Below are positions 1 through 64,000 of a stretch of DNA of 64,000 nt, in pieces. The notes beneath the pieces were generated by a model. It saw nothing but the letters and a program-made list of their open reading frames with translations. It ran no database searches and was not told the DNA's origin. Both the position numbers and the translations under genes were made by a program. Each line of letters starts with the position of its first letter. Positions within the stretch are counted from its first letter, which is position 1. Source of the DNA: Anaerolineae bacterium (GTDB taxonomy: Bacteria > Chloroflexota > Anaerolineae > Aggregatilineales > Phototrophicaceae). Where the stretch lies: NCBI GenBank assembly GCA_034437755.1, contig DAOTTV010000078.1, positions 1-64,000 on the forward strand, given 5' to 3'.

Positions 1-411
1 AGCTCTGCCCAGACGAAAGCAATGAAGAAGGTCGCTGGCGGTCTCAAGTTACAGATGGCACAATTCCGTGATCTCGCCGCATTCGCGCAATTCGGGTCTG
101 ATCTCGATAAAGACACCCAGCAACAGCTGGATCGTGGTCTGCGTTTAAACGAATTGTTCAAGCAAGGTCAATACGCGCCGATGCCGCTGGAAGATCAAGT
201 CGCTGTGATTTATGCCGGCACGAGCGGCTTGCTGGATAGCGTCGAAGTGGATCGGGTCAGTGATTGGAAGCAGGACTTCCAACGGGTCCTGCACACCCAA
301 TATTCTGACCTTGCCGAGACCATCCGCGAGGAAGCCAAAGGTGGCTTATCTGACGATACGATGAGCAAGTTGAAGGATGCCATCGAGACCTTCACTGAAA
401 CGTGGAGTTAA
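1..411 (+). CDS. atpA: F0F1 ATP synthase alpha subunit, C-terminal part. The gene starts upstream of the window, which opens in-frame.
   Basis: Translation matches the conserved C-terminus of the F1 alpha subunit (..[27 protein letters not shown]..). The stop is followed 29 nt later by atpG. Confidence 0.9.
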
Positions 412-439
412 GACTCCAACAATCAGAAAGGAGATTTAG

Positions 440-1729
440 ATGGCAACTGCAAAAGAAGTAAAGGGTCGGATTAAGAGCGTTAAGAATATCTCGCAGATTA
501 CCCGTGCGCTGGAGGCTGTTTCAGCCTCTCGTGTGCGTAAGGCGCAAGAACTTGCGTCGGCAAGCCGCGAATATTCAGAAAAAGCGTGGGAAATCCTGCT
601 CAACATCCAGAATATGACCCGCGGCTCAGTGCCGCACCCCCTGCTGACAGAGCGCGAAGAGATCAAGAGCGTTCTCGTCGTCCTGATCACGTCTGATCGG
701 GGGCTAGCCGGGGCTTACAATACCAATATCACCCGCGTTGCGACGCGCTTTGAAGAACGCTTCGACGGCGATGTGAAATATCTGACTGTCGGTAAGAAGG
801 GGCGCGACTCGCTGATTCGCATGGGGAAAGAGGTCATCGCAGAATTTAGCGATCTGCCCCCGAACCCGACCATCGCCGATATTTCGCCCATTAGCCAATT
901 AGCTGTCGAGGCATTCTTAAGTGGCGAAGTTGATGAGGTGGTGATCGCGTATACGGACTTCATCAATATGCTGACGCAACGTCCGGTCGTGCTGGGCTGG
1001 TTACCCTTGACCCCGCATACCGAAGCTGAGAAAGTCGCGTCGGATTATGTGAAGGACGTGCCACAAGTCACGGATACTGATCAGGACTACGAATATGAAC
1101 CGACCGCTGTGGCAGTCGTCGATGAAATTGTCCCGCGTTTTACCGAACTGCAATTGTATCAAGCCTTGCTTGAATCACAGGCGAGCGAACACGCGGCGCG
1201 GATGAACGCGATGCGTAATGCAACCGATAACGCTTCGCAATTGGTTGATGATCTGACCTTAGAATACAACAAAGCGCGTCAGGCGGCGATCACCAGCGAA
1301 ATTCTCGACATCGTCGGTGGTGCGGCGGCGCTGGAAAATACAGAACGGGGCGGATCAAGCGAGAATGGTAACGGGAGCAAAGCCAAGCAACGGCGGCAAA
1401 AGTCGAAGCAACAATCAAAAGCGATCGCCGTCGCTGACGCACCCGCTGAAAAACCGGCGGGCAAACCCGATGATTTTACAGTGATTAAAGGTGTCGGCAA
1501 GAAAATGTCGCAAGCACTGATCGAAGGCGGTATCACGACTTATACCCAACTCGCCTCAAAATCTGAAGAAGAAATCCAAGCCGTGCTCGAAAAGACGGGC
1601 ATGCGCTTCGCCCCCAGTATCCCAACATGGGCAGAGCAAGCCGCTTATGCCGCCAAAGGGGATTGGGATGGTTTACAAGCTTTTCAAGATACGTTAGTCG
1701 CCGGTCGCCGTGTGGACGACGAGGAATAA
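440..1729 (+). CDS. atpG: F0F1 ATP synthase gamma subunit carrying an extra C-terminal extension of about 130 aa with helix-hairpin-helix character.
   Basis: The N-terminal ~295 aa are canonical gamma (MATAKEVKGRIKSVKNISQITRALE.. and C-terminal ..QAAITSEILDIVGGAAALE). A Gly/Lys/Gln-rich linker follows, then DDFTVIKGVGKKMSQALIEGGITTYTQLA..WAEQAAYAAKGDWDGL. RBS GGAGA upstream. Confidence 0.85.
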   Translation: MATAKEVKGRIKSVKNISQITRALEAVSASRVRKAQELASASREYSEKAWEILLNIQNMTRGSVPHPLLTEREEIKSVLVVLITSDRGLAGAYNTNITRVATRFEERFDGDVKYLTVGKKGRDSLIRMGKEVIAEFSDLPPNPTIADISPISQLAVEAFLSGEVDEVVIAYTDFINMLTQRPVVLGWLPLTPHTEAEKVASDYVKDVPQVTDTDQDYEYEPTAVAVVDEIVPRFTELQLYQALLESQASEHAARMNAMRNATDNASQLVDDLTLEYNKARQAAITSEILDIVGGAAALENTERGGSSENGNGSKAKQRRQKSKQQSKAIAVADAPAEKPAGKPDDFTVIKGVGKKMSQALIEGGITTYTQLASKSEEEIQAVLEKTGMRFAPSIPTWAEQAAYAAKGDWDGLQAFQDTLVAGRRVDDEE

Positions 1730-1745
1730 ATCAGGAGTGAAATAA

Positions 1746-3158
<1,413 letters not shown>

Positions 3159-3178
3159 AACCTCAGGGAGGTCATCTG

Positions 3179-3622
3179 ATGCCGATTCACGTTGAACTCG
3201 TGACGCAAGAGCGCAAAGTTTTTGAAGAGAAGGAAGCCGATATGATCGTCGTGCCGGCCGTCGAAGGCGAGATGGGCGTGTTGCCCGGTCATGCGCCTGT
3301 GTTGACGACGATGGGCTATGGCGAGCTGGTCATCCGCAAAGAAGGTGCAGAAGAACGCTTCGCCATTTATGGCGGCGTGGTTGATGTGCGACCGGATAAG
3401 GTCGTCGTGCTGGCGGATCTCGCGGACTCGTCCTTCGATCTGAACGTTGAGAAAGCGCAAGAAGCCCGCGAACGCGCTGAGAAAATGATGGAAGAAGGCG
3501 TGCCAGAAGAGCAAAACCGTGAGGCGACACTGGCTTTACGGCGCGCGGAACTCCAGTTGAAAGTGGCGCGTAAAGTGCGCGATCAAAGCGCTTTGCGGAT
3601 TGTGGATCAAGACGACAACTAA
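3179..3622 (+). CDS. atpC: F0F1 ATP synthase epsilon subunit.
   Basis: 147 aa; the N-terminal beta-sandwich (MPIHVELVTQERKVF..VVPAVEGEMGVLPGHAP) plus a C-terminal helical hairpin are typical of epsilon. It is the last gene of the operon. Confidence 0.9.
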   Translation: MPIHVELVTQERKVFEEKEADMIVVPAVEGEMGVLPGHAPVLTTMGYGELVIRKEGAEERFAIYGGVVDVRPDKVVVLADLADSSFDLNVEKAQEARERAEKMMEEGVPEEQNREATLALRRAELQLKVARKVRDQSALRIVDQDDN

Positions 3623-3652
3623 ACAACCGCGCACGACAATCTGCGATTGAAT

Positions 3653-3688
3653 GCGACGCTCGTTAGCAAAACGGGCGTTGCTTTTTTT
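3653..3688 (+). terminator. Putative intrinsic terminator of the atp operon.
   Basis: A 7-bp stem GCGACGC/GCGTTGC (one G-T wobble) followed by TTTTTTT, 30 nt after the atpC stop. Confidence 0.4.
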
Positions 3689-3747
3689 ACACCATGGTAT
3701 ACAGTATCATGGTAATCGATGGTCTATCATAGTTGAAAGCACAAGGC

Positions 3748-4770
3748 ATGTTCTCCAAAAGGCTTGGAGTGGACTTAGGGACGATCAACGTCCTGATTTA
3801 TGAGCGCAATCAAATCGTGCTACAAGAGCCGTCATTGGTAGCACTTGAAATCGAAGAGACAGGTGACGAGCGCATCATCGAGCTCGGTCAACCCGCGCGC
3901 GAGATGATCGGGCGTGTCGATGACGAAGGGATTCGCATTCTGCGCCCGTTACAAAATGGTGTGATCGCCGATTACGAAGTCACAGCCGAGATGCTGGCGT
4001 ATTTCTTCAGCAAAGCCGCTGGACGGATGCGTCTCTTCCGCCCGACGGTGATGATTAGCGTCCCATGGGGCGTGACCAGCGTCGAGAAACGCGCCGTCGA
4101 AGAAGCGGCACTGGCGGCGGGCGCTAAAGAGGCGTATTTGATATGGGAACCACTGGCGGCGGCGATTGGCGCGGGCTTGCCTGTCGGCACACCTGCCGGT
4201 GATATGGTGGTCAACATCGGGGGCGGCATCACCGAAGCGGCGGTTATCACCATGAACCACATCATTCGCGCCGAGAGTGGGCGTGTCGGCGGTTTAAAGC
4301 TTGACGATGCCATCGCGAGCTATGTCCGGCGTAAGTATAACCTCATCATCGGGCAACAGACCGCAGAGTCGATCAAGATTCAAGTCGGGGCGGCGGTCGA
4401 TCTCGAAGATGAGTTGACGATGGATGTACAGGGGCGCGATAACGTCAGCGGTTTGCCACGCACGATCACGATTACAACGGGCGAAGTGGTCGAAGCCTTG
4501 CACGACCCCTTGCTGAGTGTCGCGGGTGTGGTCAAAAGCGTCTTGGGCAATACACCGCCGGAACTCGCATCGGATATTATCGATCGTGGGATTGTGCTGA
4601 CGGGGGGCGGCGCACTTTTGCGCGGGTTAGATCAATTCCTGACCAAAGAGACCGGTGTGCCTGTTTTTCGAGCAGATAATCCTATGATTTCAGTGGCGAC
4701 CGGCGCTGGACGCGCACTAGAAGACCCCGCTATTTTGCGACGCTTACAGGAGCGTCGTAACCCCTACTAG
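3748..4770 (+). CDS. mreB: Rod-shape determining actin homolog MreB.
   Basis: MFSKRLGVDLGTINVLIY.., the actin-fold phosphate loops, and GGGALLRGLD at the C-terminus. The track ORF begins at a TTG at 3733; ATG 3748 matches the usual MreB N-terminus. Confidence 0.85.
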   Translation: MFSKRLGVDLGTINVLIYERNQIVLQEPSLVALEIEETGDERIIELGQPAREMIGRVDDEGIRILRPLQNGVIADYEVTAEMLAYFFSKAAGRMRLFRPTVMISVPWGVTSVEKRAVEEAALAAGAKEAYLIWEPLAAAIGAGLPVGTPAGDMVVNIGGGITEAAVITMNHIIRAESGRVGGLKLDDAIASYVRRKYNLIIGQQTAESIKIQVGAAVDLEDELTMDVQGRDNVSGLPRTITITTGEVVEALHDPLLSVAGVVKSVLGNTPPELASDIIDRGIVLTGGGALLRGLDQFLTKETGVPVFRADNPMISVATGAGRALEDPAILRRLQERRNPY

Positions 4771-4795
4771 ACCCAAAAGGGGCGATAGACATCGC

Positions 4796-4960
4796 GTAAC
4801 TACTCAGGTAGAGTCTTCTTGTGGGGTTTCACCCCACGCCCCAGCAGGTGATGTCTCCCTTGCACCCCAATTTTGCCGAACGCAAAGCGTTCGGCGAGTA
4901 CAGGTTCAACGGACGATCGTCCTTCGTGGGGGTTCGGGGGCAACGCCCCTGAGTAGTTAC
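4796..4960. mobile_element. MITE-like non-autonomous element, family 1, copy A (165 bp).
   Basis: Perfect 13-bp terminal inverted repeats GTAACTACTCAGG / CCTGAGTAGTTAC. It is flanked by a perfect 8-bp direct repeat GACATCGC (4788-4795 and 4961-4968). It is about 90% identical to a second copy at 51206-51368. Internal palindromes include GGACGATCGTCC and GCCGAACGC-AAA-GCGTTCGGC. Confidence 0.6.
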
Positions 4961-4976
4961 GACATCGCCCTCAGTA

Positions 4977-5615
4977 TTAATCGTCATCGTTTAGATAGTA
5001 CGTCATATGCTGGAGATGAACAACGGGATCGATATATTGCACCATCACATCGTCCGGCACATCAAGGCTAATGGGCGCGTAGTTCAAAATCGCTTTGACC
5101 CCCGCTTGCACGATGGTATCCGTAACAGCTTGCGCGACTTCGGCAGGCACAGCGACCATCGCGATCGACACGTTATTTTCGGTGATTATCTGCTCCAGGT
5201 CGTCGATGTGAAAGACGGGAAACCCGCCGATCGTCTGCCCGACCTTGCTCTCATCGGAGTCAAAAAGCCAGGCAATACGAAAGCCGCGATCCGTGAAGCC
5301 GCGGTAATGGGAGATTGCGCTCCCCAGATTACCCGCGCCAACCACAGCAACGCGCCATTCACGATTGACTTGCAAGACCTGACGTAATTTCTCGACAAGA
5401 AATTCGATCTGGTAACCAGTTCCCTGCTTACCAAACCCACCAAAGTGCGATAGGTCTTTGCGTATCTGTGCAGAGCTAATCCCCAAGCGTCGCCCTAACT
5501 CATGCGATGAAGTCACATCACGCCCTTCTTGTTTCAGGCGGTCTAAAGCCCGCAAATAAAGCGGTAAGCGACCAATGACGATGTCAGGAATGCGATCTGA
5601 CAACTTAGACGGCAT
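4977..5615 (-). CDS. rex: Redox-sensing transcriptional repressor Rex.
   Basis: N-terminal winged helix (..IGRLPLYLRALDRL..) plus a Rossmann NADH-binding domain (WRVAVVGAGNLGSA). Start chosen at MPSKLSD with an AAGGA RBS; the track ORF extends 17 codons further upstream. Confidence 0.85.
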   Translation of the reverse strand: MPSKLSDRIPDIVIGRLPLYLRALDRLKQEGRDVTSSHELGRRLGISSAQIRKDLSHFGGFGKQGTGYQIEFLVEKLRQVLQVNREWRVAVVGAGNLGSAISHYRGFTDRGFRIAWLFDSDESKVGQTIGGFPVFHIDDLEQIITENNVSIAMVAVPAEVAQAVTDTIVQAGVKAILNYAPISLDVPDDVMVQYIDPVVHLQHMTYYLNDDD

Positions 5616-5659
5616 AGCATGTCTGTCCTTATGATAAACAGCATTGTCAAGAGTGATTA

Positions 5660-5679
5660 TCTGTGACAAATGTCACAAT
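5660..5679. promoter_or_regulatory. Putative Rex operator (ROP box).
   Basis: TGTGACAAATGTCACA is a perfect palindrome of the form TGTGA-N6-TCACA, the Rex-family core. It lies 46-62 bp upstream of the rex start, in the divergent intergenic region shared with the HlyD/ABC operon. Confidence 0.5.
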
Positions 5680-5842
5680 ATCCTGAATATTACCATTTAT
5701 ATCACGATAATGCCAGTCATCTGTGCAAAATATGAATATAAGATGAGTTGATTTGCAATTAAACCACCGTGAAGATTCGCAATCTTTGCACCAAAGCGTG
5801 ATATGATACGATAGTAACACATAGTACAAAACAGGGGTTAGC

Positions 5843-7234
5843 ATGGCTGTTAGACGTTCACTTTTTATCTTACTTCTCCTGATTATCATCTTGCCAACAT
5901 GGGCATTCCAGAATAGCAACCAACCGACATCGGGCGAAGCGTCGATCCGTCTGAGCGATCTTCAGTTATACGAAGTTCGGCGGGGTAATGTCGCCCTGAC
6001 GGTGAACGCTATCGGTGCGATTGCACCGGATAACGACGTTCAACTGAGTTTTCTCACGGCTGGCGAAGTCGCAGATGTCTTTGTCCAGCGCGATGAGTAC
6101 GTGCTTGCTGGGGATACGCTGATGCGCCTCGAAAATGAGTTGCAACGCATCAGCTACGAACAAGCCCTGATCGCGCTCGAACGCGCTGAACTTCAGTTAC
6201 AAGATTTGCTCGAAGTAGACGAAGAGACGATTCGCCTAGCGGAACTCGGGGTCGAGAATGCGCGTGCGGCTTACCGGAGCGTGGTCAATGCTGTTCTGCC
6301 CAGTGACATCGAAGCGGCAGAAGTGGCGTACAGTCAGGCGTTAGAATTTGCCGACTCTCTGCGACAACAACGCGATGCTGTCGGCGGGCAAGTGGGCAGT
6401 GAAAATATCCAATGGCAACAGGCAAACGCCGCCTATGGCGAGGCGACATTTCAAGCGGAGATCGCCCGCTTACAAGTCGAACGTCTGCGTAACAGCACCT
6501 TCCCACAAGCGAACGTCGCGCTGGCAGGCATTGCGGAAGCCGAAGCCCAACTCCAACAGGTACGCGCCGGTCCGACAGAAGCCGAGCGTGAGGCGACACA
6601 AAGCCAGATTGAACAGGCTCAAGTTCAGCTTGATCGCGCCGAAGTCGCGTACAATCGCACGATCTTAGAAGCCCCATTCGATGGCGTAATCACCGCGGTG
6701 AATGCCGAGATTGGATCGCTCGCCGCCCCGGGCTTGACGGTCATCGAACTGATGGATGTTTCGCCACTGGGCTTGACCGTACAAGTCGATGAGATTGATA
6801 TTGATCTGGTCGAGATCGGTCTACCAACGCGGGTAACATTAGACGCACTGCCGAACTTGCAATTTCCTGCTACTGTGATCAGTATCGCGCCTATCGGCAC
6901 GCCATCGGGCGGTATCGTCAGCTATGATGTTGACATTGCGCTGGATGGCGATGATCCGCGCGTGCGCGTCGGTATGACTGCCGATGCATCGATCGTTATT
7001 GAAGAGACACAAGATGTACTAGTCGTGCCAAATTTGTATATCCGGCGCGATCGCACGACCGGACAATCCTTCGTCAACGTCCTGCGCGGAGATGACACCG
7101 TTGAAGAAGTCGAGGTCGAAATCGGCATCCAAGGACGCGAGACGAGCGAAGTCATCAGTGGGATTGAAGAAGGCGCACTCGTCGCCATTGATTTGAGTGG
7201 ACGCGGGCTTAACATCCTCGGAGGTGGGCAATGA
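5843..7234 (+). CDS. HlyD-family periplasmic adaptor (membrane fusion protein), first of two.
   Basis: N-terminal signal/anchor, a biotinyl-lipoyl-like segment (LSFLTAGEVADVFVQRDEYVLAGDTLMRLE), a long coiled-coil hairpin and a beta-barrel domain. Confidence 0.75.
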   Translation: MAVRRSLFILLLLIIILPTWAFQNSNQPTSGEASIRLSDLQLYEVRRGNVALTVNAIGAIAPDNDVQLSFLTAGEVADVFVQRDEYVLAGDTLMRLENELQRISYEQALIALERAELQLQDLLEVDEETIRLAELGVENARAAYRSVVNAVLPSDIEAAEVAYSQALEFADSLRQQRDAVGGQVGSENIQWQQANAAYGEATFQAEIARLQVERLRNSTFPQANVALAGIAEAEAQLQQVRAGPTEAEREATQSQIEQAQVQLDRAEVAYNRTILEAPFDGVITAVNAEIGSLAAPGLTVIELMDVSPLGLTVQVDEIDIDLVEIGLPTRVTLDALPNLQFPATVISIAPIGTPSGGIVSYDVDIALDGDDPRVRVGMTADASIVIEETQDVLVVPNLYIRRDRTTGQSFVNVLRGDDTVEEVEVEIGIQGRETSEVISGIEEGALVAIDLSGRGLNILGGGQ

Positions 7235-8850
7235 TACTCATCATCAGCCTGATTATCACGCTATTAGCAACCCTAGAATGGATTTTCATCCGTTGCATTC
7301 CCGTTTGGCTCGTGCGCGTTCTCGTACAAGTGCCCCTGTTGGTGCTGACGGTTTTCGTCGCGTGGTTTGCGGGCTTGTATCTGACCCATGAAGACCCGGG
7401 CGAACAGCAAGCACAGATCGAAGCGCAGATTTTAGATCGCGAGATAGCTTTCATCGGGGATTTGCGCGTAAGCGTCGACGCGACGGGTGCAATCACGCCA
7501 ATACGCCAGATTCCACTGACATTCCAAAGCGCACAATCGCCCGTCGTCGAGATTTTCTACGACGCAGGTGATCGCGTCGATACCGGCGCACTGATCGCCA
7601 ACCTCGATAACACCGATGCCCAACAAGCCGTACGGGATGCTGAAATCGCCGTCGCGTTGCAGGAGACATCTTACGATGCGCTGACATCCCCCCCGCGTGC
7701 TGAAGATTTAGCAGTGGCACAGGCGGCGATCGAAACAGCGCAGGCACAACTACGGGCGGCAACCACCTCCGCGACCATCATTCAAGATCGCGAGATTGCA
7801 CGATTACAACAGGAGATTGCGGATAATCAACTGTGGCAATCGCAACTCGCCCGCGATTCCTTGACCCCACCAAGCGAATTTTACGTTGATTTCGATCTCG
7901 TTGATGACTTCACAGCAGACATTGACAACGACGACATCGCTCAACAGGTGGAAGAAGCCAGCACGACTGTCGCAGAGACGCTGGAACAACTCAATGCGTC
8001 CAATCGAGCGGCGTTCCAAGCGCAACAACTAAACGCACAGGCGGCGATCAATCAGGGGGAATTGGGCATCGAACAGGCGCGTCTCAATTTCGAGTCGGTC
8101 GTCTCGCGACCGGCAGACCCCGCATCAGTTGCCGGTGCGAATCTCGCGCTGGAACAAGCCGAAATCACCTATAATCGCCTCGTGAACGGGCCGACTGATC
8201 TGCAACTACAGCAGGCGACGCTCGATCTGCGGACGATCAACCTCGCGCTGGAGCAAGCCGAGTACGCGCTCGAACAAACGCAACTGACAGCGCCCTTCCC
8301 CGGCATCATCGCCCAGATGGATCTCGTCGAAGGGCAATTGCCACCGCAGGGCGTAGGCGTGTTGTTGATTGACGACAGCGGCTATTATGTTGATTTACCG
8401 ATTGATGAGACCGACGTCGCCGATGTGAAAGTCGGGCAACGGGTCGAGTTCGATGTCGATGCCCTGCCAAGCGAACTCGTGATCGGCGAGGTGCGGAGTA
8501 TTGCCTATTCGCCGCTCAATCTTGATAACCTCGTCGCCTATAACGTGCGCGTCGATATTTTACCAACGAATACCGCCGCTATCCGCACCGGCATGACCGT
8601 GACCGGCAGCATCATCACGCTCGAAAAAGCGGACGTATTGCTCGTCCGTAACAATTTTGTGCGCTTCGATCGCATTACAGGCGATGCGTTCGTCACCGTA
8701 CTTGACGCAGACGGTCAACTTGACGAGCGTCTGGTGCTGTTGGGCGATCGCGGCGATATTTACAGCGAAGTACTCGCCGGTTTAGAGGCTGGCGACGAAG
8801 TTGTGCTGGTACCGCGCAACGACGGCGCGGGTCTCTTCGGCACGCAATAG
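7231..8850 (+). CDS. HlyD-family periplasmic adaptor (membrane fusion protein), second of two.
   Basis: TM anchor, lipoyl-like motif (VVEIFYDAGDRVDTGALIANLD) and an extended coiled coil. Its start overlaps the previous stop (ATGA). Confidence 0.7.
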   Translation: MILIISLIITLLATLEWIFIRCIPVWLVRVLVQVPLLVLTVFVAWFAGLYLTHEDPGEQQAQIEAQILDREIAFIGDLRVSVDATGAITPIRQIPLTFQSAQSPVVEIFYDAGDRVDTGALIANLDNTDAQQAVRDAEIAVALQETSYDALTSPPRAEDLAVAQAAIETAQAQLRAATTSATIIQDREIARLQQEIADNQLWQSQLARDSLTPPSEFYVDFDLVDDFTADIDNDDIAQQVEEASTTVAETLEQLNASNRAAFQAQQLNAQAAINQGELGIEQARLNFESVVSRPADPASVAGANLALEQAEITYNRLVNGPTDLQLQQATLDLRTINLALEQAEYALEQTQLTAPFPGIIAQMDLVEGQLPPQGVGVLLIDDSGYYVDLPIDETDVADVKVGQRVEFDVDALPSELVIGEVRSIAYSPLNLDNLVAYNVRVDILPTNTAAIRTGMTVTGSIITLEKADVLLVRNNFVRFDRITGDAFVTVLDADGQLDERLVLLGDRGDIYSEVLAGLEAGDEVVLVPRNDGAGLFGTQ

Positions 8851-8865
8851 CGAGGACAAACGACT

Positions 8866-9657
8866 ATGGCAAAAAAAGCAGTCATCGACATTCGACGCAT
8901 CACTAAGAATTATCAGATGGGGCAACTCTTGCTGAAAGTGCTGAAAGGCATCAATCTCAAGATTTACCCGGGTGAATTCCTGTCGATTATGGGGCCGTCT
9001 GGCTCGGGGAAATCGACACTGATGAACATCCTCGGCGCGCTCGATCAGCCGACCGCCGGCGAATACTATCTGGATGGCTTAGATGTGAGCAAACTGAGCG
9101 AGGAGAAACTCGCCAAAGTTCGTAATAAGAAAATCGGCTTCGTCTTTCAGAATTTTAACTTGCTCAAGCGGACGACCGCCTTACGGCAGGTCGAGTTACC
9201 TTTGATTTATAGCGATGGCGGGGCGCGGAGCAAGAAAGCACAAGCGGCACTTGAATCGGTGGGTTTAGGCAAACGTATCGACCATTTACCGAGCGAGCTA
9301 TCCGGCGGTCAGCAACAACGGGTAGCCATCGCACGCGCACTGGTCAATGAGCCATCGGTGATCCTTGCAGACGAGCCGACAGGCAACCTTGACTCGCGCA
9401 GTGGCACAGAAGTCATGCAGATTTTCCAGCGGTTGAACCGCGAGGACGGGATCACGACGGTTTTTGTGACGCATGATCCGTGGATTGCCCGTCATACCGG
9501 GCGCGTCATCATGTTGCGCGATGGCAACGTCATCGCGGATGAACGTGTGAAGAATCCACTCGTCGCCGGTGAAGTCGAGCGTCCGTCCGAAGCAGAAGAG
9601 CTACAAGGCATCTTCGACGAAACGTACTATGGCGGTGACGAAAGCGAGTATAATTAA
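8866..9657 (+). CDS. ABC transporter ATP-binding protein of the MacB/LolD type.
   Basis: Walker A GPSGSGKST, signature LSGGQQQRVAIARAL, Walker B ILADEPTGNLD. Confidence 0.9.
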   Translation: MAKKAVIDIRRITKNYQMGQLLLKVLKGINLKIYPGEFLSIMGPSGSGKSTLMNILGALDQPTAGEYYLDGLDVSKLSEEKLAKVRNKKIGFVFQNFNLLKRTTALRQVELPLIYSDGGARSKKAQAALESVGLGKRIDHLPSELSGGQQQRVAIARALVNEPSVILADEPTGNLDSRSGTEVMQIFQRLNREDGITTVFVTHDPWIARHTGRVIMLRDGNVIADERVKNPLVAGEVERPSEAEELQGIFDETYYGGDESEYN

Positions 9658-10893
9658 GTGAACCTGATCGAAGTCTTTCGCATTGCGGTTGAGAGCTTAC
9701 TGATTAATCGCCTGCGTTCAGTATTGACGACGCTGGGCATCATCATCGGTGTTGGCGCGGTGATCTCGCTGGTCAGCCTTGGGCGCGGAGTCGAGACGTA
9801 CATCGACGGTGAGTTCGAGGCGCTGGGCGCGACTCTGCTCGAAGTGAGTTCTACCCAACCTGAGAGCCAGAACCGCACGCGGGTTGAGCCACTGAGTACG
9901 ATCACAGCCGAAGCCCTGACGAATCCAGCGATTGCGCCGAGCATCCGGCAAGTGGCGATGGGCTATCGCGTGTTCGGCGGGGTGACGGGTGAAGGGCAAC
10001 AAGTCAGCACGAATATACGGGGCGTGAGCGCCAATTACGACGACGTACAATCGTGGAATATGCTATACGGCAGTTTCATCAGCGAGCTAGAGACCGAGAC
10101 GACAGCACGAGTGGCGGTGTTAGGTCTGGATGTTGTCGAGGATTTGTACGCCGATCGCACTTTTAACCCTGTCGGGCGCAACATCCGCATTAATCAACGC
10201 GTATTTACGATCATCGGCGTGATGGAAGAGCGCGGCGGCGCGTTCGGTGCGAGTGAAGATAACGTGATCTTCATCCCGATCACTACCGCACAGACGCGCC
10301 TCGCCAATGCGCGCAGTCGCGATGGTGGCTACATCGTCAGTACAATCTACGTCGAAGTCATCAGCGAAGAACGTATCGACCAGGCGACCCGCGAGATTCA
10401 GACTTATCTCGATGATGCCCACGACATTCGTTTCGTCGATGAGCGTGATTATGATATTTCCAGCGATGCCGGTCTGCTGGATACAGTGGAGCAAATCAGC
10501 GGCACCCTGACGATCTTTCTGGGGATGATCGCCGGTATCTCTCTGTTAGTAGGCGGCATCGGTATCATGAATATCATGCTCGTTTCAGTAACCGAGCGCA
10601 CGCGCGAGATTGGCTTACGCAAAGCTGTAGGCGCGAAGTCCAGCAACATCTTAACCCAATTCCTGATTGAAAGCACGATTTTATCGCTCATCGGCGGGTT
10701 TTTGGGCATCGGGGTCGGGTATATCGCGGCGATTGTCGGCACGAATCTATACGAACAATTGACGATGACTATCGAACCGGATGTTGTCTTGCTGGCGACC
10801 GGTGTTAGTACTTTCGTTGGTATCTTCTTCGGCTATTACCCAGCCCAGCGCGCCGCCCGTATGAAGCCAATCGATGCCTTACGTTTTGAGTAA
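9658..10893 (+). CDS. ABC transporter permease with the FtsX/MacB fold.
   Basis: MacB_PCD-like periplasmic domain followed by a C-terminal FtsX 4-TM module (GGIGIMNIMLVSVTERTREIGLRKAVGA). GTG start abuts the upstream stop. Confidence 0.85.
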   Translation: MNLIEVFRIAVESLLINRLRSVLTTLGIIIGVGAVISLVSLGRGVETYIDGEFEALGATLLEVSSTQPESQNRTRVEPLSTITAEALTNPAIAPSIRQVAMGYRVFGGVTGEGQQVSTNIRGVSANYDDVQSWNMLYGSFISELETETTARVAVLGLDVVEDLYADRTFNPVGRNIRINQRVFTIIGVMEERGGAFGASEDNVIFIPITTAQTRLANARSRDGGYIVSTIYVEVISEERIDQATREIQTYLDDAHDIRFVDERDYDISSDAGLLDTVEQISGTLTIFLGMIAGISLLVGGIGIMNIMLVSVTERTREIGLRKAVGAKSSNILTQFLIESTILSLIGGFLGIGVGYIAAIVGTNLYEQLTMTIEPDVVLLATGVSTFVGIFFGYYPAQRAARMKPIDALRFE

Positions 10894-10909
10894 ATGAGTA
10901 AGCGGACTT

Positions 10910-12121
10910 ATGTTTGAGAATTATCGCATCGCCCTATCGAGCCTCAACAGCAATAAACTACGTACAGCCTTGACGATGCTGGGCGTGACGATCGGTGTGG
11001 CGGCGGTGATTATCCTCGTCTCGGTCGGGCAATCGTTTGAGACTTTTGTGCGGCAACAGTTCGAGGGACTGGGTGTTAACTTGATCTTCGTCGTGCCTAA
11101 CTTCAACGCTAACGACATCGAACCGCTGACGCTGGATGATGTGGCGGTGCTATCTGACCCCTCCCGCGTGCCGGATGCACGGGCTGTCATCCCACAGAAC
11201 AACTTTAACCGTGATGTGCGCGCTGGCACGAACGAAACTCGCCTCAATATCGAAGCGACAGGCTTGCAATACATGCAGTTATGGGGGCGCGAGTTGGTCG
11301 CGGGGCGCTTCTTCGATGAGGGCGAGCTAGAGACTAATGCGCGGGTTGCCGTGCTAGAAGTCGACGTGATGGAACAACTCTTCCCGGACTCATTTCCGAT
11401 CGGGCAGACAGTACGCATCGACGACGTGCAGTTCACCGTGATTGGTGTACTCGCACCACAGACGGGCTTGCTCAGTATCGGTGGGTCGAACCGTATCATC
11501 ATTCCCTACACAACAGCCTACACCCGCTTGAACAATTCACGGGTGTTGAGTGGCGAGCAAGCCGTCGATTTTATCATCGTACAGGGGCGCAACCCGGACT
11601 TATCGGCTGACGTTGTACGACAGATTCAACTCGCGTTACGCGATGCGCGCGGTGTTGGCTTCCGCGATGAAGATAACTTTCTCGTCATCAGCCAGAACGA
11701 AACGCTCAATACACTCGACGAAATCACATCTTTGCTGACGGTCTTTCTGGCGATTCTCGCGGGGATTTCCTTGCTGGTGGGCGGCATCGGCATCATGAAT
11801 ATCATGCTCGTCACCGTGACGGAGCGCACCAAAGAAATTGGATTACGCAAGGCAGTTGGTGCCAAAAATTTCGATATTCTGCTACAATTTTTAACGGAGG
11901 CTGTCATTCTCTCGCTGTTAGGGGGCACCGTCGGCGTGATGATCGCGGCCGTTGTCTCGACAATCGTGACGGTTCTCGTCGCAGATTTATCGGTTGCCAT
12001 CCAGCTAAGCAGTATTGGGCTAGCGGTGTTCGTCTCGGTTGCGGTAGGCGTACTCAGTGGCATCTACCCTGCCAACCGCGCCGCCGGCTTAAACCCAATC
12101 GATGCCTTGCGTTATGAATAG
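10910..12121 (+). CDS. Second FtsX/MacB-type ABC permease, a paralog of the previous gene.
   Basis: Same architecture and conserved motif (GGIGIMNIMLVTVTERTKEIGLRKAVGA). Confidence 0.85.
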   Translation: MFENYRIALSSLNSNKLRTALTMLGVTIGVAAVIILVSVGQSFETFVRQQFEGLGVNLIFVVPNFNANDIEPLTLDDVAVLSDPSRVPDARAVIPQNNFNRDVRAGTNETRLNIEATGLQYMQLWGRELVAGRFFDEGELETNARVAVLEVDVMEQLFPDSFPIGQTVRIDDVQFTVIGVLAPQTGLLSIGGSNRIIIPYTTAYTRLNNSRVLSGEQAVDFIIVQGRNPDLSADVVRQIQLALRDARGVGFRDEDNFLVISQNETLNTLDEITSLLTVFLAILAGISLLVGGIGIMNIMLVTVTERTKEIGLRKAVGAKNFDILLQFLTEAVILSLLGGTVGVMIAAVVSTIVTVLVADLSVAIQLSSIGLAVFVSVAVGVLSGIYPANRAAGLNPIDALRYE

Positions 12122-12133
12122 GGAAAACAACTC

Positions 12134-12658
12134 ATGAATCAGAACAATCAGCAAGAAACGATACCCGTCCCACGGAGTCGCATCTTCGTGTTAGATGATG
12201 GCACCTTTGTCGTCCAGTGGGAAGCCGAGCGCGTGCAAGATTTGCTCAATGGGCGCTATCAGACTTATAATCCAGAGCAGTTCGGCAACTCGATCACGGA
12301 TTATGAGTTAGGACAGTTGCAAAAATCGGAGGTTGTCGCTGATTATGATGCGGAATTGGTCTACTTATCGCCAATGACAACGACCGATGCCCAGCATCCA
12401 AATCGTTCGTTTTACTTGAACACGACTCTACATAAATCTCGCGTGAAAGACGTTGAACAAGCCTTGAAAGAAGCCGACTTGCTCGATCGGTTATCGGTGC
12501 GTATACAGGCCATCTTCGTCATTGTTCGCGGGGAGCGCGGCTATCCCTTCGCCTCTTTTGACGATGCTGAACGCGCGCGCGAAGTCCTGATTGAGGCTTT
12601 CCCAGAGTTATTGGGCAATACGGTTGTTGCATTTATCGAACATAATAGCCTATCATAA
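12134..12658 (+). CDS. Hypothetical protein (174 aa) with no recognisable domain.
   Basis: Intact ORF, coding-like codon usage, and an ATG 13 nt after the permease stop suggesting co-transcription. Confidence 0.5.
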   Translation: MNQNNQQETIPVPRSRIFVLDDGTFVVQWEAERVQDLLNGRYQTYNPEQFGNSITDYELGQLQKSEVVADYDAELVYLSPMTTTDAQHPNRSFYLNTTLHKSRVKDVEQALKEADLLDRLSVRIQAIFVIVRGERGYPFASFDDAERAREVLIEAFPELLGNTVVAFIEHNSLS

Positions 12659-12700
12659 AATGAGTTTTATTTACTGTGAATGTGTGAGTGAAGGTGAGAA

Positions 12701-13291
12701 GTGGGCATGGACAACAAGAATAAAGGTGAGAACGATAGCACCATCCAAAATGAGAAAATCCGCGACGTCCACGATAGTATGCTGGAAGGCTTGGGACAAC
12801 TCGCAGATTACTTTGGGTTTAGTAAAGTGATGGGGCAGTTATATGGCACACTCGTCCTCAGTGCGAATCCGTTATCGCTGGATGATATGATGGAACGACT
12901 CGGCATCTCTAAAGCGAGTGTGAGCATGAACATGCGTACGCTCGAGCATATGGGGATGGTTCGGCAAGTGTGGGTGCGCGGTGGCAGTGGTCGCCGTAAG
13001 TACTACGAAGCAGAGACCGATTTCTGGCAGATCATCACGAATCTCGTCAGCGGGCGCGAGATGCGCGATGTCGAGCGGGCAATTACTGTAATTGATGAAA
13101 ACAGCGAAGAATTACGCACCGCCATGCCCAAGATGAGCGAGGATGACCAACATCTGGCACAACTGTATATCGAGCGAATGCGCGAGATGCAGTCGCTCTT
13201 CCGCTTCGCCCAGATGATTATCTCGACTGTGTTCACAAAAGTCGATGATGATACGGATTTCAGCGAGATTACCCATATCGAAATCGATTAA
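12701..13291 (+). CDS. Winged-helix transcriptional regulator, MarR/GbsR-like.
   Basis: HTH segment LSLDDMMERLGISKASVSMNMRTLEHMGMVRQV with a dimerisation helix region. Confidence 0.55.
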   Translation: MGMDNKNKGENDSTIQNEKIRDVHDSMLEGLGQLADYFGFSKVMGQLYGTLVLSANPLSLDDMMERLGISKASVSMNMRTLEHMGMVRQVWVRGGSGRRKYYEAETDFWQIITNLVSGREMRDVERAITVIDENSEELRTAMPKMSEDDQHLAQLYIERMREMQSLFRFAQMIISTVFTKVDDDTDFSEITHIEID

Positions 13292-13297
13292 TGTCCC

Positions 13298-13326
13298 TTG
13301 CCCTCAGAATCGCGTTTGGCTATAAT
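13298..13326 (+). promoter_or_regulatory. Sigma-70-like promoter for tRNA-Leu.
   Basis: -35 TTGCCC, a 17-nt spacer, then a perfect -10 TATAAT at 13321-13326, 18 nt upstream of the tRNA 5' end. Confidence 0.4.
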
Positions 13327-13343
13327 GAGTATTCGACATGAGC

Positions 13344-13426
13344 GGGGGAGTGGCGGAATTGGCAGACGCGCATGACTTAGGATCATGTCTCTTTGTGAGG
13401 TGAGGGTTCGAGTCCCTCCTTCCCCA
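13344..13426 (+). tRNA. tRNA-Leu (anticodon UAG); class II with a long variable arm; CCA not encoded.
   Basis: Manual fold: acceptor GGGGGAG/CTTCCCC (one G-U), D-arm GCGGAATTGGCAGACGCG, anticodon stem CATGA/TCATG with loop CTTAGGA (U33, G37), variable arm, T-arm GAGGG-TTCGAGT-CCCTC, discriminator A. Confidence 0.85.
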
Positions 13427-13436
13427 ACACACGACA

Positions 13437-13464
13437 AAGGCGCTCCTGTGCGCCTTTTGTTTTA
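13437..13464 (+). terminator. Intrinsic terminator after the tRNA.
   Basis: Perfect 7-bp stem AAGGCGC/GCGCCTT with loop TCCTGT, followed by TTGTTTTA. Confidence 0.5.
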
Positions 13465-13563
13465 TACGGTGTCACTGACGTTGATTTCTGATGAAATATT
13501 GACGTTACCCTCCGCTACAATTTGATATAATAGTTCTTAGTTCTGCAATAAGGATGAAGTCCC

Positions 13564-15099
13564 TTGAACATTCAAACTGAACGCATCGAGAATCATAGAG
13601 CGCGGTTAACAGTCGAAGTGACTGACAAGCAGTGGAAACAAGCGAAGAAAGAAGCCGCCGCCGCCCTCTCGTCACGTTATAACATTCCCGGTTTTCGCAA
13701 AGGCAAAGCGCCCTATCGCATCATCGCCAAATACATTGGCGAAGATAGCATTATCAGCGATGCTATCGATCAATTGGGGCGCGGGTTATATCCGCAAGTC
13801 CTCGAGGAAGCGGAAGTTGAACCCTATGCGGCAGGCACGATCGAAGATTTCCAGATGGAACCACAACCGACCTTCGTTTACACCGTGCCACTCAGCCCAC
13901 AAGTCGACCTCGGCGATTATCAATCCGTCCGGGTTGATTACGAAGAACCGGAAATCAGCGATGAAGCCATCAACGAAGTCTTGAGCAACTTGCAACAGGA
14001 ACACGCGCTCGTTGAAGAGAGTGCCAATCCGATACAAGCTGGCGATCGCGTGACGTTCGATATCGACAGTACATTTGCAGACGGTGAAGAACGCCCGCTC
14101 GATGACGATGACGATAATGACGAAGACGATGTTGTCGCCTACAAGGGCGATACATTCATCCAACGCGAAGATATCGAGCTGAAGCTCGACCCGGAGCAAG
14201 AACCGATCCTGCCGGGGTTCATTGATGCTCTAGTCGGGGCATCGGCTGGCGATGAGTTGGAATTTGAACTCACAGTGCCCGATGATGACGAGGATTACGA
14301 GGATGTCGGCGGACGTAAGGTTCAATTCTCTGTGATCGTCCACAAAGTAGAGAACATCACCCTGCCAGAATTGACCGATGACTTCGCGGCGCGCGTCACC
14401 GAAGACGAAGACGAACCCTTGACTTTGCTTCAAATACGTATGCGTATCCGTGAGAACATGGAAGAGGAAGCCCGCGACAAAGCCCGTGAGGCTTACATCG
14501 ATCAGATGGTTGATGAGATCGCCGCACAAGCCGAGATCGCCTACCCGGAGGACATGGTCGAAGATCGCATTGACGCGATGCTGGCGCAGTTGAACCAGCA
14601 ACTCGCGCAACAGGGCTTATCGATAGAAGTCTATCAGCAAATCACAGGTGCCAGCGATGAGAGCTTGCGTGAAGAGTATCGCGAAGAGGCGCGCAAAGCA
14701 GTCGAGCGGTCGCTCGTCTTTGGCGAGGTTGTCAACGCTCAGGACATCCAAGTGACGGCTGAAGAGATTGATGCTAAAGTTGATGAAACACTCGACGAAT
14801 TAGGCATGAGCGATAACGCAGAAGTACGGCAACTGTTCGACCAACCACAACAACGCAACAATATCGCACAAAATTTGCTGTACGAGCGCGCGGTCGATAT
14901 GCTGATGAAGATCGGCAAAGGTGAGTCGCTAGAGACAGCAAATGACGATACGTCGGCAGAGGATGCAGAGGCTGAAGAAACCACCAGCGATGCGCCCTCA
15001 GCTAGCACCGACACAAACCCAGAGACAGACGATGCAGAAGTCGTCACCGCAACATCTACAGACAATCAAGCTGAATCGGTAGACGAAGATAAAGAGTAG
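13564..15099 (+). CDS. tig: Trigger factor (ribosome-associated chaperone/PPIase) with an acidic C-terminal tail.
   Basis: N-terminal ribosome-binding motif GFRKGKAP, an FKBP-like middle domain and a C-terminal arm. TTG start. The last ~60 aa are D/E-rich. Confidence 0.9.
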   Translation: MNIQTERIENHRARLTVEVTDKQWKQAKKEAAAALSSRYNIPGFRKGKAPYRIIAKYIGEDSIISDAIDQLGRGLYPQVLEEAEVEPYAAGTIEDFQMEPQPTFVYTVPLSPQVDLGDYQSVRVDYEEPEISDEAINEVLSNLQQEHALVEESANPIQAGDRVTFDIDSTFADGEERPLDDDDDNDEDDVVAYKGDTFIQREDIELKLDPEQEPILPGFIDALVGASAGDELEFELTVPDDDEDYEDVGGRKVQFSVIVHKVENITLPELTDDFAARVTEDEDEPLTLLQIRMRIRENMEEEARDKAREAYIDQMVDEIAAQAEIAYPEDMVEDRIDAMLAQLNQQLAQQGLSIEVYQQITGASDESLREEYREEARKAVERSLVFGEVVNAQDIQVTAEEIDAKVDETLDELGMSDNAEVRQLFDQPQQRNNIAQNLLYERAVDMLMKIGKGESLETANDDTSAEDAEAEETTSDAPSASTDTNPETDDAEVVTATSTDNQAESVDEDKE

Positions 15100-15136
15100 T
15101 TAACGTCATTCACGAAAGGAGTAAGGCCGTATCCTG

Positions 15137-15778
15137 ATGGGATACATGCCGAACTATATGAATCCAATGCATATGAACCCGCAAAGTGTTGTTCCGATGG
15201 TCATTGAGCAGGGAAGCCGTGGCGAACGGGCTTATGATATTTATTCCTTGTTGCTGAAGGAACGAATCGTGTTCGTCGGGACTGGTATTAACGACCAGAT
15301 CGCCAATCTGACCGTCGCCCAGTTGCTCTTCCTCGATCGGGAAGACCCCGACCGCCGCGTGCAGATGTACATCAACTCGCCCGGTGGCGCTGTTTACGCC
15401 GGTATGGCGATGTACGATGCCATGCAACAGATCACCGCACCGGTGAGTACGGTAGCTGTCGGTTTAGCCGCGAGCTTCGGCACTGTGTTGCTGACGGGTG
15501 GCGAAGCTGAGATGCGTATGGCTCTGCCGAACGCGACCATTCACATGCACCAACCCCTCGGCGGCGCTCAGGGGCAAGCCTCGGACATCGTGATTCAGGC
15601 AAATGAAATTGTCCGCCTGAAGGAACGCCTGAACAACATCTTCGTGAAGCACACCGGACAAGATTACGAAACGATCGAAAAAGATACTGACCGTGATATT
15701 TACAAGAGTGCTGAAGAAGCAGTCGAATACGGTCTGGTCGATTCTGTACTGTACGATGAGCAACAAGAGGAAGAATAA
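15137..15778 (+). CDS. clpP: ATP-dependent Clp protease proteolytic subunit.
   Basis: [22 protein letters not shown].. fold with the catalytic Ser/His/Asp context ([18 protein letters not shown]). The N-terminal start is ambiguous among several in-frame Met codons. Confidence 0.9.
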
Positions 15779-15780
15779 TT

Positions 15781-17073
15781 GTGGCTTACCCACCCGGAGG
15801 ACATCGCTGTTCATTTTGTGGTCGCACCCACGACGAAGTTGATCGTCTGATTGCCGGCCCGGATAATGTCTTCATCTGCAACTACTGTGTCGAACTCTGT
15901 CACAACCTGTTAGCCGATGAGGAATTCATCGAACAAGCGAATCCCGATTTTCAAATTGATCATCTCCTTGCCCCGCGCGAGATCATGTCGCACCTCGACG
16001 AGTACGTGGTGGGGCAGACTTATGCCAAGCGCGTGCTGAGCGTCGCGGTGTACAATCACTATAAGCGCGTCCAAGCCGAAGGCACGACGGGCGATGTCGA
16101 ACTTGGGAAGAGTAACATCGTCATCATCGGTCCAACCGGAAGCGGCAAAACGCTGATGGCGCAGACGCTCGCTCGCATTCTCGATGTGCCCTTCTGCATC
16201 GCTGATGCAACCGCGCTGACCGAAGCGGGCTACGTGGGTGAAGATGTCGAAAACATCCTTCTGCGTCTGATCCAAGCCGCAGATGGCGATGTCTCGCGCG
16301 CGGAAAAAGGGATTATCTACATTGATGAGATCGACAAGATTGCTCGCAAATCGAACGATAATCCGTCGATTACCCGTGATGTATCCGGCGAAGGCGTGCA
16401 ACAAGCCCTGCTGAAAATCATCGAGGGCACAGTCGCGAACGTACCGCCACAGGGTGGGCGCAAGCACCCTCATCAAGAATTCTTGCAGATTGATACCAAC
16501 GGCATTCTCTTCATCGTCGGCGGCACATTCGACGGTATCGACAACGTGATTGCTCGCCGCATCGGTGCGAAGGGGTCGCTCGGCTTTCAGGCAGATAAAC
16601 GCTCGAAGAAAGACATGAGCGATCTGCTCCGTCGCGTGAATCCCGAAGATTTGATCGCACACGGCATGATTCCGGAGCTAGTCGGTCGCTTGCCGGTCGT
16701 CGTCGGCGTTGACCCACTCGACCAAGAAGCATTGGTTCGCATTCTGGTTGAACCGCGCAACTCACTGACGCGCCAGTATCAACACCTGTTATCGCTGGAT
16801 AATGTCGAGCTAGAGTTTGAAGAATCGGCGTTAGAATCCGCCGCTACCCTTGCGATGGAGCGTGGCACTGGCGCACGCGGCCTGCGCTCGATCATCGAGA
16901 AAACCCTGCTGGACGCAATGTTCGAAGTGCCGGGACGCGATAGCATCCGCAAGATCGTCATTGATGGCGATGTCATCAACAACGAGAAGCCCGCACGTAT
17001 CTTCGATGAAGATGGTAACGAACTTGAATGGGGCGAGAACGGGACAATCAAACCGCAAAAGCCCGCCGCATAA
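15781..17073 (+). CDS. clpX: ATP-dependent Clp protease ATP-binding subunit ClpX.
   Basis: C4 zinc finger (CSFCGRT..CNYC), Walker [10 protein letters not shown], Walker [15 protein letters not shown] pore loop. GTG start 3 nt after the clpP stop. Confidence 0.95.
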
Positions 17074-17117
17074 TCAGCAAGCGGTTTTCGTCAACACGAT
17101 AAATACCATCAAACGAG

Positions 17118-17146
17118 CGCCCCCAGCTTAGTTGGGGGCGTTTTTA
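17118..17146. terminator. Bidirectional intrinsic terminator between clpX (+) and the MBL hydrolase gene (-).
   Basis: Perfect 8-bp stem CGCCCCCA/TGGGGGCG with loop GCTTAGT, followed by TTTTTAT. An A-run upstream lets it terminate the minus strand as well. Confidence 0.55.
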
Positions 17147-17782
17147 TATGTCATGGTCGCGTGTCAGCGGTTCTGGGATGATGACATCGGCACGTCCGCC
17201 GATATGCTCTTTGAACTCTAAGGCATCGATGCGGGTCGCCCCCTCACCCGTAATGCCCCAATTCGCCGGCAGGACGTAGCGCGGGCGCAAAATCTCGACC
17301 GCTTGACGCGCTTCGTCAAGCGTCATCGTATCATCGCCATCAATCGGTAAGATGACAATATCGGGGCTGATGCGCGACATCTCCGGGATCACTTTGGTAT
17401 CGCCTGCATAATAAATATCGTAGTAGTTGACCGAGATGACAAAGCCGAGACCGCCGTGTTCTTGTGGATGCAGGACACCACGCGGTGAATATGCCGGAAT
17501 CGCCTTGATACTCAATCGATCGAAGCTCATGCTCTGCCATGGGCGAATGCGCGTCACGTCGTCGATTTTTTGGACGACACGCGCATTGCCGATCACAGTC
17601 GTATCCGTACTTCGCAATTTGTCGACATCGGCACTAGAACAGTGATCATAATGATCGTGACTGATGAGAATCAGATCAGCAGTGATACCGGTTTTGACAA
17701 CGCGCCACGGGTCAATATAGATGTTTATGTCGCCTAAAATCAAGAAACTACCGTGCCCGAACCACTTAATCTTATTAATCAT
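17144..17782 (-). CDS. MBL-fold metallo-hydrolase.
   Basis: HxHxDH motif (LILISHDHYDHC) and overall beta-lactamase-fold pattern; 212 aa. Confidence 0.8.
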   Translation of the reverse strand: MINKIKWFGHGSFLILGDINIYIDPWRVVKTGITADLILISHDHYDHCSSADVDKLRSTDTTVIGNARVVQKIDDVTRIRPWQSMSFDRLSIKAIPAYSPRGVLHPQEHGGLGFVISVNYYDIYYAGDTKVIPEMSRISPDIVILPIDGDDTMTLDEARQAVEILRPRYVLPANWGITGEGATRIDALEFKEHIGGRADVIIPEPLTRDHDI

Positions 17783-17954
17783 CTTTATCCCTTATTTGTC
17801 TTATCAGTCAGCAATCTTTATAATAAGGCCAGATAACATCCGCATTTGACAATTTATTTTGTGTTTGAATTATGGCAAGTCACGCCATAGATTACAAATC
17901 TCGTGTTATCATATCGAATAGTACGTCATAGTTTCTGCTTGCGAGAAGATAACC

Positions 17955-19349
17955 ATGTCTAACAGCTCGAATTTAAAACCACTGCGTCGCCCACCGCAAC
18001 AATCCCAGCAAGGACAGCGTCGCCAGCAACAACGGCGCTCGGGCTCCGGTCAACAACCGCCCCGACAGGGTAGTGGATGGGATCCACCGGCGTTGAGCAA
18101 TGTTGATGATACCGGGCTGACAAAGCTCGCAATTGCTAATCTCGTCATCAAGCTCCTGTATTTCCGCGGGGATATGATCGGTCATCACATCTCTGAAACG
18201 GTCAAACTGCCATTTAACGGCGTGATCGACGCGATTATCGAATTTCTCAAACGCGAGAAATTGATCGAAATCAAAGCCGGACAGGGCGGTATCGGCGAAG
18301 CCGGCTACCGCTACGAATTGACCGGTAACGGGATTGAGCGCGCGCTCGAAGCACTCGATCGTACCCAATACGCCGGGCCAGCACCTGTACCCTTGAAATC
18401 CTACATCGATGCCATCAACGCGCAGAAACGACCGGACGCATCGATCAAAGAAGAAGATATGCGGAAAGTGCTGGAAAATCTGATTGTGGATAAATCAATG
18501 CTCGATCAGATCGGCCCCGCCGCGAACTCCGGTACGTCCATCTTCCTCTATGGCCCGCCGGGCAATGGTAAGACGACACTTTCAGAAGCAATCGGCAAGG
18601 TGATCCTCGGTGAAGATATGTGGATTCCTTATGCGATTGATGTCGATGGGCAAATCATCCAAATTTACGATTACGTCAATCACGAACTCTCTGATAACCA
18701 AATACCGATGAAGTATGGCACGGGGCAAGTCGCTGACTCGCGCTGGATTCGCATCAAGCGTCCGATCGTCATCGTCGGTGGTGAGTTGACGATGGAGAGC
18801 CTCGATCTGATCTACAACGATACCAGTAAATTCTACGAAGCGCCGTATCAGGTCAAAGCCAATGGCGGCATGTTCCTGATCGATGACTTTGGTCGCCAAC
18901 AGGTGAGTCCGCTCGCCCTGCTCAATCGCTGGATTGTGCCACTGGAGAAGAAATACGACTTCTTGACACTGAACAACGGGCGCAAGATTCAGATGCCGTT
19001 CAACGTGATGATTATCTTCTCGACCAATATGGATCCGGCGGATCTCGTTGATGATGCGTTCTTGCGGCGTATCAAATACAAGATCGAAGTCGGCAACCCG
19101 ACCCCTAAGCAATTCCGCGAATTGTTCGAGCTGATGTGTAAGCTCAAAAACGTGCCTTTCGACGAAGCGGGCTATAACTATCTCATCAAAGAGTGGTACA
19201 TCAAGTTCAATCGCGACCCGCGCTTCGTCCACCCGCGCGATTTGCTCAACCAGATGCGAGACATTTGTAACTATCTCGGCGTGCCGATCTCGATGAATAA
19301 CAAAGAAGTCATCGACCGCGCTGCCGCATCTTACTTTGTTGAATTGTAA
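17955..19349 (+). CDS. AAA+ family ATPase of unknown function with a low-complexity Q/R-rich N-terminus.
   Basis: Walker A IFLYGPPGNGKTTL, Walker B GGMFLIDDFGRQ, sensor-1-like MIIFSTN, Arg-finger-like FLRR. The first ~50 aa are Q/R/P-rich, followed by a wHTH-like segment. Confidence 0.6.
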   Translation: MSNSSNLKPLRRPPQQSQQGQRRQQQRRSGSGQQPPRQGSGWDPPALSNVDDTGLTKLAIANLVIKLLYFRGDMIGHHISETVKLPFNGVIDAIIEFLKREKLIEIKAGQGGIGEAGYRYELTGNGIERALEALDRTQYAGPAPVPLKSYIDAINAQKRPDASIKEEDMRKVLENLIVDKSMLDQIGPAANSGTSIFLYGPPGNGKTTLSEAIGKVILGEDMWIPYAIDVDGQIIQIYDYVNHELSDNQIPMKYGTGQVADSRWIRIKRPIVIVGGELTMESLDLIYNDTSKFYEAPYQVKANGGMFLIDDFGRQQVSPLALLNRWIVPLEKKYDFLTLNNGRKIQMPFNVMIIFSTNMDPADLVDDAFLRRIKYKIEVGNPTPKQFRELFELMCKLKNVPFDEAGYNYLIKEWYIKFNRDPRFVHPRDLLNQMRDICNYLGVPISMNNKEVIDRAAASYFVEL

Positions 19350-19452
19350 CCAAGGATATGAGATAATAGGCGTACTTTGAAGGAGATAAGTACGTCTTGA
19401 TCTGGCTATGGTGCACACACAGTTTTTAGTAAGCTGGCAGGGAGATTTAGCG

Positions 19453-19812
19453 GTGACAGAAGGCAAACAGGTTGTTCTAGTGGTACGCCACGATGATGAG
19501 AGACAGGCTGTAGCCGACCTGCTGCAAGAAATGGATATGACTGTTCATCACGCACAATCCGGGCGCGATGCCATCTTCATGCTGGAAGATCACATCTGTG
19601 ATTTTTTAGTCATGGATGTGCGCCTCTCCGATATGCACGCCTGGAAGATGTTGCACACGCTCAAAGAGAGTGTCGATCTCTCGGCTTTGCCGACGGTCGT
19701 CATCATGGATGAACAGAGCGTCGTCCCCCTGCCCAACGTCACGCCTGTTGTGCGCCCCGTAGCCATGGCAAAGCTCCGCAATATCATTTACAGCTTGTTC
19801 TCAACACCCTGA
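19453..19812 (+). CDS. Single-domain CheY-like response regulator (receiver domain only).
   Basis: Receiver signature: acidic pair (VVRHDDERQ), phospho-acceptor Asp context (FLVMDVRLSDM), and conserved T and K (TVVIMDE, AMAKL). GTG start with a GGAGAT RBS; the track ORF extends upstream to 19408. Confidence 0.6.
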   Translation: MTEGKQVVLVVRHDDERQAVADLLQEMDMTVHHAQSGRDAIFMLEDHICDFLVMDVRLSDMHAWKMLHTLKESVDLSALPTVVIMDEQSVVPLPNVTPVVRPVAMAKLRNIIYSLFSTP

Positions 19813-19911
19813 TTGTCATCTTGCCGCTGTAATATCTATCCTGCAGAAATGCTCTGCTCTCGTTATAATGAAGCATGCGAGCTACTTTTATGATGAGAAA
19901 GATAGGATTTT

Positions 19912-30381: not shown

Positions 30382-32925
30382 ATGAGCTATCAAACGTCCA
30401 AATTTTACATAGCACTAATTTATACGGCTTTGCTCGGGCTGATCTTAGCCGGTTGCGGGGGCGGCGATAGCAGTGTCGCCGTCAACGATGAGCCAACTTC
30501 AGCGACACCGCGCAACCGCGATGCTCAGACGATTGTGCTTGTCTCAAGCGATACGTGGTGGGATGGTATCTACCTGCCGACGTATGTCACCAAGGCTATT
30601 CTCGAAGATGAGATGGGCTACACCGTCCAGATCGTCAACGGTGCATCCGTGCCCGAGTTCTTTGAACTGGTCGATTCAGGGCGGGCGGATGTGTTCATGA
30701 GTGGCTGGTTCCCGACGAACGACTTCACCTTCGAACAATATCCGAATCTGGTGCGCGTCGGGCAGGTCTACGGAGGGCGCGAACGCGATGCCTTTGAAGG
30801 CTGGATGGCGACCAACGACTTCGCCCGTCAATACGACATCGAGCGCATTGAAGATCTCTTCAAGCCGGATGTCGTCGCGGCACTCGACACGGATAACGAT
30901 GGCAAAGGCGAGTTGATCGGTTGTCCGCAGGCGTGGGCTTGTTCACAACGCCACACCGAGATCATGAAGGATTACGGCCTCGACTCGCTGTACGACATGG
31001 AACCGATCAGCGATGAAGAGACGATGCTCTCGTTGATCGACAGCCGCACGCAGGCGAATGACCCTGCTGTGTTCTATATGTATCAGCCCGTCGCCTACCC
31101 GCAGGAAGGCACGCTCGCTGATCGCGCGACATGGATCGAAGGCACGGAACCATACTTACCGCTGGCATTCAATCGCGGTGTGACACGCTCGGAATTCGTG
31201 GCATCACATCCCGATGTCGTCCACCTGATGAGCAACGTTCGCATCCCGGGGTCGGATATTGGCGCAGTGATGCGGCGCGTTAGCAATGACGGGCGGTCGC
31301 CGGCGATGCTCGATGATATTGCTACGCAGTGGATCGCGGACAATCGTGATCGCGTCAACGACTGGTTGCCGACAACCGAGTTCACGCCCGATGTGGCGAC
31401 AACGTATCCGCCCGCCCTGCCTGAGGATACGCTGACCATCGCCTACTCACCGGATAAAGAGAACCTGTTCTTAGAACTGGTGACGACATATAACCTGAAC
31501 CGCGACCCCGAAACCCCGCCAATTCATCCACTTCGGGTAGAGGTCGATGAGATGTTAGACGGCGCGACGGATGGCTGGTACGGGGCGATCTCGCCGGATT
31601 CATCGCTGTGGATCAGCCAGCTTGACCGCGCATGGCAGGACGAAAATCCCGGGGCGGCATCGCTAGTGAGCAATATCGAACGCTACGCGCTCAGTCCGGT
31701 GGTGATTGCCATGCTGGAATCACGCGCTGAGGCTGTCGGCTATCCTGAGACGGCGATTGGCTGGCGCGACTTGATGACCATCGCGCAGGAAGATAGTAGC
31801 TTCCGCTGGAGTCACCCATCGATCAGCTCAGCAACGGGCTTGCTCTCCTTGACTGCCGAGTTCTATTCAGCGACGGGCAAGCTCGAGAACTTGACCCGCG
31901 CCGACATCGAAGACGACGAGTCGATTGCTTATGTCGAAGAAATCGAGGCGACAGTCGATCGCTACGGTGCCGAGACCGAAGATCGCGTGATTGTGCGTAA
32001 TCTGGCGGCGGGCGGTCAACAACTAGATGCTTTCGTCACACAAGAGCAAAAAGTGATCTTCTTCAACCGCAACAGCCCAAGTACAGAACTGGTCGCGATC
32101 TATCCCGAAGAAGGTACGTTCTGGATGGATCATCCGCTGGCGTTGCTGGATGGCGATTGGGTGAGCGACGCTCAACGGCGCGTTTTCCGTGACTTTGCCA
32201 ACTTCGTCGCTGAACCAGCCCAACAAGATACTGTCCTCGAATGGGGCTATCGTCCGGCAGAACTGGCAACCGGCATCGACAGCGCCGAATCGCCGATTCG
32301 TCCGGAGTTCAACGTAGACCCCAATGAACCGACGACGCTGTTACAAGTACCATCGCCCGGCACGTTAGAAGCCATCCGCGAGGCGTGGCTCTTGACCAAG
32401 CGTCCGGCGGACATTGTGCTGGTGATCGATGTCAGTGGCAGTATGGAAGGTGACAAGCTCTCCGGCGTGAAGGGCGCGTTATTCTCGTTTATCGATCAAA
32501 TACAAGGTGACCGCGACCGCGTCGCCCTCGTGACTTTCTCGGACTCGTCGCGGTTGGTGCAACCACTCGCGCCGATGGACGAAGCGGCCTTCTCTAGCAG
32601 TGTGCGCCAGCTAGAAGCAGGAGGCGGCACGCAACTTTACGACGCAGTGACTTTCGCGCTCGATCATCTTGAGCAAGAGAGCGACGGCGAGCGGGCACAG
32701 GTGATTGTCGCCATGACCGACGGACAGAGCAACGGTCGCATTGATGTGCTAGAAAATGCCATCGACGATAACGAAGGACGGGCGATCATCTATGCAGTGG
32801 GCTATGGCGAAGATGCCGATCTGACGATCCTTCAGCGTATCGCCCAACTGGGTGAAGGGCGCGTCTATCCGTCTGATCCTGAGACAATCAGCCAATTGTA
32901 CGCGCTCCTGTCTGAATTTTTCTAA
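30382..32925 (+). CDS. Secreted lipoprotein with three domains: OpuAC-like glycine-betaine-binding domain, substrate-binding domain, and C-terminal vWA domain.
   Basis: Lipobox LAGCGG. The OpuAC-like region is QTIVLVSSDTWWDGIYLPTYV...GWFPTND. The middle domain matches gene 29176. The C-terminal vWA carries a MIDAS motif (VLVIDVSGSMEGDKL ... TQLYDAV ... VAMTDGQSN). Confidence 0.65.
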   Translation: MSYQTSKFYIALIYTALLGLILAGCGGGDSSVAVNDEPTSATPRNRDAQTIVLVSSDTWWDGIYLPTYVTKAILEDEMGYTVQIVNGASVPEFFELVDSGRADVFMSGWFPTNDFTFEQYPNLVRVGQVYGGRERDAFEGWMATNDFARQYDIERIEDLFKPDVVAALDTDNDGKGELIGCPQAWACSQRHTEIMKDYGLDSLYDMEPISDEETMLSLIDSRTQANDPAVFYMYQPVAYPQEGTLADRATWIEGTEPYLPLAFNRGVTRSEFVASHPDVVHLMSNVRIPGSDIGAVMRRVSNDGRSPAMLDDIATQWIADNRDRVNDWLPTTEFTPDVATTYPPALPEDTLTIAYSPDKENLFLELVTTYNLNRDPETPPIHPLRVEVDEMLDGATDGWYGAISPDSSLWISQLDRAWQDENPGAASLVSNIERYALSPVVIAMLESRAEAVGYPETAIGWRDLMTIAQEDSSFRWSHPSISSATGLLSLTAEFYSATGKLENLTRADIEDDESIAYVEEIEATVDRYGAETEDRVIVRNLAAGGQQLDAFVTQEQKVIFFNRNSPSTELVAIYPEEGTFWMDHPLALLDGDWVSDAQRRVFRDFANFVAEPAQQDTVLEWGYRPAELATGIDSAESPIRPEFNVDPNEPTTLLQVPSPGTLEAIREAWLLTKRPADIVLVIDVSGSMEGDKLSGVKGALFSFIDQIQGDRDRVALVTFSDSSRLVQPLAPMDEAAFSSSVRQLEAGGGTQLYDAVTFALDHLEQESDGERAQVIVAMTDGQSNGRIDVLENAIDDNEGRAIIYAVGYGEDADLTILQRIAQLGEGRVYPSDPETISQLYALLSEFF

Positions 32926-32954
32926 AAGGCTCAGAGGAAGGATAAGCAATTTCG

Positions 32955-35162
32955 ATGTTTCGACAAATGATAACCCGAGTGGGGCACGTCTGGTGGGTGC
33001 TGATGGCAGTTGCGGTGGCAATCGCCGCCTGTGATAGTGTCCCTGCGCCGGATACCGACGATACAGCGACCGTTCCCGCAACCGCGACACCGATGCCCCT
33101 CTCCGGCGAGGCTGTGATTTACGTCGTCGCGCCCCTCTCCGGCGAGCGTGCCCAGCAAGGGCAAGCCCAGTCTGCTGGCGCACAGCTAGCGGCTTCGATC
33201 TTGAATGAACAGGGCGGCATCAACGGGCAAGAGATTGTGATTCGTATCATCAACGATCGCAACGATGCCGCATACGCGCGTCAGGTCGCCGATGAAATCG
33301 TGGCAGAAGCGGCAGGCGATAAGGTGGTAGGAGTCATCGTCTCGGAGAGTAGCGACCCGCAGTTACAAGCGGTGCGCGATACGTACCTGAGCGACCAGCT
33401 GGACTCGGCACCGCTGGTCGTCGTGCCAGTCTCGACGAATCCACTGGCGACTACGCTTGAGCATCCGCGCTTCTTCCGTTTGACCGCGCCGAGCATCACG
33501 CAGGCTTCAGAGATTGCCGCGGCGTTCAGCGAAGGTAACGTGAACGATGTCGTCACCCTGCAAAGCCCGACGGGCGAGTCACAGTTGCTAGCCGAGCGTT
33601 TTCAGACCACCGCGCGTGACTTCGACATCACCATCAGCGACACCTATGAACTCTCGCCCTTCGACACAAATTTTACCGAGATGGCGCTACAAATCTTCGA
33701 GCAAAATCCAACCGGATTATTCCTAGCGACCAACCCGTATGAGACCGGACAAATTCTCTCCGCGCTATACGCGATCAACTATCAGGGGAGCATCTACGCG
33801 GCAGACCAAGCCTTACCCTACGCGGTGGTCGATGAGCTGGGCTGTCAGGCAGAAGGCATCTTCCGGTCGTCGGTTGTACCCGTGCCACGCTTCGCCATGC
33901 CCCCCGCGCAACGTCAGCGCTACGCACAGGATACTGGACGCGAGCCGGAGCCGTTCTCGGTCGCTGGTTATGCCGCAGTGGAGTTCATCGCGCAGGCGTA
34001 CAATGCCAGCGAGGGCGACCCCACTGCCGCCGTCGAGTTCGCACACAATAACCCGGTGCCGACGCTGTTGGGCGACCTGACCTTCAGCGCGGATGGCGAG
34101 CGCGAAGGTGCAACGATGCACTTCCAGCAAGTGCAGGGGCGCATCTTTGAAGATGAGTTCCAGCGCGTGGTCGGTACGGTGCCGCAAGCCAGCGCGGAGA
34201 CTGGCACCAATAGGCAGACCTATCTCGATCGCACCTTCGCTGAGGATGCCGAGCCGATCATCTTCGCTGATTTGAACTGGAATAGCGCATTGTTCCACAA
34301 CGGAGTCGCCCGCTACATCATCGAAGCCGGCTATGACGTACCCACACGGGCAATCGCCGGCTCGACAGTGCCATCATTCCAACGGCTGACACGCGGCGAA
34401 GTCGATATCATCATGGAACGCTATAACTTCGACGATACGGTATCCGAAGCACTGGCAAGCGGTCAAATTGTCGATCTGGGTGTCAACTTTAGCGATGCTG
34501 TGCAGGGATGGTTCGTGCCGCGTTACGTGGTCGATGAGAATAATGCACGCGCGATCACGCCCGTCGCGCCCGATCTACAGCATATCGATCAGCTTGACCA
34601 GTATACCAACACATTCCGACTGAGCGATCAAAGCGGTATCGGGGCGTTCTACGGGGGTGTGCCGGGCTGGACAGCCCATAAGATCAACTGCTTGAAGCTG
34701 AAAGCCTACCAGCTAGACGATAACTACGCACAGGTCACCAGCGACTCCACCAGTGATCTGTTCGGATCATTGGCGACGGCTTACGACAACGGCGACCCGA
34801 TTCTGCTTTATCTCTGGGCACCGACATCGGTTTTCGGGCGGTATGATCTTGTCCAGCTAGAAGAACCAACCTATACCGATACATGCTGGGCGACTGATCG
34901 CGGGTGTGCCTATCCCACTGGTGATGTACGCATCCTCGCCAGCGGCGACTTGCCCCAGCGCGCCCCCGATGTCACTGAATTTCTGGAGACGATGGCGATG
35001 GACATCGACGATGTGAGTAATGTGCTGGTACGTATTGAAGACGAAAGCCTGACACCGGACGAAGCCGCGATTATCTGGTTGCGCGATAATCAGGATGTCT
35101 GGTCGCAGTGGGTCAGCGATGACGTGACCGAGCGCATCCGACAATCACTAGCCAATATGTAA
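32955..35162 (+). CDS. Secreted two-domain solute-binding protein: LivJ-like (Peripla_BP_6) N-terminal domain fused to an OpuAC-like C-terminal domain.
   Basis: Signal/anchor followed by IYVVAPLSGERAQQGQAQSAGAQLAASILNEQGGINGQEIVI (branched-chain amino acid SBP signature). The C-terminal half resembles glycine-betaine SBPs (IIFADLNWNSALFHNGVARYIIEAGYDV). Confidence 0.6.
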   Translation: MFRQMITRVGHVWWVLMAVAVAIAACDSVPAPDTDDTATVPATATPMPLSGEAVIYVVAPLSGERAQQGQAQSAGAQLAASILNEQGGINGQEIVIRIINDRNDAAYARQVADEIVAEAAGDKVVGVIVSESSDPQLQAVRDTYLSDQLDSAPLVVVPVSTNPLATTLEHPRFFRLTAPSITQASEIAAAFSEGNVNDVVTLQSPTGESQLLAERFQTTARDFDITISDTYELSPFDTNFTEMALQIFEQNPTGLFLATNPYETGQILSALYAINYQGSIYAADQALPYAVVDELGCQAEGIFRSSVVPVPRFAMPPAQRQRYAQDTGREPEPFSVAGYAAVEFIAQAYNASEGDPTAAVEFAHNNPVPTLLGDLTFSADGEREGATMHFQQVQGRIFEDEFQRVVGTVPQASAETGTNRQTYLDRTFAEDAEPIIFADLNWNSALFHNGVARYIIEAGYDVPTRAIAGSTVPSFQRLTRGEVDIIMERYNFDDTVSEALASGQIVDLGVNFSDAVQGWFVPRYVVDENNARAITPVAPDLQHIDQLDQYTNTFRLSDQSGIGAFYGGVPGWTAHKINCLKLKAYQLDDNYAQVTSDSTSDLFGSLATAYDNGDPILLYLWAPTSVFGRYDLVQLEEPTYTDTCWATDRGCAYPTGDVRILASGDLPQRAPDVTEFLETMAMDIDDVSNVLVRIEDESLTPDEAAIIWLRDNQDVWSQWVSDDVTERIRQSLANM

Positions 35163-35164
35163 TC

Positions 35165-36361
35165 TCAGGCGATGACCTGTGCCTGACGCAGGTCATCGAT
35201 CGCGGTCGCTGATAACCCGAGTAACTCGCTGAGGATAGCATCTGTGTGCTGTCCGAGGCGCGGCGGCGCGCTCGGTTTGCGCGGGGGTGTTTGCGAGAGC
35301 TTCAAGGGAGAGCCGACGAGTTGTAGACTATCGCCCGCCTCTAGCTCGACAGCCTGCACCAAGTGCCGATCCTGCACCTGTGGCGTGTTGAGGGCTTGCG
35401 CGACGGTGTTAATCGCCCCAGCTGGGATACCCGCTTCTGTCAACAATTCAACCCAACTGGCAACTGTGCGTTCGGAGAATGCTTGCGCTAAGATCGGGAT
35501 CAATGCCGCGCGATGCGCGACCCGTGCTGGATTAGTGGCGAAGCGCGTGTCCTCTGCGAGCTGTGGTCGCTGAATCAGATGACATAAGAGCTTGAATTGT
35601 CGATCATTGCCCACTGCTAGCACAAATGCACCATCCCGTGCCTTGAAGGTCTGGTAAGGGACGATGTTTTGATGCTGGTTGCCATAACGGGGCGGTGTAT
35701 CGCCGGAGACGAGATAATTGCTGGCGATATTGACCAAGGCGGCAATCTGTGTATCGAGCAGAGCAATATCCACCTGCTGACCTACGCCGGTGCGCTCGGC
35801 ATGACGCAAAGCCGCGAGGATCGCGCTGGTCGCGTACAATCCGGCAATCACATCGCTGATCGCCACCCCGACTTTGATCGGTTCGCCGTCGACTTCGCCC
35901 GTAATCGACATCAAGCCACTCATCCCCTGCACGACATAATCATAGCCGGCTCGTTCACGGTACGCACCAGTCTGCCCGAAGCCGGTGATGCTACAGTAGA
36001 CAAGACCGGGATTGATGACCTTGAGAGCGTCGTAATCCAGCCCAAAGCGTGCCATCTGCCCAACCTTGAAATTTTCGACCACGATATGACTATGGCGAGC
36101 CAATTGACGGGCGATGGCTTGCCCTTCTGGATGCTTGAGATCGAGCGTCATGCTCCGCTTATTGCGATTGACGCTAGCGAAGTACGCGCTCATGCCGCCG
36201 ACATCCGGCGGATACCACTGGCGGGTATCATCGCCGCGCTGTGGATGCTCGACCTTGATCACGTCAGCCCCCATGTCAGAGAGCGTCATCGTACACAAAG
36301 GCCCCGCGAGAACCCGCGAGAAATCGAGAATGCGAATGCCATCTAAAGCCTGCTGACTCAT
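35165..36361 (-). CDS. Family III CoA-transferase (CaiB/BaiF/formyl-CoA transferase-like).
   Basis: N-terminus GIRILDFSRVLAGPLCTMTLSDMGADVIKVE and the conserved Asp region; full length 398 aa. Confidence 0.85.
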   Translation of the reverse strand: MSQQALDGIRILDFSRVLAGPLCTMTLSDMGADVIKVEHPQRGDDTRQWYPPDVGGMSAYFASVNRNKRSMTLDLKHPEGQAIARQLARHSHIVVENFKVGQMARFGLDYDALKVINPGLVYCSITGFGQTGAYRERAGYDYVVQGMSGLMSITGEVDGEPIKVGVAISDVIAGLYATSAILAALRHAERTGVGQQVDIALLDTQIAALVNIASNYLVSGDTPPRYGNQHQNIVPYQTFKARDGAFVLAVGNDRQFKLLCHLIQRPQLAEDTRFATNPARVAHRAALIPILAQAFSERTVASWVELLTEAGIPAGAINTVAQALNTPQVQDRHLVQAVELEAGDSLQLVGSPLKLSQTPPRKPSAPPRLGQHTDAILSELLGLSATAIDDLRQAQVIA

Positions 36362-36364
36362 GGC

Positions 36365-38341
36365 TCAGTACCGCCGGTAGTCATCGCGATAAGCGGTGCG
36401 AATCTTGCTCAGCAACGCTTCGTCAATGCGACCAGACCACGCACGTCGCTCTTGCTTCACCTCTTCCATGTGTTCAGCGACATGATGAAACTCGCGACGA
36501 TAGCCCAACCACAGGTAAATATCAGCGGCGGCAATACACATCTCGGTGTAATCGAGATCGCCCGTATCCAAAATTTCAGTCGGTGGATCAGGTGGAAGCG
36601 GCATCGGCATCTCGTCGATAATCGCGGTTGCACAATCAAACCAGAAATCACGGGTGCTCTTGCGCGTCGGTGCGTTGACCAATTGCAGGGCGCTGGCTAA
36701 GCCCAGCTTGGCAACCTGAATATCGGTCAACATGCTGGCGAGTTCAATGCGCTCGTTGAGATCAGCAGTCTTGATTGCTGTTCGCAGTTGTTCGGGGATC
36801 GATTGCAAGCGTCCCCACTCTTGCAGGCGTTCGGCGAGCGTGCCGGGGATCAAGCGCAAATCATCGACCGAGGGCGCGACGCGCGCGTGCGTCAGAATCT
36901 CGGCATCGGCGTAGAACAAGCTCTTGACGAGGCGCAAATCAGTGCCAGATGTCGCCCCGACGAGGCCGGTCTTCGAGAAACCATAGCGTCCGGCGCGCCC
37001 GCCAATCTGCTGGACTTCGGCGGGTTTCAACAGGCGAATCTCGCGCCCGTCGTATTTTTCGATCTCATAAAAGCAGACGTGATCGGCGGGTAAATTCAAG
37101 CCCATGCCAACCGCGTCCGTCGCTACGCAGATGTCGGTCGCGCCACTGGCGAAGCGTTCGGCTTGTTTGCGGCGCACTTCGGGCGGTAGACTGCCGTAGA
37201 CTACCGACACACTGCGCTGATAATTTTCAAGGCGCGTCTTGAGCGTCAGCACCATCTTGCGCGAGAAGGCGACGAGAATCGTCTTCGGCGGCATGTTCTT
37301 CAGCGACCACGGTTCATCGGCAACTGAAATCGGCGCGAGTCGCTCATGAAAGACCGTCCCGAGTGGGATATTCGCCGCTTTCGCCATCTTATGAATCAGC
37401 ATCTTGGCTGTGGGGGGCGCGATGACGTGCATCTCCGGCGCGAGACACTGCATCATCGCCCGCGTCCACGCCCACCCGCGATCGGCATCGGCGAGCATCT
37501 GCGCTTCATCGATGATGACGACATCACCGCTCTTCTGCGCGTTGAACATCTCGATTGTCGCCGCCGTGATCTCAGCGCCTTCGACTGGCACATACTCCTC
37601 ACCGGTGAGCAGATTACAGGGCACGCCCTGCTGATTGAGGCGGTCGAATACTTCCCACGCGAGCAGACGCAAGGGCGCCAGATACCACCCACGCCCGGCT
37701 TCGCTCAAGCGTTGAAGGGAGTCATGGGTTTTGCCACTGTTGGGCGGCCCGATGTGGAGCATCATCATCTGATCAGCGCGATCAAGCTCCGACCAAGCTG
37801 GAAAGCTCGCCACGAGTTGCGCGCGCAATTCTGCACGGCGCTGGCGCTCGGCATCCTTGCGCTCGGCACGGCGACGCTTCTTCTCGGCGCGTTTGGCGCG
37901 GCGTGCTTTACGCCGAATGTCGCGCTGATCTTGTACGCGCTGTTGGAAAGCGGGCAAGGTATCGGGTAACTCCCAGCGTGCGCGAATATCGCCCCAGTTC
38001 GGGCGATTCTGATTTGCGCCTACATCGCGCAGGAGTTTGCGTGCTTGCGCCAGCTTCACATCGAGCGCATCGGCTAAATCCTTCAGCTTGATGCGCTCGG
38101 TCTCAGCAACGGCTTCGTAGAGCGTCATATCACGCAGGGCTTGATCGACATCGTCCGCGTAGACATACAGAATATCATCGTCATCGTGAAAACCGCGCAG
38201 TACGCCGCGATCAATCGCACGCTCGACTGTCATCTTATGCAGATTAAGGCGTTTGCGCGCGCGATTGAGGGTATATGTTCGCACAGCATCATCATAATCA
38301 GGAGTCACGTTATTGGGGTTGGGTTGGTTGTGATCTGCCAT
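36365..38341 (-). CDS. Suv3-like superfamily-2 RNA/DNA helicase with an N-terminal HTH region and a highly basic linker.
   Basis: Helicase core GPPNSGKTHDSL..YLAPLRLLAWEV..VIIDEAQML..ATDAVGMGLNLP..QIGGRAGR resembles the Suv3 family. The N-terminal 70 aa have an excisionase/MerR-like HTH, then a KR-rich stretch (RRKARRAKRAEKKRRRAERK). Confidence 0.65.
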   Translation of the reverse strand: MADHNQPNPNNVTPDYDDAVRTYTLNRARKRLNLHKMTVERAIDRGVLRGFHDDDDILYVYADDVDQALRDMTLYEAVAETERIKLKDLADALDVKLAQARKLLRDVGANQNRPNWGDIRARWELPDTLPAFQQRVQDQRDIRRKARRAKRAEKKRRRAERKDAERQRRAELRAQLVASFPAWSELDRADQMMMLHIGPPNSGKTHDSLQRLSEAGRGWYLAPLRLLAWEVFDRLNQQGVPCNLLTGEEYVPVEGAEITAATIEMFNAQKSGDVVIIDEAQMLADADRGWAWTRAMMQCLAPEMHVIAPPTAKMLIHKMAKAANIPLGTVFHERLAPISVADEPWSLKNMPPKTILVAFSRKMVLTLKTRLENYQRSVSVVYGSLPPEVRRKQAERFASGATDICVATDAVGMGLNLPADHVCFYEIEKYDGREIRLLKPAEVQQIGGRAGRYGFSKTGLVGATSGTDLRLVKSLFYADAEILTHARVAPSVDDLRLIPGTLAERLQEWGRLQSIPEQLRTAIKTADLNERIELASMLTDIQVAKLGLASALQLVNAPTRKSTRDFWFDCATAIIDEMPMPLPPDPPTEILDTGDLDYTEMCIAAADIYLWLGYRREFHHVAEHMEEVKQERRAWSGRIDEALLSKIRTAYRDDYRRY

Positions 38342-38463
38342 TGAGTTATCTAACGTTTAGGTCAGTTGATGTGTTGATTATATCAGCATCTCTGGATTGG
38401 CTGTTAGAGATGATTTGTATCGGGATTTTCCTGTTCGTACAATCCGATGTATGATGGTGAACA

Positions 38464-39714
38464 ATGGACTCCACAACACAAGAGAGACAAAAGCCGATGG
38501 TCGAGACGCTGAATCGTGAGATGCCACCGCGTGCGAAGTGGCGCACGCTGATCCTGTTATCACTGGCAGAATTACTGGCGATGGTGGTCTGGTTCTCAGC
38601 ATCAGCTGTGACAAGCGACCTGACTGAGCTATGGCAATTAAACGCAAATGGGCAGGCATGGCTCACGATGTCCGTGCAGATTGGCTTCGTCGTCGGGGCG
38701 CTGGGATCAGCGATTCTCACATTGGCAGATCGGATTCCGGCACGCTGGTTCTTCATCAGCGCGACCTTTATGGCGGCACTGCTGACGGGTATGATCCCCT
38801 TCATGGCTGATTATCCAATGCTAGCGCTCACACTCCGCTTCATGACGGGGGTTTGTCTGGCAGGCGTGTACCCCGTCGGCATGAAAATCATGGCAACGTG
38901 GACACAAGCTGATCGTGGCTTGGGCATCGGGATGCTGGTGGGGGCGCTCACGATCGGGTCAGCGGCACCGCATCTGCTCAACGCCATCGGTGACATAGGC
39001 GACTGGCAACGGGTGTTATGGCTCGCGTCCGGTCTGGCGGCAAGCGGTGGTGTGATTGCCCTGCTCTTCGTCGATGAAGGGCCGTATCGCACGAGCGCAC
39101 CGCGCTTCGACATTGGCGACATTCGTCATATCCTCACAAATCGTCCGGTAATGCTGGCTAATCTGGGCTATCTGGGGCATATGTGGGAACTTTACGCGAT
39201 GTGGGCGTGGTTGTTCGCATTTTTATCCGCGAGTTACGCGCTGGTCGATGTGAGCGCACAATGGGCCGGCATCGTGACCTTCATCGCGATTGCCATCGGC
39301 GGTGTCGGAAGCGTCATCGCTGGCAAATTCGCCGATCAAATCGGGCGGACGTGGGTTACATCCGCGTCGATGCTGGTCAGTGGGGGTTGTGCGCTCATCA
39401 TCGGTCAATTTTACGGAGGACACCCGCTCGTCTTAGCCAGCATCGCGATTGTATGGGGCTTCTTCATCGTCGCTGATTCGGCACAGTTCTCAGCGAGCGT
39501 CAGCGAACTCGCGCACAAACGCTACGTCGGCACAGCACTCACCTTACAAACCAGCATGGGCTTCTTGCTCACGCTGTTCACCATCCGCATGATCCCAACA
39601 TTAGAGCGCACTGTCGGATGGGAGTGGGCATTTGCATTTCTGGCGATTGGGCCGGTGATCGGTATCGGCGCGATGATGACCCTGCAAGGTGAGAAAACCA
39701 AGATAATGACTTGA
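38464..39714 (+). CDS. MFS transporter.
   Basis: 12 predicted TM helices; MFS loop 2-3 motif region (GALGSAILTLADRIPARW). Confidence 0.8.
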   Translation: MDSTTQERQKPMVETLNREMPPRAKWRTLILLSLAELLAMVVWFSASAVTSDLTELWQLNANGQAWLTMSVQIGFVVGALGSAILTLADRIPARWFFISATFMAALLTGMIPFMADYPMLALTLRFMTGVCLAGVYPVGMKIMATWTQADRGLGIGMLVGALTIGSAAPHLLNAIGDIGDWQRVLWLASGLAASGGVIALLFVDEGPYRTSAPRFDIGDIRHILTNRPVMLANLGYLGHMWELYAMWAWLFAFLSASYALVDVSAQWAGIVTFIAIAIGGVGSVIAGKFADQIGRTWVTSASMLVSGGCALIIGQFYGGHPLVLASIAIVWGFFIVADSAQFSASVSELAHKRYVGTALTLQTSMGFLLTLFTIRMIPTLERTVGWEWAFAFLAIGPVIGIGAMMTLQGEKTKIMT

Positions 39715-39768
39715 TTCAGGGCGGGCAAGTGTTATGTTTATAGTGTAGATTATGGAGAAGAGTATTCA

Positions 39769-40695
39769 ATGTTAAAACAATCGTTATTGTATTTATCAGG
39801 TGCAGGTTGGGCGCGAAACGTCGTCACGAATTTTGGATTGGCGCGGCGAGTAGCACGGCGTTTCGTCGCGGGCGAATTAGTGGAAGAAGCCGTCCATGCG
39901 ACGCGCCAGATGAACGAAAAAGGCATCCAAGTCACGCTGGATTATCTAGGTGAGAGCGTCCATAGCGAAGAAGACACGCGCGAAGTCGTCGAGACTTATC
40001 TCGCCTTGCTCGATCGTATCCACGATGAAGGGCTAGAGTCTAGCGTCTCGCTGAAGTTGACGCACATTGGCTATGACGTGCGCGAAGAACTGGCGTTTTT
40101 GAATTTACGCACGATCTTACAGCGTGCGCGTGAGCATGATATTCCGGTGACCATCGACATGGAGAGCAGTGCCTACACAGAAGCGACGATTCGCATCTAC
40201 CGCACCATGCGCGACGAATACGACTTCGATAACGTCGGCACAGTGATTCAGTCGTATTTACGCCGGAGCGAGCAAGACATGATCGAACTGGCGCAGGAAG
40301 GCTCGCACATTCGTCTGTGTAAGGGCGCATACATGGAACCGCCCGCCGTCGCCTTCCCTGAGAAAGCCGATGTCGATAGTAATTATATCAAGATTATGCG
40401 CCAATACCTGACAATGGATGAGGACTCGTATCTGTGCATCGCCACCCACGACGAAGCGATGATTCAGGCGGCGCTGGACATCGTCGAGGCACAAGACATC
40501 CCTGCTGATCGTTACGAATTCCAGATGTTGTATGGCGTGCGCTCGCAACGACAAGAAGAACTAGTACAAGCTGGACACCAGATGCGCGTCTATGTGCCGT
40601 TTGGCGCGGCGTGGTATCCGTATTTCATGCGTCGCCTGGCAGAGCGTCCGGCGAATCTCTGGTTCTTCACGCGCAGTCTCTTTCAGTCAGCATAA
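39769..40695 (+). CDS. Proline dehydrogenase (monofunctional PRODH).
   Basis: TIM-barrel PRODH motifs (VTLDYLGE, LKLTHIGY, TIDMES, TVIQSYLRR, RLCKGAY). Confidence 0.85.
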   Translation: MLKQSLLYLSGAGWARNVVTNFGLARRVARRFVAGELVEEAVHATRQMNEKGIQVTLDYLGESVHSEEDTREVVETYLALLDRIHDEGLESSVSLKLTHIGYDVREELAFLNLRTILQRAREHDIPVTIDMESSAYTEATIRIYRTMRDEYDFDNVGTVIQSYLRRSEQDMIELAQEGSHIRLCKGAYMEPPAVAFPEKADVDSNYIKIMRQYLTMDEDSYLCIATHDEAMIQAALDIVEAQDIPADRYEFQMLYGVRSQRQEELVQAGHQMRVYVPFGAAWYPYFMRRLAERPANLWFFTRSLFQSA

Positions 40696-40710
40696 GGAGC
40701 AAGCGGCGGC

Positions 40711-41202
40711 ATGGCACAGCCCGACCAGCAGACTAATCCAATCCCAGCGACGACGACCATCGCCTCGCGCAAGCCGCGACGGTCGCGCCAGCTATCCAGC
40801 ACACAGGTGATGTTCGCGGTGATTCTCGCCATCGGCTTGATGATGGCGATTCAGTTCAGCAGTCGCATCAACGCTGAGCGTGATCTCGCCAATATCCGCG
40901 ATACGCTCAACCAAGAGATTGATCTGCTCCGCCGTGAAGAAGCTGAATTGACCGATCAATTGGACTACGTGGCTAGCGATGCCTACGTCGAAGAATGGGC
41001 ACGGGAAGAAGCGCGCATGATTCGCCCCGGCGAGACACTCATCATCCCGATTCCATCGACGACGACGCTTGCCGAGTTCGCGCAAGAGACAGTCGCGCCG
41101 CCGACCGCCTCGCTCGATACCACCCTGCCCGACCCTGCGCCGTGGCAAATGTGGTGGTATCTCTTCTTCGATGCCGCACCGCCAGCTCTTACTGCGAATT
41201 AG
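40711..41202 (+). CDS. FtsB/DivIC-like septum formation initiator.
   Basis: Single TM helix, a coiled coil (DLANIRDTLNQEIDLLRREEAEL) and the DYVASDAYVEEWAREEARMIRPGE motif typical of the FtsB/DivIC family. Confidence 0.6.
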   Translation: MAQPDQQTNPIPATTTIASRKPRRSRQLSSTQVMFAVILAIGLMMAIQFSSRINAERDLANIRDTLNQEIDLLRREEAELTDQLDYVASDAYVEEWAREEARMIRPGETLIIPIPSTTTLAEFAQETVAPPTASLDTTLPDPAPWQMWWYLFFDAAPPALTAN

Positions 41203-42400
41203 TAGGCGTATTCTGGTCGATTTGCGCTTGGGACAGTCGTCTGCGCGTCGCCGTCGAGATAATTTGTCCGTCTTCTGTGACGAGGACATAACTCGCATCA
41301 CTTTCTGGTGCAGGCGCAAAGAACGCCACGACTAGCATCACGAAGCCGATGATGAAAAACAAGATCGCGATGATGAACAAGATACCGGTGGACTCGTTCG
41401 TCGTCGTCACCAAAAAGTCCGATAATACGCGCGAGAAGAAGGCTTCGACTTCGTTTTCGGTATTCAGCAACTCGCCCAAGCCATTGAGCAAAATCAACTG
41501 TATCGAGAAGATGAGGATCAGCAATAGCACACCTGTGAGCAAGCTCGTACCGGCGAGCCACGATCCAAAGCCCTTGAGCGACCGCACCGCGAGGACAACA
41601 ATCAACGAGACGAGCGACAAGGGGCATAAGAACAGTAAAAGCAAGCCACTGCGGTCGATCTCGATCAGCAGATTGATGACCTCGACATCTTCGCGCTGAA
41701 TATCAAACACGCTGGAAACTGTCGCATCCTGTGTCGGTAGATCATCGGCGACGGTTTTCAACCATGTTTCGATCGCCTCAATGCTTTGATTACGTGAGAC
41801 GATGGTCGCGGGATTACAAATCGGAAGGGTGCCTGTGCCGCGTGCGATGAAGCGTCGCAGTTCGTCCTGTTGGGTGCGCGTACAATTCGGCGCATTGGTG
41901 ACGATCAAACGGGCGACATCACTCGCTTCTTCGCCTTGCCAGAGCCGCCGGATGTCATCAAAATCAACCGGTTCATCCAATACCGAAAAATTGCCGGAGA
42001 ATGTGCCTGTCAACACGCGGATCAGTTGTTCCGCACGCGCACGAAGCCAGTCAGGCGGTACAAGCGTCGTCACGACTTCGCGCCAGACATCCGGCGGCAA
42101 AGCCTCGGTGACCGCACGCAGGTCAATTGGTTGGGGGGATGCCACCGGACTGAAATCAGGCGGGGCGGGTGCGCCGGCGGATGGGTTATCGTCCAGTGTT
42201 TCGACATCCGCTTCTTCGAGGATAATCGGTAGCGCCACCGGCAAAAAATCCTCGAAGATTTGGTCGTTCTCAAGCAAGCGACGATAAGTATCCGGCTCTA
42301 GCAGAGTCGCTTCGATCGCTAGATTACACCCCGCCAGCATGAACAGCGGTGCGGCAATCAACGTCAAGAGCAATGCCGCCAGTCGTCCGATGGTACGCAT
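41189..42400 (-). CDS. Hypothetical membrane protein (N-terminal signal/lipobox-like, C-terminal multi-TM).
   Basis: MRTIGRLAALLLTLIAAPLFMLAGC.. then a ~250-aa soluble region and four hydrophobic helices. Overlaps the ftsB-like gene by 14 nt (convergent). Confidence 0.5.
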   Translation of the reverse strand: MRTIGRLAALLLTLIAAPLFMLAGCNLAIEATLLEPDTYRRLLENDQIFEDFLPVALPIILEEADVETLDDNPSAGAPAPPDFSPVASPQPIDLRAVTEALPPDVWREVVTTLVPPDWLRARAEQLIRVLTGTFSGNFSVLDEPVDFDDIRRLWQGEEASDVARLIVTNAPNCTRTQQDELRRFIARGTGTLPICNPATIVSRNQSIEAIETWLKTVADDLPTQDATVSSVFDIQREDVEVINLLIEIDRSGLLLLFLCPLSLVSLIVVLAVRSLKGFGSWLAGTSLLTGVLLLILIFSIQLILLNGLGELLNTENEVEAFFSRVLSDFLVTTTNESTGILFIIAILFFIIGFVMLVVAFFAPAPESDASYVLVTEDGQIISTATRRRLSQAQIDQNTPTNSQ

Positions 42401-42411
42401 GTTGACCGTCC

Positions 42412-43479
42412 CTAGTTATCTAAGATGAAATCAGGTTGTGCGCCGATGAGACCGGTCACAGTCGCTTGTGTTGCCGCGTCGCCCACAGTCAGCGCCATCC
42501 CCGCCGTGATGTAATCGGTCTTCACAACCCCCATCGCGAAGATTTCGCCCGTTGGGGCTTGCACACTGCTGGTCATTGTACCCACTTTACGCCCCTCGTG
42601 CATCAGCTGTGCAGGCGCGTTGACGATCGTCGCTAATTCCAGCCCGACGATCGTCTTTGCGAGGCGGGCACGGCTTTCCATACGGGCGATGATCTCTTGC
42701 CCGGTGTAACAGCCTTTCGCAAAGCTGATTTCATCCCACAAGCCGACTTCAATCGGGATGAAATCTGTGTTGAGTTCGGGGCGGGCCGGGCGACCAGCGC
42801 GGATACGCAAAGTATTATACGTGAGTCCGCCGGCAGGGGTCACGTCGCCCGCGTGCATCACAGCCTCATAAACTGTCGCGCCAGCCTCTGCTGATGTGAC
42901 GAGCGTCCAGTGCGTGCCGCTGATGGCTTTGCGGCGCATGGCATACACGTCAGCCCCGTCAATCGTCAGTGAGATGCCGTGCAGGGCGGGCACATCTGCG
43001 ATATCTGGCGCGAGTGTTTGCAAGATAGCATCAGCCTGCGTCCCATGTAGCGCGAGCTGGTGCGTCTGCGCGGTGATGTTCTCGATTTGTACGTCATCGC
43101 CGAAGAAGATATTACGCTGGAGGAAATTTTGCATCGTGTCGCCCTGCCCCGGTTCGGTGATGACCAACAGGTGATCGGGACGATTGTAAGCAATGATGCG
43201 ATCAATAATGCGCGCCGTCGGGTTGGTGAAGATCGTCGGGCGACCTTCATCGTCTGCCATATCGACCATCTTATTGGTAGACATGCGATTGAGCAACTCA
43301 AAGCGATCTTTACCCGTCAGCTTGATACGTCCTTCGTGCGAGCGGTCGAGCAGAATTGCGCTGGTCAAACCGGCGTGATATTCCTTTGCTAAATCGCCGT
43401 AATGCAAAGGAATACCGTCGGGGGCGAGTTGTGCGCCATAAGTTTCGTGCGTTGTTTGTAAGCTCATGAGCGAATACAC
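42412..43479 (-). CDS. Aminomethyltransferase-fold folate-binding protein (GcvT/YgfZ family).
   Basis: GcvT-like N-terminal motifs (LLDRSHEGRIKLTGKDRFELLNRMSTN); its length of 355 aa favours a YgfZ-type protein. Confidence 0.75.
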   Translation of the reverse strand: MYSLMSLQTTHETYGAQLAPDGIPLHYGDLAKEYHAGLTSAILLDRSHEGRIKLTGKDRFELLNRMSTNKMVDMADDEGRPTIFTNPTARIIDRIIAYNRPDHLLVITEPGQGDTMQNFLQRNIFFGDDVQIENITAQTHQLALHGTQADAILQTLAPDIADVPALHGISLTIDGADVYAMRRKAISGTHWTLVTSAEAGATVYEAVMHAGDVTPAGGLTYNTLRIRAGRPARPELNTDFIPIEVGLWDEISFAKGCYTGQEIIARMESRARLAKTIVGLELATIVNAPAQLMHEGRKVGTMTSSVQAPTGEIFAMGVVKTDYITAGMALTVGDAATQATVTGLIGAQPDFILDN

Positions 43480-44096
43480 TCCTGTATCTTTGCGGTGATA
43501 ATTTTGTCCAGTTCATCGACAGCCCGTGTGATATCGTCGTTGATGATGACGTAATCACACGCCTCCGCAAACGGAAACTCTAAGTCACGGGCACGATCAA
43601 GCCGTTGCTGAATACGGATCAGGTCGGCTTCGCTGGGGTCGCTTTCCAAACGTTGTAACATGCGCTGGCGCAGGACTTCGAGCTTGCCGTCTGGCGTTTC
43701 GCTCGGCACAGTGACAAAAATCATCACTGCATCATCGGGATAAGTCTCGCGCACAATCTTCGCGCCCAGCACTTCGATGTCAGCGATCAGGTGTTGCCCG
43801 TCATAGATTTGGTCTTCGATGCTGTTGCGTGGAATCCCGTAGAATTTGCCCGGTGTCACTTCTTGATGTTCCAGCAATTCGTCGTCGCGTATCATACGCT
43901 GGAACTCCTCGAGCGAGACGAACAGATGCTCGCGCCCTTGTGCTTCATTAGCGCGGGGCGGGCGCGTCGTCGCGGTGGCGAGCTGTTTTAGCTCCGGATG
44001 CCGTTTCTTGATGATATTCATCAGAGTATTTTTGCCCGTTCCACCGGGCCCGACCATAACGAAAAGATACGCTTTGTCTTGTTCGCGGATTTTCAC
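43464..44096 (-). CDS. gmk: Guanylate kinase.
   Basis: P-loop GPGGTGKNTL, the TTRPPR motif and GxxY nucleotide-binding region. Confidence 0.85.
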   Translation of the reverse strand: MKIREQDKAYLFVMVGPGGTGKNTLMNIIKKRHPELKQLATATTRPPRANEAQGREHLFVSLEEFQRMIRDDELLEHQEVTPGKFYGIPRNSIEDQIYDGQHLIADIEVLGAKIVRETYPDDAVMIFVTVPSETPDGKLEVLRQRMLQRLESDPSEADLIRIQQRLDRARDLEFPFAEACDYVIINDDITRAVDELDKIITAKIQECIRS

Positions 44097-44252
44097 GGTG
44101 GCTGTCCTCGTTTTGTGTTGCGGAGATAGTTAAGTTATTGTAGCAGGATATTCAGATGTGAACTAGCGTTTTCACATCAGTGACGCATGAGTAACAAACC
44201 ACACGTTGACCGCACTGCCGCTGTCGGGGACAATGCAGGTATTCATTTACTC

Positions 44253-44390
44253 GGTTCTTTCGTATCTTGCGTGGTCAAGCTCTTTTTGTTCCCTTTTTTC
44301 AAAATGAACAAAGTCAAGGAACAACAGTTCCTTGTAGGGGTGCGAGGGCAAAGCCCCTGCAACAAAAACCACGCGACATCCCAAAGAGCC
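44253..44390. mobile_element. MITE-like element family 2, copy 1 (138 bp), 29 bp upstream of folD.
   Basis: Imperfect TIRs GGTTCTTTCG...CCAAAGAGCC (ISL3-like GGCTCTTT ends). Flanked by an 8-bp direct repeat ATTTACT(C/T). It is about 90% identical to 53537-53720 apart from a 46-bp indel. Internal hairpins (GTTCC...GGAAC, GGGC-AAA-GCCC). Confidence 0.5.
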
Positions 44391-44419
44391 ATTTACTTTT
44401 AATCACAGGAGAGTGTCAA

Positions 44420-45304
44420 TTGACAGCCCAAATCATCGATGGTCGTGCCGTTGCCAAGCGTATTCAAGCCGAGATCAAAGAACAGGTCGCCGCGTTTAAA
44501 GCTCAACATGGCATCGTACCCGGCTTAGGGGTCGTTATGGCAGGCGATGACCCCGCCTCGGCGATGTACGTCCGCATGAAGCAACGCCGATGCGAGCGCG
44601 TCGGCTTCGAGTCCTTCACGACGACAATTGCCAAGGATACCACACAGGAAGCAGTCGAAGGTTATGTGAAAGCCTACAATGACGACCCAGCGGTGCATGG
44701 TATTCTCGTACAGTTGCCCCTGCCCGATCACATCGACGAAGAAGCGGTCTTGGCACGAGTAAGCCTCGCCAAAGATGTCGATGGCTTCCATCCGGTTAAT
44801 ATCGGGGCGCTAGCCATGAAAGGACGCACGCCGACCTTCACCCCGGCAACCCCGACCGGTTGCATGACCTTGATCGACGAGACGGGGATTGATCCCTCTG
44901 GCAAGATCGCGGTCGTTCTCGGGCGCAGTAACATCGTCGGGATGCCGATGGCGATGATGCTAAACAAAGCCAACGCCACCGTGACGATTGTCCACAGCCG
45001 CACGCCAAACGACGCCGATATCATCGCAACAGCTGATATTCTGGTCGCGGCGATTGGCATCCCGGAATACGTGAAAGCAGATTGGATCAAGCCCGGCGCA
45101 GTCGTGATCGACGTAGGCACGAATAAAGTCGATGCGCCGGATACCGAAAAAGGCTACAAGTGGGTCGGCGATGTCGCCTTCGACGCGGCGAAAGAGGTTG
45201 CCGGTGCGATCACCATTGTTCCGGGTGGTGTCGGGCCGTTGACGATTACATCGCTCTTGCAGAACACGATGAAAGCCGCGCAAATGAGCGTCGCTGGGGC
45301 CTAA
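44420..45304 (+). CDS. folD: Bifunctional methylenetetrahydrofolate dehydrogenase/methenyl-THF cyclohydrolase.
   Basis: LTAQIIDGRAVAK.., YVRMKQR.., Rossmann GRSNIVGMP. TTG start at 44420 with an AGGAGAG RBS. The longer track ORF from 44267 reads through the upstream repeat element and is rejected. Confidence 0.9.
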   Translation: MTAQIIDGRAVAKRIQAEIKEQVAAFKAQHGIVPGLGVVMAGDDPASAMYVRMKQRRCERVGFESFTTTIAKDTTQEAVEGYVKAYNDDPAVHGILVQLPLPDHIDEEAVLARVSLAKDVDGFHPVNIGALAMKGRTPTFTPATPTGCMTLIDETGIDPSGKIAVVLGRSNIVGMPMAMMLNKANATVTIVHSRTPNDADIIATADILVAAIGIPEYVKADWIKPGAVVIDVGTNKVDAPDTEKGYKWVGDVAFDAAKEVAGAITIVPGGVGPLTITSLLQNTMKAAQMSVAGA

Positions 45305-45395
45305 TTTGTCGACTCTACGCTGACCTTCCCTTGAGTGGTACGCCATATCACGCTAAACTCACAGGCTGTATTCTACACTGGCTGAAAGAGATGAT

Positions 45396-46748
45396 ATGGC
45401 GACACTGCTCGTATGCAATATTCACACGCTGGTCACGATGGATGATGATCGCCGCGAAATCCAGAATGGGGCGATCTTCGTGCGTGATGGCGTGATTGAG
45501 GCGGTCGGCACAAGCGACACGATGCCCGTCGATAGCGCGGATACGGTTCTCGATCTGGCGCAACACGTCGTGATTCCCGGCATGGTCAACACGCATCATC
45601 ACATGGTGCAGACGATGACACGCGCACTGGCACAGGACGATGAACTCTTCAACTGGTTGTTGACGCTCTATCCCATCTGGGCACGCTTGCGGAGTCAGCA
45701 TATTTACACGGCATCGCGCTTGGCAATGGCAGAACTGATGCTCTCCGGTTGTACCACCTCTAGCGATCACTTGTATATCTTTCCGAATGATTGCCGTCTT
45801 GACGATCAGATCCAAGCCGCCCAGGAGATGGGCTTGCGCTTTCATGCGGCGCGGGGATCAATGAGCCTTGGCGCGAGTCAGGGCGGTCTACCGCCGGATA
45901 GCGTGGTCGAAGATGAAGCGTTCATCCTGAAGGATACCCAACGGGTGATCGAGCACTATCACGATGCCAGCCGCCACAGCATGTTACGGATTGTTGTCGC
46001 GCCGTGTGCGCCCTTCAACGTCTCGCAGGATTTAATGCGCGAGTCAGCAAAGATCGCGCGTGCCTACGGCTTGCACATGCACACACATCTGGCAGAGAAC
46101 GCCAAAGACATTGAATTCAGCCTTGAGATGTTCGGGATGCGCCCCGGCGAATATGCTGAAGATGTCGGGTGGGTGGGCGATGATGTCTGGCACGCGCATT
46201 GTGTTAAACTCGACTCAAACGAGATTCAGCAGTTCGCACGGACGGGCACCGGTGCCTGTCACTGCCCAACATCGAACATGCGACTTGCGAGTGGCATTGC
46301 GCCGGTGCGTGCCATGCTCGACGCACAGGTGACAGTCAGCCTCGGCGTGGATGGGTCGGCATCGAACGATAGCAGTCATCTGCTAGCCGAAGCGCGACAG
46401 GCAATGCTCTTACAGCGTGTGACTGAGAATCCGGCGGCGTTATCCGCACGCGAGGCATTGACAATGGCGACACGCGGTGGTGCGGCGGTGCTGGGGCGCG
46501 ATGACATCGGGCAAGTGGCGGTCGGCATGGCGGCGGATTTCGTGGCGTATCGTCTCGATGAACTGGCTTTCGCCGGTGCCCAGCATGATCCAGTTGCGGC
46601 TTTGATCTTTTGCCAACCACAAACGGTCGATTTATCCGTCATCAACGGCAAGATCACTGTGCAAGACGGTCACTTGCTCGTCACTGATTTGCCGATGCTA
46701 ATCGAAGAACACAACCAACTATCACTCGCACTTATTAATGGGGATTGA
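45396..46748 (+). CDS. Amidohydrolase-superfamily deaminase (8-oxoguanine/guanine deaminase, SsnA/AtzA-like).
   Basis: Metal-binding HHH motif (PGMVNTHHHMVQT), the HTHLAE and ..VSLGVDGSASND motifs; 450 aa. Confidence 0.8.
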   Translation: MATLLVCNIHTLVTMDDDRREIQNGAIFVRDGVIEAVGTSDTMPVDSADTVLDLAQHVVIPGMVNTHHHMVQTMTRALAQDDELFNWLLTLYPIWARLRSQHIYTASRLAMAELMLSGCTTSSDHLYIFPNDCRLDDQIQAAQEMGLRFHAARGSMSLGASQGGLPPDSVVEDEAFILKDTQRVIEHYHDASRHSMLRIVVAPCAPFNVSQDLMRESAKIARAYGLHMHTHLAENAKDIEFSLEMFGMRPGEYAEDVGWVGDDVWHAHCVKLDSNEIQQFARTGTGACHCPTSNMRLASGIAPVRAMLDAQVTVSLGVDGSASNDSSHLLAEARQAMLLQRVTENPAALSAREALTMATRGGAAVLGRDDIGQVAVGMAADFVAYRLDELAFAGAQHDPVAALIFCQPQTVDLSVINGKITVQDGHLLVTDLPMLIEEHNQLSLALINGD

Positions 46749-47620
46749 GTATGTCATTTTTGCGATTAGGAACGCGCGTCGCCGTCATCAACGACGCAGA
46801 GCAAATTCTGCTATCGAAACGCGGCGACTTCAACACCTGGGCTTTGCCGGGCGGGCGCGTCGATAATCACGAGCGTATCCGCACAGCGGCGGTGCGCGAA
46901 GTCGAAGAGGAGACCGGCTTACAGGTCGATATTGAACGGGCTGTCGGCTTATATTATCAAGCTGGGCGCGATCGTCTGAACGTCCTCTATCGGGCGAAGC
47001 CGATCGGTGGCACATTACACAGCGTCACGCATGAGACGCTGGCAAACCAGTACTTCGCGCTCACACAACTGCCACCGAACATCTTCGGTGAGTACATGAT
47101 GTATCAGGCGTATGCGGACGATGTACAATTGCACACGCTGGAAACGTCCCGACGCGAGTTATGGCGGGTGCGCGCTAAGCTCGCCCAGAGATGGGTGAGC
47201 AACTGGCTCAGCGGTCAGCCAGAAGCTACCTTCCCACGCTTTTACATCAAAGCGACGGCTACCATCTGGGATAGTAACCACAAATACATCTATAGCGACC
47301 GCGACGGGCAAGGCGGGCGTACCCTACCCCGTGTCGGCTTAGATGGCACGATGGCACCACAGAGCGCGCTCACCTATCATCTTGCGCCACTGACCAAAGA
47401 GCCGATGCACTGGCGGTGGATCGGGCTGTTTGAACATCCTGAGATCAACGAGATCGAATTCGTCTTTGAGACAGCGGTTAAACCGCGTCGGCGTTATCTA
47501 TCGCGCTGGGTCAAACCGGCCGCGATCAAAGGCGCAGGCGGGCGAGATAGCGCCTACCTGACAAAACACAAGCGACACAAACCAAAAGAGCAACCCGTGT
47601 GGGAGATTGCAATCACATGA
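46745..47620 (+). CDS. NUDIX hydrolase with a ~150-aa C-terminal domain of unknown function.
   Basis: Nudix box GGRVDNHERIRTAAVREVEEETGL. The C-terminal half has no recognisable motif. Confidence 0.7.
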   Translation: MSMSFLRLGTRVAVINDAEQILLSKRGDFNTWALPGGRVDNHERIRTAAVREVEEETGLQVDIERAVGLYYQAGRDRLNVLYRAKPIGGTLHSVTHETLANQYFALTQLPPNIFGEYMMYQAYADDVQLHTLETSRRELWRVRAKLAQRWVSNWLSGQPEATFPRFYIKATATIWDSNHKYIYSDRDGQGGRTLPRVGLDGTMAPQSALTYHLAPLTKEPMHWRWIGLFEHPEINEIEFVFETAVKPRRRYLSRWVKPAAIKGAGGRDSAYLTKHKRHKPKEQPVWEIAIT

Positions 47621-48084
47621 GCCAAATACACGACGAACACTATCCGTATATCCGCGCGTGCATCCGCCTCGCCGAAGAAGCGGTTGCGAACGGCAACCAT
47701 CCCTTCGGATCGGTACTCGTTCATGATGGCAAGATTCTGTTACGCGCACAAAATATGATCCATACCATGAACGACATCGCCGCACATCCAGAGATCATGC
47801 TCGCCCGTTCCGCCGCTAGCCGCTATGATGCCGATTTTCTGGCAGATTGCACGCTTTATACCAGCACAGAACCCTGCGCGATGTGTTCGGGCGGGATTTA
47901 CTGGTCAGGGATCGGGCGGGTGGTGTTCGCCTGTTCAGTACTCACCCTGCGCGATCGCCTGCAACGGGGCGGGCTGGTCATCCCTTGTCGTGATATTCTC
48001 GATCGTGGCACACGCCCCGTTACCATTATCGAGCGCGTGCTAGAAGAAGAAGCGTTTAAAGTGCATGAAAATTTCTGGACATAA
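47599..48084 (+). CDS. CDA-fold nucleoside/nucleobase deaminase (guanine deaminase/TadA-like).
   Basis: Zinc-binding HPE (AAHPEIMLA) and PCxMC (TEPCAMCSGGI) motifs. Confidence 0.8.
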   Translation: MGDCNHMSQIHDEHYPYIRACIRLAEEAVANGNHPFGSVLVHDGKILLRAQNMIHTMNDIAAHPEIMLARSAASRYDADFLADCTLYTSTEPCAMCSGGIYWSGIGRVVFACSVLTLRDRLQRGGLVIPCRDILDRGTRPVTIIERVLEEEAFKVHENFWT

Positions 48085-48087
48085 GCC

Positions 48088-48261
48088 ATGATTGACATCG
48101 AGACCTTCAACATATTACACGAGCGTGTCGCCACGAGTCGCGAGGATTTGCTCGGTTTTTTCCGCGAGATCGTCGCTATCGAAAGTACGGATAGCAACAT
48201 CGGTGCTGTCAGTAAGGCAGCGGCGTGGTACGCGCGTTTACCAGCAATCCTCAAGGAGTAG
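48088..48261 (+). pseudogene. 57-codon remnant resembling the N-terminus of an M20 (ArgE/DapE-type) peptidase.
   Basis: MIDIETFNILHERVATSREDLLGFFREIVAIESTDSN..AAWYARL resembles M20 N-termini. It stops at TAG, and two codons later in the same frame the PaaI-like gene begins; no catalytic domain follows. Confidence 0.3.
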
Positions 48262-48267
48262 GCGACG

Positions 48268-48714
48268 ATGGCGAAACGAGTTTCGCGCTTCACTGGTACC
48301 AAGTTCATCTGTGACCCGTCACCGGCGGGCTTTGGCATTCGCTTCACTGTCGAAGACGATCAATCCGTGTCCGCAGTTGTCGAATTTGACGACTCAAAAG
48401 AAGGCGGACGAGGGATCTTACACGGCGGTGCAATCGCCGCTGTACTCGATGAAGCGATGGGCACTGCGGCTTTCGAGCAAGGATCGCCGGGCTACACAGT
48501 CACGATGACGTATAATTATAAAACGCACATCCCGCTGTACGAAGCAATCACCGTGCGGGCGCGGGTCAGCCACATTGGCGGGCGCAAAGTGTTCACCGAA
48601 TGTAGCGCTCACCTGCCGGATGGCACTGTCGCCGTTGATGGCACCGGCATTTTCATCGCGTCTGACCGCTTGAAGCGCGAGCTTGATGCACGCCCTTACG
48701 ATCCGGAGACCTAA
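48268..48714 (+). CDS. PaaI/hotdog-fold thioesterase.
   Basis: GILHGGAIAAVLDEAMG ... hotdog-fold signature; 148 aa. Confidence 0.8.
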   Translation: MAKRVSRFTGTKFICDPSPAGFGIRFTVEDDQSVSAVVEFDDSKEGGRGILHGGAIAAVLDEAMGTAAFEQGSPGYTVTMTYNYKTHIPLYEAITVRARVSHIGGRKVFTECSAHLPDGTVAVDGTGIFIASDRLKRELDARPYDPET

Positions 48715-48826
48715 ACGCTTCATAAGAAACGGACAATCGTCCGCTTATGAGGTAATATTCGGATGAATAGGTGCGTCCAATAGCTGTAACAGAGAGATAA
48801 CGGAAACCAGAGGGCAATAGACACCC

Positions 48827-49918
48827 ATGACCATTCAAGGCTTGCATCATATCACGTTCGTAGCGTCGAACGCGCAACAGACGGTTGATTTTTACGTCAA
48901 AGTGCTGGGGCTACGCTTCATCAAGCAAACAGTCAACTTCGATGATCCGTCCGCCTATCACCTGTATTTCGGCGATGCCGTCGGCACGCCCGGCTCGGCG
49001 ATCACCTTCTTCGAGTGGCCCCGTGCGCCTAAAGGACACACGGGTATCGGTGGCACGCATCACGTCGCGCTCTCTGTGAAGGATTATGACGGTCTGCTGA
49101 AGTGGAAGCGCCGCCTGACTGACCTGAACATCAAGGTCGACGGCCCTTACGATCGTCACTACTTCAAGAGCATTTACTTCCGCGATCCAGACGGTGTGAT
49201 TCTAGAAATCGCAACGATGGGTCCCGGCTTCACGATTGACGAAGAAGCCGACCAACTCGGTCAAGCACATTTGCCACCGCCAGAAGCGATGATGATCGCC
49301 AACCGTGACGAAGAGCGCATCAAGCATGAGATGTGGCAAGAACCGGTGCCCGTCATCACAGCAGATATGGCGCTCATGTATGGGATGCACCATATCACCG
49401 CCATCGGGAGCAATATCGAGGCGACGAACGCCTATTACACCGATGTTCTCGGCTTGCAACGGGTGAAGAAGACCGACAACGTCGATGATCCGAATAGCGC
49501 CCATTGGTATTGGGGCGTTGATGACGGTAAGCCCGGCACGCTCATCACCTACTTCGAGCGCGATCCGAAAGCGACCCGTCGCGCACAGGTTGGCAGAGGG
49601 CTGACGCATCACTTCGCCTTTGCGGTCGAAGATGAAGAGGCGCAGAAAGAGTGGCGCTATCGCCTGAACAATGCCGGTTATCGCGTGTCACAGATTCTCG
49701 ATCGTGATTACTTCCGCAGTATCTACACACACGATCCAGATGGGCACATTGTAGAACTGGCGACGGTCGGGCCGGGCTTCGCTCATGATGAAGACCCATC
49801 CGAACTGGGGCAACGCTTGCAATTACCCAGCTGGTTAGAGCAACATCGCGACCAGATTGAGAGCGCGCTGACCCCACTCGTCATCCCCGAATGGAAAAAT
49901 CCTTTAGAGGAGGCATAA
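48827..49918 (+). CDS. Two-module VOC-family protein (glyoxalase/extradiol ring-cleavage dioxygenase-like).
   Basis: Duplicated VOC modules (GLHHITFVASN...; GMHHITAIGSN...), each with the YFRDPDG / YTHDPDG metal-binding motif. Confidence 0.8.
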   Translation: MTIQGLHHITFVASNAQQTVDFYVKVLGLRFIKQTVNFDDPSAYHLYFGDAVGTPGSAITFFEWPRAPKGHTGIGGTHHVALSVKDYDGLLKWKRRLTDLNIKVDGPYDRHYFKSIYFRDPDGVILEIATMGPGFTIDEEADQLGQAHLPPPEAMMIANRDEERIKHEMWQEPVPVITADMALMYGMHHITAIGSNIEATNAYYTDVLGLQRVKKTDNVDDPNSAHWYWGVDDGKPGTLITYFERDPKATRRAQVGRGLTHHFAFAVEDEEAQKEWRYRLNNAGYRVSQILDRDYFRSIYTHDPDGHIVELATVGPGFAHDEDPSELGQRLQLPSWLEQHRDQIESALTPLVIPEWKNPLEEA

Positions 49919-50560
49919 GTGACAGACGCAAACAGACATCAGGGACAAGCGGTTTCGACGGCAGGTATCGCACTAGAGGACGCAAAAGCCGCCGTGATTC
50001 TGGTACACGGGCGCGGCGGCGGCGTGGAGAGCATTCTCCCGCTCGCCAACCACATCCATGCTGAAGCGGTCGCGTATCTCGCACCCGCGGCAACGGGCAA
50101 GACATGGTATCCTAATCGCTTCATCGCGCCGCGCCAGAGCAACGAGCCGAACCTTAGCTCGGCATTGGTCGCCCTCAGCGATGTGATGCAACAGGTACAA
50201 TCCGCCGGTATTCCCGCCGAGAAAACCGCCATCATGGGCTTCTCGCAAGGGGCGTGCCTCGCGCTGGAATACGCGGCGCGCAACCCGCAACGCTACGGCG
50301 CGGTTGTTGCGCTCAGCGGCGGCTTGATCGGCGCGGAGGGTGAACTAGACGGCTATGAGGGGTCGCTTGCAGAGACGCCGGTGTTCATCGGGTGCAGTGA
50401 TACCGACTTTCACATTCCGGTCGCGCGCGTGCATGAGAGCGCAACGATCATGCGTGATCGCGGCGCGACAGTCGATAAGCGCATCTACCCCGGCATGGGA
50501 CACACCATCAATCAGGATGAAATCAACGCGGTGACCGCGCTGGTTCAGGCCTTGGTGTAG
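49919..50560 (+). CDS. Alpha/beta-hydrolase esterase (phospholipase/carboxylesterase family).
   Basis: VILVHGRGGG.., nucleophile elbow GFSQGA, and the catalytic Asp/His region (CSDTDFHIP..GMGHTI). GTG start 1 nt after the upstream stop. Confidence 0.75.
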   Translation: MTDANRHQGQAVSTAGIALEDAKAAVILVHGRGGGVESILPLANHIHAEAVAYLAPAATGKTWYPNRFIAPRQSNEPNLSSALVALSDVMQQVQSAGIPAEKTAIMGFSQGACLALEYAARNPQRYGAVVALSGGLIGAEGELDGYEGSLAETPVFIGCSDTDFHIPVARVHESATIMRDRGATVDKRIYPGMGHTINQDEINAVTALVQALV

Positions 50561-50632
50561 TGTAGATCATACGCGGGTATCGCCGTGATGCGATGCCCAT
50601 AACTTTGCACATAGCCCTCGAAAGTCAACACG

Positions 50633-51145
50633 ATGACCATTCTCCCCGATGTTCTGCAAGCAGACTTGACGCTCGTGTTTTGTGGGACAGCCGCAAGTGA
50701 TGTCTCGGCGCGGGAAGGTGCATATTACGCCAACCCGACGAATTACTTCTGGCGCACGCTGTACGATGTCGGTTTGATTCCTGTTCGCCTACCGGCGGCA
50801 CAGTTCCGGCAATTACCGCGCTACGGCATCGGCTTGACTGATCTGGTCAAGCACGCACAGGGCAACGACAGTGATCTGCGCGACGAAGATTACGACGTGG
50901 AACGTCTCCGGCAAAATATCGCCACTCACCGCCCGCAAATCTTGGCTTTCACCAGCAAGAAAGCGGCATCGGTCGTTCTCCAGCGCCCGACGGGCAAAAT
51001 TGACTATGGCTTGCAAGCCGCGACACTGGACAACACGAAACTCTGGGTGCTAACGTCGCCGTCTGGCTCAGCACGTCGCTACTGGGATATTGCTGTGTGG
51101 CAAGGCTTGGCGGATTATATCGCCGGCTTGGACAATCTGCCCTAG
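50633..51145 (+). CDS. mug: G/U mismatch-specific uracil-DNA glycosylase (UDG family 2, Mug/TDG-like).
   Basis: LVFCGTAASDVSA...ANPTNYFWRTL...LTDLVK motifs of the Mug family. Confidence 0.8.
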   Translation: MTILPDVLQADLTLVFCGTAASDVSAREGAYYANPTNYFWRTLYDVGLIPVRLPAAQFRQLPRYGIGLTDLVKHAQGNDSDLRDEDYDVERLRQNIATHRPQILAFTSKKAASVVLQRPTGKIDYGLQAATLDNTKLWVLTSPSGSARRYWDIAVWQGLADYIAGLDNLP

Positions 51146-51205
51146 TTGGGAACGATTGCGGTTAATGGCGTGTCTGCGTGTATATAGAGAGAACGCGAGT
51201 CACTC

Positions 51206-51368
51206 GCAACTACTCAGGTAGAGCCTTCTTGTGGGGTTTACCCCACGCCCCAGCAGGGGATGTCTCCCTTGCACCCCATTTTTGCCGAACGCTTCGTGTT
51301 TGGCGGGTACAGGTTCAAAGGACGATCGTCCTTTATGGGGTTCGGGGGCAACGCTCCTGAGTAGTTAC
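51206..51368. mobile_element. MITE-like element family 1, copy B (163 bp).
   Basis: TIRs GCAACTACTCAGG / CCTGAGTAGTTAC (12 of 13 match). Perfect 8-bp target-site duplication AGTCACTC (51198-51205 and 51369-51376). Homologous to 4796-4960. Confidence 0.6.
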
Positions 51369-51472
51369 AGTCACTCTATGTATGTGATGGCGGATTCTGT
51401 ACAATGGTTCGATGAATATCTAAGCGTGCGTTTTTTAGCCCATTCAACTGATCAACTAGTAAGCAAGCCATT

Positions 51473-52474
51473 TTGGACATCATGACACCACCGACTTATT
51501 CGATTGTCGCCCCTGTATACAACGAAGAAGGCAACCTACACGTATTTTATGAGCGTGTCGCTGAGACGATGAATCGCCTCGACGAAACATGGGAACTGAT
51601 TCTAGTCAATGACGGTAGCCGCGACGGATCATATGACATCATGCAAGACCTCGCCACCCGCGATGGCAAGGTACGCTATGTGAACTTCGCCCGCAATTTC
51701 GGTCACCAGACGGCTGTCACCGCCGGCATCGACTATGCGACGGGTGACGCGGTCATCCTCATCGACAGTGATTTACAAGACCCACCGGAAGTGATCGCCG
51801 ATTTGATCGAACAGTGGAAAGCGGGTTACGATGTCGTGTACGCTGTGCGCGCCGATCGACGGGGCGAAAGCTGGTTTAAGTTGGCGACAGCGAAGATGTT
51901 CTACCGCGTGCTATACCGCATTACGGATGTTGATATTCCGCTGGATACGGGCGACTTTCGGCTGATGGATCGGCAGGTAGCGGATGTTCTGCGCCAGATG
52001 CGCGAACACAATCGCTTCATACGCGGCATGACCAGCTGGGCGGGCTTCAAGCAGACGGGGGTCGAATACGTGCGCCACGCGCGCGAGTGGGGCGAGACCA
52101 AATATCCCCTGCGTAAAATGCTCAACTTCGCGTTAGATGCCGTGACGAGCTTCTCGTTCTTCCCCTTGCAAATCATGGCGTATGCCAGTTCATTTCTGGC
52201 GATGGTCGCGATTTTAGTCGCCATCGTGATTTCAGCCTTGCGACTATCATTCGGTGAGGAATTCTTCGGCGGGCAGGCGACGACGATCGTTCTGTTGTTG
52301 CTGTTGAGTTCATTCCAGCTCTTCTTCTTATTTTTGATGGGGCAGTACATCGCCCGCATCTACGACGAGACACGCGGTCGCCCCTTATACGTGGTGGCGA
52401 AAACCGGCGGCTTCGACCAAACGCAAGCATCTCCCCCACCTCATGAAGACGTTGAGAAGGAGTCGAATATCTGA
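51473..52474 (+). CDS. GT2 glycosyltransferase (polyprenyl-phosphate sugar synthase, DPM1/GtrB-like).
   Basis: SIVAPVYNEE, DGSRDGS, the DxD (DSDLQD) motif and two C-terminal TM helices. Confidence 0.85.
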   Translation: MDIMTPPTYSIVAPVYNEEGNLHVFYERVAETMNRLDETWELILVNDGSRDGSYDIMQDLATRDGKVRYVNFARNFGHQTAVTAGIDYATGDAVILIDSDLQDPPEVIADLIEQWKAGYDVVYAVRADRRGESWFKLATAKMFYRVLYRITDVDIPLDTGDFRLMDRQVADVLRQMREHNRFIRGMTSWAGFKQTGVEYVRHAREWGETKYPLRKMLNFALDAVTSFSFFPLQIMAYASSFLAMVAILVAIVISALRLSFGEEFFGGQATTIVLLLLLSSFQLFFLFLMGQYIARIYDETRGRPLYVVAKTGGFDQTQASPPPHEDVEKESNI

Positions 52475-52704
52475 TGACTGAGGACGACATGCGCCAACAG
52501 GTGAGCGCGTACAACGAATTGGTCAAGCAGTATCACGCGCTCGATGAAGAGATCGACACCCTGCTGAGCAGTTACGGCGGCTATACTGAGAATATGACCG
52601 ACAGCGCCATGCAGACCTATCGCGCGCTGGCACGCAAGCGGGATGACGTTTTCAACCAGATGCGGACGATGGAACGCATCCTATTTGCAGACGGTAACGA
52701 ATAG
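52474..52704 (+). CDS. Small hypothetical protein (76 aa).
   Basis: ATGA overlap with the GT2 stop suggests translational coupling; no recognisable motif. Confidence 0.35.
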   Translation: MTEDDMRQQVSAYNELVKQYHALDEEIDTLLSSYGGYTENMTDSAMQTYRALARKRDDVFNQMRTMERILFADGNE

Positions 52705-52779
52705 CGTTATATTGTGATGGGAGCTAGCAATCAGCTTGCTAACCCATCAATCCGTTCGTTATTGAGTTGAGTCGCTCTT

Positions 52780-53472
52780 ATGTATCCTGACGACCGTGTG
52801 CTTGTGGGTATCATCAACCGCAAGCGTGATCTTGATTACTTCCTCAAAGCACAGTGGTATCGCGTGCCACAACACCGCTTTCCACAGGGGATATTCACGG
52901 AATATGTTGCCATTTATCTGAGCGGTTATCCGGCGCGTAAACGGGGGCAAGGGGGCATCTGTTATTATGCGTCGCTAGCCGGTGTCGAGCTTGCATATCG
53001 TCGCGATCTCTTGCCGGAAGAAGCCGCACACCCGCGTGCCGATGACACCTACTATCAATTACAGGTGCGCGACATCGAAGGGCGCACGCCGCCGATCACG
53101 AACCCGACTAAACGCCCGATCAGCTTTATCTTCACGACGTGGGATCGCTTCACACAGGCGCAGACTATCGCGGATTTATACAGCACGGCGGATTACTTCG
53201 TCGATCGCATCTATCATGCCCTGCGGGATCGTCGGATTCGATCACAACGTTACTGGGATGCCCAACGCAAAGAGACCGGTTATGGCGCAGGATTTCGCAT
53301 CGTGTGCGAGCGTGGCGTGCTGAACGCGCACATCGGTGCGAGTAGCGATGATGACACAATTTTCAATCTCGATTTGGCGCACGACGAAGACGACATTCTG
53401 CGCGAGATCGAAACGCGCATCGCTAGCATGGGCGGTGTCGTGACTTTGCCCGTGCCCCCCAACGAGAGCTAG
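52780..53472 (+). CDS. Hypothetical protein (230 aa).
   Basis: Intact ORF with typical codon usage and no recognisable domain. Confidence 0.45.
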   Translation: MYPDDRVLVGIINRKRDLDYFLKAQWYRVPQHRFPQGIFTEYVAIYLSGYPARKRGQGGICYYASLAGVELAYRRDLLPEEAAHPRADDTYYQLQVRDIEGRTPPITNPTKRPISFIFTTWDRFTQAQTIADLYSTADYFVDRIYHALRDRRIRSQRYWDAQRKETGYGAGFRIVCERGVLNAHIGASSDDDTIFNLDLAHDEDDILREIETRIASMGGVVTLPVPPNES

Positions 53473-53536
53473 ATTAGCGGATATTCATCATCGGACAATA
53501 TGCGTCCGGTGCTGAATGCGCTATGATTGAGTTTAT

Positions 53537-53720
53537 GGGTCTTTCGTATTTTGCGTGGTCACGCTCTTTTTGTTCCCTTTTTGAAAAAAGGGAACGCCAA
53601 AAACTTTTGCTTTTTGAACGCTGTTCGTTCAAAATGAACAAGGTCAAGGAACTATCTTTCCTTATGGGAGTGCGGGGGCAAAGCCCCTGCCACAAAAACC
53701 ACGCGACATTCCAAAGAGCC
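53537..53720. mobile_element. MITE-like element family 2, copy 2 (184 bp), 41 bp upstream of the F420 gene cluster.
   Basis: TIRs GGGTCTTTCG...CCAAAGAGCC. Perfect 8-bp target-site duplication GAGTTTAT (53529-53536 and 53721-53728). Carries 46 bp not present in copy 1. Confidence 0.5.
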
Positions 53721-53761
53721 GAGTTTATTATTCAGAGTATGAGATGAGAAAGTGATAGATT

Positions 53762-54439
53762 GTGACGGAACAAGACGCACCGCTTATCAAATCCATTGCT
53801 GTACTCGGTGGTACAGGCAAAGAGGGATCAGCATTGGCGAAACGCTGGGCATTGCACGGTTACCGCGTAGTCATCGGCTCGCGTAATTTAGACAAAGCTC
53901 AACGGGCTGTCGAAGAGATGAACGCCGAGCTAGAAAGCGATTATCTCGTCGGCATGACTAACGAGGATGCCGCGCGCACAGCAGGCCTAGTCGTACTCAG
54001 CGTGCCCTATAGCGCCCATCGCGCCACGCTGGAGAGCGTCAAAGATCATCTCACGGGGAAAATATTGGTCGATGTCACTGTACCAATTATCCCACCGGAT
54101 GTCAGCACGGTGACGATCCCGGAGGGATCATCGGCGGCACAAGAAGCGCAAGCCTTGCTCGGTGATGATGTGCGGGTCGTCTCGGCATTCCAAAACGTGA
54201 GTTACGTCAAGCTGAAGCAGTTAGGCGCGCGCGTCGATTGTGATGTGCTGATTACAGGGGATGATGCCGACGCAAAAGAAGACGTGATCGAACTCGTCAA
54301 AGCGGCGGGTATGCGCGGTATCGACATCGGGCCATTAGCGAATGCTGTCGTTGCCGAAGCCCTGACACCAGCATTGCTCTACATCAACAAGAAGTATAAG
54401 GTTAAGGGTGCGGGGATTCGCATCACAGGGATTGAATGA
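53762..54439 (+). CDS. npdG: F420-dependent NADP(H) oxidoreductase (NpdG/Fno family).
   Basis: Rossmann fold IAVLGGTGKEGSALAKRWALHGYRVVIGSR and NpdG-like length of 225 aa. GTG start. Confidence 0.8.
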   Translation: MTEQDAPLIKSIAVLGGTGKEGSALAKRWALHGYRVVIGSRNLDKAQRAVEEMNAELESDYLVGMTNEDAARTAGLVVLSVPYSAHRATLESVKDHLTGKILVDVTVPIIPPDVSTVTIPEGSSAAQEAQALLGDDVRVVSAFQNVSYVKLKQLGARVDCDVLITGDDADAKEDVIELVKAAGMRGIDIGPLANAVVAEALTPALLYINKKYKVKGAGIRITGIE

Positions 54440-54440
54440 C

Positions 54441-55202
54441 GTGTATCCTTCGTTCAAGGCGATTGCCCTCCCCAACATTCCCATGATCCAGCGCGATGAT
54501 GATCTGCCACAGATCATCTTAACCGCAGTCGCAGACGCAGGATATGCTCTGCGGACAGATGACGTGCTAGTGATCTCGTCGAAAATCGTCAGCAAGGCTG
54601 AAGGACGCTGGGTACGGCTAGCGGATGTCGTCGCATCCGATGAGGCACAGGCATTAGCCCAACAGACGAAGAAAGACCCGCGCTTGGTCGAGCTGATCCT
54701 ACGCGAGAGCAATAGTATCTCGCGGCAACGGGTGGGCGTTGTGGTGACCGAGCATCGTCTCGGTTTCGTCTCGGCAAATTCAGGCATCGATCAATCGAAC
54801 GTCGATGACACGGGTGAGAATATCTTACTCTTACCACACGACCCCGATCAGACGGCACGCCACATCCGCACCGCGCTCCACACCGCGACTGATCAGCAGT
54901 GTGCGATCGTCATCAGCGACACACACGGACGACCGTTTCGATTAGGCAATATCGGCGTGGCGATCGGCGTGGCTGGTATGCAAGCCCTATGGGATCGGCG
55001 TGGCGAGCGCGATTTGTTCGGGCGCGAGATGGTCGCTACTGTACAGGGGTATGCGGATTTAGTCGCATCGACTGCCCATTTGATCTGTGGCGAAGGTGCA
55101 GAGGGCTATCCGGTGGTTTTGATACGCGGTCTGGATTTCCCGCAGGGGGATGGACGCGCCGCCGATCTCAACCGGTCGCCCGATGAAGACCTGTATCGCT
55201 GA
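54441..55202 (+). CDS. cofE: Coenzyme F420-0:L-glutamate ligase (CofE).
   Basis: CofE motifs (VLVISSKIVSKAEGR, GFVSANSGIDQSN, IVISDTHGRPFRLGNIGVAIG). GTG 2 nt after the npdG stop is chosen as start; the track ORF extends upstream to 54408 and overlaps npdG. Confidence 0.8.
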   Translation: MYPSFKAIALPNIPMIQRDDDLPQIILTAVADAGYALRTDDVLVISSKIVSKAEGRWVRLADVVASDEAQALAQQTKKDPRLVELILRESNSISRQRVGVVVTEHRLGFVSANSGIDQSNVDDTGENILLLPHDPDQTARHIRTALHTATDQQCAIVISDTHGRPFRLGNIGVAIGVAGMQALWDRRGERDLFGREMVATVQGYADLVASTAHLICGEGAEGYPVVLIRGLDFPQGDGRAADLNRSPDEDLYR

Positions 55203-55305
55203 GCAATACTAACAGAAATCCTATATCTCTGTGATATTATGTTTATGAGAATTATGGCAAGTATTATCTGACAATAAGCAATCGTTACAGATTAACAAAT
55301 TATTC

Positions 55306-55914
55306 ATGAATCAACGTCCCGTTTTATCGAGCATTTACACCCGTCGTTCTCTGCGGCGATATCAACAAGATCGACCTGTAGAGCGCGAGATCATCGAAGC
55401 CATTTTGACTGCGGGAACGTGGTCACCATCGGCGCACAATCGGCAACCGTGGCGCTTTGCTGTGTTACAAGCAGTCGCTAGCAAGCAAAAACTCGCGCGA
55501 GCAATGGGCGCACGCTTGCGTCATGACTTAGAAGCGGATGCTGTGCCGGAAGAAGTCATCGCGAAGGACGTGAATCGTTCTTACGATCGCCTGACATCCG
55601 CGCCGATCTTGGTTGTGCTGTGTCTGTCGATGGTCGATATGGATACTTACAGCGACGATACGCGCAATCACAACGAGTACATCATGGCTATTCAAAGCAC
55701 GGCGATGGCTGGTCAAAATATATTGCTGGCGGCACACGCGCACAAATTAGGGGCATGTTGGATGTGTGCGCCGCTCTTCTGTCCGGATGTCGTGCGCGAC
55801 GTGCTCGACCTGCCCGACGATTGGCAAGCACAGGGTATCATCACCATGGGCTATCCGGCACAAGAGCGCGATAGAACACGCGAACCATTAGAAACGAGGG
55901 TGCTTTGGCGTTAA
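55306..55914 (+). CDS. Nitroreductase-family flavoprotein, a stand-alone homolog of the FbiB C-terminal domain (candidate dehydro-F420-0 reductase).
   Basis: RRSLRRY...SPSAHNRQPWRF nitroreductase signature; the gene sits between cofE and cofD. Confidence 0.7.
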   Translation: MNQRPVLSSIYTRRSLRRYQQDRPVEREIIEAILTAGTWSPSAHNRQPWRFAVLQAVASKQKLARAMGARLRHDLEADAVPEEVIAKDVNRSYDRLTSAPILVVLCLSMVDMDTYSDDTRNHNEYIMAIQSTAMAGQNILLAAHAHKLGACWMCAPLFCPDVVRDVLDLPDDWQAQGIITMGYPAQERDRTREPLETRVLWR

Positions 55915-56855
55915 GAGATCAAAATGTTGTCGTCCTCGTGGGCGGGGTTGGTGGCGCGAAGCTGGCGCTGGGTTTACAGATGATTGTACCGCCCGAAAAT
56001 TTGACGATCATCGTCAACACTGGCGATGACTTCTGGCATTATGGCTTACGCATCTGCCCGGATGTGGATACAGTTCTGTATACCCTATCGGGGCGGGTGA
56101 ACCAAACATTTGGCTGGGGCGTGGCAGGCGACACAACAACAACGCTCGACACATTGCGCGCTTTCGGTGAGGATACGTGGTTCAAATTAGGCGATAAAGA
56201 CATCGCGACGCATCTCTTACGGACGCACATGCTCCGACAGGGCGAACGCCTGACGAACATCATCGCCCATCTGGCAGATGCGATGGACATCGCGCCGACA
56301 GTGTTGCCGATGACCGACATCGAAGTGGCAACGATTGTCGATACCGAAGAATACGGCGAATTGGAATTCCAGACCTATTTCGTAAGGCATCGCTGGCAAC
56401 CGACTGTCAAAGGTATTAGATACGACGGAAGCGAGACCGCGATTATGACGGATGAGGTGCAGGCGGCTTTGCAAAATGCCGACATGATTCTTCTCGGCCC
56501 ATCGAACCCGTGGCTGTCGATTGCACCGATTTTATCGATACCGGACATGCGCGCTACCCTAACCGCGCGGTCGATTCCACGGGTGGCAGTCACGCCGATT
56601 GTGGATGGTGATGCGATCAAAGGGCCGGCGGCAAAACTGATGCGTGAACTCGGTTACGAGGTATCAGCGACCGCTGTCGCGCAATACTATGGCGATGTCC
56701 TGACGGGCTTCGTCTACGATCAACGCGATACCAAGTTTCAATCTCATGGTTTGGATAGCGTTGGGTTTGATACAATAATGACAACAGATGAGGATAAATC
56801 GGCACTTGCCCGCAATATCCTCAATTGGATACTAACGAAGAGGGAGGCTATATGA
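55905..56855 (+). CDS. cofD: 2-phospho-L-lactate (or enolpyruvyl) transferase CofD/FbiA.
   Basis: VVLVGGVGGAKLALGL..IVNTGDD..GPSNPWLSI motifs. Confidence 0.85.
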   Translation: MALRDQNVVVLVGGVGGAKLALGLQMIVPPENLTIIVNTGDDFWHYGLRICPDVDTVLYTLSGRVNQTFGWGVAGDTTTTLDTLRAFGEDTWFKLGDKDIATHLLRTHMLRQGERLTNIIAHLADAMDIAPTVLPMTDIEVATIVDTEEYGELEFQTYFVRHRWQPTVKGIRYDGSETAIMTDEVQAALQNADMILLGPSNPWLSIAPILSIPDMRATLTARSIPRVAVTPIVDGDAIKGPAAKLMRELGYEVSATAVAQYYGDVLTGFVYDQRDTKFQSHGLDSVGFDTIMTTDEDKSALARNILNWILTKREAI

Positions 56856-57499
56856 GCTTATGGGTGATTTTACCAGTTAAACCGCTCAATCGTGCTAAAA
56901 GTCGTCTGGCAGATATTCTGTCACCAGAACAGCGGTATGATTTTGCACTGGCGATGTTCCAGAACATTTTGCGTATCACACAGCAAGCCTCGCAGATTAC
57001 CGGAACCTTGGTCATCAGTCGTGATACAAAAGTACTCGCTTTAGCGCGTGAAGCAGGCGCGAAAACCGTCCAGGAAAGCAACCGAAGTGATCTCAACCCG
57101 GCGTTGACCCGTGCGACAGAAGTGGTCAAGGCGTGGGGTGGGGATGCTGTACTTATACTACCAGCTGATTTGCCCTTTATAACAACAGACGATATTGAAA
57201 ATATTATTGAGATGGGAACTGAGACCCCGTCAGTTGTCTTGGCAACGGATCGCGTTCAGGATGGGACAAACGCGCTCCTTGTGCGTCCGGCGGGGTTGAT
57301 CGACTATAACTATGGCGAAGGTAGTTTCACCCGTCACTTACAAGCCGCCCAGCGTGCCGGAGCCAATGTGCAATACTATATGTCCGATAGCGTGACACTC
57401 GACATCGACACCCCTGCTGATCTGAAATTGTACAATCGCTGGCTCAAGCTGGAGCAACACCTTCTGCCGCCATTTTTACCAGATAATTTAACAGCATAA
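56852..57499 (+). CDS. cofC: CofC/FbiD guanylyltransferase.
   Basis: MSLWVILPVKPLNRAKSRL..; MobA-like NTP-transferase fold. ATGA overlap with the cofD stop. Confidence 0.8.
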   Translation: MSLWVILPVKPLNRAKSRLADILSPEQRYDFALAMFQNILRITQQASQITGTLVISRDTKVLALAREAGAKTVQESNRSDLNPALTRATEVVKAWGGDAVLILPADLPFITTDDIENIIEMGTETPSVVLATDRVQDGTNALLVRPAGLIDYNYGEGSFTRHLQAAQRAGANVQYYMSDSVTLDIDTPADLKLYNRWLKLEQHLLPPFLPDNLTA

Positions 57500-57529
57500 C
57501 GCTGATAGCCATAGCACATAAACACAAGA

Positions 57530-57562
57530 ACGGGGACACCTTATCTGTCCCCGTTTTGATTT
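57530..57562 (+). terminator. Intrinsic terminator after cofC.
   Basis: Perfect 9-bp stem ACGGGGACA/TGTCCCCGT with loop CCTTATC, then TTTGATTT. Confidence 0.5.
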
Positions 57563-57581
57563 GGGGAGAGCAGATAAGATC

Positions 57582-58589
57582 ATGTCCGATCGAGTAGGCT
57601 TATACTTGCAGGATGACTTCACGCTGGCGGATTCGATTGATTTCGTCAAGTATGCAGAGGCGCGCGGTTTCGAGAGCGTCTGGCAATCCGAGACGCGCCT
57701 CGTGCGCGATTGCATCGTGCCGATGGCGGCTTATGCGACCGTTACCTCGCGCATTCGCATTGGTGCCGGCGTGATGAATATCTGGACGCGCAACGTGGCG
57801 ACGATGGCAGCGGAACTAGTGACGCTCGATGACATCGCGCGTGATCGTATCATCTGCGGGCTAGGCACGTGGTACGACCCGCTCGCGGCGCAGGTCGGCG
57901 TGACGCGGCGCAAGCACCTGTTCGCCATGCGCGAAGTGTTGACAACCCTCAAACGTCTCATGCAGTTCGAGCGCGTGACGTATCGTGGCGAGTTCGTCCA
58001 TCTCGATGACGTGCATCTCGACATCGTGACCGGACGGCGACAAGCGCGCCGCATCCCGTTTTATATCGGCGCGACCGGCGCAAAGACGCTGGCACTCGCG
58101 GGGGAAATCGCCGATGGCGTGCTGTTGAATTATCTCGTATCGCCCCATTACAACGAGATGGCGATCGCCCAGATCGAAATCGGCGCGAAGCAAGCCGACC
58201 GCCTCTTACATCACATCGACCGCCCGCAATTGATCGTCTGCTCTGTCAGTGTTAATCGTGATGATGCGCTGAACACCGCCCGTCGTCTCGTGGCACAGTA
58301 CATCGTGCAACAACCCCAGCTGATGCGCGCCAACGGCATGCCGCAGGGCTTGATTGACGAACTGGCGCAAGTTTTACCGCCGACAGCCTCATTAGAACGC
58401 ATCGAACAGGCGATGACGCTAGTGCCTGATGATGTCGTACAGATGGTCACAGCGTCCGGCACGCCCGATGAAGTCAAAGCTAAAGTGCGCCAGTATGTCG
58501 CTTCTGGCACGACGATGCCGGTGCTATATCCGCTCGGGCGTGATGTGCGTTTGCTGATTGATACGTTCGCAAATGGCTATTCAAGCTGA
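57582..58589 (+). CDS. Luciferase-like monooxygenase (LLM) class F420-dependent oxidoreductase.
   Basis: TIM-barrel LLM motifs (FESVWQSET, IGAGVMNIW). Start at MSDRVG with a GGGGAGAG RBS. Confidence 0.8.
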   Translation: MSDRVGLYLQDDFTLADSIDFVKYAEARGFESVWQSETRLVRDCIVPMAAYATVTSRIRIGAGVMNIWTRNVATMAAELVTLDDIARDRIICGLGTWYDPLAAQVGVTRRKHLFAMREVLTTLKRLMQFERVTYRGEFVHLDDVHLDIVTGRRQARRIPFYIGATGAKTLALAGEIADGVLLNYLVSPHYNEMAIAQIEIGAKQADRLLHHIDRPQLIVCSVSVNRDDALNTARRLVAQYIVQQPQLMRANGMPQGLIDELAQVLPPTASLERIEQAMTLVPDDVVQMVTASGTPDEVKAKVRQYVASGTTMPVLYPLGRDVRLLIDTFANGYSS

Positions 58590-58616
58590 TTGATACGTTC
58601 GCAAATGGCTATTCAA
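58553..58616. repeat. Perfect 32-bp tandem duplication (two copies) spanning the stop codon of the LLM gene.
   Basis: GCTGATTGATACGTTCGCAAATGGCTATTCAA repeated head-to-tail at 58553-58584 and 58585-58616. Confidence 0.7.
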
Positions 58617-58692
58617 AATGAACGAGGGGCTTGATATAGTCAGCACATGCAGTTTTATGAGATAACACGCATATTATCAGCGACGAGGCACG

Positions 58693-61251
58693 ATGTTCCG
58701 AGCAAATTGGCGCTACGACAAGCGTATCATCTTGGCCGGCTTTGCGGGGATCAGTGTCCTGATCTTACTCGCGTTCTTCAGTGTTGCTTACATCGGCGCG
58801 GAGGGTCGCCTGTTGATGCCGCTGGACGATGTGTACATTCATTTTCAGTATGCCCGCCAGCTCGCCAGCGGGCAAGCATACGTCTATAATCCGGGGCAAG
58901 CGCCCACCTCCGGCGCGACGAGCTTTCTCTATCCCTATGTGCTGGCGGCAGGTTACGTGATCGGCTTTCGTGGTTTATGGCTGGGCTTGTGGGCCATGCT
59001 CATCGGCGCACTTGCCCTATTCGCCGCCCTGATCGCGGTTTACCGCCTGTGCCAAGCCATGAAAGCCCCGCAGTGGCTGGCACTCCTGACGACGATCACA
59101 TTTGCACTCAGCGGCTCGATTGCATGGCATTTCATGTCTGGTATGGAAACGGGCGTGATGATCGCGCTCTCGCTCTGGACGTTGCTCTTCGTCGTCGAGA
59201 AGCGGTTGATGCCTTTCGTCGTCGTCGCCACGTTACTCACACTCACCCGCCCTGAAGGCGGACTGATGGCAGGGGTTGCATCAGTCACCTTGCTCTTGCG
59301 CTTGTGGGGAACAGCCCGCACCGACACGCAACAGATGCGCCCTCGCTGGCAGTGGCTCGCCCTCGCCCTGCCAATCCTCGCGCTCGGCATACAACCGATT
59401 GTGAACGGGCTGATCACTGGCTCAACAGTTGCGACGGGCAATCAAGCCAAGTCGATCCTCGCCACAGTGCCGCCGGATTGGGGCGTGATTATCACGCGCA
59501 TTCGCGATAATTACGTCCGTATGTGGCGCGAGTGGTTGACCGGCACCGCCCCCGCCGAAGGCTTGTATCTACCGCCCCTGCTGAGCAGTATCGCGTGGGT
59601 GACGGCGCTGGGCTTACTCTTCAAGCGGGGGTGGCGGCTCATCGGGCTGATGTTGATTGGCTGGTGGGTGGGCATCGCTGGCGCGATCGCCACGCTGGAC
59701 ACCGCATTCTGGCACTTCAAGCGCTATCAGATGCCCTTGATGGCGCTCTTTGTGCCGGTGGCGGCGTGGGGCTTGACGTGGCTCTGGCAAGGGATGCACA
59801 AGCGTAAGCCGACACGATCGATGTTGCTTGTGCGCTACGGGATATACGGGTATGCGGGCGTGCTGATGCCGATCATCGCGGGGGCATTGCTCGTGCAATA
59901 TCTCGGTTATTATCACCTGAACGTGACGTATGTCTATCAGCAACCGTACCAGATGGCGCAGTGGATACAGGACAACACGCCTACTGATGCAGTGATTGCC
60001 GTACACGATGTCGGCTTGATGCGCTATACCGGCGGGCGCACGACACTTGATATGGTCGGGCTGACGACCCCGACAGCGGCGGCGTATTGGCGCAACGGCC
60101 CCGGTAGCGTGGCGGAATACCTGATGGCTGAACAGCCGGATTACATCGCGAGTTATGGTTACGGTCACGGCTACGGACTCGCCTATCTGGCTGACACGGC
60201 GCTATATGGTCAAGCTCTTGCAGAATTTCACATTGATGATTGGCAGAGAGCGTCTAACGTAGCCCTCGCCGCCGATACACAGGGCATCTATGCGCCGGAT
60301 TGGGATCAGATTTTATTCAACGGACTGGCGAATGACCGTGAGCGGACGGTGCAAGCGGATTTGACCTCACCCTATGCTAACAATCCTGATAACGCGCCGT
60401 TGTTCACGCTCGATGTCGGCAACATTGCTAGCGAACACGCCGGCGCGTATGAGTGGCACGCGACCTATGACGGGCAATCGGTTTTCATCTCAGAAGTGCG
60501 CGATTTTCAGGATGGTGATGCTGGCGTTATCGATAGCTATCGCCTGATTGACGCATACGAACAGTTCACCGTTCGCGTTTCTGCGCCGCCGCCTGACGAT
60601 GCACTCGTGTTGATCACGCGCTTGCACGCCTCAGCGCGTGGCACACTCGACATTTATGCTGATGGCGAGCCAATCGACACGCAATGGATTCCGGAGATGC
60701 CCGGCACATGGGTCACAATCAGCACCCGCATCCCGACAATACACCTGCATAACGGTGCTGTGACAGTGCGTATCGTGCCGCAAATCGCAGACGGGTATTA
60801 TATGCCAGCCCAGCACGTCATACGCCTGCAAGATAAGCCGCAGTGTTGCCAGCAAACGCGCACCCATTATCAAGACAACACGGTTCGTCTGACGGATTAC
60901 AGAGTGCAGACGATCGACGGGCGTTTACACGTCCAGACGACATGGCAGGCAAGTGGCGACAACTACGGCGATTACCGTGCCTTTTTGCATCTCTACGACG
61001 ACCGCGACCAGCCACCGATCGCCCAGTGGGACGGGTATATTGGTGGTATGCCGATTGGTAATTGGATAGAGGGGTCGTTTACAGGTACAATGATAATCGA
61101 CCTAACAACCGTACCCGGTGGCACATATCCGATGGCAATTGGCTTCTACAATCCGACTGATCCAACTGACCGACTTATCGCGACGAGTGACGCACTGGAC
61201 GTAAGCGCCGATGGTCGGCTGTGGATGACAAACGTTAGGATACTGGACTGA
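58693..61251 (+). CDS. Large polytopic membrane protein, a putative GT-C fold glycosyltransferase with a C-terminal extracytoplasmic domain.
   Basis: At least 12 predicted TM helices in the first ~430 aa, with a DD/DExY-like motif in the first loop (PLDDVYIHFQYA) as in ArnT/PMT-type GT-C enzymes. A ~400-aa soluble C-terminal domain follows. Confidence 0.5.
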   Translation: MFRANWRYDKRIILAGFAGISVLILLAFFSVAYIGAEGRLLMPLDDVYIHFQYARQLASGQAYVYNPGQAPTSGATSFLYPYVLAAGYVIGFRGLWLGLWAMLIGALALFAALIAVYRLCQAMKAPQWLALLTTITFALSGSIAWHFMSGMETGVMIALSLWTLLFVVEKRLMPFVVVATLLTLTRPEGGLMAGVASVTLLLRLWGTARTDTQQMRPRWQWLALALPILALGIQPIVNGLITGSTVATGNQAKSILATVPPDWGVIITRIRDNYVRMWREWLTGTAPAEGLYLPPLLSSIAWVTALGLLFKRGWRLIGLMLIGWWVGIAGAIATLDTAFWHFKRYQMPLMALFVPVAAWGLTWLWQGMHKRKPTRSMLLVRYGIYGYAGVLMPIIAGALLVQYLGYYHLNVTYVYQQPYQMAQWIQDNTPTDAVIAVHDVGLMRYTGGRTTLDMVGLTTPTAAAYWRNGPGSVAEYLMAEQPDYIASYGYGHGYGLAYLADTALYGQALAEFHIDDWQRASNVALAADTQGIYAPDWDQILFNGLANDRERTVQADLTSPYANNPDNAPLFTLDVGNIASEHAGAYEWHATYDGQSVFISEVRDFQDGDAGVIDSYRLIDAYEQFTVRVSAPPPDDALVLITRLHASARGTLDIYADGEPIDTQWIPEMPGTWVTISTRIPTIHLHNGAVTVRIVPQIADGYYMPAQHVIRLQDKPQCCQQTRTHYQDNTVRLTDYRVQTIDGRLHVQTTWQASGDNYGDYRAFLHLYDDRDQPPIAQWDGYIGGMPIGNWIEGSFTGTMIIDLTTVPGGTYPMAIGFYNPTDPTDRLIATSDALDVSADGRLWMTNVRILD

Positions 61252-62105
61252 TGGCAGATGATCACCGCGTTGTATACGAAGCACTGGTACAAGCGACCGA
61301 AAACGGCACCCCGTCAGCGCTCGCGACCGTGATTAGCACCACCGGCTCGATGCCGCGCCACGCTGGCAGTAAGATGCTCGTCTACGAAAGTGGCGCGATT
61401 GTCGGCACGGTGGGCGGTGGCGCGATGGAAGCTGACGTGATCGCCACTGCACAGGACGTTATACAGGCGCAACAGGCACAGACCGAAACCTATCGGCTCA
61501 ACAGTTTATCAGCGGGTGACCCCGGCATCTGTGGTGGCACAGCGACAATCTTCATTGAACCGGTCGCCATCGCGCCGACGTTGCTGGTGGTCGGTGGCGG
61601 GCATGTGGGCAAAGCACTGGCGGAACTGGGCAAGTGGATGGGGTATCGCGTGATTCTAGCGGACGATCGACCGGAGTTTTGTCATGCCGATTATGTACCG
61701 GGACTGGATCACTATCTCGTCAGCGCTCCCGCAGACATTCCCGAACAGGTCACGATCACATCGCAGACGTACATCGCGGCGGTGACGCGCGGCTTGCCCG
61801 TCGATCAAACGCTGATTCCGGCTTTACTGGCAACCCCTGCCGCTTACATCGGGCTGATTGGCAGTCAGCGGCGATGGACACTGACGGTGAAACATCTGCG
61901 CGAGCAAGCCGGTCTATCTGACGCGCAATTGGCGCGGGTGCGCGCACCGATCGGACTAGAACTAGAAGCGGAGACGCCGAAAGAGATCGCGCTCAGCATC
62001 CTGGCAGAAATTGTCATGATCCGGCGCGGCGGCACCGGTCAGCCGATGCAATGGTTAGGTGATGTTGAAGCCGCATCATCATCCGCATCAGACGAAACAT
62101 CATAG
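61251..62105 (+). CDS. XdhC/CoxI-family molybdenum hydroxylase accessory protein.
   Basis: XdhC_CoxI N-terminal domain (ALATVISTTGSMPRHAGSKMLV) and Rossmann-like C-terminal domain (LLVVGGGHVGKALAEL). Confidence 0.75.
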   Translation: MADDHRVVYEALVQATENGTPSALATVISTTGSMPRHAGSKMLVYESGAIVGTVGGGAMEADVIATAQDVIQAQQAQTETYRLNSLSAGDPGICGGTATIFIEPVAIAPTLLVVGGGHVGKALAELGKWMGYRVILADDRPEFCHADYVPGLDHYLVSAPADIPEQVTITSQTYIAAVTRGLPVDQTLIPALLATPAAYIGLIGSQRRWTLTVKHLREQAGLSDAQLARVRAPIGLELEAETPKEIALSILAEIVMIRRGGTGQPMQWLGDVEAASSSASDETS

Positions 62106-62781
62106 CGAACGGTCACTCAATCAGACATGCGGTCATTCAGGAATTGTCGTGGTTAAATTATTGGTAGTCAGCGATACGGTGATGGCACCGCTGGAAAATA
62201 CCGCCAATCTGCGGCGACGATATAGAGATATTGATGTCATTGTCAGTTGTGGCGATATGCCGGGGACGTATCTCGATTTTATCTCGACTATTTTAGGCAG
62301 GCCCTTATTGTATGTGCGCGGGAATCACGATGAGATGTATGATACGACCCCGCCGGGTGGCACTAATCTACATGAGAATTACATCGAGTTTATGGGAGTA
62401 AGGTTCATTGGATTAGAGGGATCAATCCGCTATAATCGGGGAAAGATTCAATATACGCAGATGGAAATGCGGGCAAAAGTGTTGCGGCTTGCGCCACATT
62501 TGCGCTGGCGGCGCTGGCGCAAAGGGTACGGGGTCGATGTCTTTGTCGCCCATTCGCCCCCGCGCGGTATCCACGATATAGAAGATGATTACCCGCATCG
62601 CGGTTTTGATGCTTTCATCAATTTCATGGATTGGTATCGTCCGCGTTATATGCTACATGGTCATGTTCACACGTGGGATCGACGTAAAGAGACCGACACA
62701 CAATATAAAGCAACCCGCGTGATTAACGTTAATCCGTACATAGTACTTGAAATAGACCCAATAGTAGGTGAAGACTCATAA
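62059..62781 (+). CDS. Calcineurin-like metallophosphoesterase.
   Basis: Motifs LVVSD, GDMPG, GNHD, and GHVH at the C-terminus. The start is uncertain: the track ORF overlaps xdhC by 47 nt, and an in-frame GTG at 62149 is an alternative. Confidence 0.7.
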   Translation: MMLKPHHHPHQTKHHSERSLNQTCGHSGIVVVKLLVVSDTVMAPLENTANLRRRYRDIDVIVSCGDMPGTYLDFISTILGRPLLYVRGNHDEMYDTTPPGGTNLHENYIEFMGVRFIGLEGSIRYNRGKIQYTQMEMRAKVLRLAPHLRWRRWRKGYGVDVFVAHSPPRGIHDIEDDYPHRGFDAFINFMDWYRPRYMLHGHVHTWDRRKETDTQYKATRVINVNPYIVLEIDPIVGEDS

Positions 62782-63206
62782 TGTACACGCCACAAGAAAT
62801 CCAAAAACGCTTGAAAAGCCAGAACGCCGATGAACGGCGCGTCGCGATGGTGATGATCGGCAAAGCACGTCACTATCACATGCTCCAGCAATTAATCGAC
62901 GCGATGTATTATGATCTCGATACCGATGTACGGGCGATGGCGGCGTGGGCAATTGATATGATGGGCAGTGTTGATGCGATTCCGGCGCTGATTGATGCCA
63001 TGTACGATCCATCGTTCAGCGTGCGCTCGAACGCGGGCTGGGCGCTGGTGCATCTGGGTAATCGCTTCATCCCCCAGTTAGTCTTGCCGGAAGTCATCGC
63101 CGTCCTGCGCGATGAAGACCACGCCCCCGCACGGCAGATGGCCTACCTGATTTTATCGCGCATCCACGACCGACAAGCACGCGAAGCCATTGACAATTAC
63201 TGGTAA
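62781..63206 (+). CDS. HEAT-repeat (PBS-lyase-type) protein.
   Basis: Three or four HEAT-like repeats (DTDVRAMAAWAIDMMGSVDAIPALIDAMYDPSFSVRSNAGWALVHLG). Confidence 0.65.
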   Translation: MYTPQEIQKRLKSQNADERRVAMVMIGKARHYHMLQQLIDAMYYDLDTDVRAMAAWAIDMMGSVDAIPALIDAMYDPSFSVRSNAGWALVHLGNRFIPQLVLPEVIAVLRDEDHAPARQMAYLILSRIHDRQAREAIDNYW

Positions 63207-63233
63207 GTTAACATCGGAGACATCACGAGCGCA

Positions 63234-64000
63234 TGTGGACTCAATATTATAGTGTGAGCACAATCGACGAAGCTCTTGCCCGACTGGCAGAATACGGCGA
63301 CCGCGCCCGTATCATTGCCGGCGGGACAGATATTTTAATTGAACTGGAACAGGGTAAACGTCCTGATGTTGCAGCCTTGATCGACATCACGCGCATCCCC
63401 CAGCTTGATAATATTCGCATAGATGATGGCATGGTGACGATCGGCGCGCTGGTCAATCACAATCATATTGTCGATAGCGAGATTATCCGCCAGCACGCCT
63501 TACCACTGGCACAAGCCTCGTGGGAAGTCGGCGCGCCCCAGATTCGCAATCGAGCGACAGTTGCCGGCAATCTGATCACCGCTTCGCCGGCTAACGATAC
63601 GATCGTGCCGTTGATGGCGCTCTCGGCAGAAGTCGTCTTACAATCCGTCGCTGGCGAGCGCGTCGTGCCACTGAGCGATTTCTACAGTGGTTTTCGGCAA
63701 TCTGTCATGCGCCCCGATGAAATGCTAACAGCGATTCGTTTTCCGGCCCTAGCTAGTAACCAGCGCGGTATGTTCATCAAGCTGGGGCTACGCCGCGCAC
63801 AGGCGATTTCGGTCGTCAACACAGCTGTTGTTATCACGCTCGATGTCGATCAGCGCGTGACGCACGCCGCTATTGCGCTGGGGAGTGTCGCGGCGACGAT
63901 CATCCGTGTGCCTGCCGCCGAAGAAGCCCTGATCGGTCAGCACTTGACTGCTGATGTGATCGCACAGGTCGCACGCCTTGCCGGTGATACCCCCACGCCC
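63234..64000 (+). CDS. Molybdenum-hydroxylase FAD-binding (medium) subunit, CoxM/XdhB-like; N-terminal part, the gene runs off the window end.
   Basis: Open frame from ATG 63234 to the window end. FAD-binding PCMH-type motifs (ARIIAGGTDILIE, ATVAGNLITASPANDT). It is not in the ORF track because no stop lies within the window. Confidence 0.75.

Follow-up and report, generated by a model that had tools for sequence, protein, structure and literature searches.

A short non-coding repeat inserted with 8-bp target duplications in a Chloroflexota genome is very probably a MITE of the ISBst12 group of IS66

The spacer between the convergent genes mreB and rex of an Anaerolineae bacterium is occupied by a 165-bp sequence that recurs elsewhere on the same contig, and the question raised by this locus is what sort of repeat it represents, which transposase could have moved it, and whether its strong fold serves the host. 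The window referred to below is the whole stretch of DNA that was analysed (64,000 nucleotides), and the repeat is designated the family-1 element. Copy A (positions 4796–4960, 165 bp) begins 25 bp after the stop codon of mreB (3748–4770, plus strand; Pfam MreB_Mbl) and lies 16 bp from the stop codon of the redox-sensing repressor gene rex (4977–5615, minus strand), the nearest named homologues of which belong to the Phototrophicaceae, Aggregatilineales and Anaerolineae (Chloroflexota). Its left inverted repeat (TIR; 4796–4808, plus strand) is GTAACTACTCAGG and its right TIR (4948–4960, minus strand) is CCTGAGTAGTTAC, with agreement at 13 of 13 positions; the 8-mer GACATCGC stands on both sides as a target-site duplication (TSD; 4788–4795 and 4961–4968). 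Copy B (51206–51368, 163 bp) has the same orientation and is located 52 bp past a UDG-superfamily (mismatch-specific DNA glycosylase-like) gene (50633–51145, plus strand) and 104 bp ahead of the start codon of a family-2 glycosyltransferase gene (51473–52474, plus strand). Its left TIR, GCAACTACTCAGG (51206–51218, plus strand), carries a mismatch at position 2 (GCAAC), leaving 12 of 13 positions in agreement with the right TIR (51356–51368, minus strand), and its TSDs (51198–51205 and 51369–51376) both read AGTCACTC.

Alignment of the two copies over 165 positions shows 16 differences (approximately 90% identity), and the likeness ends exactly at the tips of the TIRs. An earlier sequence-only reading of this DNA had given the coordinates, the identity, the TIR matches and the perfect but differing 8-bp repeats, all of which proved exact; its placing of both copies in intergenic DNA downstream of genes also stands, with the addition that copy B precedes a gene too; no promoter-like site was detected at copy B. 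When up to two mismatches are allowed, the 13-mer GTAACTACTCAGG occurs at five sites in the window, where 0.48 are expected and none of 100 shuffled sequences reaches five, and four of the five are the ends of copies A and B. A third copy (C) was located approximately 8 kb upstream of window position 1, at 2502–2665 of locus L001, between genes for an H+-pyrophosphatase and a GDSL-lipase. With 94.5% identity to copy A, it carries a mutated right terminus (AATTAC) and is bounded by TTGTTATG and TTATTATG, which match at seven of eight positions. This Chloroflexota genome therefore holds three copies in approximately 72 kb. As had been proposed, an element of 163–165 bp is too small for a transposase, and it has no coding capacity: the overlapping open reading frames are only 52–84 residues long, extend into the unrelated flanks, and differ between copies.

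The window is 99.95–100% identical to contigs of the NCBI MAG GCA_964509265.1, of JGI 3300012009 and of an ENA microbial-mat metagenome. Over 13,158 shared bases it shows three differences from L001 and six from L002, of which two and four, respectively, fall inside copy A. Each of these copy A variants (4849, 4860, 4870 and 4897) changes to the base found in copy C, through either gene conversion between the copies or the mixing of paralogous reads during assembly.

Direct evidence on how these copies came to their present positions is provided by a close relative in which the flanking DNA is approximately 92–95% identical and both sites are empty. At the site of copy A, four independent assemblies (L323–L326) possess an mreB–rex spacer of just 33 bp, reading ...GGGCGATA GACATCGC CCCCGG..., between genes with approximately 92% nucleotide identity to those of the window. 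At the site of copy B, the same relative (L330) reads ...GGACGCG AGTCACTC TATGTATG..., again with no element. When aligned to the empty allele by BLAST, the two flanks of each insertion share exactly 8 bp there, and each 8-mer is present once; the 8-mers thus arose by duplication and do not belong to some longer conserved stretch. The empty-site alleles for which the sequence-only reading had recommended a search thus exist for copies A and B, and its MITE interpretation is borne out: the family-1 element is a non-coding MITE whose transposition duplicated 8 bp of the target. Were it instead derived from a gene, or a REP-type repeat of the host, the 8-mers would be embedded in a longer conserved sequence. 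The TSDs differ among the copies (GACATCGC in A, AGTCACTC in B, TTGTTATG/TTATTATG in C), the flanks of all three are unrelated outside the 8-mers, and the empty sites contain a single 8-mer, which leaves such a repeat next to no probability and agrees with its dismissal in the earlier reading.

Locus L330 also differs from the window in a second respect. A segment of approximately 1.08 kb (L330 2699–3783) carrying a gene of the amino-acid-kinase family (315 residues) lies between its UDG-family and glycosyltransferase genes and is absent from the window, where the breakpoint is found at approximately 51146–51150, some 50 bp from copy B, and no other part of the window carries this gene.

The empty allele further reveals what was interrupted by copy A. 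On the rex side of the spacer (L323 2200–2240) folding indicates an 8-bp GC-rich hairpin, GGGGCGAU-GUCU-AUCGCCC, followed by UUUUU (-15.4 kcal/mol); this hairpin is clear by folding but was not called by the pattern-based terminator scan. The copy A target GACATCGC comprises the loop and 3′ arm of this terminator-like hairpin downstream of rex, so in the window, where the site corresponds to 4772–4800 and 4956–4985, the rex side keeps no hairpin, and the rex transcript probably now runs through copy A. A shortened 5-bp hairpin, followed by CCCC and UUUU, is seen beyond copy A.

Whether the host has also put this transposon relic to use as a structured RNA (terminator, mRNA 3′ stabiliser or small RNA) deserves separate consideration. 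Either strand of the element gives a very stable fold (z = -6.0 to -7.0), copy A occupies the 3′ region common to the convergent mreB and rex, and it has split a terminator-like hairpin which is whole in the empty allele. In addition, the central hairpin of copy A (GCCGAACGC-AAA-GCGTTCGGC, 4875–4895), one among several internal palindromes, is kept in copy B through two G-U-compatible changes, in which the sequence-only reading had seen a hint of constraint at the RNA level. Any element that has TIRs and several internal palindromes would, however, fold strongly, and the two changes, though real, are one-sided (G-C to G-U) and both C-to-T at CpG, the commonest mutation. Two changes in the 18 positions of the central stem also equal the average for the element. 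Among the four distinct sequences available, which afford little power, none of the 57 consensus pairs is compensatory, five show one-sided changes, and four are broken, the TIR stem accounting for two of these; for the same four sequences the covariation term comes to +0.19. A search of Rfam returned nothing at gathering score, the sole match with E ≤ 1 being a chance hit to eiav_FSE at 15 bits against a cut-off of 40. No intrinsic terminator (a hairpin with a T-run) was detected in or around copy A, and near copy B the terminator scan found a single site, at the junction of element and flank on the minus strand. A relative, moreover, lacks the element at both sites. RNA-level constraint, such as the terminator or small RNA suggested earlier, is not supported, and adoption by the host appears very unlikely; the family-1 copies are most likely neutral intergenic passengers.

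Since the family-1 MITE lacks a transposase gene, it must be mobilised in trans. Ends beginning with GTAA, together with an 8-bp direct repeat, point to IS66 under the ISfinder criteria; the family-1 ends start with 5′-GTAA and are accompanied by an 8-bp direct repeat, and ISDge4 agrees in this. A scan of viral contigs for GTAACTACTCAGGT yielded one locus (L172) with two inverted matches 1.8 kb apart. These delimit an element of 1835 bp (L172 2463–4297) with perfect 17-bp TIRs (GTAACTACTCAGGTAGG), an 8-bp TSD (TCTTTTTG) and a single open reading frame of 535 residues, no other long frame being present. Its product is recognised by Pfam DDE_Tnp_IS66 (8.7e-36) and by NCBIfam transpos_IS66 (2.3e-79; 267 bits, where the cut-off is 180). 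Of its homologues, 24 were aligned, and from this alignment 80 metagenome loci with relatives at 36–100% identity were fetched. The terminus motif is found in 77 of these 80 transposase loci and, in 69, at both ends with a spacing of 1.47–2.29 kb; many of the 69 carry perfect 8-bp TSDs. Positions 1–12 of the autonomous ends, GTAACTA(C/T)TCAG, are near-invariant and those from 13 onward variable, a pattern partly conditioned on the search (ends were picked with at most two mismatches to the 13-mer), whereas the association in 77 of 80 loci is not.

The best-documented relative is ISDge4 of Deinococcus geothermalis, a member of the ISBst12 group of IS66 that possesses a single transposase gene, TIRs GTGACTACTCAGCA and GTAACTGCTCAGCA and an 8-bp direct repeat, and has been seen transposing; this first observation of transposition in the ISBst12 group was published in 2026 (PMC12898284). 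Each of its two ends matches the group terminus GTAACTACTCAG at 11 of the first 12 positions. The ISBst12 group and the family-1 MITE both make an 8-bp target duplication, and the ends of the single-ORF elements of 1.5–2.3 kb with DDE_Tnp_IS66 are identical to those of the MITE. A size of 1.5–2.3 kb and a single open reading frame define the ISBst12 group, from which it follows that the family-1 element is of the ISBst12 type. With this assignment resting on end sequence, TSD length and association, the element is very probably a non-autonomous MITE of the ISBst12 group (IS66 family), mobilised by an ISBst12-like transposase from elsewhere in the cell. Most likely, such a DDE transposase would recognise the 12–13-bp termini GTAACTACTCAG(G), as it would on the full-length elements of 1.5–2.3 kb, and would cut the target with an 8-bp stagger, the repair of which would produce the 8-bp direct repeats. 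The termini, the duplications, the empty sites and the agreement of the ends with those of elements encoding IS66-family transposases are observations; that a transposase has moved the element in trans in this genome, and which one it was, we infer.

Several searches bear on that source. A tblastn search of the window and of the adjoining 8 kb upstream revealed no gene for an IS66-family transposase. The interior of the family-1 element has no similarity outside this organism by BLAST against all fetched loci, the 80 autonomous elements included, and a search of the metagenome collection for the left-end 25-mer AACTACTCAGGTAGAGNCTTCTTGT recovered no further family-1 copies and no parent. Beside unpaired TIRs, or between distant TIR pairs, in the loci obtained by genome scan, only housekeeping frames were seen where transposase genes were sought, and viral contigs queried with the single L172 transposase yielded no relative besides itself. 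The divergence of 5–10%, together with fixed positions in three assemblies of the organism, indicates that the insertions are probably old; given that divergence, and with copies B and C each mutated at one terminus, the family may be inactive here.

One autonomous locus has an unusual arrangement. In L246, two ISBst12-type elements of 1833 bp (1874–3706 and 3715–5547) are placed head to tail with 8 bp (CCGGTTCG) between them, and the pair is flanked on both sides by this same 8-mer. The pair represents a tandem dimer of the IS or else an artefact of assembly.

An ISL3-, IS256- or IS1634-like transposase, the mobiliser envisaged in the sequence-only reading, would offer another explanation for the same MITE. 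An 8-bp TSD is compatible with ISL3 and IS256, and since ISL3-like ends are borne by another MITE family of the window, activity of an ISL3-type transposase in this genome, now or in the past, is possible. The ends of ISL3 and IS256 elements nevertheless begin with GG..., where those of family 1 begin with GTAAC, and IS1634 elements generate duplications of 5–6 bp. Against all three stands the identical 12–13-bp terminus on 69 of 80 elements with an IS66-family transposase. Derivation of the MITE from any of these families was accordingly rejected, as its ends (GTAACTACTCAGG) do not match their TIR consensus sequences. With the termini being those of ISBst12-group IS66 elements, in L172, in the 69 loci and in ISDge4, the earlier assignment has to be replaced, and its probability is very small.

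How the family-1 element compares with known systems may now be considered. It differs from the elements of the ISBst12 group in its length of 163–165 bp, in an inverted repeat of just 13 bp, and in an interior unrelated to that of the fetched autonomous elements. The classical bacterial MITEs, such as Correia of Neisseria, RUP of Streptococcus pneumoniae and MITEAba12 of Acinetobacter, are likewise short, non-coding, multi-copy and intergenic, and share with family 1 the possession of TIRs that match an IS, of TSDs and of a strong fold-back. They differ in transposase family, which in the case of family 1 is IS66/ISBst12; Correia and RUP are tied to IS630-type elements that duplicate TA. The canonical IS66 elements with three open reading frames (IS66, IS679 and ISEc8) have a transposase of the same Pfam and NCBIfam family as the L172-type partner. 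Their ends begin with GTAA, continue as GTAAGCG and are bordered by an 8-bp direct repeat, and the accessory genes tnpA and tnpB are present, whereas the L172-type partner elements have a single open reading frame and neither tnpA nor tnpB. MITEs of the ISL3 type make an 8-bp target duplication as family 1 does, but their ends differ, being GGCTCTTT... in ISL3-type elements. In the searchable literature no description of ISBst12-derived MITEs was found, and queries with the terminus sequence retrieved only unrelated primers. The earlier description of the element as novel consequently holds for the sequence family, which is new, and not for the type of terminus, which is known from ISDge4 (PMC12898284).

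To what extent such short elements occur elsewhere was examined with the pattern AACTACTCAGG, 120–150 bases and CCTGAGTAGTT, using one genome per species, for which approximately one chance match is expected. This TIR-pair pattern was found at at least 118 loci. Among the 114 listed elements with both flanks, 48 have TSDs matching at eight of eight positions and 15 at seven of eight, while the shifted control gave 0 and 1; the duplicated targets of the listed elements are AT-rich. The MAG labels among the matches listed include Methylomonas, Saprospiraceae, Nitrospirota, Ktedonobacteraceae, Anaerolineae, Elusimicrobia, Desulfobacterales, Trueperaceae, Patescibacteria and ANME-1 Methanophagales, together with others; since such labels can be wrong, the archaeal occurrence is to be treated cautiously. 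At a threshold of at least 75% identity over 70% of the length, clustering of the 121 listed elements, to which this organism contributes three, separated at least 58 clusters with no relationship to one another, copies A, B and C forming one of their own. So little is common to these clusters beyond the terminus that MITEs of this kind seem to have arisen many times, and the existence of many unrelated families with the same 12-nt terminus suggests that the requirement at the transposon end is very small. A more speculative view, which we put forward tentatively and consider rather doubtful, would place the short elements with GTAACTACTCAG ends in one MITE superfamily, so far uncatalogued and spread across prokaryotes, for which the 12–13-bp terminus alone would suffice for mobilisation in trans.

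The MITEs of one MAG labelled ANME-1 (L034, L057, L070, L074 and L082) cluster with L032, L053, L092, L095 and L119, whose MAG labels are Thermodesulfovibrionales and Desulfobacteraceae. This similarity resides largely in subterminal tandem heptamers, GGTTCAC on the left and GTGAACC on the right, and for this reason cross-domain transfer between ANME-1 archaea and sulfate reducers was rejected as an explanation of the cluster. The heptamers could be extra transposase-binding repeats; GGTTC(A/G) motifs are also seen inside the family-1 element of the window. A further locus, L066 (5213–6854), consists of a MITE (5213–5361), two paralogous open reading frames of approximately 235 residues and another right terminus at 6854, and might be either a cargo-carrying element with ISBst12-type ends or a case of a solo end.

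For annotation, the consequence is that a wrong guess as to the mobiliser is replaced by one that was tested. Ends of the GTAACTACTCAG type with an 8-bp duplication offer a simple signature by which these elements can be masked or catalogued in metagenome-assembled genomes, and elements such as family 1 are useful as markers of insertion polymorphism between Chloroflexota populations that are closely related. Little is known of the ISBst12 group, and the breadth of elements with termini of its type is a modest addition to knowledge. Nothing reported here will surprise a transposon specialist, as this is an ordinary kind of mobile DNA.

The second MITE family of the window is represented by copies at 44253–44390 and 53537–53720, the latter with an additional internal segment of 45 bp. 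Its ends are GG(T/G)TCTTTCG ... CCAAAGAGCC, and its 8-bp duplications are ATTTACTC/ATTTACTT and GAGTTTAT/GAGTTTAT. These ends (GG(C/T/G)TCTTT) resemble those of ISL3, and the ISL3 idea of the sequence-only reading fits this family, not family 1. Despite their different termini, both families contain a 20-nt module, GKKCGRGGGCAAMGCCCCTG (hairpin GGGC-AAM-GCCC), at 4932–4951 and 51340–51359 in family 1 and at 44340–44359 and 53670–53689 in the second family. All four matches in the window, where 0.02 are expected, lie inside the four elements of the two families, an enrichment that is partly circular because the pattern was derived from those copies. Among all fetched loci the module was seen only in this organism; it could be a host-selected part or have been exchanged between the two MITE families. 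Elsewhere in the window, at positions 58553–58616, a 32-bp unit (GCTGATTGATACGTTCGCAAATGGCTATTCAA) is duplicated perfectly in tandem.

Follow-up and report, generated by a model that had tools for sequence, protein, structure and literature searches.

The gmk-folD spacer of this contig contains a compact repeat that ends immediately before the start codon of folD and recurs once, 9.3 kb away and in the same orientation, within the 64-kb stretch of DNA that we analysed (hereafter, the window). Is this repeat a regulatory leader that serves folD, or a mobile element that landed in the spacer? The latter view had been taken in a preliminary description of this DNA, which read the repeat as a MITE with ISL3-like ends and an 8-bp target-site duplication, and further suggested that it could be transcribed as a structured leader. 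In this study, we examined the anatomy of both copies, searched for related termini in other genomes, and compared the spacer with that of relatives. We consider it very probable that the repeat descends from an insertion sequence (IS) of the ISL3 family and is itself a MITE, short, non-coding and non-autonomous. The features that we found are those of an ISL3-derived MITE, namely the type of terminal inverted repeats (TIRs), the 8-bp target-site duplication, a size below about 500 bp, the lack of coding sequence, and a gmk-folD spacer that is free of the element in related genomes.

Both copies lie where the preliminary description had placed them (Table 1). Copy 1 starts with GGTTCTTTCG and ends with CCAAAGAGCC, and its flanking 8-mers match at 7/8 positions, while copy 2 is flanked by a perfect duplication (8/8). 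The copies are 88-95% identical across the parts that they share. Copy 2 is 46 bp longer, and its surplus segment is an inverted duplicate of the arm that precedes it, which completes a hairpin. The inverted termini were correctly described as imperfect, but their length had been put at about 10 bp; they are in fact 23-bp TIRs, in which 17/23 positions match when each left end is compared with the reverse complement of the right end. The TIRs begin with GGTTCTTTCG at one end and with GGCTCTTTGG at the other. Similarly, the GCGTGGT...ACCACGC pairing, previously noted as a long-range interaction, is present in the sequence but is formed by the inner portions of the TIRs. A search of the window with the degenerate TIR pattern GGNTCTTTSGNATNTYGCGTGGT gave four matches, which coincide with both ends of copy 1 and both ends of copy 2 (0.02 matches expected from shuffled sequences), and these were still the only matches when three mismatches were allowed. 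Sensitive local searches of the 64-kb window revealed no third copy or fragment. Finally, the duplicated 8-mers are 71% A+T, as compared to 45% for the window as a whole, and AT-rich targets are preferred for insertion.

Table 1. Coordinates of the two copies of the element, their flanks and the neighbouring folD signals (window positions).
Feature	Position	Strand	Remarks
Promoter-like TTGACC-17-GACAAT	44206..44234	+	Consensus match; putative native folD promoter
Left target-site duplication, copy 1, ATTTACTC	44245..44252	.	7/8 vs 44391-44398
Copy 1 (probable MITE), 138 bp, non-coding	44253..44390	+	Seen in two independent metagenome assemblies
Left 23-bp TIR, copy 1, GGTTCTTTCGTATCTTGCGTGGT	44253..44275	+	
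Right 23-bp TIR, copy 1, GGCTCTTTGGGATGTCGCGTGGT on minus strand	44368..44390	-	1 difference from Chloroflexota consensus TIR
Right target-site duplication, copy 1, ATTTACTT	44391..44398	.	
Shine-Dalgarno AGGAG of folD	44407..44411	+	17 nt past element end; essentially unpaired in predicted fold
folD coding sequence, 294 aa, TTG start	44420..45304	+	Domain and homolog alignment
Left target-site duplication, copy 2, GAGTTTAT	53529..53536	.	
Copy 2 (probable MITE), 184 bp	53537..53720	+	41 bp before GTG-started F420-oxidoreductase-like gene at 53762
Copy-2-only segment, ~46 bp, hairpin GTTCCCTTTTT/AAAAAGGGAAC	53583..53628	+	Boundaries +/- 1-2 nt
Right target-site duplication, copy 2, GAGTTTAT, perfect	53721..53728	.	

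Members of the ISL3 family are about 1.2-2.3 kb long, encode one DDE transposase, and carry inverted repeats of about 15-39 bp that often start with GGCTCTT and are flanked by 8-bp direct repeats (ISfinder). The window element shares with them the type of terminal sequence, of the form GG(C/T)TCTT at its start, and the 8-bp duplication; unlike them, it measures 138-184 bp and codes for nothing. To follow this link beyond the window, we searched for the TIR pattern in a collection with a single genome for each prokaryotic species, and obtained at least 42 loci. Among the matches listed, nearly all fall in MAGs of Chloroflexota (Anaerolineae, Anaerolineales, Thermoflexales and Promineifilaceae). 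Many of them are found about 90-110 bp away from a contig end, which is expected of a multicopy IS. The three non-Chloroflexota matches (L016, L022 and L033), which have neither a second terminus nor an ISL3 ORF nearby, were discarded as chance hits, given a rough estimate of about 4 chance matches across the whole genome collection.

TIRs of this kind bound ISL3 DDE transposase genes in other Chloroflexota genomes. In an Anaerolineae MAG, they enclose a 1,405-bp IS (L031:3989-5393) whose 418-aa ORF matches the Pfam family DDE_Tnp_ISL3 (E=1.6e-63); the ISL3 zinc ribbon and HTH are matched as well, though below threshold. A second locus (L017) has the same arrangement and a similar ORF (DDE_Tnp_ISL3, E=2.8e-55), in which the zinc ribbon passes the cut-off. 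The former, which is the sole complete IS among the matches listed, lacks a flanking duplication (2/8 matching). Outside the TIR, the interior of the window element has no similarity to either of these ISs, and no ISL3 transposase was detected by tblastn inside the 64-kb window. Given that it has no coding capacity, the window element can only be a passenger of an ISL3 transposase.

Short elements of 111-213 bp are bounded by the same terminus as well. At least 12 of them lie outside the window; their interiors are unrelated, and perfect 8-bp duplications flank six. When the 14 short elements from the window and the listed loci are taken together, the duplication matches at 8/8 positions in eight, at 7/8 in two, and at 6/8 in one, whereas the chance of a perfect 8-mer match is about 1.5e-5 per site. 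These perfect duplications indicate that the short forms themselves have transposed, with the duplication typical of ISL3. Two of the short families are multicopy in their hosts: a 128-bp family has three loci in the Chloroflexota MAG Bse_26, two of them complete and with perfect duplications, and a 132-161-bp family has six loci in the Thermoflexales MAG JTS-AC224. Moreover, the window element has in common with three other loci (L004 from Promineifilaceae, L023 and L039) a subterminal motif, TIR-N-(G/T)(C/T)AGGGGC, which lies outside the TIR imposed by the search pattern. Hence, the earlier reading of ISL3-like ends, an 8-bp target-site duplication and a MITE is supported, since the terminus bounds both an element with an ISL3 transposase and many short elements with perfect duplications.

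If the repeat is mobile, the gmk-folD spacer of relatives may be expected to lack it. Excluding self matches, the nearest FolD relatives share 75-81% identity with it, and the divergent gmk(-)/folD(+) arrangement is kept at all five of their loci that we compared (L044, L046/L047, L048 and L049/L050). Their gmk-folD spacers, of 163-282 bp, are all free of TIR-like sequence and show no similarity to the element. The closest relative (L044) has a spacer of 178 bp, in close correspondence with the 177 bp predicted here upon removal of the element and one duplication (323 - 146). This evidence for an empty site consists of spacer length and content, since the divergence of the spacers precludes a comparison of the junction base by base. 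Aligning the spacers of the window and L044 at this level was attempted and discarded as meaningless, as even the coding DNA is only about 70-74% identical. Whether the element also stands upstream of folD in related species had been raised in the preliminary description, and its absence from all five leaves the mobile-element reading standing. Copy 1 entered the gmk-folD spacer once this lineage had separated from relatives with FolD identities of 81% or less.

Two further assemblies contain this region. A microbial-mat contig from ENA (ERZ922773, PRJEB25599, Andean microbial ecosystems) is 99.88% identical to the window over 20.9 kb, and a JGI contig (L045, 3300012009) is 99.95% identical; copy 1 is present in both. 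The JGI contig stops inside copy 2, exactly at the point where the two copies diverge, as happens when a repeat interrupts a short-read assembly. In two JGI metagenome scans, the family-specific right and left termini gave no match. The scanned collection evidently lacks this organism, since L045 contains the exact right-terminus sequence and yet went unmatched, and both negative results are uninformative. Altogether, the window, the metagenome scans and a peptide search yielded two copies of this sequence family. With copies that are 88-95% identical and separated by a 46-bp indel, the family may be inactive now. An allele in which ATTTACT(C/T) is joined directly to TTAATCAC would represent the empty site of copy 1 and, if it exists, would point to recent mobility.

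The insertion also bears on where FolD starts. Automated reading of the region yields a 345-aa ORF (44267-45304), in which residue 57 is the first of the FolD catalytic domain. All six FolD homologs compared have their first residue at the TTG codon of position 44420, and the start codons of four relatives align with this codon at the DNA level. The public gene calls differ accordingly: the ENA call has 294 aa, whereas the JGI call has 345 aa, of which the first 51 residues are mostly translated element. The 71-aa ORF at 44187-44402 has no Pfam match, and element sequence makes up 150 of its 216 nt. Thus, both the N-terminal extension of folD and the short ORF are artefacts, as had been suspected from the sequence. 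The distance of 29 nt between the end of the element and the TTG codon (44420-44422) was confirmed as well, with the frame checked. Apart from short ORFs, the two copies contain no reading frame. In agreement with this lack of coding capacity, six-frame translation of both copies gave no homolog among the best 8,000 candidates of a 5.8-billion-protein set, in a search with a composite query and limited power.

How did the element come to lie there, and what does it do to folD? The route that we propose follows what is known of the ISL3 family. An ISL3 DDE transposase encoded elsewhere would act in trans, recognising the 23-bp TIRs and excising or copying the element. A staggered 8-bp cut at the insertion site would then be repaired to yield the flanking 8-bp duplication. 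Both copies are located just upstream of genes, as AT-rich targets concentrate in intergenic, promoter-proximal DNA. Upstream of folD, a TTGACC-17-GACAAT sequence is the sole sigma-70-like match in the spacer, at a frequency no different from chance (1 found vs 0.5 expected). Once the element is removed in silico, the -35-like block of this match can be aligned with a short TTGAC/GGCACAC block conserved in relatives, which is placed 47-68 nt before their start codons, as counted from the spacer sequences. If this candidate promoter is right, the target ATTTACTC would lie about 10 nt downstream of the native -10 hexamer of folD, and the folD 5'-UTR would now include the element as a hairpin that folds on its own. 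That the element contains or abuts the folD promoter and 5'-UTR, which the preliminary description took as necessary, is plausible, judging from the sequence.

Several observations suggest that such a location would be harmless. In the predicted fold of the leader, the element pairs with itself, and both the AGGAG and the TTG codon remain essentially unpaired. With the Shine-Dalgarno sequence and the start codon free, the insertion is more likely to be tolerated than to have a function. Moreover, terminator prediction gave no intrinsic terminator for the plus strand, which again makes the insertion look tolerable rather than functional; in the consensus scans used for promoters and terminators, counts equal chance. 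We see about an even chance that the element resides in the folD 5'-UTR and is neutral there.

A different outcome is that the element, although a MITE in origin, now has a regulatory role, either by contributing to a hybrid promoter or as a hairpin that affects mRNA stability or translation. In the hybrid-promoter version, the right TIR would provide an outward -35-like GCGACA that pairs with flanking DNA. Outward promoters are indeed known in ISL3 elements and in several bacterial MITEs (PMC9330008; PMC10969869), and in copy 2 a GCGACA-17-TATTAT sequence bridges the right TIR and the flank. However, a single consensus match was found where chance predicts 0.5. In copy 1, the GCGACA has no acceptable -10 at 16-18 nt, the best being TTTAAT at 19 nt. 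Likewise, both copies are oriented alike and end 29 bp and 41 bp before the start of the downstream gene, but the same orientation in two out of two copies has a chance probability of 0.5. About half of the related short elements have a possible start codon no more than about 80 bp away, a figure to which we attach no statistical claim; such closeness is expected anyway because intergenic regions are short in these genomes. Furthermore, the relatives express folD without the element. Based on these data, we regard co-option as improbable. The specific case of an element domesticated in the regulatory regions of both folD and the F420-oxidoreductase-like gene, through a -35 from the TIR or a hairpin leader, seems slightly less probable still. 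If true, it would mean that an ISL3-MITE superfamily systematically rewires promoter-proximal regions across several Chloroflexota orders.

It could also be argued that the short form was never mobilised, and that the two copies are remnants of two full-length ISs shortened by deletion in situ, or products of recombination. That just two copies are known, set apart by a 46-bp indel and about 10% substitutions, would fit this scenario. Yet the copies share their interior and junctions, retain no transposase remnant, and are flanked by different target duplications. Under these circumstances, either the short form transposed or two identical deletions occurred independently. Given that related short families elsewhere are multicopy and have perfect duplications (in Bse_26, and several in JTS-AC224), we find the remnant scenario very unlikely.

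The least likely explanation is that the sequence is no mobile element at all, and instead a dedicated cis-regulatory RNA leader of folD, such as a ZTP-/THF-type riboswitch or an attenuator. The idea owes its appeal to the position directly upstream of a folate-pathway gene and to the strong predicted fold of the plus strand (-50.9 kcal/mol, z = -5.6). Of note, the fold predicted for the minus strand is equally strong (-50.5 kcal/mol, z = -4.4). Such symmetry is expected of a DNA palindrome made of TIRs and internal hairpins, and not of a strand-specific RNA. Consequently, the suggestion that the element functions as a structured leader finds no support. The few differences between the two copies are not compensatory. 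With Rfam at gathering thresholds, a tRNA at 13344 was the only match in the window, and the sensitive mode applied to the gmk-folD spacer with copy 1 (44097-44440) returned two hairpin-level matches at the noise level (E = 3.7 and 7). A match to a riboswitch or leader family had been named as a result that would reclassify the element; there is none, and the mobile-element reading stands. Since, in addition, the same sequence precedes an unrelated F420-oxidoreductase-like gene, is absent before folD in five syntenic relatives, and has TIRs and target duplications in common with ISL3 elements, the RNA-leader explanation is essentially refuted.

Taken as an ISL3-derived MITE, the window element has a close counterpart in Cyanobacteria. 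An ISL3-mobilised MITE of Microcystis is 187 nt long, with GGCTCTTCG ends and 8-nt direct repeats, and matches ISL3 elements of about 1.2 kb (PMC11448079). Like the window element, the MITE of Microcystis aeruginosa is short and non-coding, has imperfect TIRs that begin with GGCTCTT and 8-nt repeats, and folds into stem-loops. The ends of each also match those of transposase-encoding ISL3 elements of about 1.2-1.4 kb. The two differ in the host, which is apparently a member of Chloroflexota here (judged indirectly, from the taxonomic spread of the TIR and from the subterminal resemblance to the Promineifilaceae element), in their unrelated interiors, and in the conserved terminus, which is longer here (23 bp). 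In addition, the activity of the Microcystis element is documented by a difference between strains, whereas here we infer it. The Correia elements of Neisseria, which duplicate TA, provide another parallel. They differ from the window element in transposase family, TIRs and duplication, and their promoter and IHF functions are experimental, in contrast to the sequence-based proposals made here. Nevertheless, Correia elements and other bacterial MITEs are likewise small, TIR-bounded repeats situated just upstream of genes, and those of Correia type can be co-transcribed as hairpins or give promoter hexamers (PMC10969869).

In this context, a MITE at a promoter-proximal, AT-rich site is biologically routine and will not surprise the specialist. 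Our results also document that a 23-bp ISL3-type terminus is common to autonomous ISs and to many sequence-unrelated MITE families in Chloroflexota MAGs. A targeted literature search found no description of a Chloroflexota group with this terminus, and neither ISL3 nor Chloroflexi is named in a review of prokaryotic MITEs from 2024 (PMC10969869). The terminus pattern could be used for repeat masking and for better annotation of MAGs in Chloroflexota. The practical use of the finding lies in annotation, since at the locus studied here the element explains the false 51-residue extension of FolD that is present in the public JGI call, the spurious 71-aa ORF, and the assembly breaks at 53.58 kb.

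A G-rich family of short elements bounded by the same 23-bp terminal inverted repeat (TIR) as family 2, the ISL3-type MITE of the window, was found at no fewer than six loci (L009, L014, L015, L019, L026 and L035) in the Thermoflexales MAG JTS-AC224. Three copies could be delimited there, ranging from 132 to 161 bp, and one of the three is flanked by a perfect 8-bp duplication. This number of loci shows that MITE families with the 23-bp TIR can reach high abundance in a single genome.

The window also carries a further MITE-like family, family 1, which is unrelated to family 2 and has TIRs of 13 bp (GTAACTACTCAGG). A hairpin, GGGGGCAACGCCCC, adjoins one TIR of family 1 and resembles the hairpin of family 2 (GGGGCAAAGCCCC). 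Outside the window, an ISL3 element in the Anaerolineae MAG F14_31 (L034:~80-186) is broken about 76 bp inside its terminus by a sequence that begins with GTAACTACTCAGG, that is, with the family-1 terminus. Hence, the family-1 transposon also occurs in Anaerolineae MAGs.

Family-1 copies in the window and the perfect 8-bp duplications that flank them
Feature	Position	Length	Duplication
Family-1 copy	4796-4960	165 bp	GACATCGC
Family-1 copy	51206-51368	163 bp	AGTCACTC

Both copies of family 2 were compared with near-identical metagenome contigs. In copy 1, the one upstream of folD, the sole difference between the window and both contigs is at 44345, which is A in the window and G in the contigs. 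With G at this position (GCGGGGGC), copy 1 agrees with copy 2, and its GGGGC/GCCCC stem becomes longer. In copy 2, the two central bases of the hairpin loop (53583-53584) read GA in the window, whereas the ENA microbial-mat contig (L001) has TC. At this palindrome centre, the two sequences are an exact inversion of each other (TTTTTGAAAAAA versus TTTTTTCAAAAA), and the difference could represent either a flip of the hairpin loop or an assembly artefact.

The spacer between folD and the divergent guanylate-kinase-like gene contains a motif, GTAGCAGGATA, at 44140-44150 that is kept in related genomes, being GTAGCAGGATA in L046/L047 and TTAGCAGGATG in L048. Because its minus-strand reading includes TATCCT, this motif may serve the guanylate-kinase-like gene as its -10 region. 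Elsewhere in this neighbourhood, the folD and amidohydrolase genes are direct neighbours in the window, unlike in the closest relative, where two genes, one for an IS256-type transposase (Transposase_mut) and one for ClpP, come between them (L044:7031-8364).

Two other repeats were observed in the window. The segments 10507-10892 and 11735-12120, which are adjacent and lie 1,228 bp apart, share 78-80% identity, which suggests tandem paralogous genes. In addition, a 32-bp unit, GCTGATTGATACGTTCGCAAATGGCTATTCAA, is perfectly duplicated in tandem at 58553-58616.

Follow-up and report, generated by a model that had tools for sequence, protein, structure and literature searches.

A 163-bp non-coding element with ISBst12-type ends upstream of a glycosyltransferase gene in a Chloroflexota metagenome sequence

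The plant MITEs Stowaway and Tourist have a short terminal motif for each transposase superfamily, combined with unrelated interiors and similar length. They are eukaryotic elements, are associated with Mariner-like or PIF/Harbinger transposases and make duplications of 2–3 bp. In prokaryotes, the described families Correia, ERIC, Nezha and Chunjie are short, non-coding, bounded by TIRs and flanked by TSDs, lie mostly in intergenic regions and form strong hairpins, all of which holds for the element described here (PMC3184786, PMC10969869). For Nezha, occupied and empty sites have likewise been shown between relatives (PMC3184786; PMC10969869). The classical families have ends and TSD lengths different from those of our element, and each is from one host genus or family, whereas ends of the type described below occur in many phyla and in archaea. 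For example, Chunjie elements of Geobacter are 178–235 bp long, with ends of 21 bp and direct repeats of 9 bp (PMC3184786), and identity with it was rejected on the basis of the 13-bp ends, 8-bp repeats and 163-bp length found here. IS66 goes unmentioned in a review of prokaryotic MITEs from 2024 (PMC10969869), we found no paper linking ISBst12 to MITEs, and a literature search with the end sequence returned only unrelated primers.

The element, copy B of what we call family 1, was found in the window, i.e. the whole 64-kb stretch of DNA analysed, which is microbial-mat metagenome sequence (ERZ922773, JGI 3300012009, MAG GCA_964509265.1). The best-named homologues of the Mug and Rex proteins encoded in the window are from Chloroflexota, namely Phototrophicaceae, Aggregatilineales and Anaerolineae MAGs. 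Copy B is short, contains no gene, has TIRs, is flanked, like its sister copy, by a TSD of fixed length and differing sequence, has an empty site in a relative and shares its ends with autonomous elements. It is very probably a DNA transposon without coding capacity, in which the 13-bp ends are all that remains for recognition by an IS66-family DDE transposase (ISBst12 group). Family 1 is a new family of MITEs, ordinary in kind, and the superfamily around it is apparently undescribed.

Copy B occupies positions 51206..51368 on the plus strand. Its left TIR is GCAACTACTCAGG (13 bp, 51206..51218, plus strand) and its right TIR is CCTGAGTAGTTAC (13 bp, 51356..51368, plus strand), the latter being the same 13-mer as the right end that follows a transposase remnant discussed below. 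The two are complementary at 12 of 13 positions, the mismatch being position 2 of the left end, where C replaces the usual T. As GT starts 92 of 110 superfamily copies, the left end of copy B is slightly degenerate, and with this T-to-C change copy B may be a poorer substrate for transposition. The TSD AGTCACTC was read at 51198..51205 on the left and at 51369..51376 on the right. The chance of an exact 8/8 flank match at an element boundary is 1/65,536 per copy, and both family-1 copies match; a 20-mer from the element end occurs twice in the window against 0.00 expected in a shuffled window. The only coding content is a pair of mechanical ORFs of 60 and 84 aa that overlap the element, and a tblastn search of the 64-kb window with ten ISBst12-type transposases gave no match.

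Upstream lies mug (50633..51145, plus strand), encoding a mismatch-specific (Mug/TDG-type) uracil-DNA glycosylase of 170 aa (PF03167, E 1.6e-13), homologues of which carry the name mismatch-specific DNA-glycosylase. Downstream is GT2 (51482..52474, plus strand, ATG at 51482), encoding a family-2 glycosyltransferase of 330 aa (PF00535, E 1.6e-34; gene call in L001). A preliminary description, made from the sequence of the window, had given the coordinates, the 163-bp length, the TIRs and the perfect 8-bp TSD of copy B, all of which are borne out by reading the sequence. It had also placed the element 60 bp past the mug stop and about 100 bp ahead of GT2; the measured distances are 60 nt from the mug stop at 51145 to copy B and 105 nt from the right TSD to the GT2 ATG. 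Two Logan contigs of this locus from independent short-read assemblies (L004 and L005) both stop 124 nt past the mug stop, inside the MITE, at the equivalent of window position ~51269. These breaks hint that the community contains strain variants or more copies that are nearly identical.

The second family-1 copy in the window, copy A, spans 4788..4968 on the plus strand with its TSDs, the element itself being 4796-4960 (165 bp). Its TSDs, GACATCGC at 4788-4795 and 4961-4968, agree at 8/8 positions and its TIRs are perfect (13/13). It sits between the convergent genes mreB (3733-4770) and rex (4977-5669). The two copies are 89–91% identical and have a common interior of 137–139 bp with the same boundaries, and each is flanked by its own 8-mer, AGTCACTC for copy B and GACATCGC for copy A, as the preliminary description had it. 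No further family-1 copies or fragments were detected in the 64-kb window by blastn. With only two copies, ~10% apart, the activity of the family is not demonstrably recent.

Direct evidence of insertion came from the closest relative available, a strain represented by contigs from ERZ10759711 and ERZ10759712. The Mug and Rex proteins of this strain are 96% and 98% identical to those of the window, and the flanking DNA is 88–95% identical. At the site of copy B, the related contig (L276) has one AGTCACTC, at 3833-3840, and the element is absent; the empty site, in the GT2 upstream region, reads ...ATATAGAGAGGACGCG-AGTCACTC-TATGTATGTGATGG... Window positions 51149-51205 correspond to L276 3784-3840 and positions 51369-51900 to L276 3833-4364, such that the two alignments overlap by exactly the 8-mer. 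The site of copy A is also empty: L282 has one GACATCGC at 2214-2221, no element and a rex-mreB gap of 33 nt, with window 4300-4795 aligning to L282 2709-2214 and window 4961-5498 to L282 2221-1684. This site is empty in L283 as well, and in a more distant relative (L286) there is no gap at this position either. The empty alleles at both sites are clean single 8-mers with no excision footprints. Insertion of the family-1 MITE is therefore proven directly rather than deduced: both copies are absent from a relative that has a single 8-mer at each site. The preliminary description had taken copy B as an independent insertion demonstrating mobility and had proposed comparing occupied and empty sites of the mug-GT2 region among relatives; that comparison favours insertion.

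The ends of IS66/ISBst12-type elements begin with GTAA (ISfinder). The preliminary description had named no transposase family; the GTAA ends and 8-bp TSD of family 1 pointed to IS66 (ISfinder family table). Both ends of copy A and the right end of copy B start with GTAA, and the left end of copy B with GCAA. A published end for the IS66 family is 'GTAAGCG' (PMC11946415). For the ISBst12 group of this family, a point of comparison is ISDge4 of Deinococcus geothermalis, which encodes a 449-aa transposase, has the ends GTGACTACTCAGCA / GTAACTGCTCAGCA and an 8-bp direct repeat, and has been observed experimentally to transpose; this first experimental report of ISBst12-group transposition dates only from 2026 (PMC12898284). 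Another IS66-type element is found on plasmid pHTA426 of Geobacillus kaustophilus (L244 14107-15741), with the ends GTATCTATTCAGC / GTAACTATTCAGC and the TSD GACGAGTT. Its 485-aa ORF contains DUF6444, zf-IS66 and DDE_Tnp_IS66 domains, the last at E 2e-64, and more than 6,000 homologues at E<=1e-10 were found among the candidates scored, many of them on contigs of 1.6–2 kb.

Elements were delimited in several metagenomic clades of this transposase. These are, in each case with length and ends, P0027 (1583 bp, GTAACTATTCAGC / GTAACTATTCAGG, TSD ATAAAAAG), P0067 (1598 bp, GTAACTGCTCAGC at either end), P0113 (1568 bp, GTTACTGCTCAGG / GTTACTGCTCAGC), P0092 (1571 bp, GTATCTGCTCAGG / GTTACTACTCAGG, TSD CTTTTGTT), P0053 (1600 bp, GTAACTGCTCAGG / GTAACTGCTCAGC) and P0024 from a Dethiobacteria MAG (1639 bp, GTAACTGCTCAGC / GTAACTACTCAGC, TSD AAATATAT); for a seventh clade, P0103, the right end alone was obtained (GTAACTACTCAGC). 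Eight elements yield the end consensus GT[AT][AT]CT[AG][CT]TCAG[CG], a ninth contributing its right end only, and perfect 8-bp TSDs are present at four (L244, L245, L272 and L296). The family-1 ends fall inside this consensus: most of the elements have at least one end that agrees with them at 11–12 of 13 positions, and the most divergent agree at 10–11. ISBst12 elements and the family-1 MITE are thus alike in their ends, GTAACTnnTCAG(G/C), and in their 8-bp TSD; in the ISBst12 elements, the right end is a few bases past the transposase stop codon. They differ in that the former are 1.57–1.64 kb long and encode a DDE transposase of 449–505 aa, whereas the latter is 163 bp long, codes for nothing and has an unrelated interior.

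The exact end of the window element was found next to a transposase in one case. In a Bacteroidota MAG (L195), a MITE (788-951) adjoins the last ~65 codons of an ISBst12-type transposase (tblastn E 1e-17), and the TAA stop of this remnant is followed directly by CCTGAGTAGTTAC (1147-1159), the exact 13-mer of the window element. Except for this remnant, neither the 64-kb window nor the ~1.5 Mb that flank ~240 related copies showed any ISBst12-type transposase gene. The flanks were scanned for lone ends, long end-pairs with matching TSDs, recurring ORFs and IS66 motifs; besides the L195 remnant and a MITE-bounded composite of 1563 bp (L241), degenerate MITEs were all that this yielded. Among the full-length elements recovered, none had the exact 13-mer at both ends, the best match being 12/13.

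Under the preferred reading, a transposase encoded elsewhere would bind both ends of the element and join it to target DNA whose two strands are cut 8 bp apart; repair of the gaps would then duplicate the 8-mer. The helper transposase would have been present in the Chloroflexota host at the time of insertion, and it is the short form itself that would have moved, as opposed to two full elements decaying in place. If the helper reading is true, a host genome should carry a single-ORF IS66-type element ending in GTAACTACTCAG. The family-1 MITE offers a minimal substrate for studies of ISBst12-type transposases.

Two other histories could produce a short element with an 8-bp TSD. Several IS families make 8-bp duplications (ISfinder family table), and a MITE moved by another such family, e.g. 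ISL3, IS1595 or IS6, would leave the same footprint; other helpers were also probably available in the host, as judged from a second MITE family with ISL3-like ends in the window. The ends of ISL3, IS1595 and IS6 elements, however, start with GG (the ISL3 type being GGCTCTTTG...; ISfinder), against GTAA here, and neither the 11–12 of 13 end positions held in common with most ISBst12-type elements nor the transposase remnant ending in the exact 13-mer fits with such a helper, which we consider very unlikely. The other history is that copies A and B decayed independently, each in place, from a full-length IS. MITEs do arise by internal deletion of IS elements, and the L195 contig has a truncated IS beside a MITE. 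However, the interior of 137–139 bp shared by A and B has identical boundaries, and two independent deletions would not yield one product; moreover, this interior has no similarity to ISBst12-type transposases (tblastn, window). In-place decay is accordingly given hardly any weight, and mobilization in trans of an already short element by an ISBst12-group transposase remains the reading followed here.

A different kind of explanation is that copy B is a structured regulatory RNA, a leader or sRNA of the glycosyltransferase operon, the inverted ends of which form a closing helix. The predicted fold, at -81.8 kcal/mol, is indeed very stable (z -7.0), and no shuffled sequence equalled it. The central hairpin differs between the copies at two positions, and at both of them copy B has a C-to-T change that keeps a G-U pair on the plus strand, although there are just two such changes. 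The opposite strand, however, folds nearly as well (z -6.7), as expected for palindromic DNA, and the window gave only a tRNA in Rfam 15 at the gathering threshold, with no match in copy B, nor any in 51100-51500 at E<=1. Copy A lies between two convergent gene ends, the close relative keeps the GT2 upstream region without the element, and across the superfamily (at least 72 clusters) the interiors are unconserved and the ends alone are conserved. Promoter- and terminator-like sites are also no more frequent than chance. A regulatory RNA is therefore highly improbable, and on the transposon reading the strong hairpin fold would be a by-product of palindromic design and not a selected RNA.

The same data bear on the suggestion in the preliminary description that copy B might supply or disrupt a promoter or terminator for GT2, which is left unsupported: consensus scans for promoters and terminators in or beside copy B gave nothing above chance, and a terminator-like hairpin on the minus strand, across the left TSD, is within chance expectation. 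The scan of copy A gave three promoter-like sites against 0.6 expected. L276, in which the site is empty, has the same 105 nt between the insertion point and GT2, so any GT2 promoter located there predates the insertion. The description of copy B as lying between mug and GT2 is correct as to position, but the neighbourhood is a derived one. In relatives, a gene of the amino-acid-kinase family (PF00696, 315–316 aa) lies between mug and GT2 (L276 2699-3783, L280 3630-4580). The window has lost this gene by a ~1085-bp deletion at 51146-51148, the junction of which is 52 nt upstream of the left TSD of copy B, and the mug-GT2 adjacency is therefore derived. At the GT2 locus the insertion looks neutral, with no effect detectable beyond its presence, and for the locus itself the consequences are very small.

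Elements with the same kind of ends were sought in metagenome contigs and in GTDB species genomes with the pattern AACTACTCAGG, 120–150 nt, CCTGAGTAGTT. Matches were found on more than 120 contigs from the metagenomes and more than 118 from the genomes, where ~2 chance matches were expected per collection, and removal of duplicates left 220 distinct elements of 146–176 bp. A perfect 8-bp TSD flanks 84 of the 220, and a further 38 have one mismatch (122/220 together). The register is specific: 8 bp alone is enriched, with 37 of 110 perfect against <=3 at other lengths, and registers shifted by 1–2 nt give only 0–3 matches. As the pattern imposed 11 of the 13 end positions, the invariance of the ends is partly by construction; at the two bases outside it, GT was found in 92/110 and AC in 101/110. 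Clustering of the interiors gave at least 72 unrelated groups, one of them consisting of family 1 by itself, and many families have short tandem subterminal repeats (GGCTGAA, GGTTCAC, GGCACAAA) that are inverted between the ends. A variant with GTAACTATTCAGC ends and a perfect TSD also exists (L292).

The hosts in the genome records are all MAGs and belong to many phyla, including Chloroflexota, Bacteroidota, several classes of Proteobacteria, Nitrospirota, Verrucomicrobiota, Deinococcota, Elusimicrobiota, Planctomycetota and Patescibacteria, as well as ANME-1 archaea. Copies are present on contigs of 0.3–1.3 Mb from Trueperaceae, Verrucomicrobiae, Saprospiraceae, Chloroflexia, Elusimicrobia and Alphaproteobacteria, several with perfect TSDs. 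The ANME-1 MAG contigs with copies carry the archaeal Kae1 (TIGR03722, 483 bits vs a cut-off of 375) and the methanogen marker YcaO (TIGR03266, 475 vs 365), and two of the copies on ANME-1 contigs have perfect TSDs. For several phyla, contamination or mis-binning as the source of the host range is ruled out by the 0.3–1.3-Mb contigs and the ANME-1 archaeal markers. Viral contigs were considered as a major carrier and rejected, with only two matches in IMG/VR. When 46 concatenated representatives were compared by BLAST with 72,556 plasmids, no genuine copy was seen among the matches listed; those ranked highest fell on a GC-rich palindromic repeat, itself unrelated, that is carried by one representative or by one next to it.

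We put the chances at about even that family 1 is a twig of an undescribed, cross-domain superfamily of MITEs with GTAACTACTCAGG ends and 8-bp TSDs, all of them serviced by transposases of the ISBst12 group. If this were so, the single-ORF branch of IS66, which has been little studied, would be among the most widely parasitised prokaryotic transposases, and the 13-bp end would act as a transposition signal portable between the domains. A recognisable 13-bp end is now tied to the ISBst12 group, and short hitch-hikers with an end of this type are common in uncultured bacteria and ANME-1 archaea. There is also a practical use, in that GTAACTACTCAGG ... CCTGAGTAGTTAC ~120–150 bp apart, together with an 8-bp repeat, can serve as a signature for masking repeats of this kind, which break metagenome assemblies.

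Some members of the superfamily have features of their own. One (L104 2662-2836) contains an internal GC-rich palindromic repeat, CCCCTCTCCCCTTGCGGGAGAGGGTTAGGGAGAGGGG, and similar sequence is present in hundreds of Azospirillum, Klebsiella, Sinorhizobium and E. coli replicons (plasmid matches H1-H40). MITE interiors can thus take up other repeats. An AT-rich member occupies the same locus in several human-gut metagenome contigs and on a predicted viral contig of 87.6 kb in IMG/VR (together L017, L032, L034, L096, L105, L121 and L289), with a TSD there that reads as 9 bp (CGTAAGTGC) and not 8. The composite from a Thermodesulfovibrionales MAG (L241 5651-7213) is a 1563-bp unit with a MITE left end on one border and a complete MITE on the other, and with TATGGGTA on both sides; this duplication is less certain, since a short tandem repeat makes up the right flank. 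Its small ORFs, as judged by eye, encode a four-helix-bundle-like protein and a DUF4160/DUF2442-like pair, and a 102-bp MITE is nested within it. The unit may be a MITE-bounded cargo transposon. In a Cloacimonadota MAG (L188 5419-6823), two paralogous ORFs of ~235 aa have a complete MITE on one side and a lone right end on the other, which may be another cargo arrangement.

The window also contains a second, unrelated MITE family, of the same size class as family 1 and with an 8-bp TSD, but with different ends. One family-2 copy is 138 bp long (44253-44390; 44245-44398 with its TSDs, ATTTACTC/ATTTACTT) and the other 184 bp (53537-53720; 53529-53728 with its TSDs, GAGTTTAT/GAGTTTAT). The latter and copy B bracket the three-gene GT2 cluster. 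Family-2 ends read GG(T/G)TCTTTCG..., i.e. GG(T/G)TCTTTCGTAT... / ...CCAAAGAGCC; we take them to resemble ISL3 ends (ISfinder). An ISL3 origin was considered for family 1 too and was rejected, its ends being GTAACTACTCAGG and not of the GGCTCTTTG type; the GG..TCTTT ends belong to family 2. The two families have in common an internal module of ~50 nt with two small hairpins, ...GGGGGCAACGCTCCTG, which in copy B lies at 51309..51359 on the plus strand. It is found at 4900-4951, 51309-51359, 44329-44359 and 53638-53689 and ends in GGGGGCAA(A/C)GCCCCTG. The module of copy B is 77% identical over 52 nt to that at 53638-53689 (blastn, E 5e-5), and the module 16-mer occurs four times against 0.03 expected, which points to exchange of the module among MITEs or to acquisition of a repeat from the host.

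Follow-up and report, generated by a model that had tools for sequence, protein, structure and literature searches.

Does one repeated sequence, lying in the same orientation before folD and before the cofactor F420 genes, place folate and deazaflavin metabolism under common control, or has a mobile element landed near two start codons? The question arises in a 64,000-nt stretch of DNA from an Anaerolineae bacterium (contig DAOTTV010000078.1, assembly GCA_034437755.1; called the window below). An earlier note, made from the letters alone, had put forward both readings, chance insertion of a MITE at promoter-proximal sites and a cis-regulatory module shared by the two pathways. In our analysis, terminal repeats, target duplications, multiple copies, ISL3-type ends, and absence from the npdG locus of relatives all spoke for chance insertion. 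The shared module found no support in the unrelated neighbors of 18 further copies, in sense and antisense orientations of 6:3 (p = 0.51), or in Rfam, which has no match to the element. We consider it probable that the element is an ISL3-derived MITE and that the npdG and folD copies are two independent landings, not a module of common control.

Two copies of one element before npdG and folD

The copy before npdG (copy 2; 53537 to 53720, + strand) is the canonical 184-nt form of the element, which we call the family-2 MITE, and it matches the family model over positions 1 to 184 (nhmmer E value of 5e-65). Direct reading of both flanks found GAGTTTAT at 53529 to 53536 and again, identically, at 53721 to 53728, so that the perfect 8-bp target-site duplication claimed for this copy was borne out. 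The left terminal inverted repeat, GGGTCTTTCGTATTTTGCGTGGT (53537 to 53559, + strand), agrees at 18 of 23 positions with the reverse complement, GGCTCTTTGGAATGTCGCGTGGT, of the right terminal inverted repeat, ACCACGCGACATTCCAAAGAGCC (53698 to 53720, + strand). The first gene downstream is npdG, encoding NADPH-dependent F420 reductase (53762 to 54439, + strand), an assignment based on matches to TIGR01915 (201.6 bits, with a cutoff of 149.8) and PF03807; it is followed by cofE, a gene for an FbiB-C-like nitroreductase, cofD, and cofC. The right end of copy 2 does lie 41 nt before the npdG start, as had been proposed, and the GTG at 53762 is both conserved in three related genomes and the start chosen by gene callers.

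The copy before folD (copy 1; 44253 to 44390, + strand) is a 138-nt derivative that ends 29 nt before the TTG start of folD (44420 to 45304, + strand), ahead of which there is a ribosome-binding site, AGGAGAG. Its left duplication, ATTTACTC (44245 to 44252), matches the right one, ATTTACTT (44391 to 44398), at 7 of 8 positions; when the boundaries are moved by one base, an alternative duplication, CATTTACT, matches at 8 of 8. A 28-nt terminal probe allowing up to three mismatches found copies 1 and 2 as the only sites in the window, on the same strand, with none expected in shuffled sequence, and this confirmed that one repeat stands before both folD and the F420 operon in equal orientation.

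The two copies differ in length by 46 nt, the figure that the earlier note gives for an internal segment special to copy 2, while the string it printed for that segment is 49 nt long. Its polarity was reversed by the family consensus: since 6 of the first 13 full copies measure 184 nt and this length is canonical, copy 1 is a 46-nt deletion derivative, and the first-pass reading, in which copy 2 carried an insertion, was overturned. The description of the segment as partly palindromic was accurate, as it contains one arm of the GTTCCCTTTTT/AAAAAGGGAAC hairpin and the entire GAACGC-NNN-GCGTTC hairpin.

We found exact matches to the NpdG protein in microbial-mat metagenomes (PRJEB25599) and in the metagenome-assembled genome (MAG) GCA_964509265.1, and both copies are present on near-identical contigs. 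In four other assemblies of the npdG locus (L045 to L048), the sequence starts within copy 2 (window positions 53585, 53676, and, for two contigs, 53680), which is the behavior of a multicopy repeat; the element fragments assemblies of its source organism, whose contigs end within copies. The nearest other NpdG proteins are 74 to 78% identical and come from sequences labeled Chloroflexota, Anaerolineae, or Phototrophicaceae. Three of these relatives (L049, L051, and L052; NpdG 74 to 77% identical) share the order GT2, an ORF of ~72 amino acids, an ORF of ~230 amino acids, npdG, cofE, nitroreductase, cofD, cofC, and a luciferase-like gene, and their spacers before npdG (88, 121, and 123 nt) hold no trace of the element. 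The corresponding spacer in the window is 289 nt long, and subtraction of 192 nt for the element and one copy of the duplication leaves 97 nt. The empty syntenic spacers and this remainder argue that the npdG copy is a lineage-specific insertion within a spacer of otherwise normal length. No empty site for the folD copy was found among the relatives, because their gene order around folD differs.

Three further features of this neighborhood stood out. Two ORFs directly upstream of npdG (~72 to 76 and 230 amino acids; 52474 to 53472) keep their position in L049, L051, and L052; they have no match in Pfam or NCBIfam, and the F420 cluster may include them. In the relatives, a gene of the amino-acid-kinase family (316 amino acids; L049:6776-7726 and L052:6951-7901) lies between the UDG and GT2 genes; the corresponding interval of the window (51146 to 51472) lacks this gene and contains a MITE of a second family. 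Finally, an exact 32-bp tandem duplication at 58553 to 58616 interrupts the gene for a luciferase-like oxidoreductase that follows cofC. The 32-bp unit is single in other assemblies, and the NCBI MAG contig has two units split by 100 N, so the duplication looks like a scaffold-join artifact that frameshifts the gene and not like biology.

Terminal repeats of ISL3 type and a census of copies

We searched contigs from one genome per species with a degenerate pattern covering both ends of the element, GGNTCTTTSGNATNTYGCGTGGT. The pattern occurred at 42 or more loci, and among the matches listed almost all are in Chloroflexota MAGs (Anaerolineae, Anaerolineales, Thermoflexales, and Promineifilaceae), many of them at contig ends; what these loci have in common with the window element is the 23-nt terminus only. 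In one of them (L016), the ORF just inside the terminus encodes an ISL3 transposase (PF01610, DDE_Tnp_ISL3, E value of 3e-55, with zinc ribbon and HTH domains, PF14690 and PF13542). Searches with tblastn added a complete 1,405-bp insertion sequence that has both repeats and encodes a transposase of 55% identity (L030:3989-5393) and a further ISL3 transposase bordered by a matching terminal repeat (L001). The right repeat of copy 2 agrees with the ends of all three of these ISL3 elements at 22 of 23 positions. The window element also shows the traits of the ISL3 family, an 8-bp duplication and ends starting GGCTCTT. No ISL3 transposase gene is present within the 64-kb window.

In Microcystis, ISL3 elements have ends starting GGCTCTTCG and 8-nt direct repeats, and mobilization of a 187-nt MITE of Microcystis aeruginosa PCC 7806 has been attributed to ISL3-family transposases (PMC11448079). 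Because the end of the window element also borders ISL3 transposase genes, and because its direct repeats have the length described in that work, we classify it as an ISL3-derived MITE. It has the features by which bacterial MITEs are recognized: it is shorter than 500 bp, has no coding capacity, carries ISL3-type inverted repeats of 23 nt (beginning GGCTCTTTGG), makes a duplication of fixed length (8 bp), is dispersed in dozens of copies, and has empty sites in relatives. The autonomous ISL3 elements of Chloroflexota (L030:3989-5393 and L016) resemble it in the terminal repeat and in the duplication length known for the family (PMC11448079). They differ in encoding a DDE_Tnp_ISL3 transposase of ~400 to 420 amino acids, whereas the window element is 184 nt long and noncoding, with a dissimilar interior.

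A Promineifilaceae MAG holds a complete MITE of ~111 nt with the same ISL3-type ends and another interior, which contains a TAGGGGC...GCCCCTA palindrome (L003:231-341), and the interiors of L022 and L038 are similar to it. ISL3-derived MITEs therefore seem to have emerged repeatedly in Chloroflexota.

Two scans of metagenome contigs with family-specific patterns gave no match, although the first of these patterns is present in L053, a contig from a JGI sample. Further copies of the window element were located by translating the open frames across it and searching a protein database for gene-caller artifacts. A first round yielded 5 small "hypothetical proteins" and a second yielded 44, or 49 clusters on ~40 contigs. 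Eight of these contigs were retrieved and contained 18 further copies, for a total of 20 examined with those in the window. The 18 come from JGI 3300012002, JGI 3300012009, and ENA ERZ10759712, possibly from a sister population and not the same genome, and the census is small and was ascertained partly via ORF calls. Full-length copies are 84 to 97% identical (median, 91%), and the 23-nt terminal repeats are conserved across all 20. Perfect 8-bp duplications flank ten of the further copies, and another three are flanked by duplications that match at 7 of 8 positions. The target duplications are 78% A+T, compared with surrounding DNA of ~55% G+C.

All 20 copies are intergenic, and none lies inside a gene. 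Seven are between divergent genes, nine are between codirectional genes, one is between convergent genes, and three have contexts that could not be assigned. The codirectional copies comprise six in sense and three in antisense orientation (p = 0.51); an apparent bias among the first 13 copies (six of seven in sense) fell to six of nine after three more loci were added and was dropped. A start codon lies within 43 nt of the right end in eight copies and of the left end in three (p = 0.23). The lean toward sense orientation and the lean toward the right end agree in direction without reaching significance, and these counts are compatible with a modest preference in orientation. The genes next to the 18 other copies are functionally unrelated (HSP20/ROK, AAA ATPase, fasciclin, alpha/beta hydrolase, GH57, glycogen synthase, histidine phosphatase, Wzy, enoyl-CoA hydratase, and histidine kinase, among others). 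A survey of copies for position and orientation had been proposed as the check on a regulatory role, and its outcome, no significant bias and unrelated neighbors, is the one that had been named as the mark of simple proliferation.

The census also has a bearing on public databases, in which this MITE has seeded fictitious proteins. At least 49 clusters of "hypothetical proteins" of 43 to 130 amino acids (P0121 to P0169) are translations of it, and for one of them (P0164) the source name reads "nucleosome binding factor SPN SPT16 subunit."

Predicted effects on the neighboring genes and competing explanations

Simple consensus scans, which are of limited reach here since Chloroflexota promoters are poorly defined, picked out a promoter-like match across the right junction of copy 2 (53703 to 53731, + strand), in which GCGACA of the right repeat is separated by 17 nt from TATTAT, made up of duplication and flank. 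This site agrees with the consensus at 9 of 12 positions, with 0.7 such matches expected in shuffled sequence. Neither copy 1 nor the scanned copies in L057 and L054 gave an equivalent, and we take it as incidental and confined to copy 2. Upstream of copy 1, a promoter-like site of TTGACC, 17 nt, and GACAAT ends 10 nt before the duplication. A weak terminator-like hairpin on the antisense strand came up at copy 1 alone, with no counterpart in the scans of L057 and L054; on these scans, an antisense terminator was set aside as a probable feature of the element.

As RNA, each copy is predicted to fold into a domain closed by pairing between its two ends, with a z score of about -5.5 (for copy 2, -67.8 kcal/mol and z = -5.55), and in folds that include downstream sequence the ribosome-binding sites are unpaired at both copies. 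At the gathering threshold, Rfam has nothing at the element and only a tRNA elsewhere in the window; among matches at E values up to 1, the nematode RNA SmY scored 22.9 bits, compared with a gathering cutoff of 39, and was dismissed as chance. Within family 2, the stems of the internal hairpins vary less than the linkers (pairwise difference, 0.067 versus 0.135), so there is some constraint on the element beyond its ends.

These data are consistent with the following course of events for an ISL3-derived MITE. An ISL3 transposase encoded elsewhere in the genome would bind the terminal repeats and paste the element into A+T-rich 8-mers. In a genome of 55% G+C, such 8-mers are expected to be concentrated just upstream of start codons, and on this account the npdG and folD copies would be independent landings. 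The insertions, 41 and 29 nt before the start codons, would lie downstream of the sole room for a promoter, that before folD within its 5' leader and that before npdG within a leader or an intraoperon spacer. The element would then most likely be carried along passively in the leader or operon transcript and would fold onto itself into its closed multihairpin domain while the ribosome-binding site stays free. Any effect on expression would be incidental and probably small. That the element shapes the expression of its neighbors, as the earlier note supposed, appears plausible solely in a weak sense, because an insertion 29 to 41 nt before a start must either be transcribed through or supply a promoter.

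A stronger version of that idea is that copies near start codons are kept as mobile promoters or leaders that actively raise or tune the expression of npdG and folD. The right end could contribute a -35 element (GCGACA, 12 nt from the tip) that forms a hybrid promoter with the A+T-rich target, or the transcribed element could stabilize the mRNA. The junction of copy 2 has the makings of such a hybrid, the right end is 14 to 41 nt from a start codon in 8 of the 20 copies, the sense lean fits, and a promoter for folD would have to fit into the 156 nt that precede the element or into the element. However, GCGACA matches only four of the six positions of TTGACA, copy 1 and most other copies have a poor -10 partner or none (L057 and L054 have no equivalent), and the asymmetries of orientation and end are not significant. 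In addition, the TTGACC site upstream of copy 1 could drive folD by read-through. For a leader, the strong self-contained predicted fold with its free ribosome-binding site and the conserved hairpin stems are what one would expect, but the needs of continued transposition explain stem conservation equally well. We regard an active role of this kind as unlikely.

The proposal that the element is a binding site or RNA switch that brings folD and the F420 cluster under common control has already been largely refuted, and we consider it very improbable. It draws its sole support from the coincidence of orientation and from the short distance to two cofactor-related genes, and two copies in one orientation are a 1-in-2 event. 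Against it stand the unrelated genes that flank the 18 other copies, the absence of the element from the syntenic npdG locus of three relatives, target duplications that show arrival via transposition, and the lack of any Rfam family, including the riboswitches linked to folate and purine, beyond the subthreshold SmY match. It is more improbable still that the sequence is in truth a small gene or small RNA whose repeats have no significance. An ORF of 74 codons (53523 to 53747, + strand) and one of 73 (53474 to 53695, - strand) do run over copy 2, and gene callers have annotated such ORFs as hypothetical proteins on many copies. The ORFs have no Pfam match, though, the open frame varies between copies, many copies have stop codons in each frame, and every relative in the databases is another copy of the element. 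None was called at this site in the source assemblies, and a small RNA finds no Rfam match; we rejected the ORFs over the element as genes on account of the missing Pfam matches and the inconsistent and interrupted frames.

With independent landings of an ISL3-derived MITE as the preferred reading, it would be wrong to read the repeat at npdG and folD as the signal of a regulon. The insertions near the folD and F420 start codons are natural test cases for the tolerance of such elements in 5' leaders.

Relation to known elements and a core shared by two MITE families

The Correia elements of Neisseria, the enterobacterial ERIC sequences, and the pneumococcal RUP and BOX elements are short, abundant, intergenic repeats with inverted-repeat ends that often lie near gene starts. 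Once transcribed, they form long hairpins and can have incidental effects on the expression of neighboring genes. Their ends and duplications are others (TA for Correia), and promoter, IHF, or RNase III functions have been shown for them by experiment.

The closest described counterpart is the MITE of M. aeruginosa PCC 7806, which is 187 nt long compared with 184 nt here and has ends starting GGCTCTTCG compared with GGCTCTTTG here (PMC11448079). Both have 8-nt direct repeats, a stem-loop fold, many copies, and spurious ORFs overlying them (PMC11448079). The Microcystis element differs in its cyanobacterial host and in a reported conserved terminus of 9 nt, compared with 23 nt in the window element (PMC11448079). 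One of its copies was noticed through disruption of a gene (PMC11448079), whereas the copies here are all intergenic. We found no published description of a MITE from Chloroflexota in the searchable literature. The present element does not overturn current understanding; it documents an ISL3-derived MITE family, which we describe as active, in uncultured mat-dwelling Chloroflexota.

The window also contains two MITEs of another family (family 1), with ends CGTAACTACTCAGG and 7-bp duplications. The first (4795 to 4960, + strand) is flanked by GACATCG and the second (51205 to 51368, + strand) by AGTCACT. Both contain a core of three hairpins, and the first is matched by the family-2 HMM (E value of 2e-10). 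In copy 2, this core occupies 83 nt (53610 to 53692, + strand) and consists of GAACGC-NNN-GCGTTC, GGAAC-NNNN-GTTCC, and GGGGC-AAA-GCCCC; the counterpart of the region in copy 1 is at 44298 to 44362. The core is collinear in the two families and links MITEs with unrelated ends, of ISL3 type with 8-bp duplications in family 2 and CGTAACTACTCAGG with 7-bp duplications in family 1. Its consensus fold has 25 pairs, 7 of which have pairing-preserving changes on both sides, mostly between families 1 and 2.

Elements with the family-1 end, GTAACTACTCAGG, are nested in family-2 copies or in an ISL3 element at several loci (L054:5869-5992, L054:13759-13925, L054 from 17107, L053 from 14219, and L033:99-111). 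This repeated nesting makes chimerism, via nesting and deletion, the simplest origin of the shared core. A precedent for such mosaics comes from the Tn3-derived TIMEs, which are reported to be short nonautonomous elements that recombine into mosaics (PMC4133298); the shared core of families 1 and 2 and the nested copies in L053 and L054 recall them. TIMEs belong to a different transposon family, Tn3, and have other ends. It is also conceivable, and in our estimation distinctly unlikely, that the 83-nt core is a selected cargo, an RNA leader or stability module or a site for a host factor, that two transposases have spread to 5' ends. If so, such a core would account for the sense lean and for right ends that lie 14 to 41 nt from start codons.

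The family-1 end, GTAACTACTCAGG, also occurs in Anaerolineae and Thermoflexales MAGs (L005 and L034), and a 60-nt mini version of an element with this end is present at L059:9910-9969. Within the core, the 3-nt loop of the first hairpin (53616 to 53630) is hypervariable; it differs in almost every copy, with a pairwise difference of 0.70 compared with 0.067 for the stems. The loop triplets of GAACGC-NNN-GCGTTC include reverse-complement pairs (TAT/ATA, TGT/ACA, and ATT/AAT), a pattern expected if template switching inverts the loop of a perfect palindrome.

Follow-up and report, generated by a model that had tools for sequence, protein, structure and literature searches.

A predicted coenzyme F420 operon with a putative stand-alone dehydro-F420-0 reductase in an uncultured Anaerolineae bacterium

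Positions 53762 to 58589 of the 64,000-nt stretch of DNA analysed here (the window), from an uncultured Anaerolineae (Chloroflexota) bacterium of a microbial-mat metagenome, very probably hold a coenzyme F420 tail-assembly operon that works by the phosphoenolpyruvate (PEP)/dehydro-F420-0 route, with a separate nitroreductase-fold protein (NTR) as the FbiE orthologue. We put the probability of this reading at about 0.8. Six ORFs, all on the plus strand, lie in the order npdG/Fno, cofE, NTR, cofD, cofC and, after a hairpin, an LLM gene. This is the order given by the first-pass annotation, and curated Pfam and NCBIfam models, read as bit scores against the model cut-offs, name the genes. The features are as follows.

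53762..54439, plus strand: npdG/Fno, NADPH-dependent F420 reductase, 225 aa (TIGR01915 equivalog, 201.6 bits, cut-off 149.8; PF03807)
54408..55202, plus strand: cofE, stand-alone F420-0:gamma-glutamyl ligase, 264 aa (TIGR01916, 260.5 bits, cut-off 180.65; PF01996, 250.6 bits)
55203..55305, plus strand: AT-rich spacer of 103 nt between cofE and the NTR gene (sequence inspection)
55306..55914, plus strand: stand-alone FbiB-C-like nitroreductase-fold flavoprotein (NTR), 202 aa, predicted FbiE (PF00881, 120.6 bits; TIGR03553, 147.1 bits, cut-off 249.55)
55905..56855, plus strand: cofD/fbiA-type transferase, 316 aa (TIGR01819, 324.3 bits, cut-off 257.45)
56852..57499, plus strand: cofC/fbiD-type guanylyltransferase, 215 aa (TIGR03552, 168.6 bits, cut-off 105)
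57528..57556, strand not assigned: terminator-like hairpin, 11 bp, GC-rich, with a U-rich stretch after it (dG -23.1 kcal/mol, z = -2.89)
57582..58589, plus strand: Mer-like F420-type LLM/LLHT oxidoreductase, 335 aa (PF00296, 195.7 bits; best NCBIfam matches are F420-type LLM families)

The genes are tightly packed. The first of them, npdG, overlaps cofE with its 3′ end. The cofE start was placed at GTG 54408, and an alternative TTG at 54432 would give a protein of 256 aa. A second CofE model, NF009809, scores 266.6 bits, slightly under its cut-off of 274, and the window CofE carries no C-terminal NTR domain. The spacer that separates cofE from the NTR gene is long compared with the median of about 20 nt in relatives, and it has no Rfam match. 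Further downstream, there is a 10-nt overlap between the NTR stop and the TTG start of cofD, at a junction with a GAGGG Shine-Dalgarno-like motif. The cofC start, ATG 56852 (the mechanical ORF begins at TTG 56825), forms an ATGA overlap with the cofD stop, and GAGGGAGG lies just ahead of it.

The best NCBIfam match of the NTR is TIGR03553, the FbiB C-terminal domain (FbiB-C), which leads all other families by a wide margin. The score of 147.1 bits is below the equivalog-domain cut-off of 249.55. However, the name of the model and the co-hit PRK13294 indicate that it describes a domain within fused FbiB proteins, so that the shortfall weakens strict equivalog membership but not functional analogy. 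Other assignments were rejected: NfsA/NfsB (NF008033, 34.9 bits against 223; NF008275, 35.5 against 227), BluB (TIGR02476, 70.8 bits against 150) and RutE-type proteins all fall far under their cut-offs, these models spanning 35–71 bits. The closest PDB sequence is 4XOM, FbiB-C of Mycobacterium tuberculosis (Mtb), at 4e-27, with the runner-up at 9e-18. An AF2 model of the NTR (pLDDT 97.3) was compared with solved structures using Foldseek. The top 11 matches were all FbiB-C chains, with TM scores of 0.88–0.91, and the FMN- and F420-bound FbiB-C structures 4XOO and 4XOQ gave 0.87–0.91; NfsA, NfsB and BluB reached 0.6–0.77, against 0.9 for FbiB-C. Pairwise comparison gave E-values of 6e-51 for the NTR of the Thermomicrobium roseum cluster (WP_012643075, 45.5% identity), 1e-29 to 1e-37 for FbiB-C, about 1e-21 for generic NTRs and 1e-5 to 1e-7 for NfsA/NfsB, a ranking that is consistent with membership in the FbiE/FbiB-C group. 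Thus the nitroreductase is FbiB-C-like, as first proposed, by profile, PDB sequence and fold, and a grouping with generic NfsA/NfsB was not found. In databases such proteins are labelled only ‘nitroreductase family protein’ by NCBI, and some are wrongly called glutamate ligase by JGI.

The dehydro-F420-0 pocket of Mtb FbiB includes P289, R337 and M372 (Bashiri 2019). In our alignment two of these three residues are kept in the NTR, R91 corresponding to R337 and M127 to M372, while A43 replaces P289. Close relatives show no exception to this Arg and Met, whether clustered (63/63) or unclustered (16/16; 79/79 in all). The T. roseum NTR has P/G/M at the same positions, with Gly in place of R337, compared with A/R/M here; the triad is therefore no strict signature, and the pocket varies among presumed reductases. 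Bootstrapped neighbour-joining trees against FbiB C-domains, the phylogeny that had been suggested at the outset, gave support only to shallow clades of Anaerolineae and, at 99%, to the clade of actinobacterial FbiB-C. All their deep nodes were under 50%, which leaves the monophyly of the NTR with FbiB-C and T. roseum FbiE without tree support.

The arrangement of the genes is conserved. Among 80 related species-level genomes, cofE-NTR-cofD-cofC is collinear in 56 and the NTR gene lies immediately 5′ of cofD in 62. In 95% of 56 loci the stop codon of the NTR gene either overlaps the start of cofD or lies directly against it. The npdG-cofE overlap was present in all 53 related loci measured, and the LLM gene is kept 3′ of cofC in 51. 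Within Anaerolineae, npdG always opens the operon and overlaps cofE, and after cofC there is nearly always a Mer-like LLM gene. Close homologues of the NTR are also fused to its neighbours: to CofE (P0125, P0148 and P0236), to CofC (P0126) and to CofD (P0136, which three independent assemblies show in identical form and with cofC next). Operon position, translational coupling and the fusions to CofE, CofD and CofC all support a discrete dehydro-F420-0 reductase. From these features and the similarity of the NTR we infer, in agreement with the first-pass annotation, a PEP/dehydro-F420 route with the reductase as a separate polypeptide.

The NTR subfamily is not solely operon-linked, since closer homologues occur outside cof clusters: those on plasmids of Paraburkholderia (56%) and Variovorax (49%) do not adjoin cof genes, and 17 Chloroflexota homologues (54–65% identity) are also found away from them. 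These non-cof contexts, together with the score under the curated FbiB-C cut-off and the deep tree nodes below 50%, would suit a different flavoprotein, either a non-redox helper on which CofE depends to add glutamate or a syntenic bystander with general nitro/quinone/flavin reductase activity. A helper role would also recall the FbiB C-domain, which is needed to extend the poly-glutamate tail (Bashiri 2019). We consider such a protein very unlikely, given the scores of the NfsA, NfsB, BluB and RutE-type models, the pocket Arg and Met invariant across the NTR clade, and the fusions to CofD and CofC besides CofE, unexpected if the protein did no more than help CofE. Moreover, the accounts in PMC8764529 and PMC8498797 report reductase activity for the protein of T. 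roseum, with which the NTR shares 45% identity.

The substrate of the pathway was approached through CofC. Use of 3-phosphoglycerate (3-PG) by the CofC of Mycetohabitans (Paraburkholderia) rhizoxinica, Mrhiz-CofC, is conferred by M91, C95, H145 and S162 (Hasan 2022, PMC8764529). The window CofC has L81, L85, D137 and G155 at these positions; at the 3-PG-diagnostic ones it carries L81 and G155 instead of Met and Ser, and the Gly that takes the place of the diagnostic Ser is that of 2-phospho-L-lactate (2-PL)/PEP enzymes. These residues indicate a 2-PL/PEP-type enzyme and argue against the 3-PG type. The best solved relative of the window CofC by sequence is nonetheless the 3-PG guanylyltransferase 7P97 (1.7e-22, compared with 2.3e-12 for Mtb FbiD), which would fit a cluster that makes 3PG-F420 as in M. 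rhizoxinica, where no reduction is needed and the NTR would be unrelated to biosynthesis. With all four residues replaced, and with a conserved, coupled NTR left without a role, this is extremely unlikely.

The CofC sequence alone cannot discriminate PEP from 2-PL. According to Hasan et al. 2022 (PMC8764529), CofC assays fail to separate the two and it is CofD that selects the intermediate, so that CofC specificity, on which the first-pass annotation would have let the route stand or fall, is a weaker criterion than assumed. The pathway might then normally run on 2-PL, with the NTR repairing or proof-reading occasional PEP-derived dehydro-F420 in a non-obligatory step. Nearly all CofC enzymes tested in vitro prefer 2-PL and accept 3.5–30% PEP, the saturated forms exceed dehydro-F420 in stability (Hasan 2022, PMC8764529), and the window CofC has generic 2-PL/PEP-type residues. 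However, an enzyme forming 2-PL is neither known nor seen in the operon, and comparative genomics has never found a lactate kinase (Bashiri 2019). Thermomicrobia, which have a homologous stand-alone NTR, were concluded to use the dehydro-F420 (DF420) route (Hasan 2022, PMC8764529). The tight translational coupling of NTR and cofD and the CofD and CofE fusions also suit a stoichiometric step better than occasional repair, which we regard as unlikely.

In the PEP route that we favour, CofC and GTP would activate PEP to EPPG, and CofD would move the enolpyruvyl phosphate onto FO, supplied from another part of the genome, with dehydro-F420-0 as the product. The NTR, acting as FbiE with reduced FMN, would hydrogenate dehydro-F420-0 at its terminal methylene to form F420-0, to which the stand-alone CofE would append the gamma-glutamyl tail. 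Fno, the product of the presumably co-transcribed npdG, would reduce F420 with NADPH, and the Mer-like LLM protein downstream would be an F420 user. What the analysis shows is the identity of the genes, their layout, the resemblance of the NTR in family, fold and pocket, and the conservation of the arrangement; homology and context are what suggest that the NTR is catalytic, that the physiological substrate is PEP, and where the reduced FMN comes from. The FMN of FbiB-C was recharged in vitro by E. coli Fre with NADH (Bashiri 2019). A self-priming loop is an improbable variant: Fno would make F420H2 with NADPH, and this F420H2 would in turn recharge the flavin with which FbiE saturates new dehydro-F420-0. 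Mature cofactor would then act as a catalyst in its own maturation, with Fno taking part in biosynthesis and not only in the use of F420.

The first-pass annotation placed a terminator after cofC. The hairpin and its U-rich stretch are indeed there; its role as a terminator and its orientation are plausible and no firmer than that, because a consensus terminator scan picked it up only on the minus strand, and terminator-like sites are in total no more numerous across the region than shuffled sequence would lead one to expect. The LLM gene that follows starts at ATG 57582 (mechanical ORF from TTG 57561). Its product reaches 166 bits with NF002619 and 152.5 bits with TIGR03555, its best NCBIfam matches, and, being under both cut-offs (276 and 348.7), is not a bona fide Mer. 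Its solved relatives, Mer (the closest, 1e-31), Fgd and fHMAD, are all F420-dependent. The protein is thus predicted to be an F420-type LLM enzyme and not the F420-dependent methylene-H4MPT reductase Mer. As for FO synthase, the CxxxCxxC radical-SAM motif occurred in 0 of 56 window ORFs of at least 90 aa, and neither Pfam sweeps of the other large window ORFs nor precomputed Pfam calls for 45.3–64 kb yielded CofG, CofH or FbiC. The lack of cofG/cofH in the window had been seen before; it also makes the accompanying description of a self-contained supply-and-use module an overstatement.

The idea of a stand-alone dehydro-F420 reductase is not new, having been published in 2020–2021 (Braga et al. 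2020; PMC8498797), and the present finding is of modest importance, leaving the understanding of the pathway unchanged. What it would add is that FbiE, and hence the PEP-based route to F420, can be predicted beyond Thermomicrobia, where it has been studied by experiment, for Anaerolineae, a large class that is mostly uncultured. In this class the operon npdG-cofE-fbiE-cofD-cofC(-LLM) is conserved and shows translational coupling, which should aid annotation, and its compact five-gene cassettes are candidates for heterologous F420 production.

The closest known system is that of T. roseum, whose stand-alone NTR is reported as a dehydro-F420-0 reductase (Braga et al. 2020, AEM 86:e00457-20, as described in PMC8764529 and PMC8498797) and was named FbiE in a 2021 review (Grinter & Greening, PMC8498797). 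In both organisms a separate NTR-fold polypeptide of about 200 aa shares one cluster with cofD and cofC (CofD 48% and CofC 32% identical), and the same route from PEP through EPPG and DF420-0 to F420-0 is predicted. The lineages differ, T. roseum belonging to Thermomicrobia (NCBI phylum Thermomicrobiota) and the window to Anaerolineae within Chloroflexota. So does the gene order: npdG-cofE-NTR-cofD-cofC with NTR overlapping cofD in the window, but cofD-cofC-DMT transporter-NTR in T. roseum, where cofE and npdG are not adjacent; the window has no homologue of that transporter. NfsA, NfsB and BluB share with the NTR the fold of the superfamily, as well as the FMN-binding motifs R-x-x-R ... PSxxNxQPW near the N-terminus, while E. 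coli NfsA/NfsB show only short local similarity to it (27–29% over about 60 residues). In Mtb FbiB (Rv3262; 4XOM/4XOO/4XOQ; Bashiri 2016, 2019) the C-domain is fused to CofE, whereas the window NTR is separate, 103 nt 3′ of cofE, and only 31–39% identical to actinobacterial FbiB-C. The chemistry proposed for FbiB-C, hydride transfer from FMNH2 to the enolpyruvyl methylene (Bashiri 2019), is the one that the window NTR would share.

The six open reading frames called in the first-pass annotation were recovered, all on the + strand and with the same coordinates. Names for npdG, cofE, cofD and cofC come from curated NCBIfam equivalog models, all scoring above cut-off.

Genes of the F420 operon and the adjoining oxidoreductase gene, in order
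npdG/Fno: TIGR01915, 201.6 bits (cut-off 149.8); Pfam agrees
cofE: TIGR01916, 260.5 bits (cut-off 180.65); Pfam agrees
55306-55914 (+): NTR, a 202-aa nitroreductase-fold protein between cofE and cofD; PF00881, 120.6 bits
cofD: TIGR01819, 324.3 bits (cut-off 257.45); Pfam agrees
cofC: TIGR03552, 168.6 bits (cut-off 105); Pfam agrees
57582-58589 (+): LLM, a Mer-like, F420-type luciferase-like oxidoreductase directly downstream of cofC

npdG overlaps cofE, and the TTG start of cofD (55905), with a GAGGG motif ahead of it, overlaps the NTR stop codon (55912-55914). At the next junction, the cofC ATG (56852) and the cofD stop share an ATGA, with GAGGGAGG ahead of it. The gene junctions fit a single transcription unit from npdG through cofC. 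The cofE-NTR spacer (55203-55305) is 103 nt long and strikingly AT-rich in a window of 54% GC; its median length in relatives is about 20 nt. Rfam finds no match in it, and ahead of the NTR ATG no Shine-Dalgarno sequence is obvious. A terminator had been placed after cofC, where an 11-bp GC-rich hairpin followed by a U-rich stretch is indeed found (57528-57556; ΔG -23.1 kcal/mol, z = -2.9). However, this hairpin was flagged on the minus strand in a consensus terminator scan, and the region is not enriched in terminator-like sites relative to shuffles, so that its role as a terminator is only loosely supported. A permissive Rfam search of 53000-59000 for a riboswitch or other leader returned a single, spurious match (SmY, E 0.097), and in 53 loci, k-mer comparison of the 260 nt ahead of npdG revealed nothing in common with the window.

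In three independent comparisons, the nearest match of NTR is the C-terminal domain of actinobacterial FbiB (FbiB-C). Among curated HMMs, TIGR03553 (FbiB_CTERM) ranks first at 147 bits, a score below the cut-off of that model, and the full-length FbiB model ranks second; BluB reaches 71 bits and the NfsA, NfsB and YdjA-type models 33-35 bits. Among solved sequences, FbiB-C of M. tuberculosis (4XOM) is the best match (4e-27), the second-best being 9e-18. Finally, in a Foldseek search with the AlphaFold2 model of NTR (pLDDT 97.3), the top 11 hits are all FbiB-C chains (TM 0.88-0.91, rmsd about 2 Å), with generic nitroreductases behind (TM 0.80 at most). The first-pass annotation took clustering of NTR with NfsA/NfsB as grounds for refutation; with 33-35 bits for those models against 147 for FbiB_CTERM, NTR does not group with them. 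The curated scores rule out BluB, NfsA, NfsB, RutE-type and Acg identities.

In FbiB-C, residues P289, R337 and M372 form the dehydro-F420-0 pocket, where the enolpyruvyl group is held over FMNH2 (Bashiri et al. 2019). In our alignment these positions correspond to A43, R91 and M127 of NTR. The Arg and Met are invariant in operon-linked (63/63) and unlinked (16/16) close relatives; one pocket residue of NTR is unlike that of M. tuberculosis, and in the same alignment the T. roseum protein differs at another. Neighbour-joining trees with bootstrap (195 and 31 taxa) did not recover a supported sisterhood of NTR and FbiB-C. Since all deep nodes had less than 50% support, we base no claim of sisterhood on them.

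The gene arrangement is widely conserved. The exact NTR protein and the whole gene string also occur on microbial-mat metagenome contigs (ENA ERR2407577) and in the NCBI MAG GCA_964509265.1. In the nearest species-level genomes, almost all of them Anaerolineae, Aggregatilineales or Phototrophicaceae MAGs (Chloroflexota), NTR identity is 54-73%. An exhaustive search of representatives with a threshold of E 1e-30 yielded 109 clusters, most of them of proteins some 200 aa in length. NTR was also used as query to retrieve 80 species-representative loci, and in 56 of these cofE-NTR-cofD-cofC is collinear, in most cases flanked by npdG upstream and LLM downstream. NTR lies directly upstream of cofD in 62/80 (median distance about -13 nt; 95% of loci with no more than 30 nt), and npdG overlaps cofE in all 53 loci compared. 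LLM directly follows cofC in 51 related loci, with a median gap of 34 nt. The best NCBIfam matches of the window LLM are all of F420 type; Mer-like models rank first, though the protein stays below their cut-off (166 vs 276 bits), whereas FMN-type families score 33 bits at most. Its solved relatives are likewise all F420 enzymes, Mer (1e-31) being followed by Fgd and fHMAD.

Anaerolineae-type NTRs (60-66% identity) were also encountered in MAGs labelled Gammaproteobacteria, Pleurocapsa (Cyanobacteria) or Zixiibacteriota. Full npdG-cofE-NTR-cofD-cofC is present in loci L011, L017 and L058, NTR-cofD-cofC in L060 and NTR alone in L068; contaminated bins or wrong labels are the likeliest explanation. 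Two further genes flank the operon:

52780-53472 (+): 230-aa ORF, no family match
58693-61251 (+): 852-aa predicted multi-pass membrane protein, no Pfam family; its sole match, to LA_3751/3752 glycosyltransferase-like proteins, is weak

Synteny of both with the F420 operon extends to many Anaerolineae genomes, the former lying upstream and the latter, with xdhC, downstream.

Several of the closest NTR homologues are fusion proteins.

Fusions of close NTR homologues
CofE-NTR: P0125, P0148, P0236
NTR-CofD: P0136, 535 aa (L093 5001-6608; also L094, L095)
CofC-NTR: P0126, based on a single 1.9-kb contig
PNPOx-like-NTR: P0129 (343 aa), P0166 (370 aa), with an N-terminal split-barrel domain (PF01243)

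The NTR-CofD fusion is real, as it is identical in three independent assemblies and followed by cofC; a Sua5/YciO/YrdC-family gene lies 5′. We found no mention of this type of natural fusion in the cited literature. That homologues are fused to three different enzymes of a single pathway is strong evidence for a function of this subfamily in F420 tail assembly. The PNPOx-like split barrel is the fold of F420-dependent FDOR enzymes, and P0129 and P0166 could be fusions of an FDOR with FbiE, the stand-alone dehydro-F420-0 reductase named from Thermomicrobia.

Members of the subfamily also occur outside cof operons. Stand-alone NTRs nearer to the window protein than T. roseum FbiE are found on plasmids of Paraburkholderia sp. 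PGU19 (NZ_AP023183.1; L086 5929-6603; 56% identity) and Variovorax sp. PBL-E5 (NZ_LR594673.1; L087 5890-6585; 49%), with no adjoining cof genes. One is surrounded by genes for FAD-binding proteins and acetyl-CoA hydrolase, the other by those for an IclR regulator and a FAD oxidoreductase; an LLM gene and npdG lie about 5 kb from NTR in Variovorax. Either the F420 genes of these strains lie elsewhere in the genome, or some members of the FbiE-like subfamily are not biosynthetic. A lone NTR (54-65% identical) is also present in 17 Chloroflexota genomes (Ardenticatenaceae, Promineifilaceae and similar):

Lone-NTR loci (NTR at about 6001-6600 in most)
L013, L038, L039, L046, L047, L053-L055, L059
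L063, L064, L067, L068, L071, L074, L076, L080

Diverged cof genes were sought within 4.5 kb in these 17 loci and none was found, the neighbours being housekeeping genes. Two contexts recur: a GntR/FadR-like regulator with CBS-domain proteins and 2-oxoacid:ferredoxin oxidoreductase, and RNase J with a PP2C phosphatase. Given this distribution, the sub-cut-off score, the pocket and the limits of the trees, the functional call for the window NTR rests on context together with similarity, not on similarity alone. A non-reductase or otherwise unrelated role for the operon-borne protein is quite improbable.

In CofC of Mycetohabitans, M91, C95, H145 and S162 constitute the 3-phosphoglycerate switch (Hasan et al. 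2022, PMC8764529). The window CofC carries L81, L85, D137 and G155 at these positions and, judged from these residues, is of the 2-PL/PEP type. Production of 3PG-F420 by the cluster was considered, 7P97 being the best solved relative of the window CofC, but the diagnostic residues speak against it and this very remote reading was rejected. CofC assays cannot separate 2-PL from PEP, and CofD selects the intermediate (Hasan et al. 2022, PMC8764529); 2-PL specificity of CofC, the second refuting condition of the first-pass annotation, is therefore not decidable from sequence. The main argument for the PEP/dehydro-F420 route is the conserved, coupled reductase. A 2-PL pathway in which NTR repairs dehydro-F420 arising as a side product appears unlikely. 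We favour, with a probability of about 0.8, the PEP route with an FbiE-like NTR as reductase and with Fno and LLM acting on the mature cofactor. CofC would convert PEP to EPPG, which CofD would join to FO made elsewhere, giving dehydro-F420-0. NTR, with FMNH2, would reduce this to F420-0, and CofE would extend the latter to F420-n, to be reduced by Fno and used by LLM. It is also conceivable, if doubtful, that the FbiE flavin is re-reduced by F420H2 derived from Fno, so that the cofactor would prime its own maturation; such a loop would account for npdG being invariably first in the operon and overlapping cofE.

The absence of FO synthase from the window, stated in the first-pass annotation, was confirmed: the CxxxCxxC motif occurs in 0/56 ORFs of at least 90 aa, and this radical-SAM screen and Pfam sweeps were negative for cofG, cofH and fbiC. 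The sweeps assigned the remaining large ORFs to housekeeping functions (ATP synthase, MreB, Rex, MacB-type exporter, trigger factor, ClpPX, GlgB, DinB, BipA, FolD, GcvT and others). Other ORFs observed in the window were:

17955-19349 (+): 464 aa, no Pfam family at E 1e-5 or better
27413-28933 (-): 506 aa, Major Vault Protein shoulder and SPFH/Band-7 domains, weak Vault repeat match; looks like a bacterial MVP-like protein
30382-32925 (+): very large fused solute-binding protein, OpuAC, SBP_bac_11 and C-terminal VWA domain
32955-35162 (+): very large fused solute-binding protein, Peripla_BP_6 and OpuAC
41189-42400 (-): 403 aa, no Pfam family at E 1e-5 or better

The multi-domain architectures of the two solute-binding proteins are unusual.

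The proposal of a stand-alone reductase is correct in substance, and the concept is already established. FbiB-C was demonstrated to be an FMNH2-dependent dehydro-F420-0 reductase, and a separate enzyme, 'CofX', was predicted for organisms with a single-domain CofE (Bashiri et al. 2019). Stand-alone NTR enzymes of Thermomicrobia have dehydro-F420-0 reductase activity (Braga et al. 2020, as cited in PMC8764529 and PMC8498797), and the name FbiE was given in a 2021 review (PMC8498797). Many of the Anaerolineae proteins already bear the JGI label 'F420 biosynthesis protein FbiB-like protein'. On the T. roseum megaplasmid, the stand-alone NTR (WP_012643075) belongs to a cofD-cofC-DMT-NTR cluster, and identity to the window proteins is 45.5% for NTR, 48% for CofD and 32% for CofC. 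The lineage differs from this characterised example, Anaerolineae being another class and, under NCBI taxonomy, another phylum. Specific to the present system is the gene order, in which NTR separates cofE from cofD and overlaps the latter, as is the conservation across the class of an operon of five to six genes with npdG and a Mer-like LLM among them.
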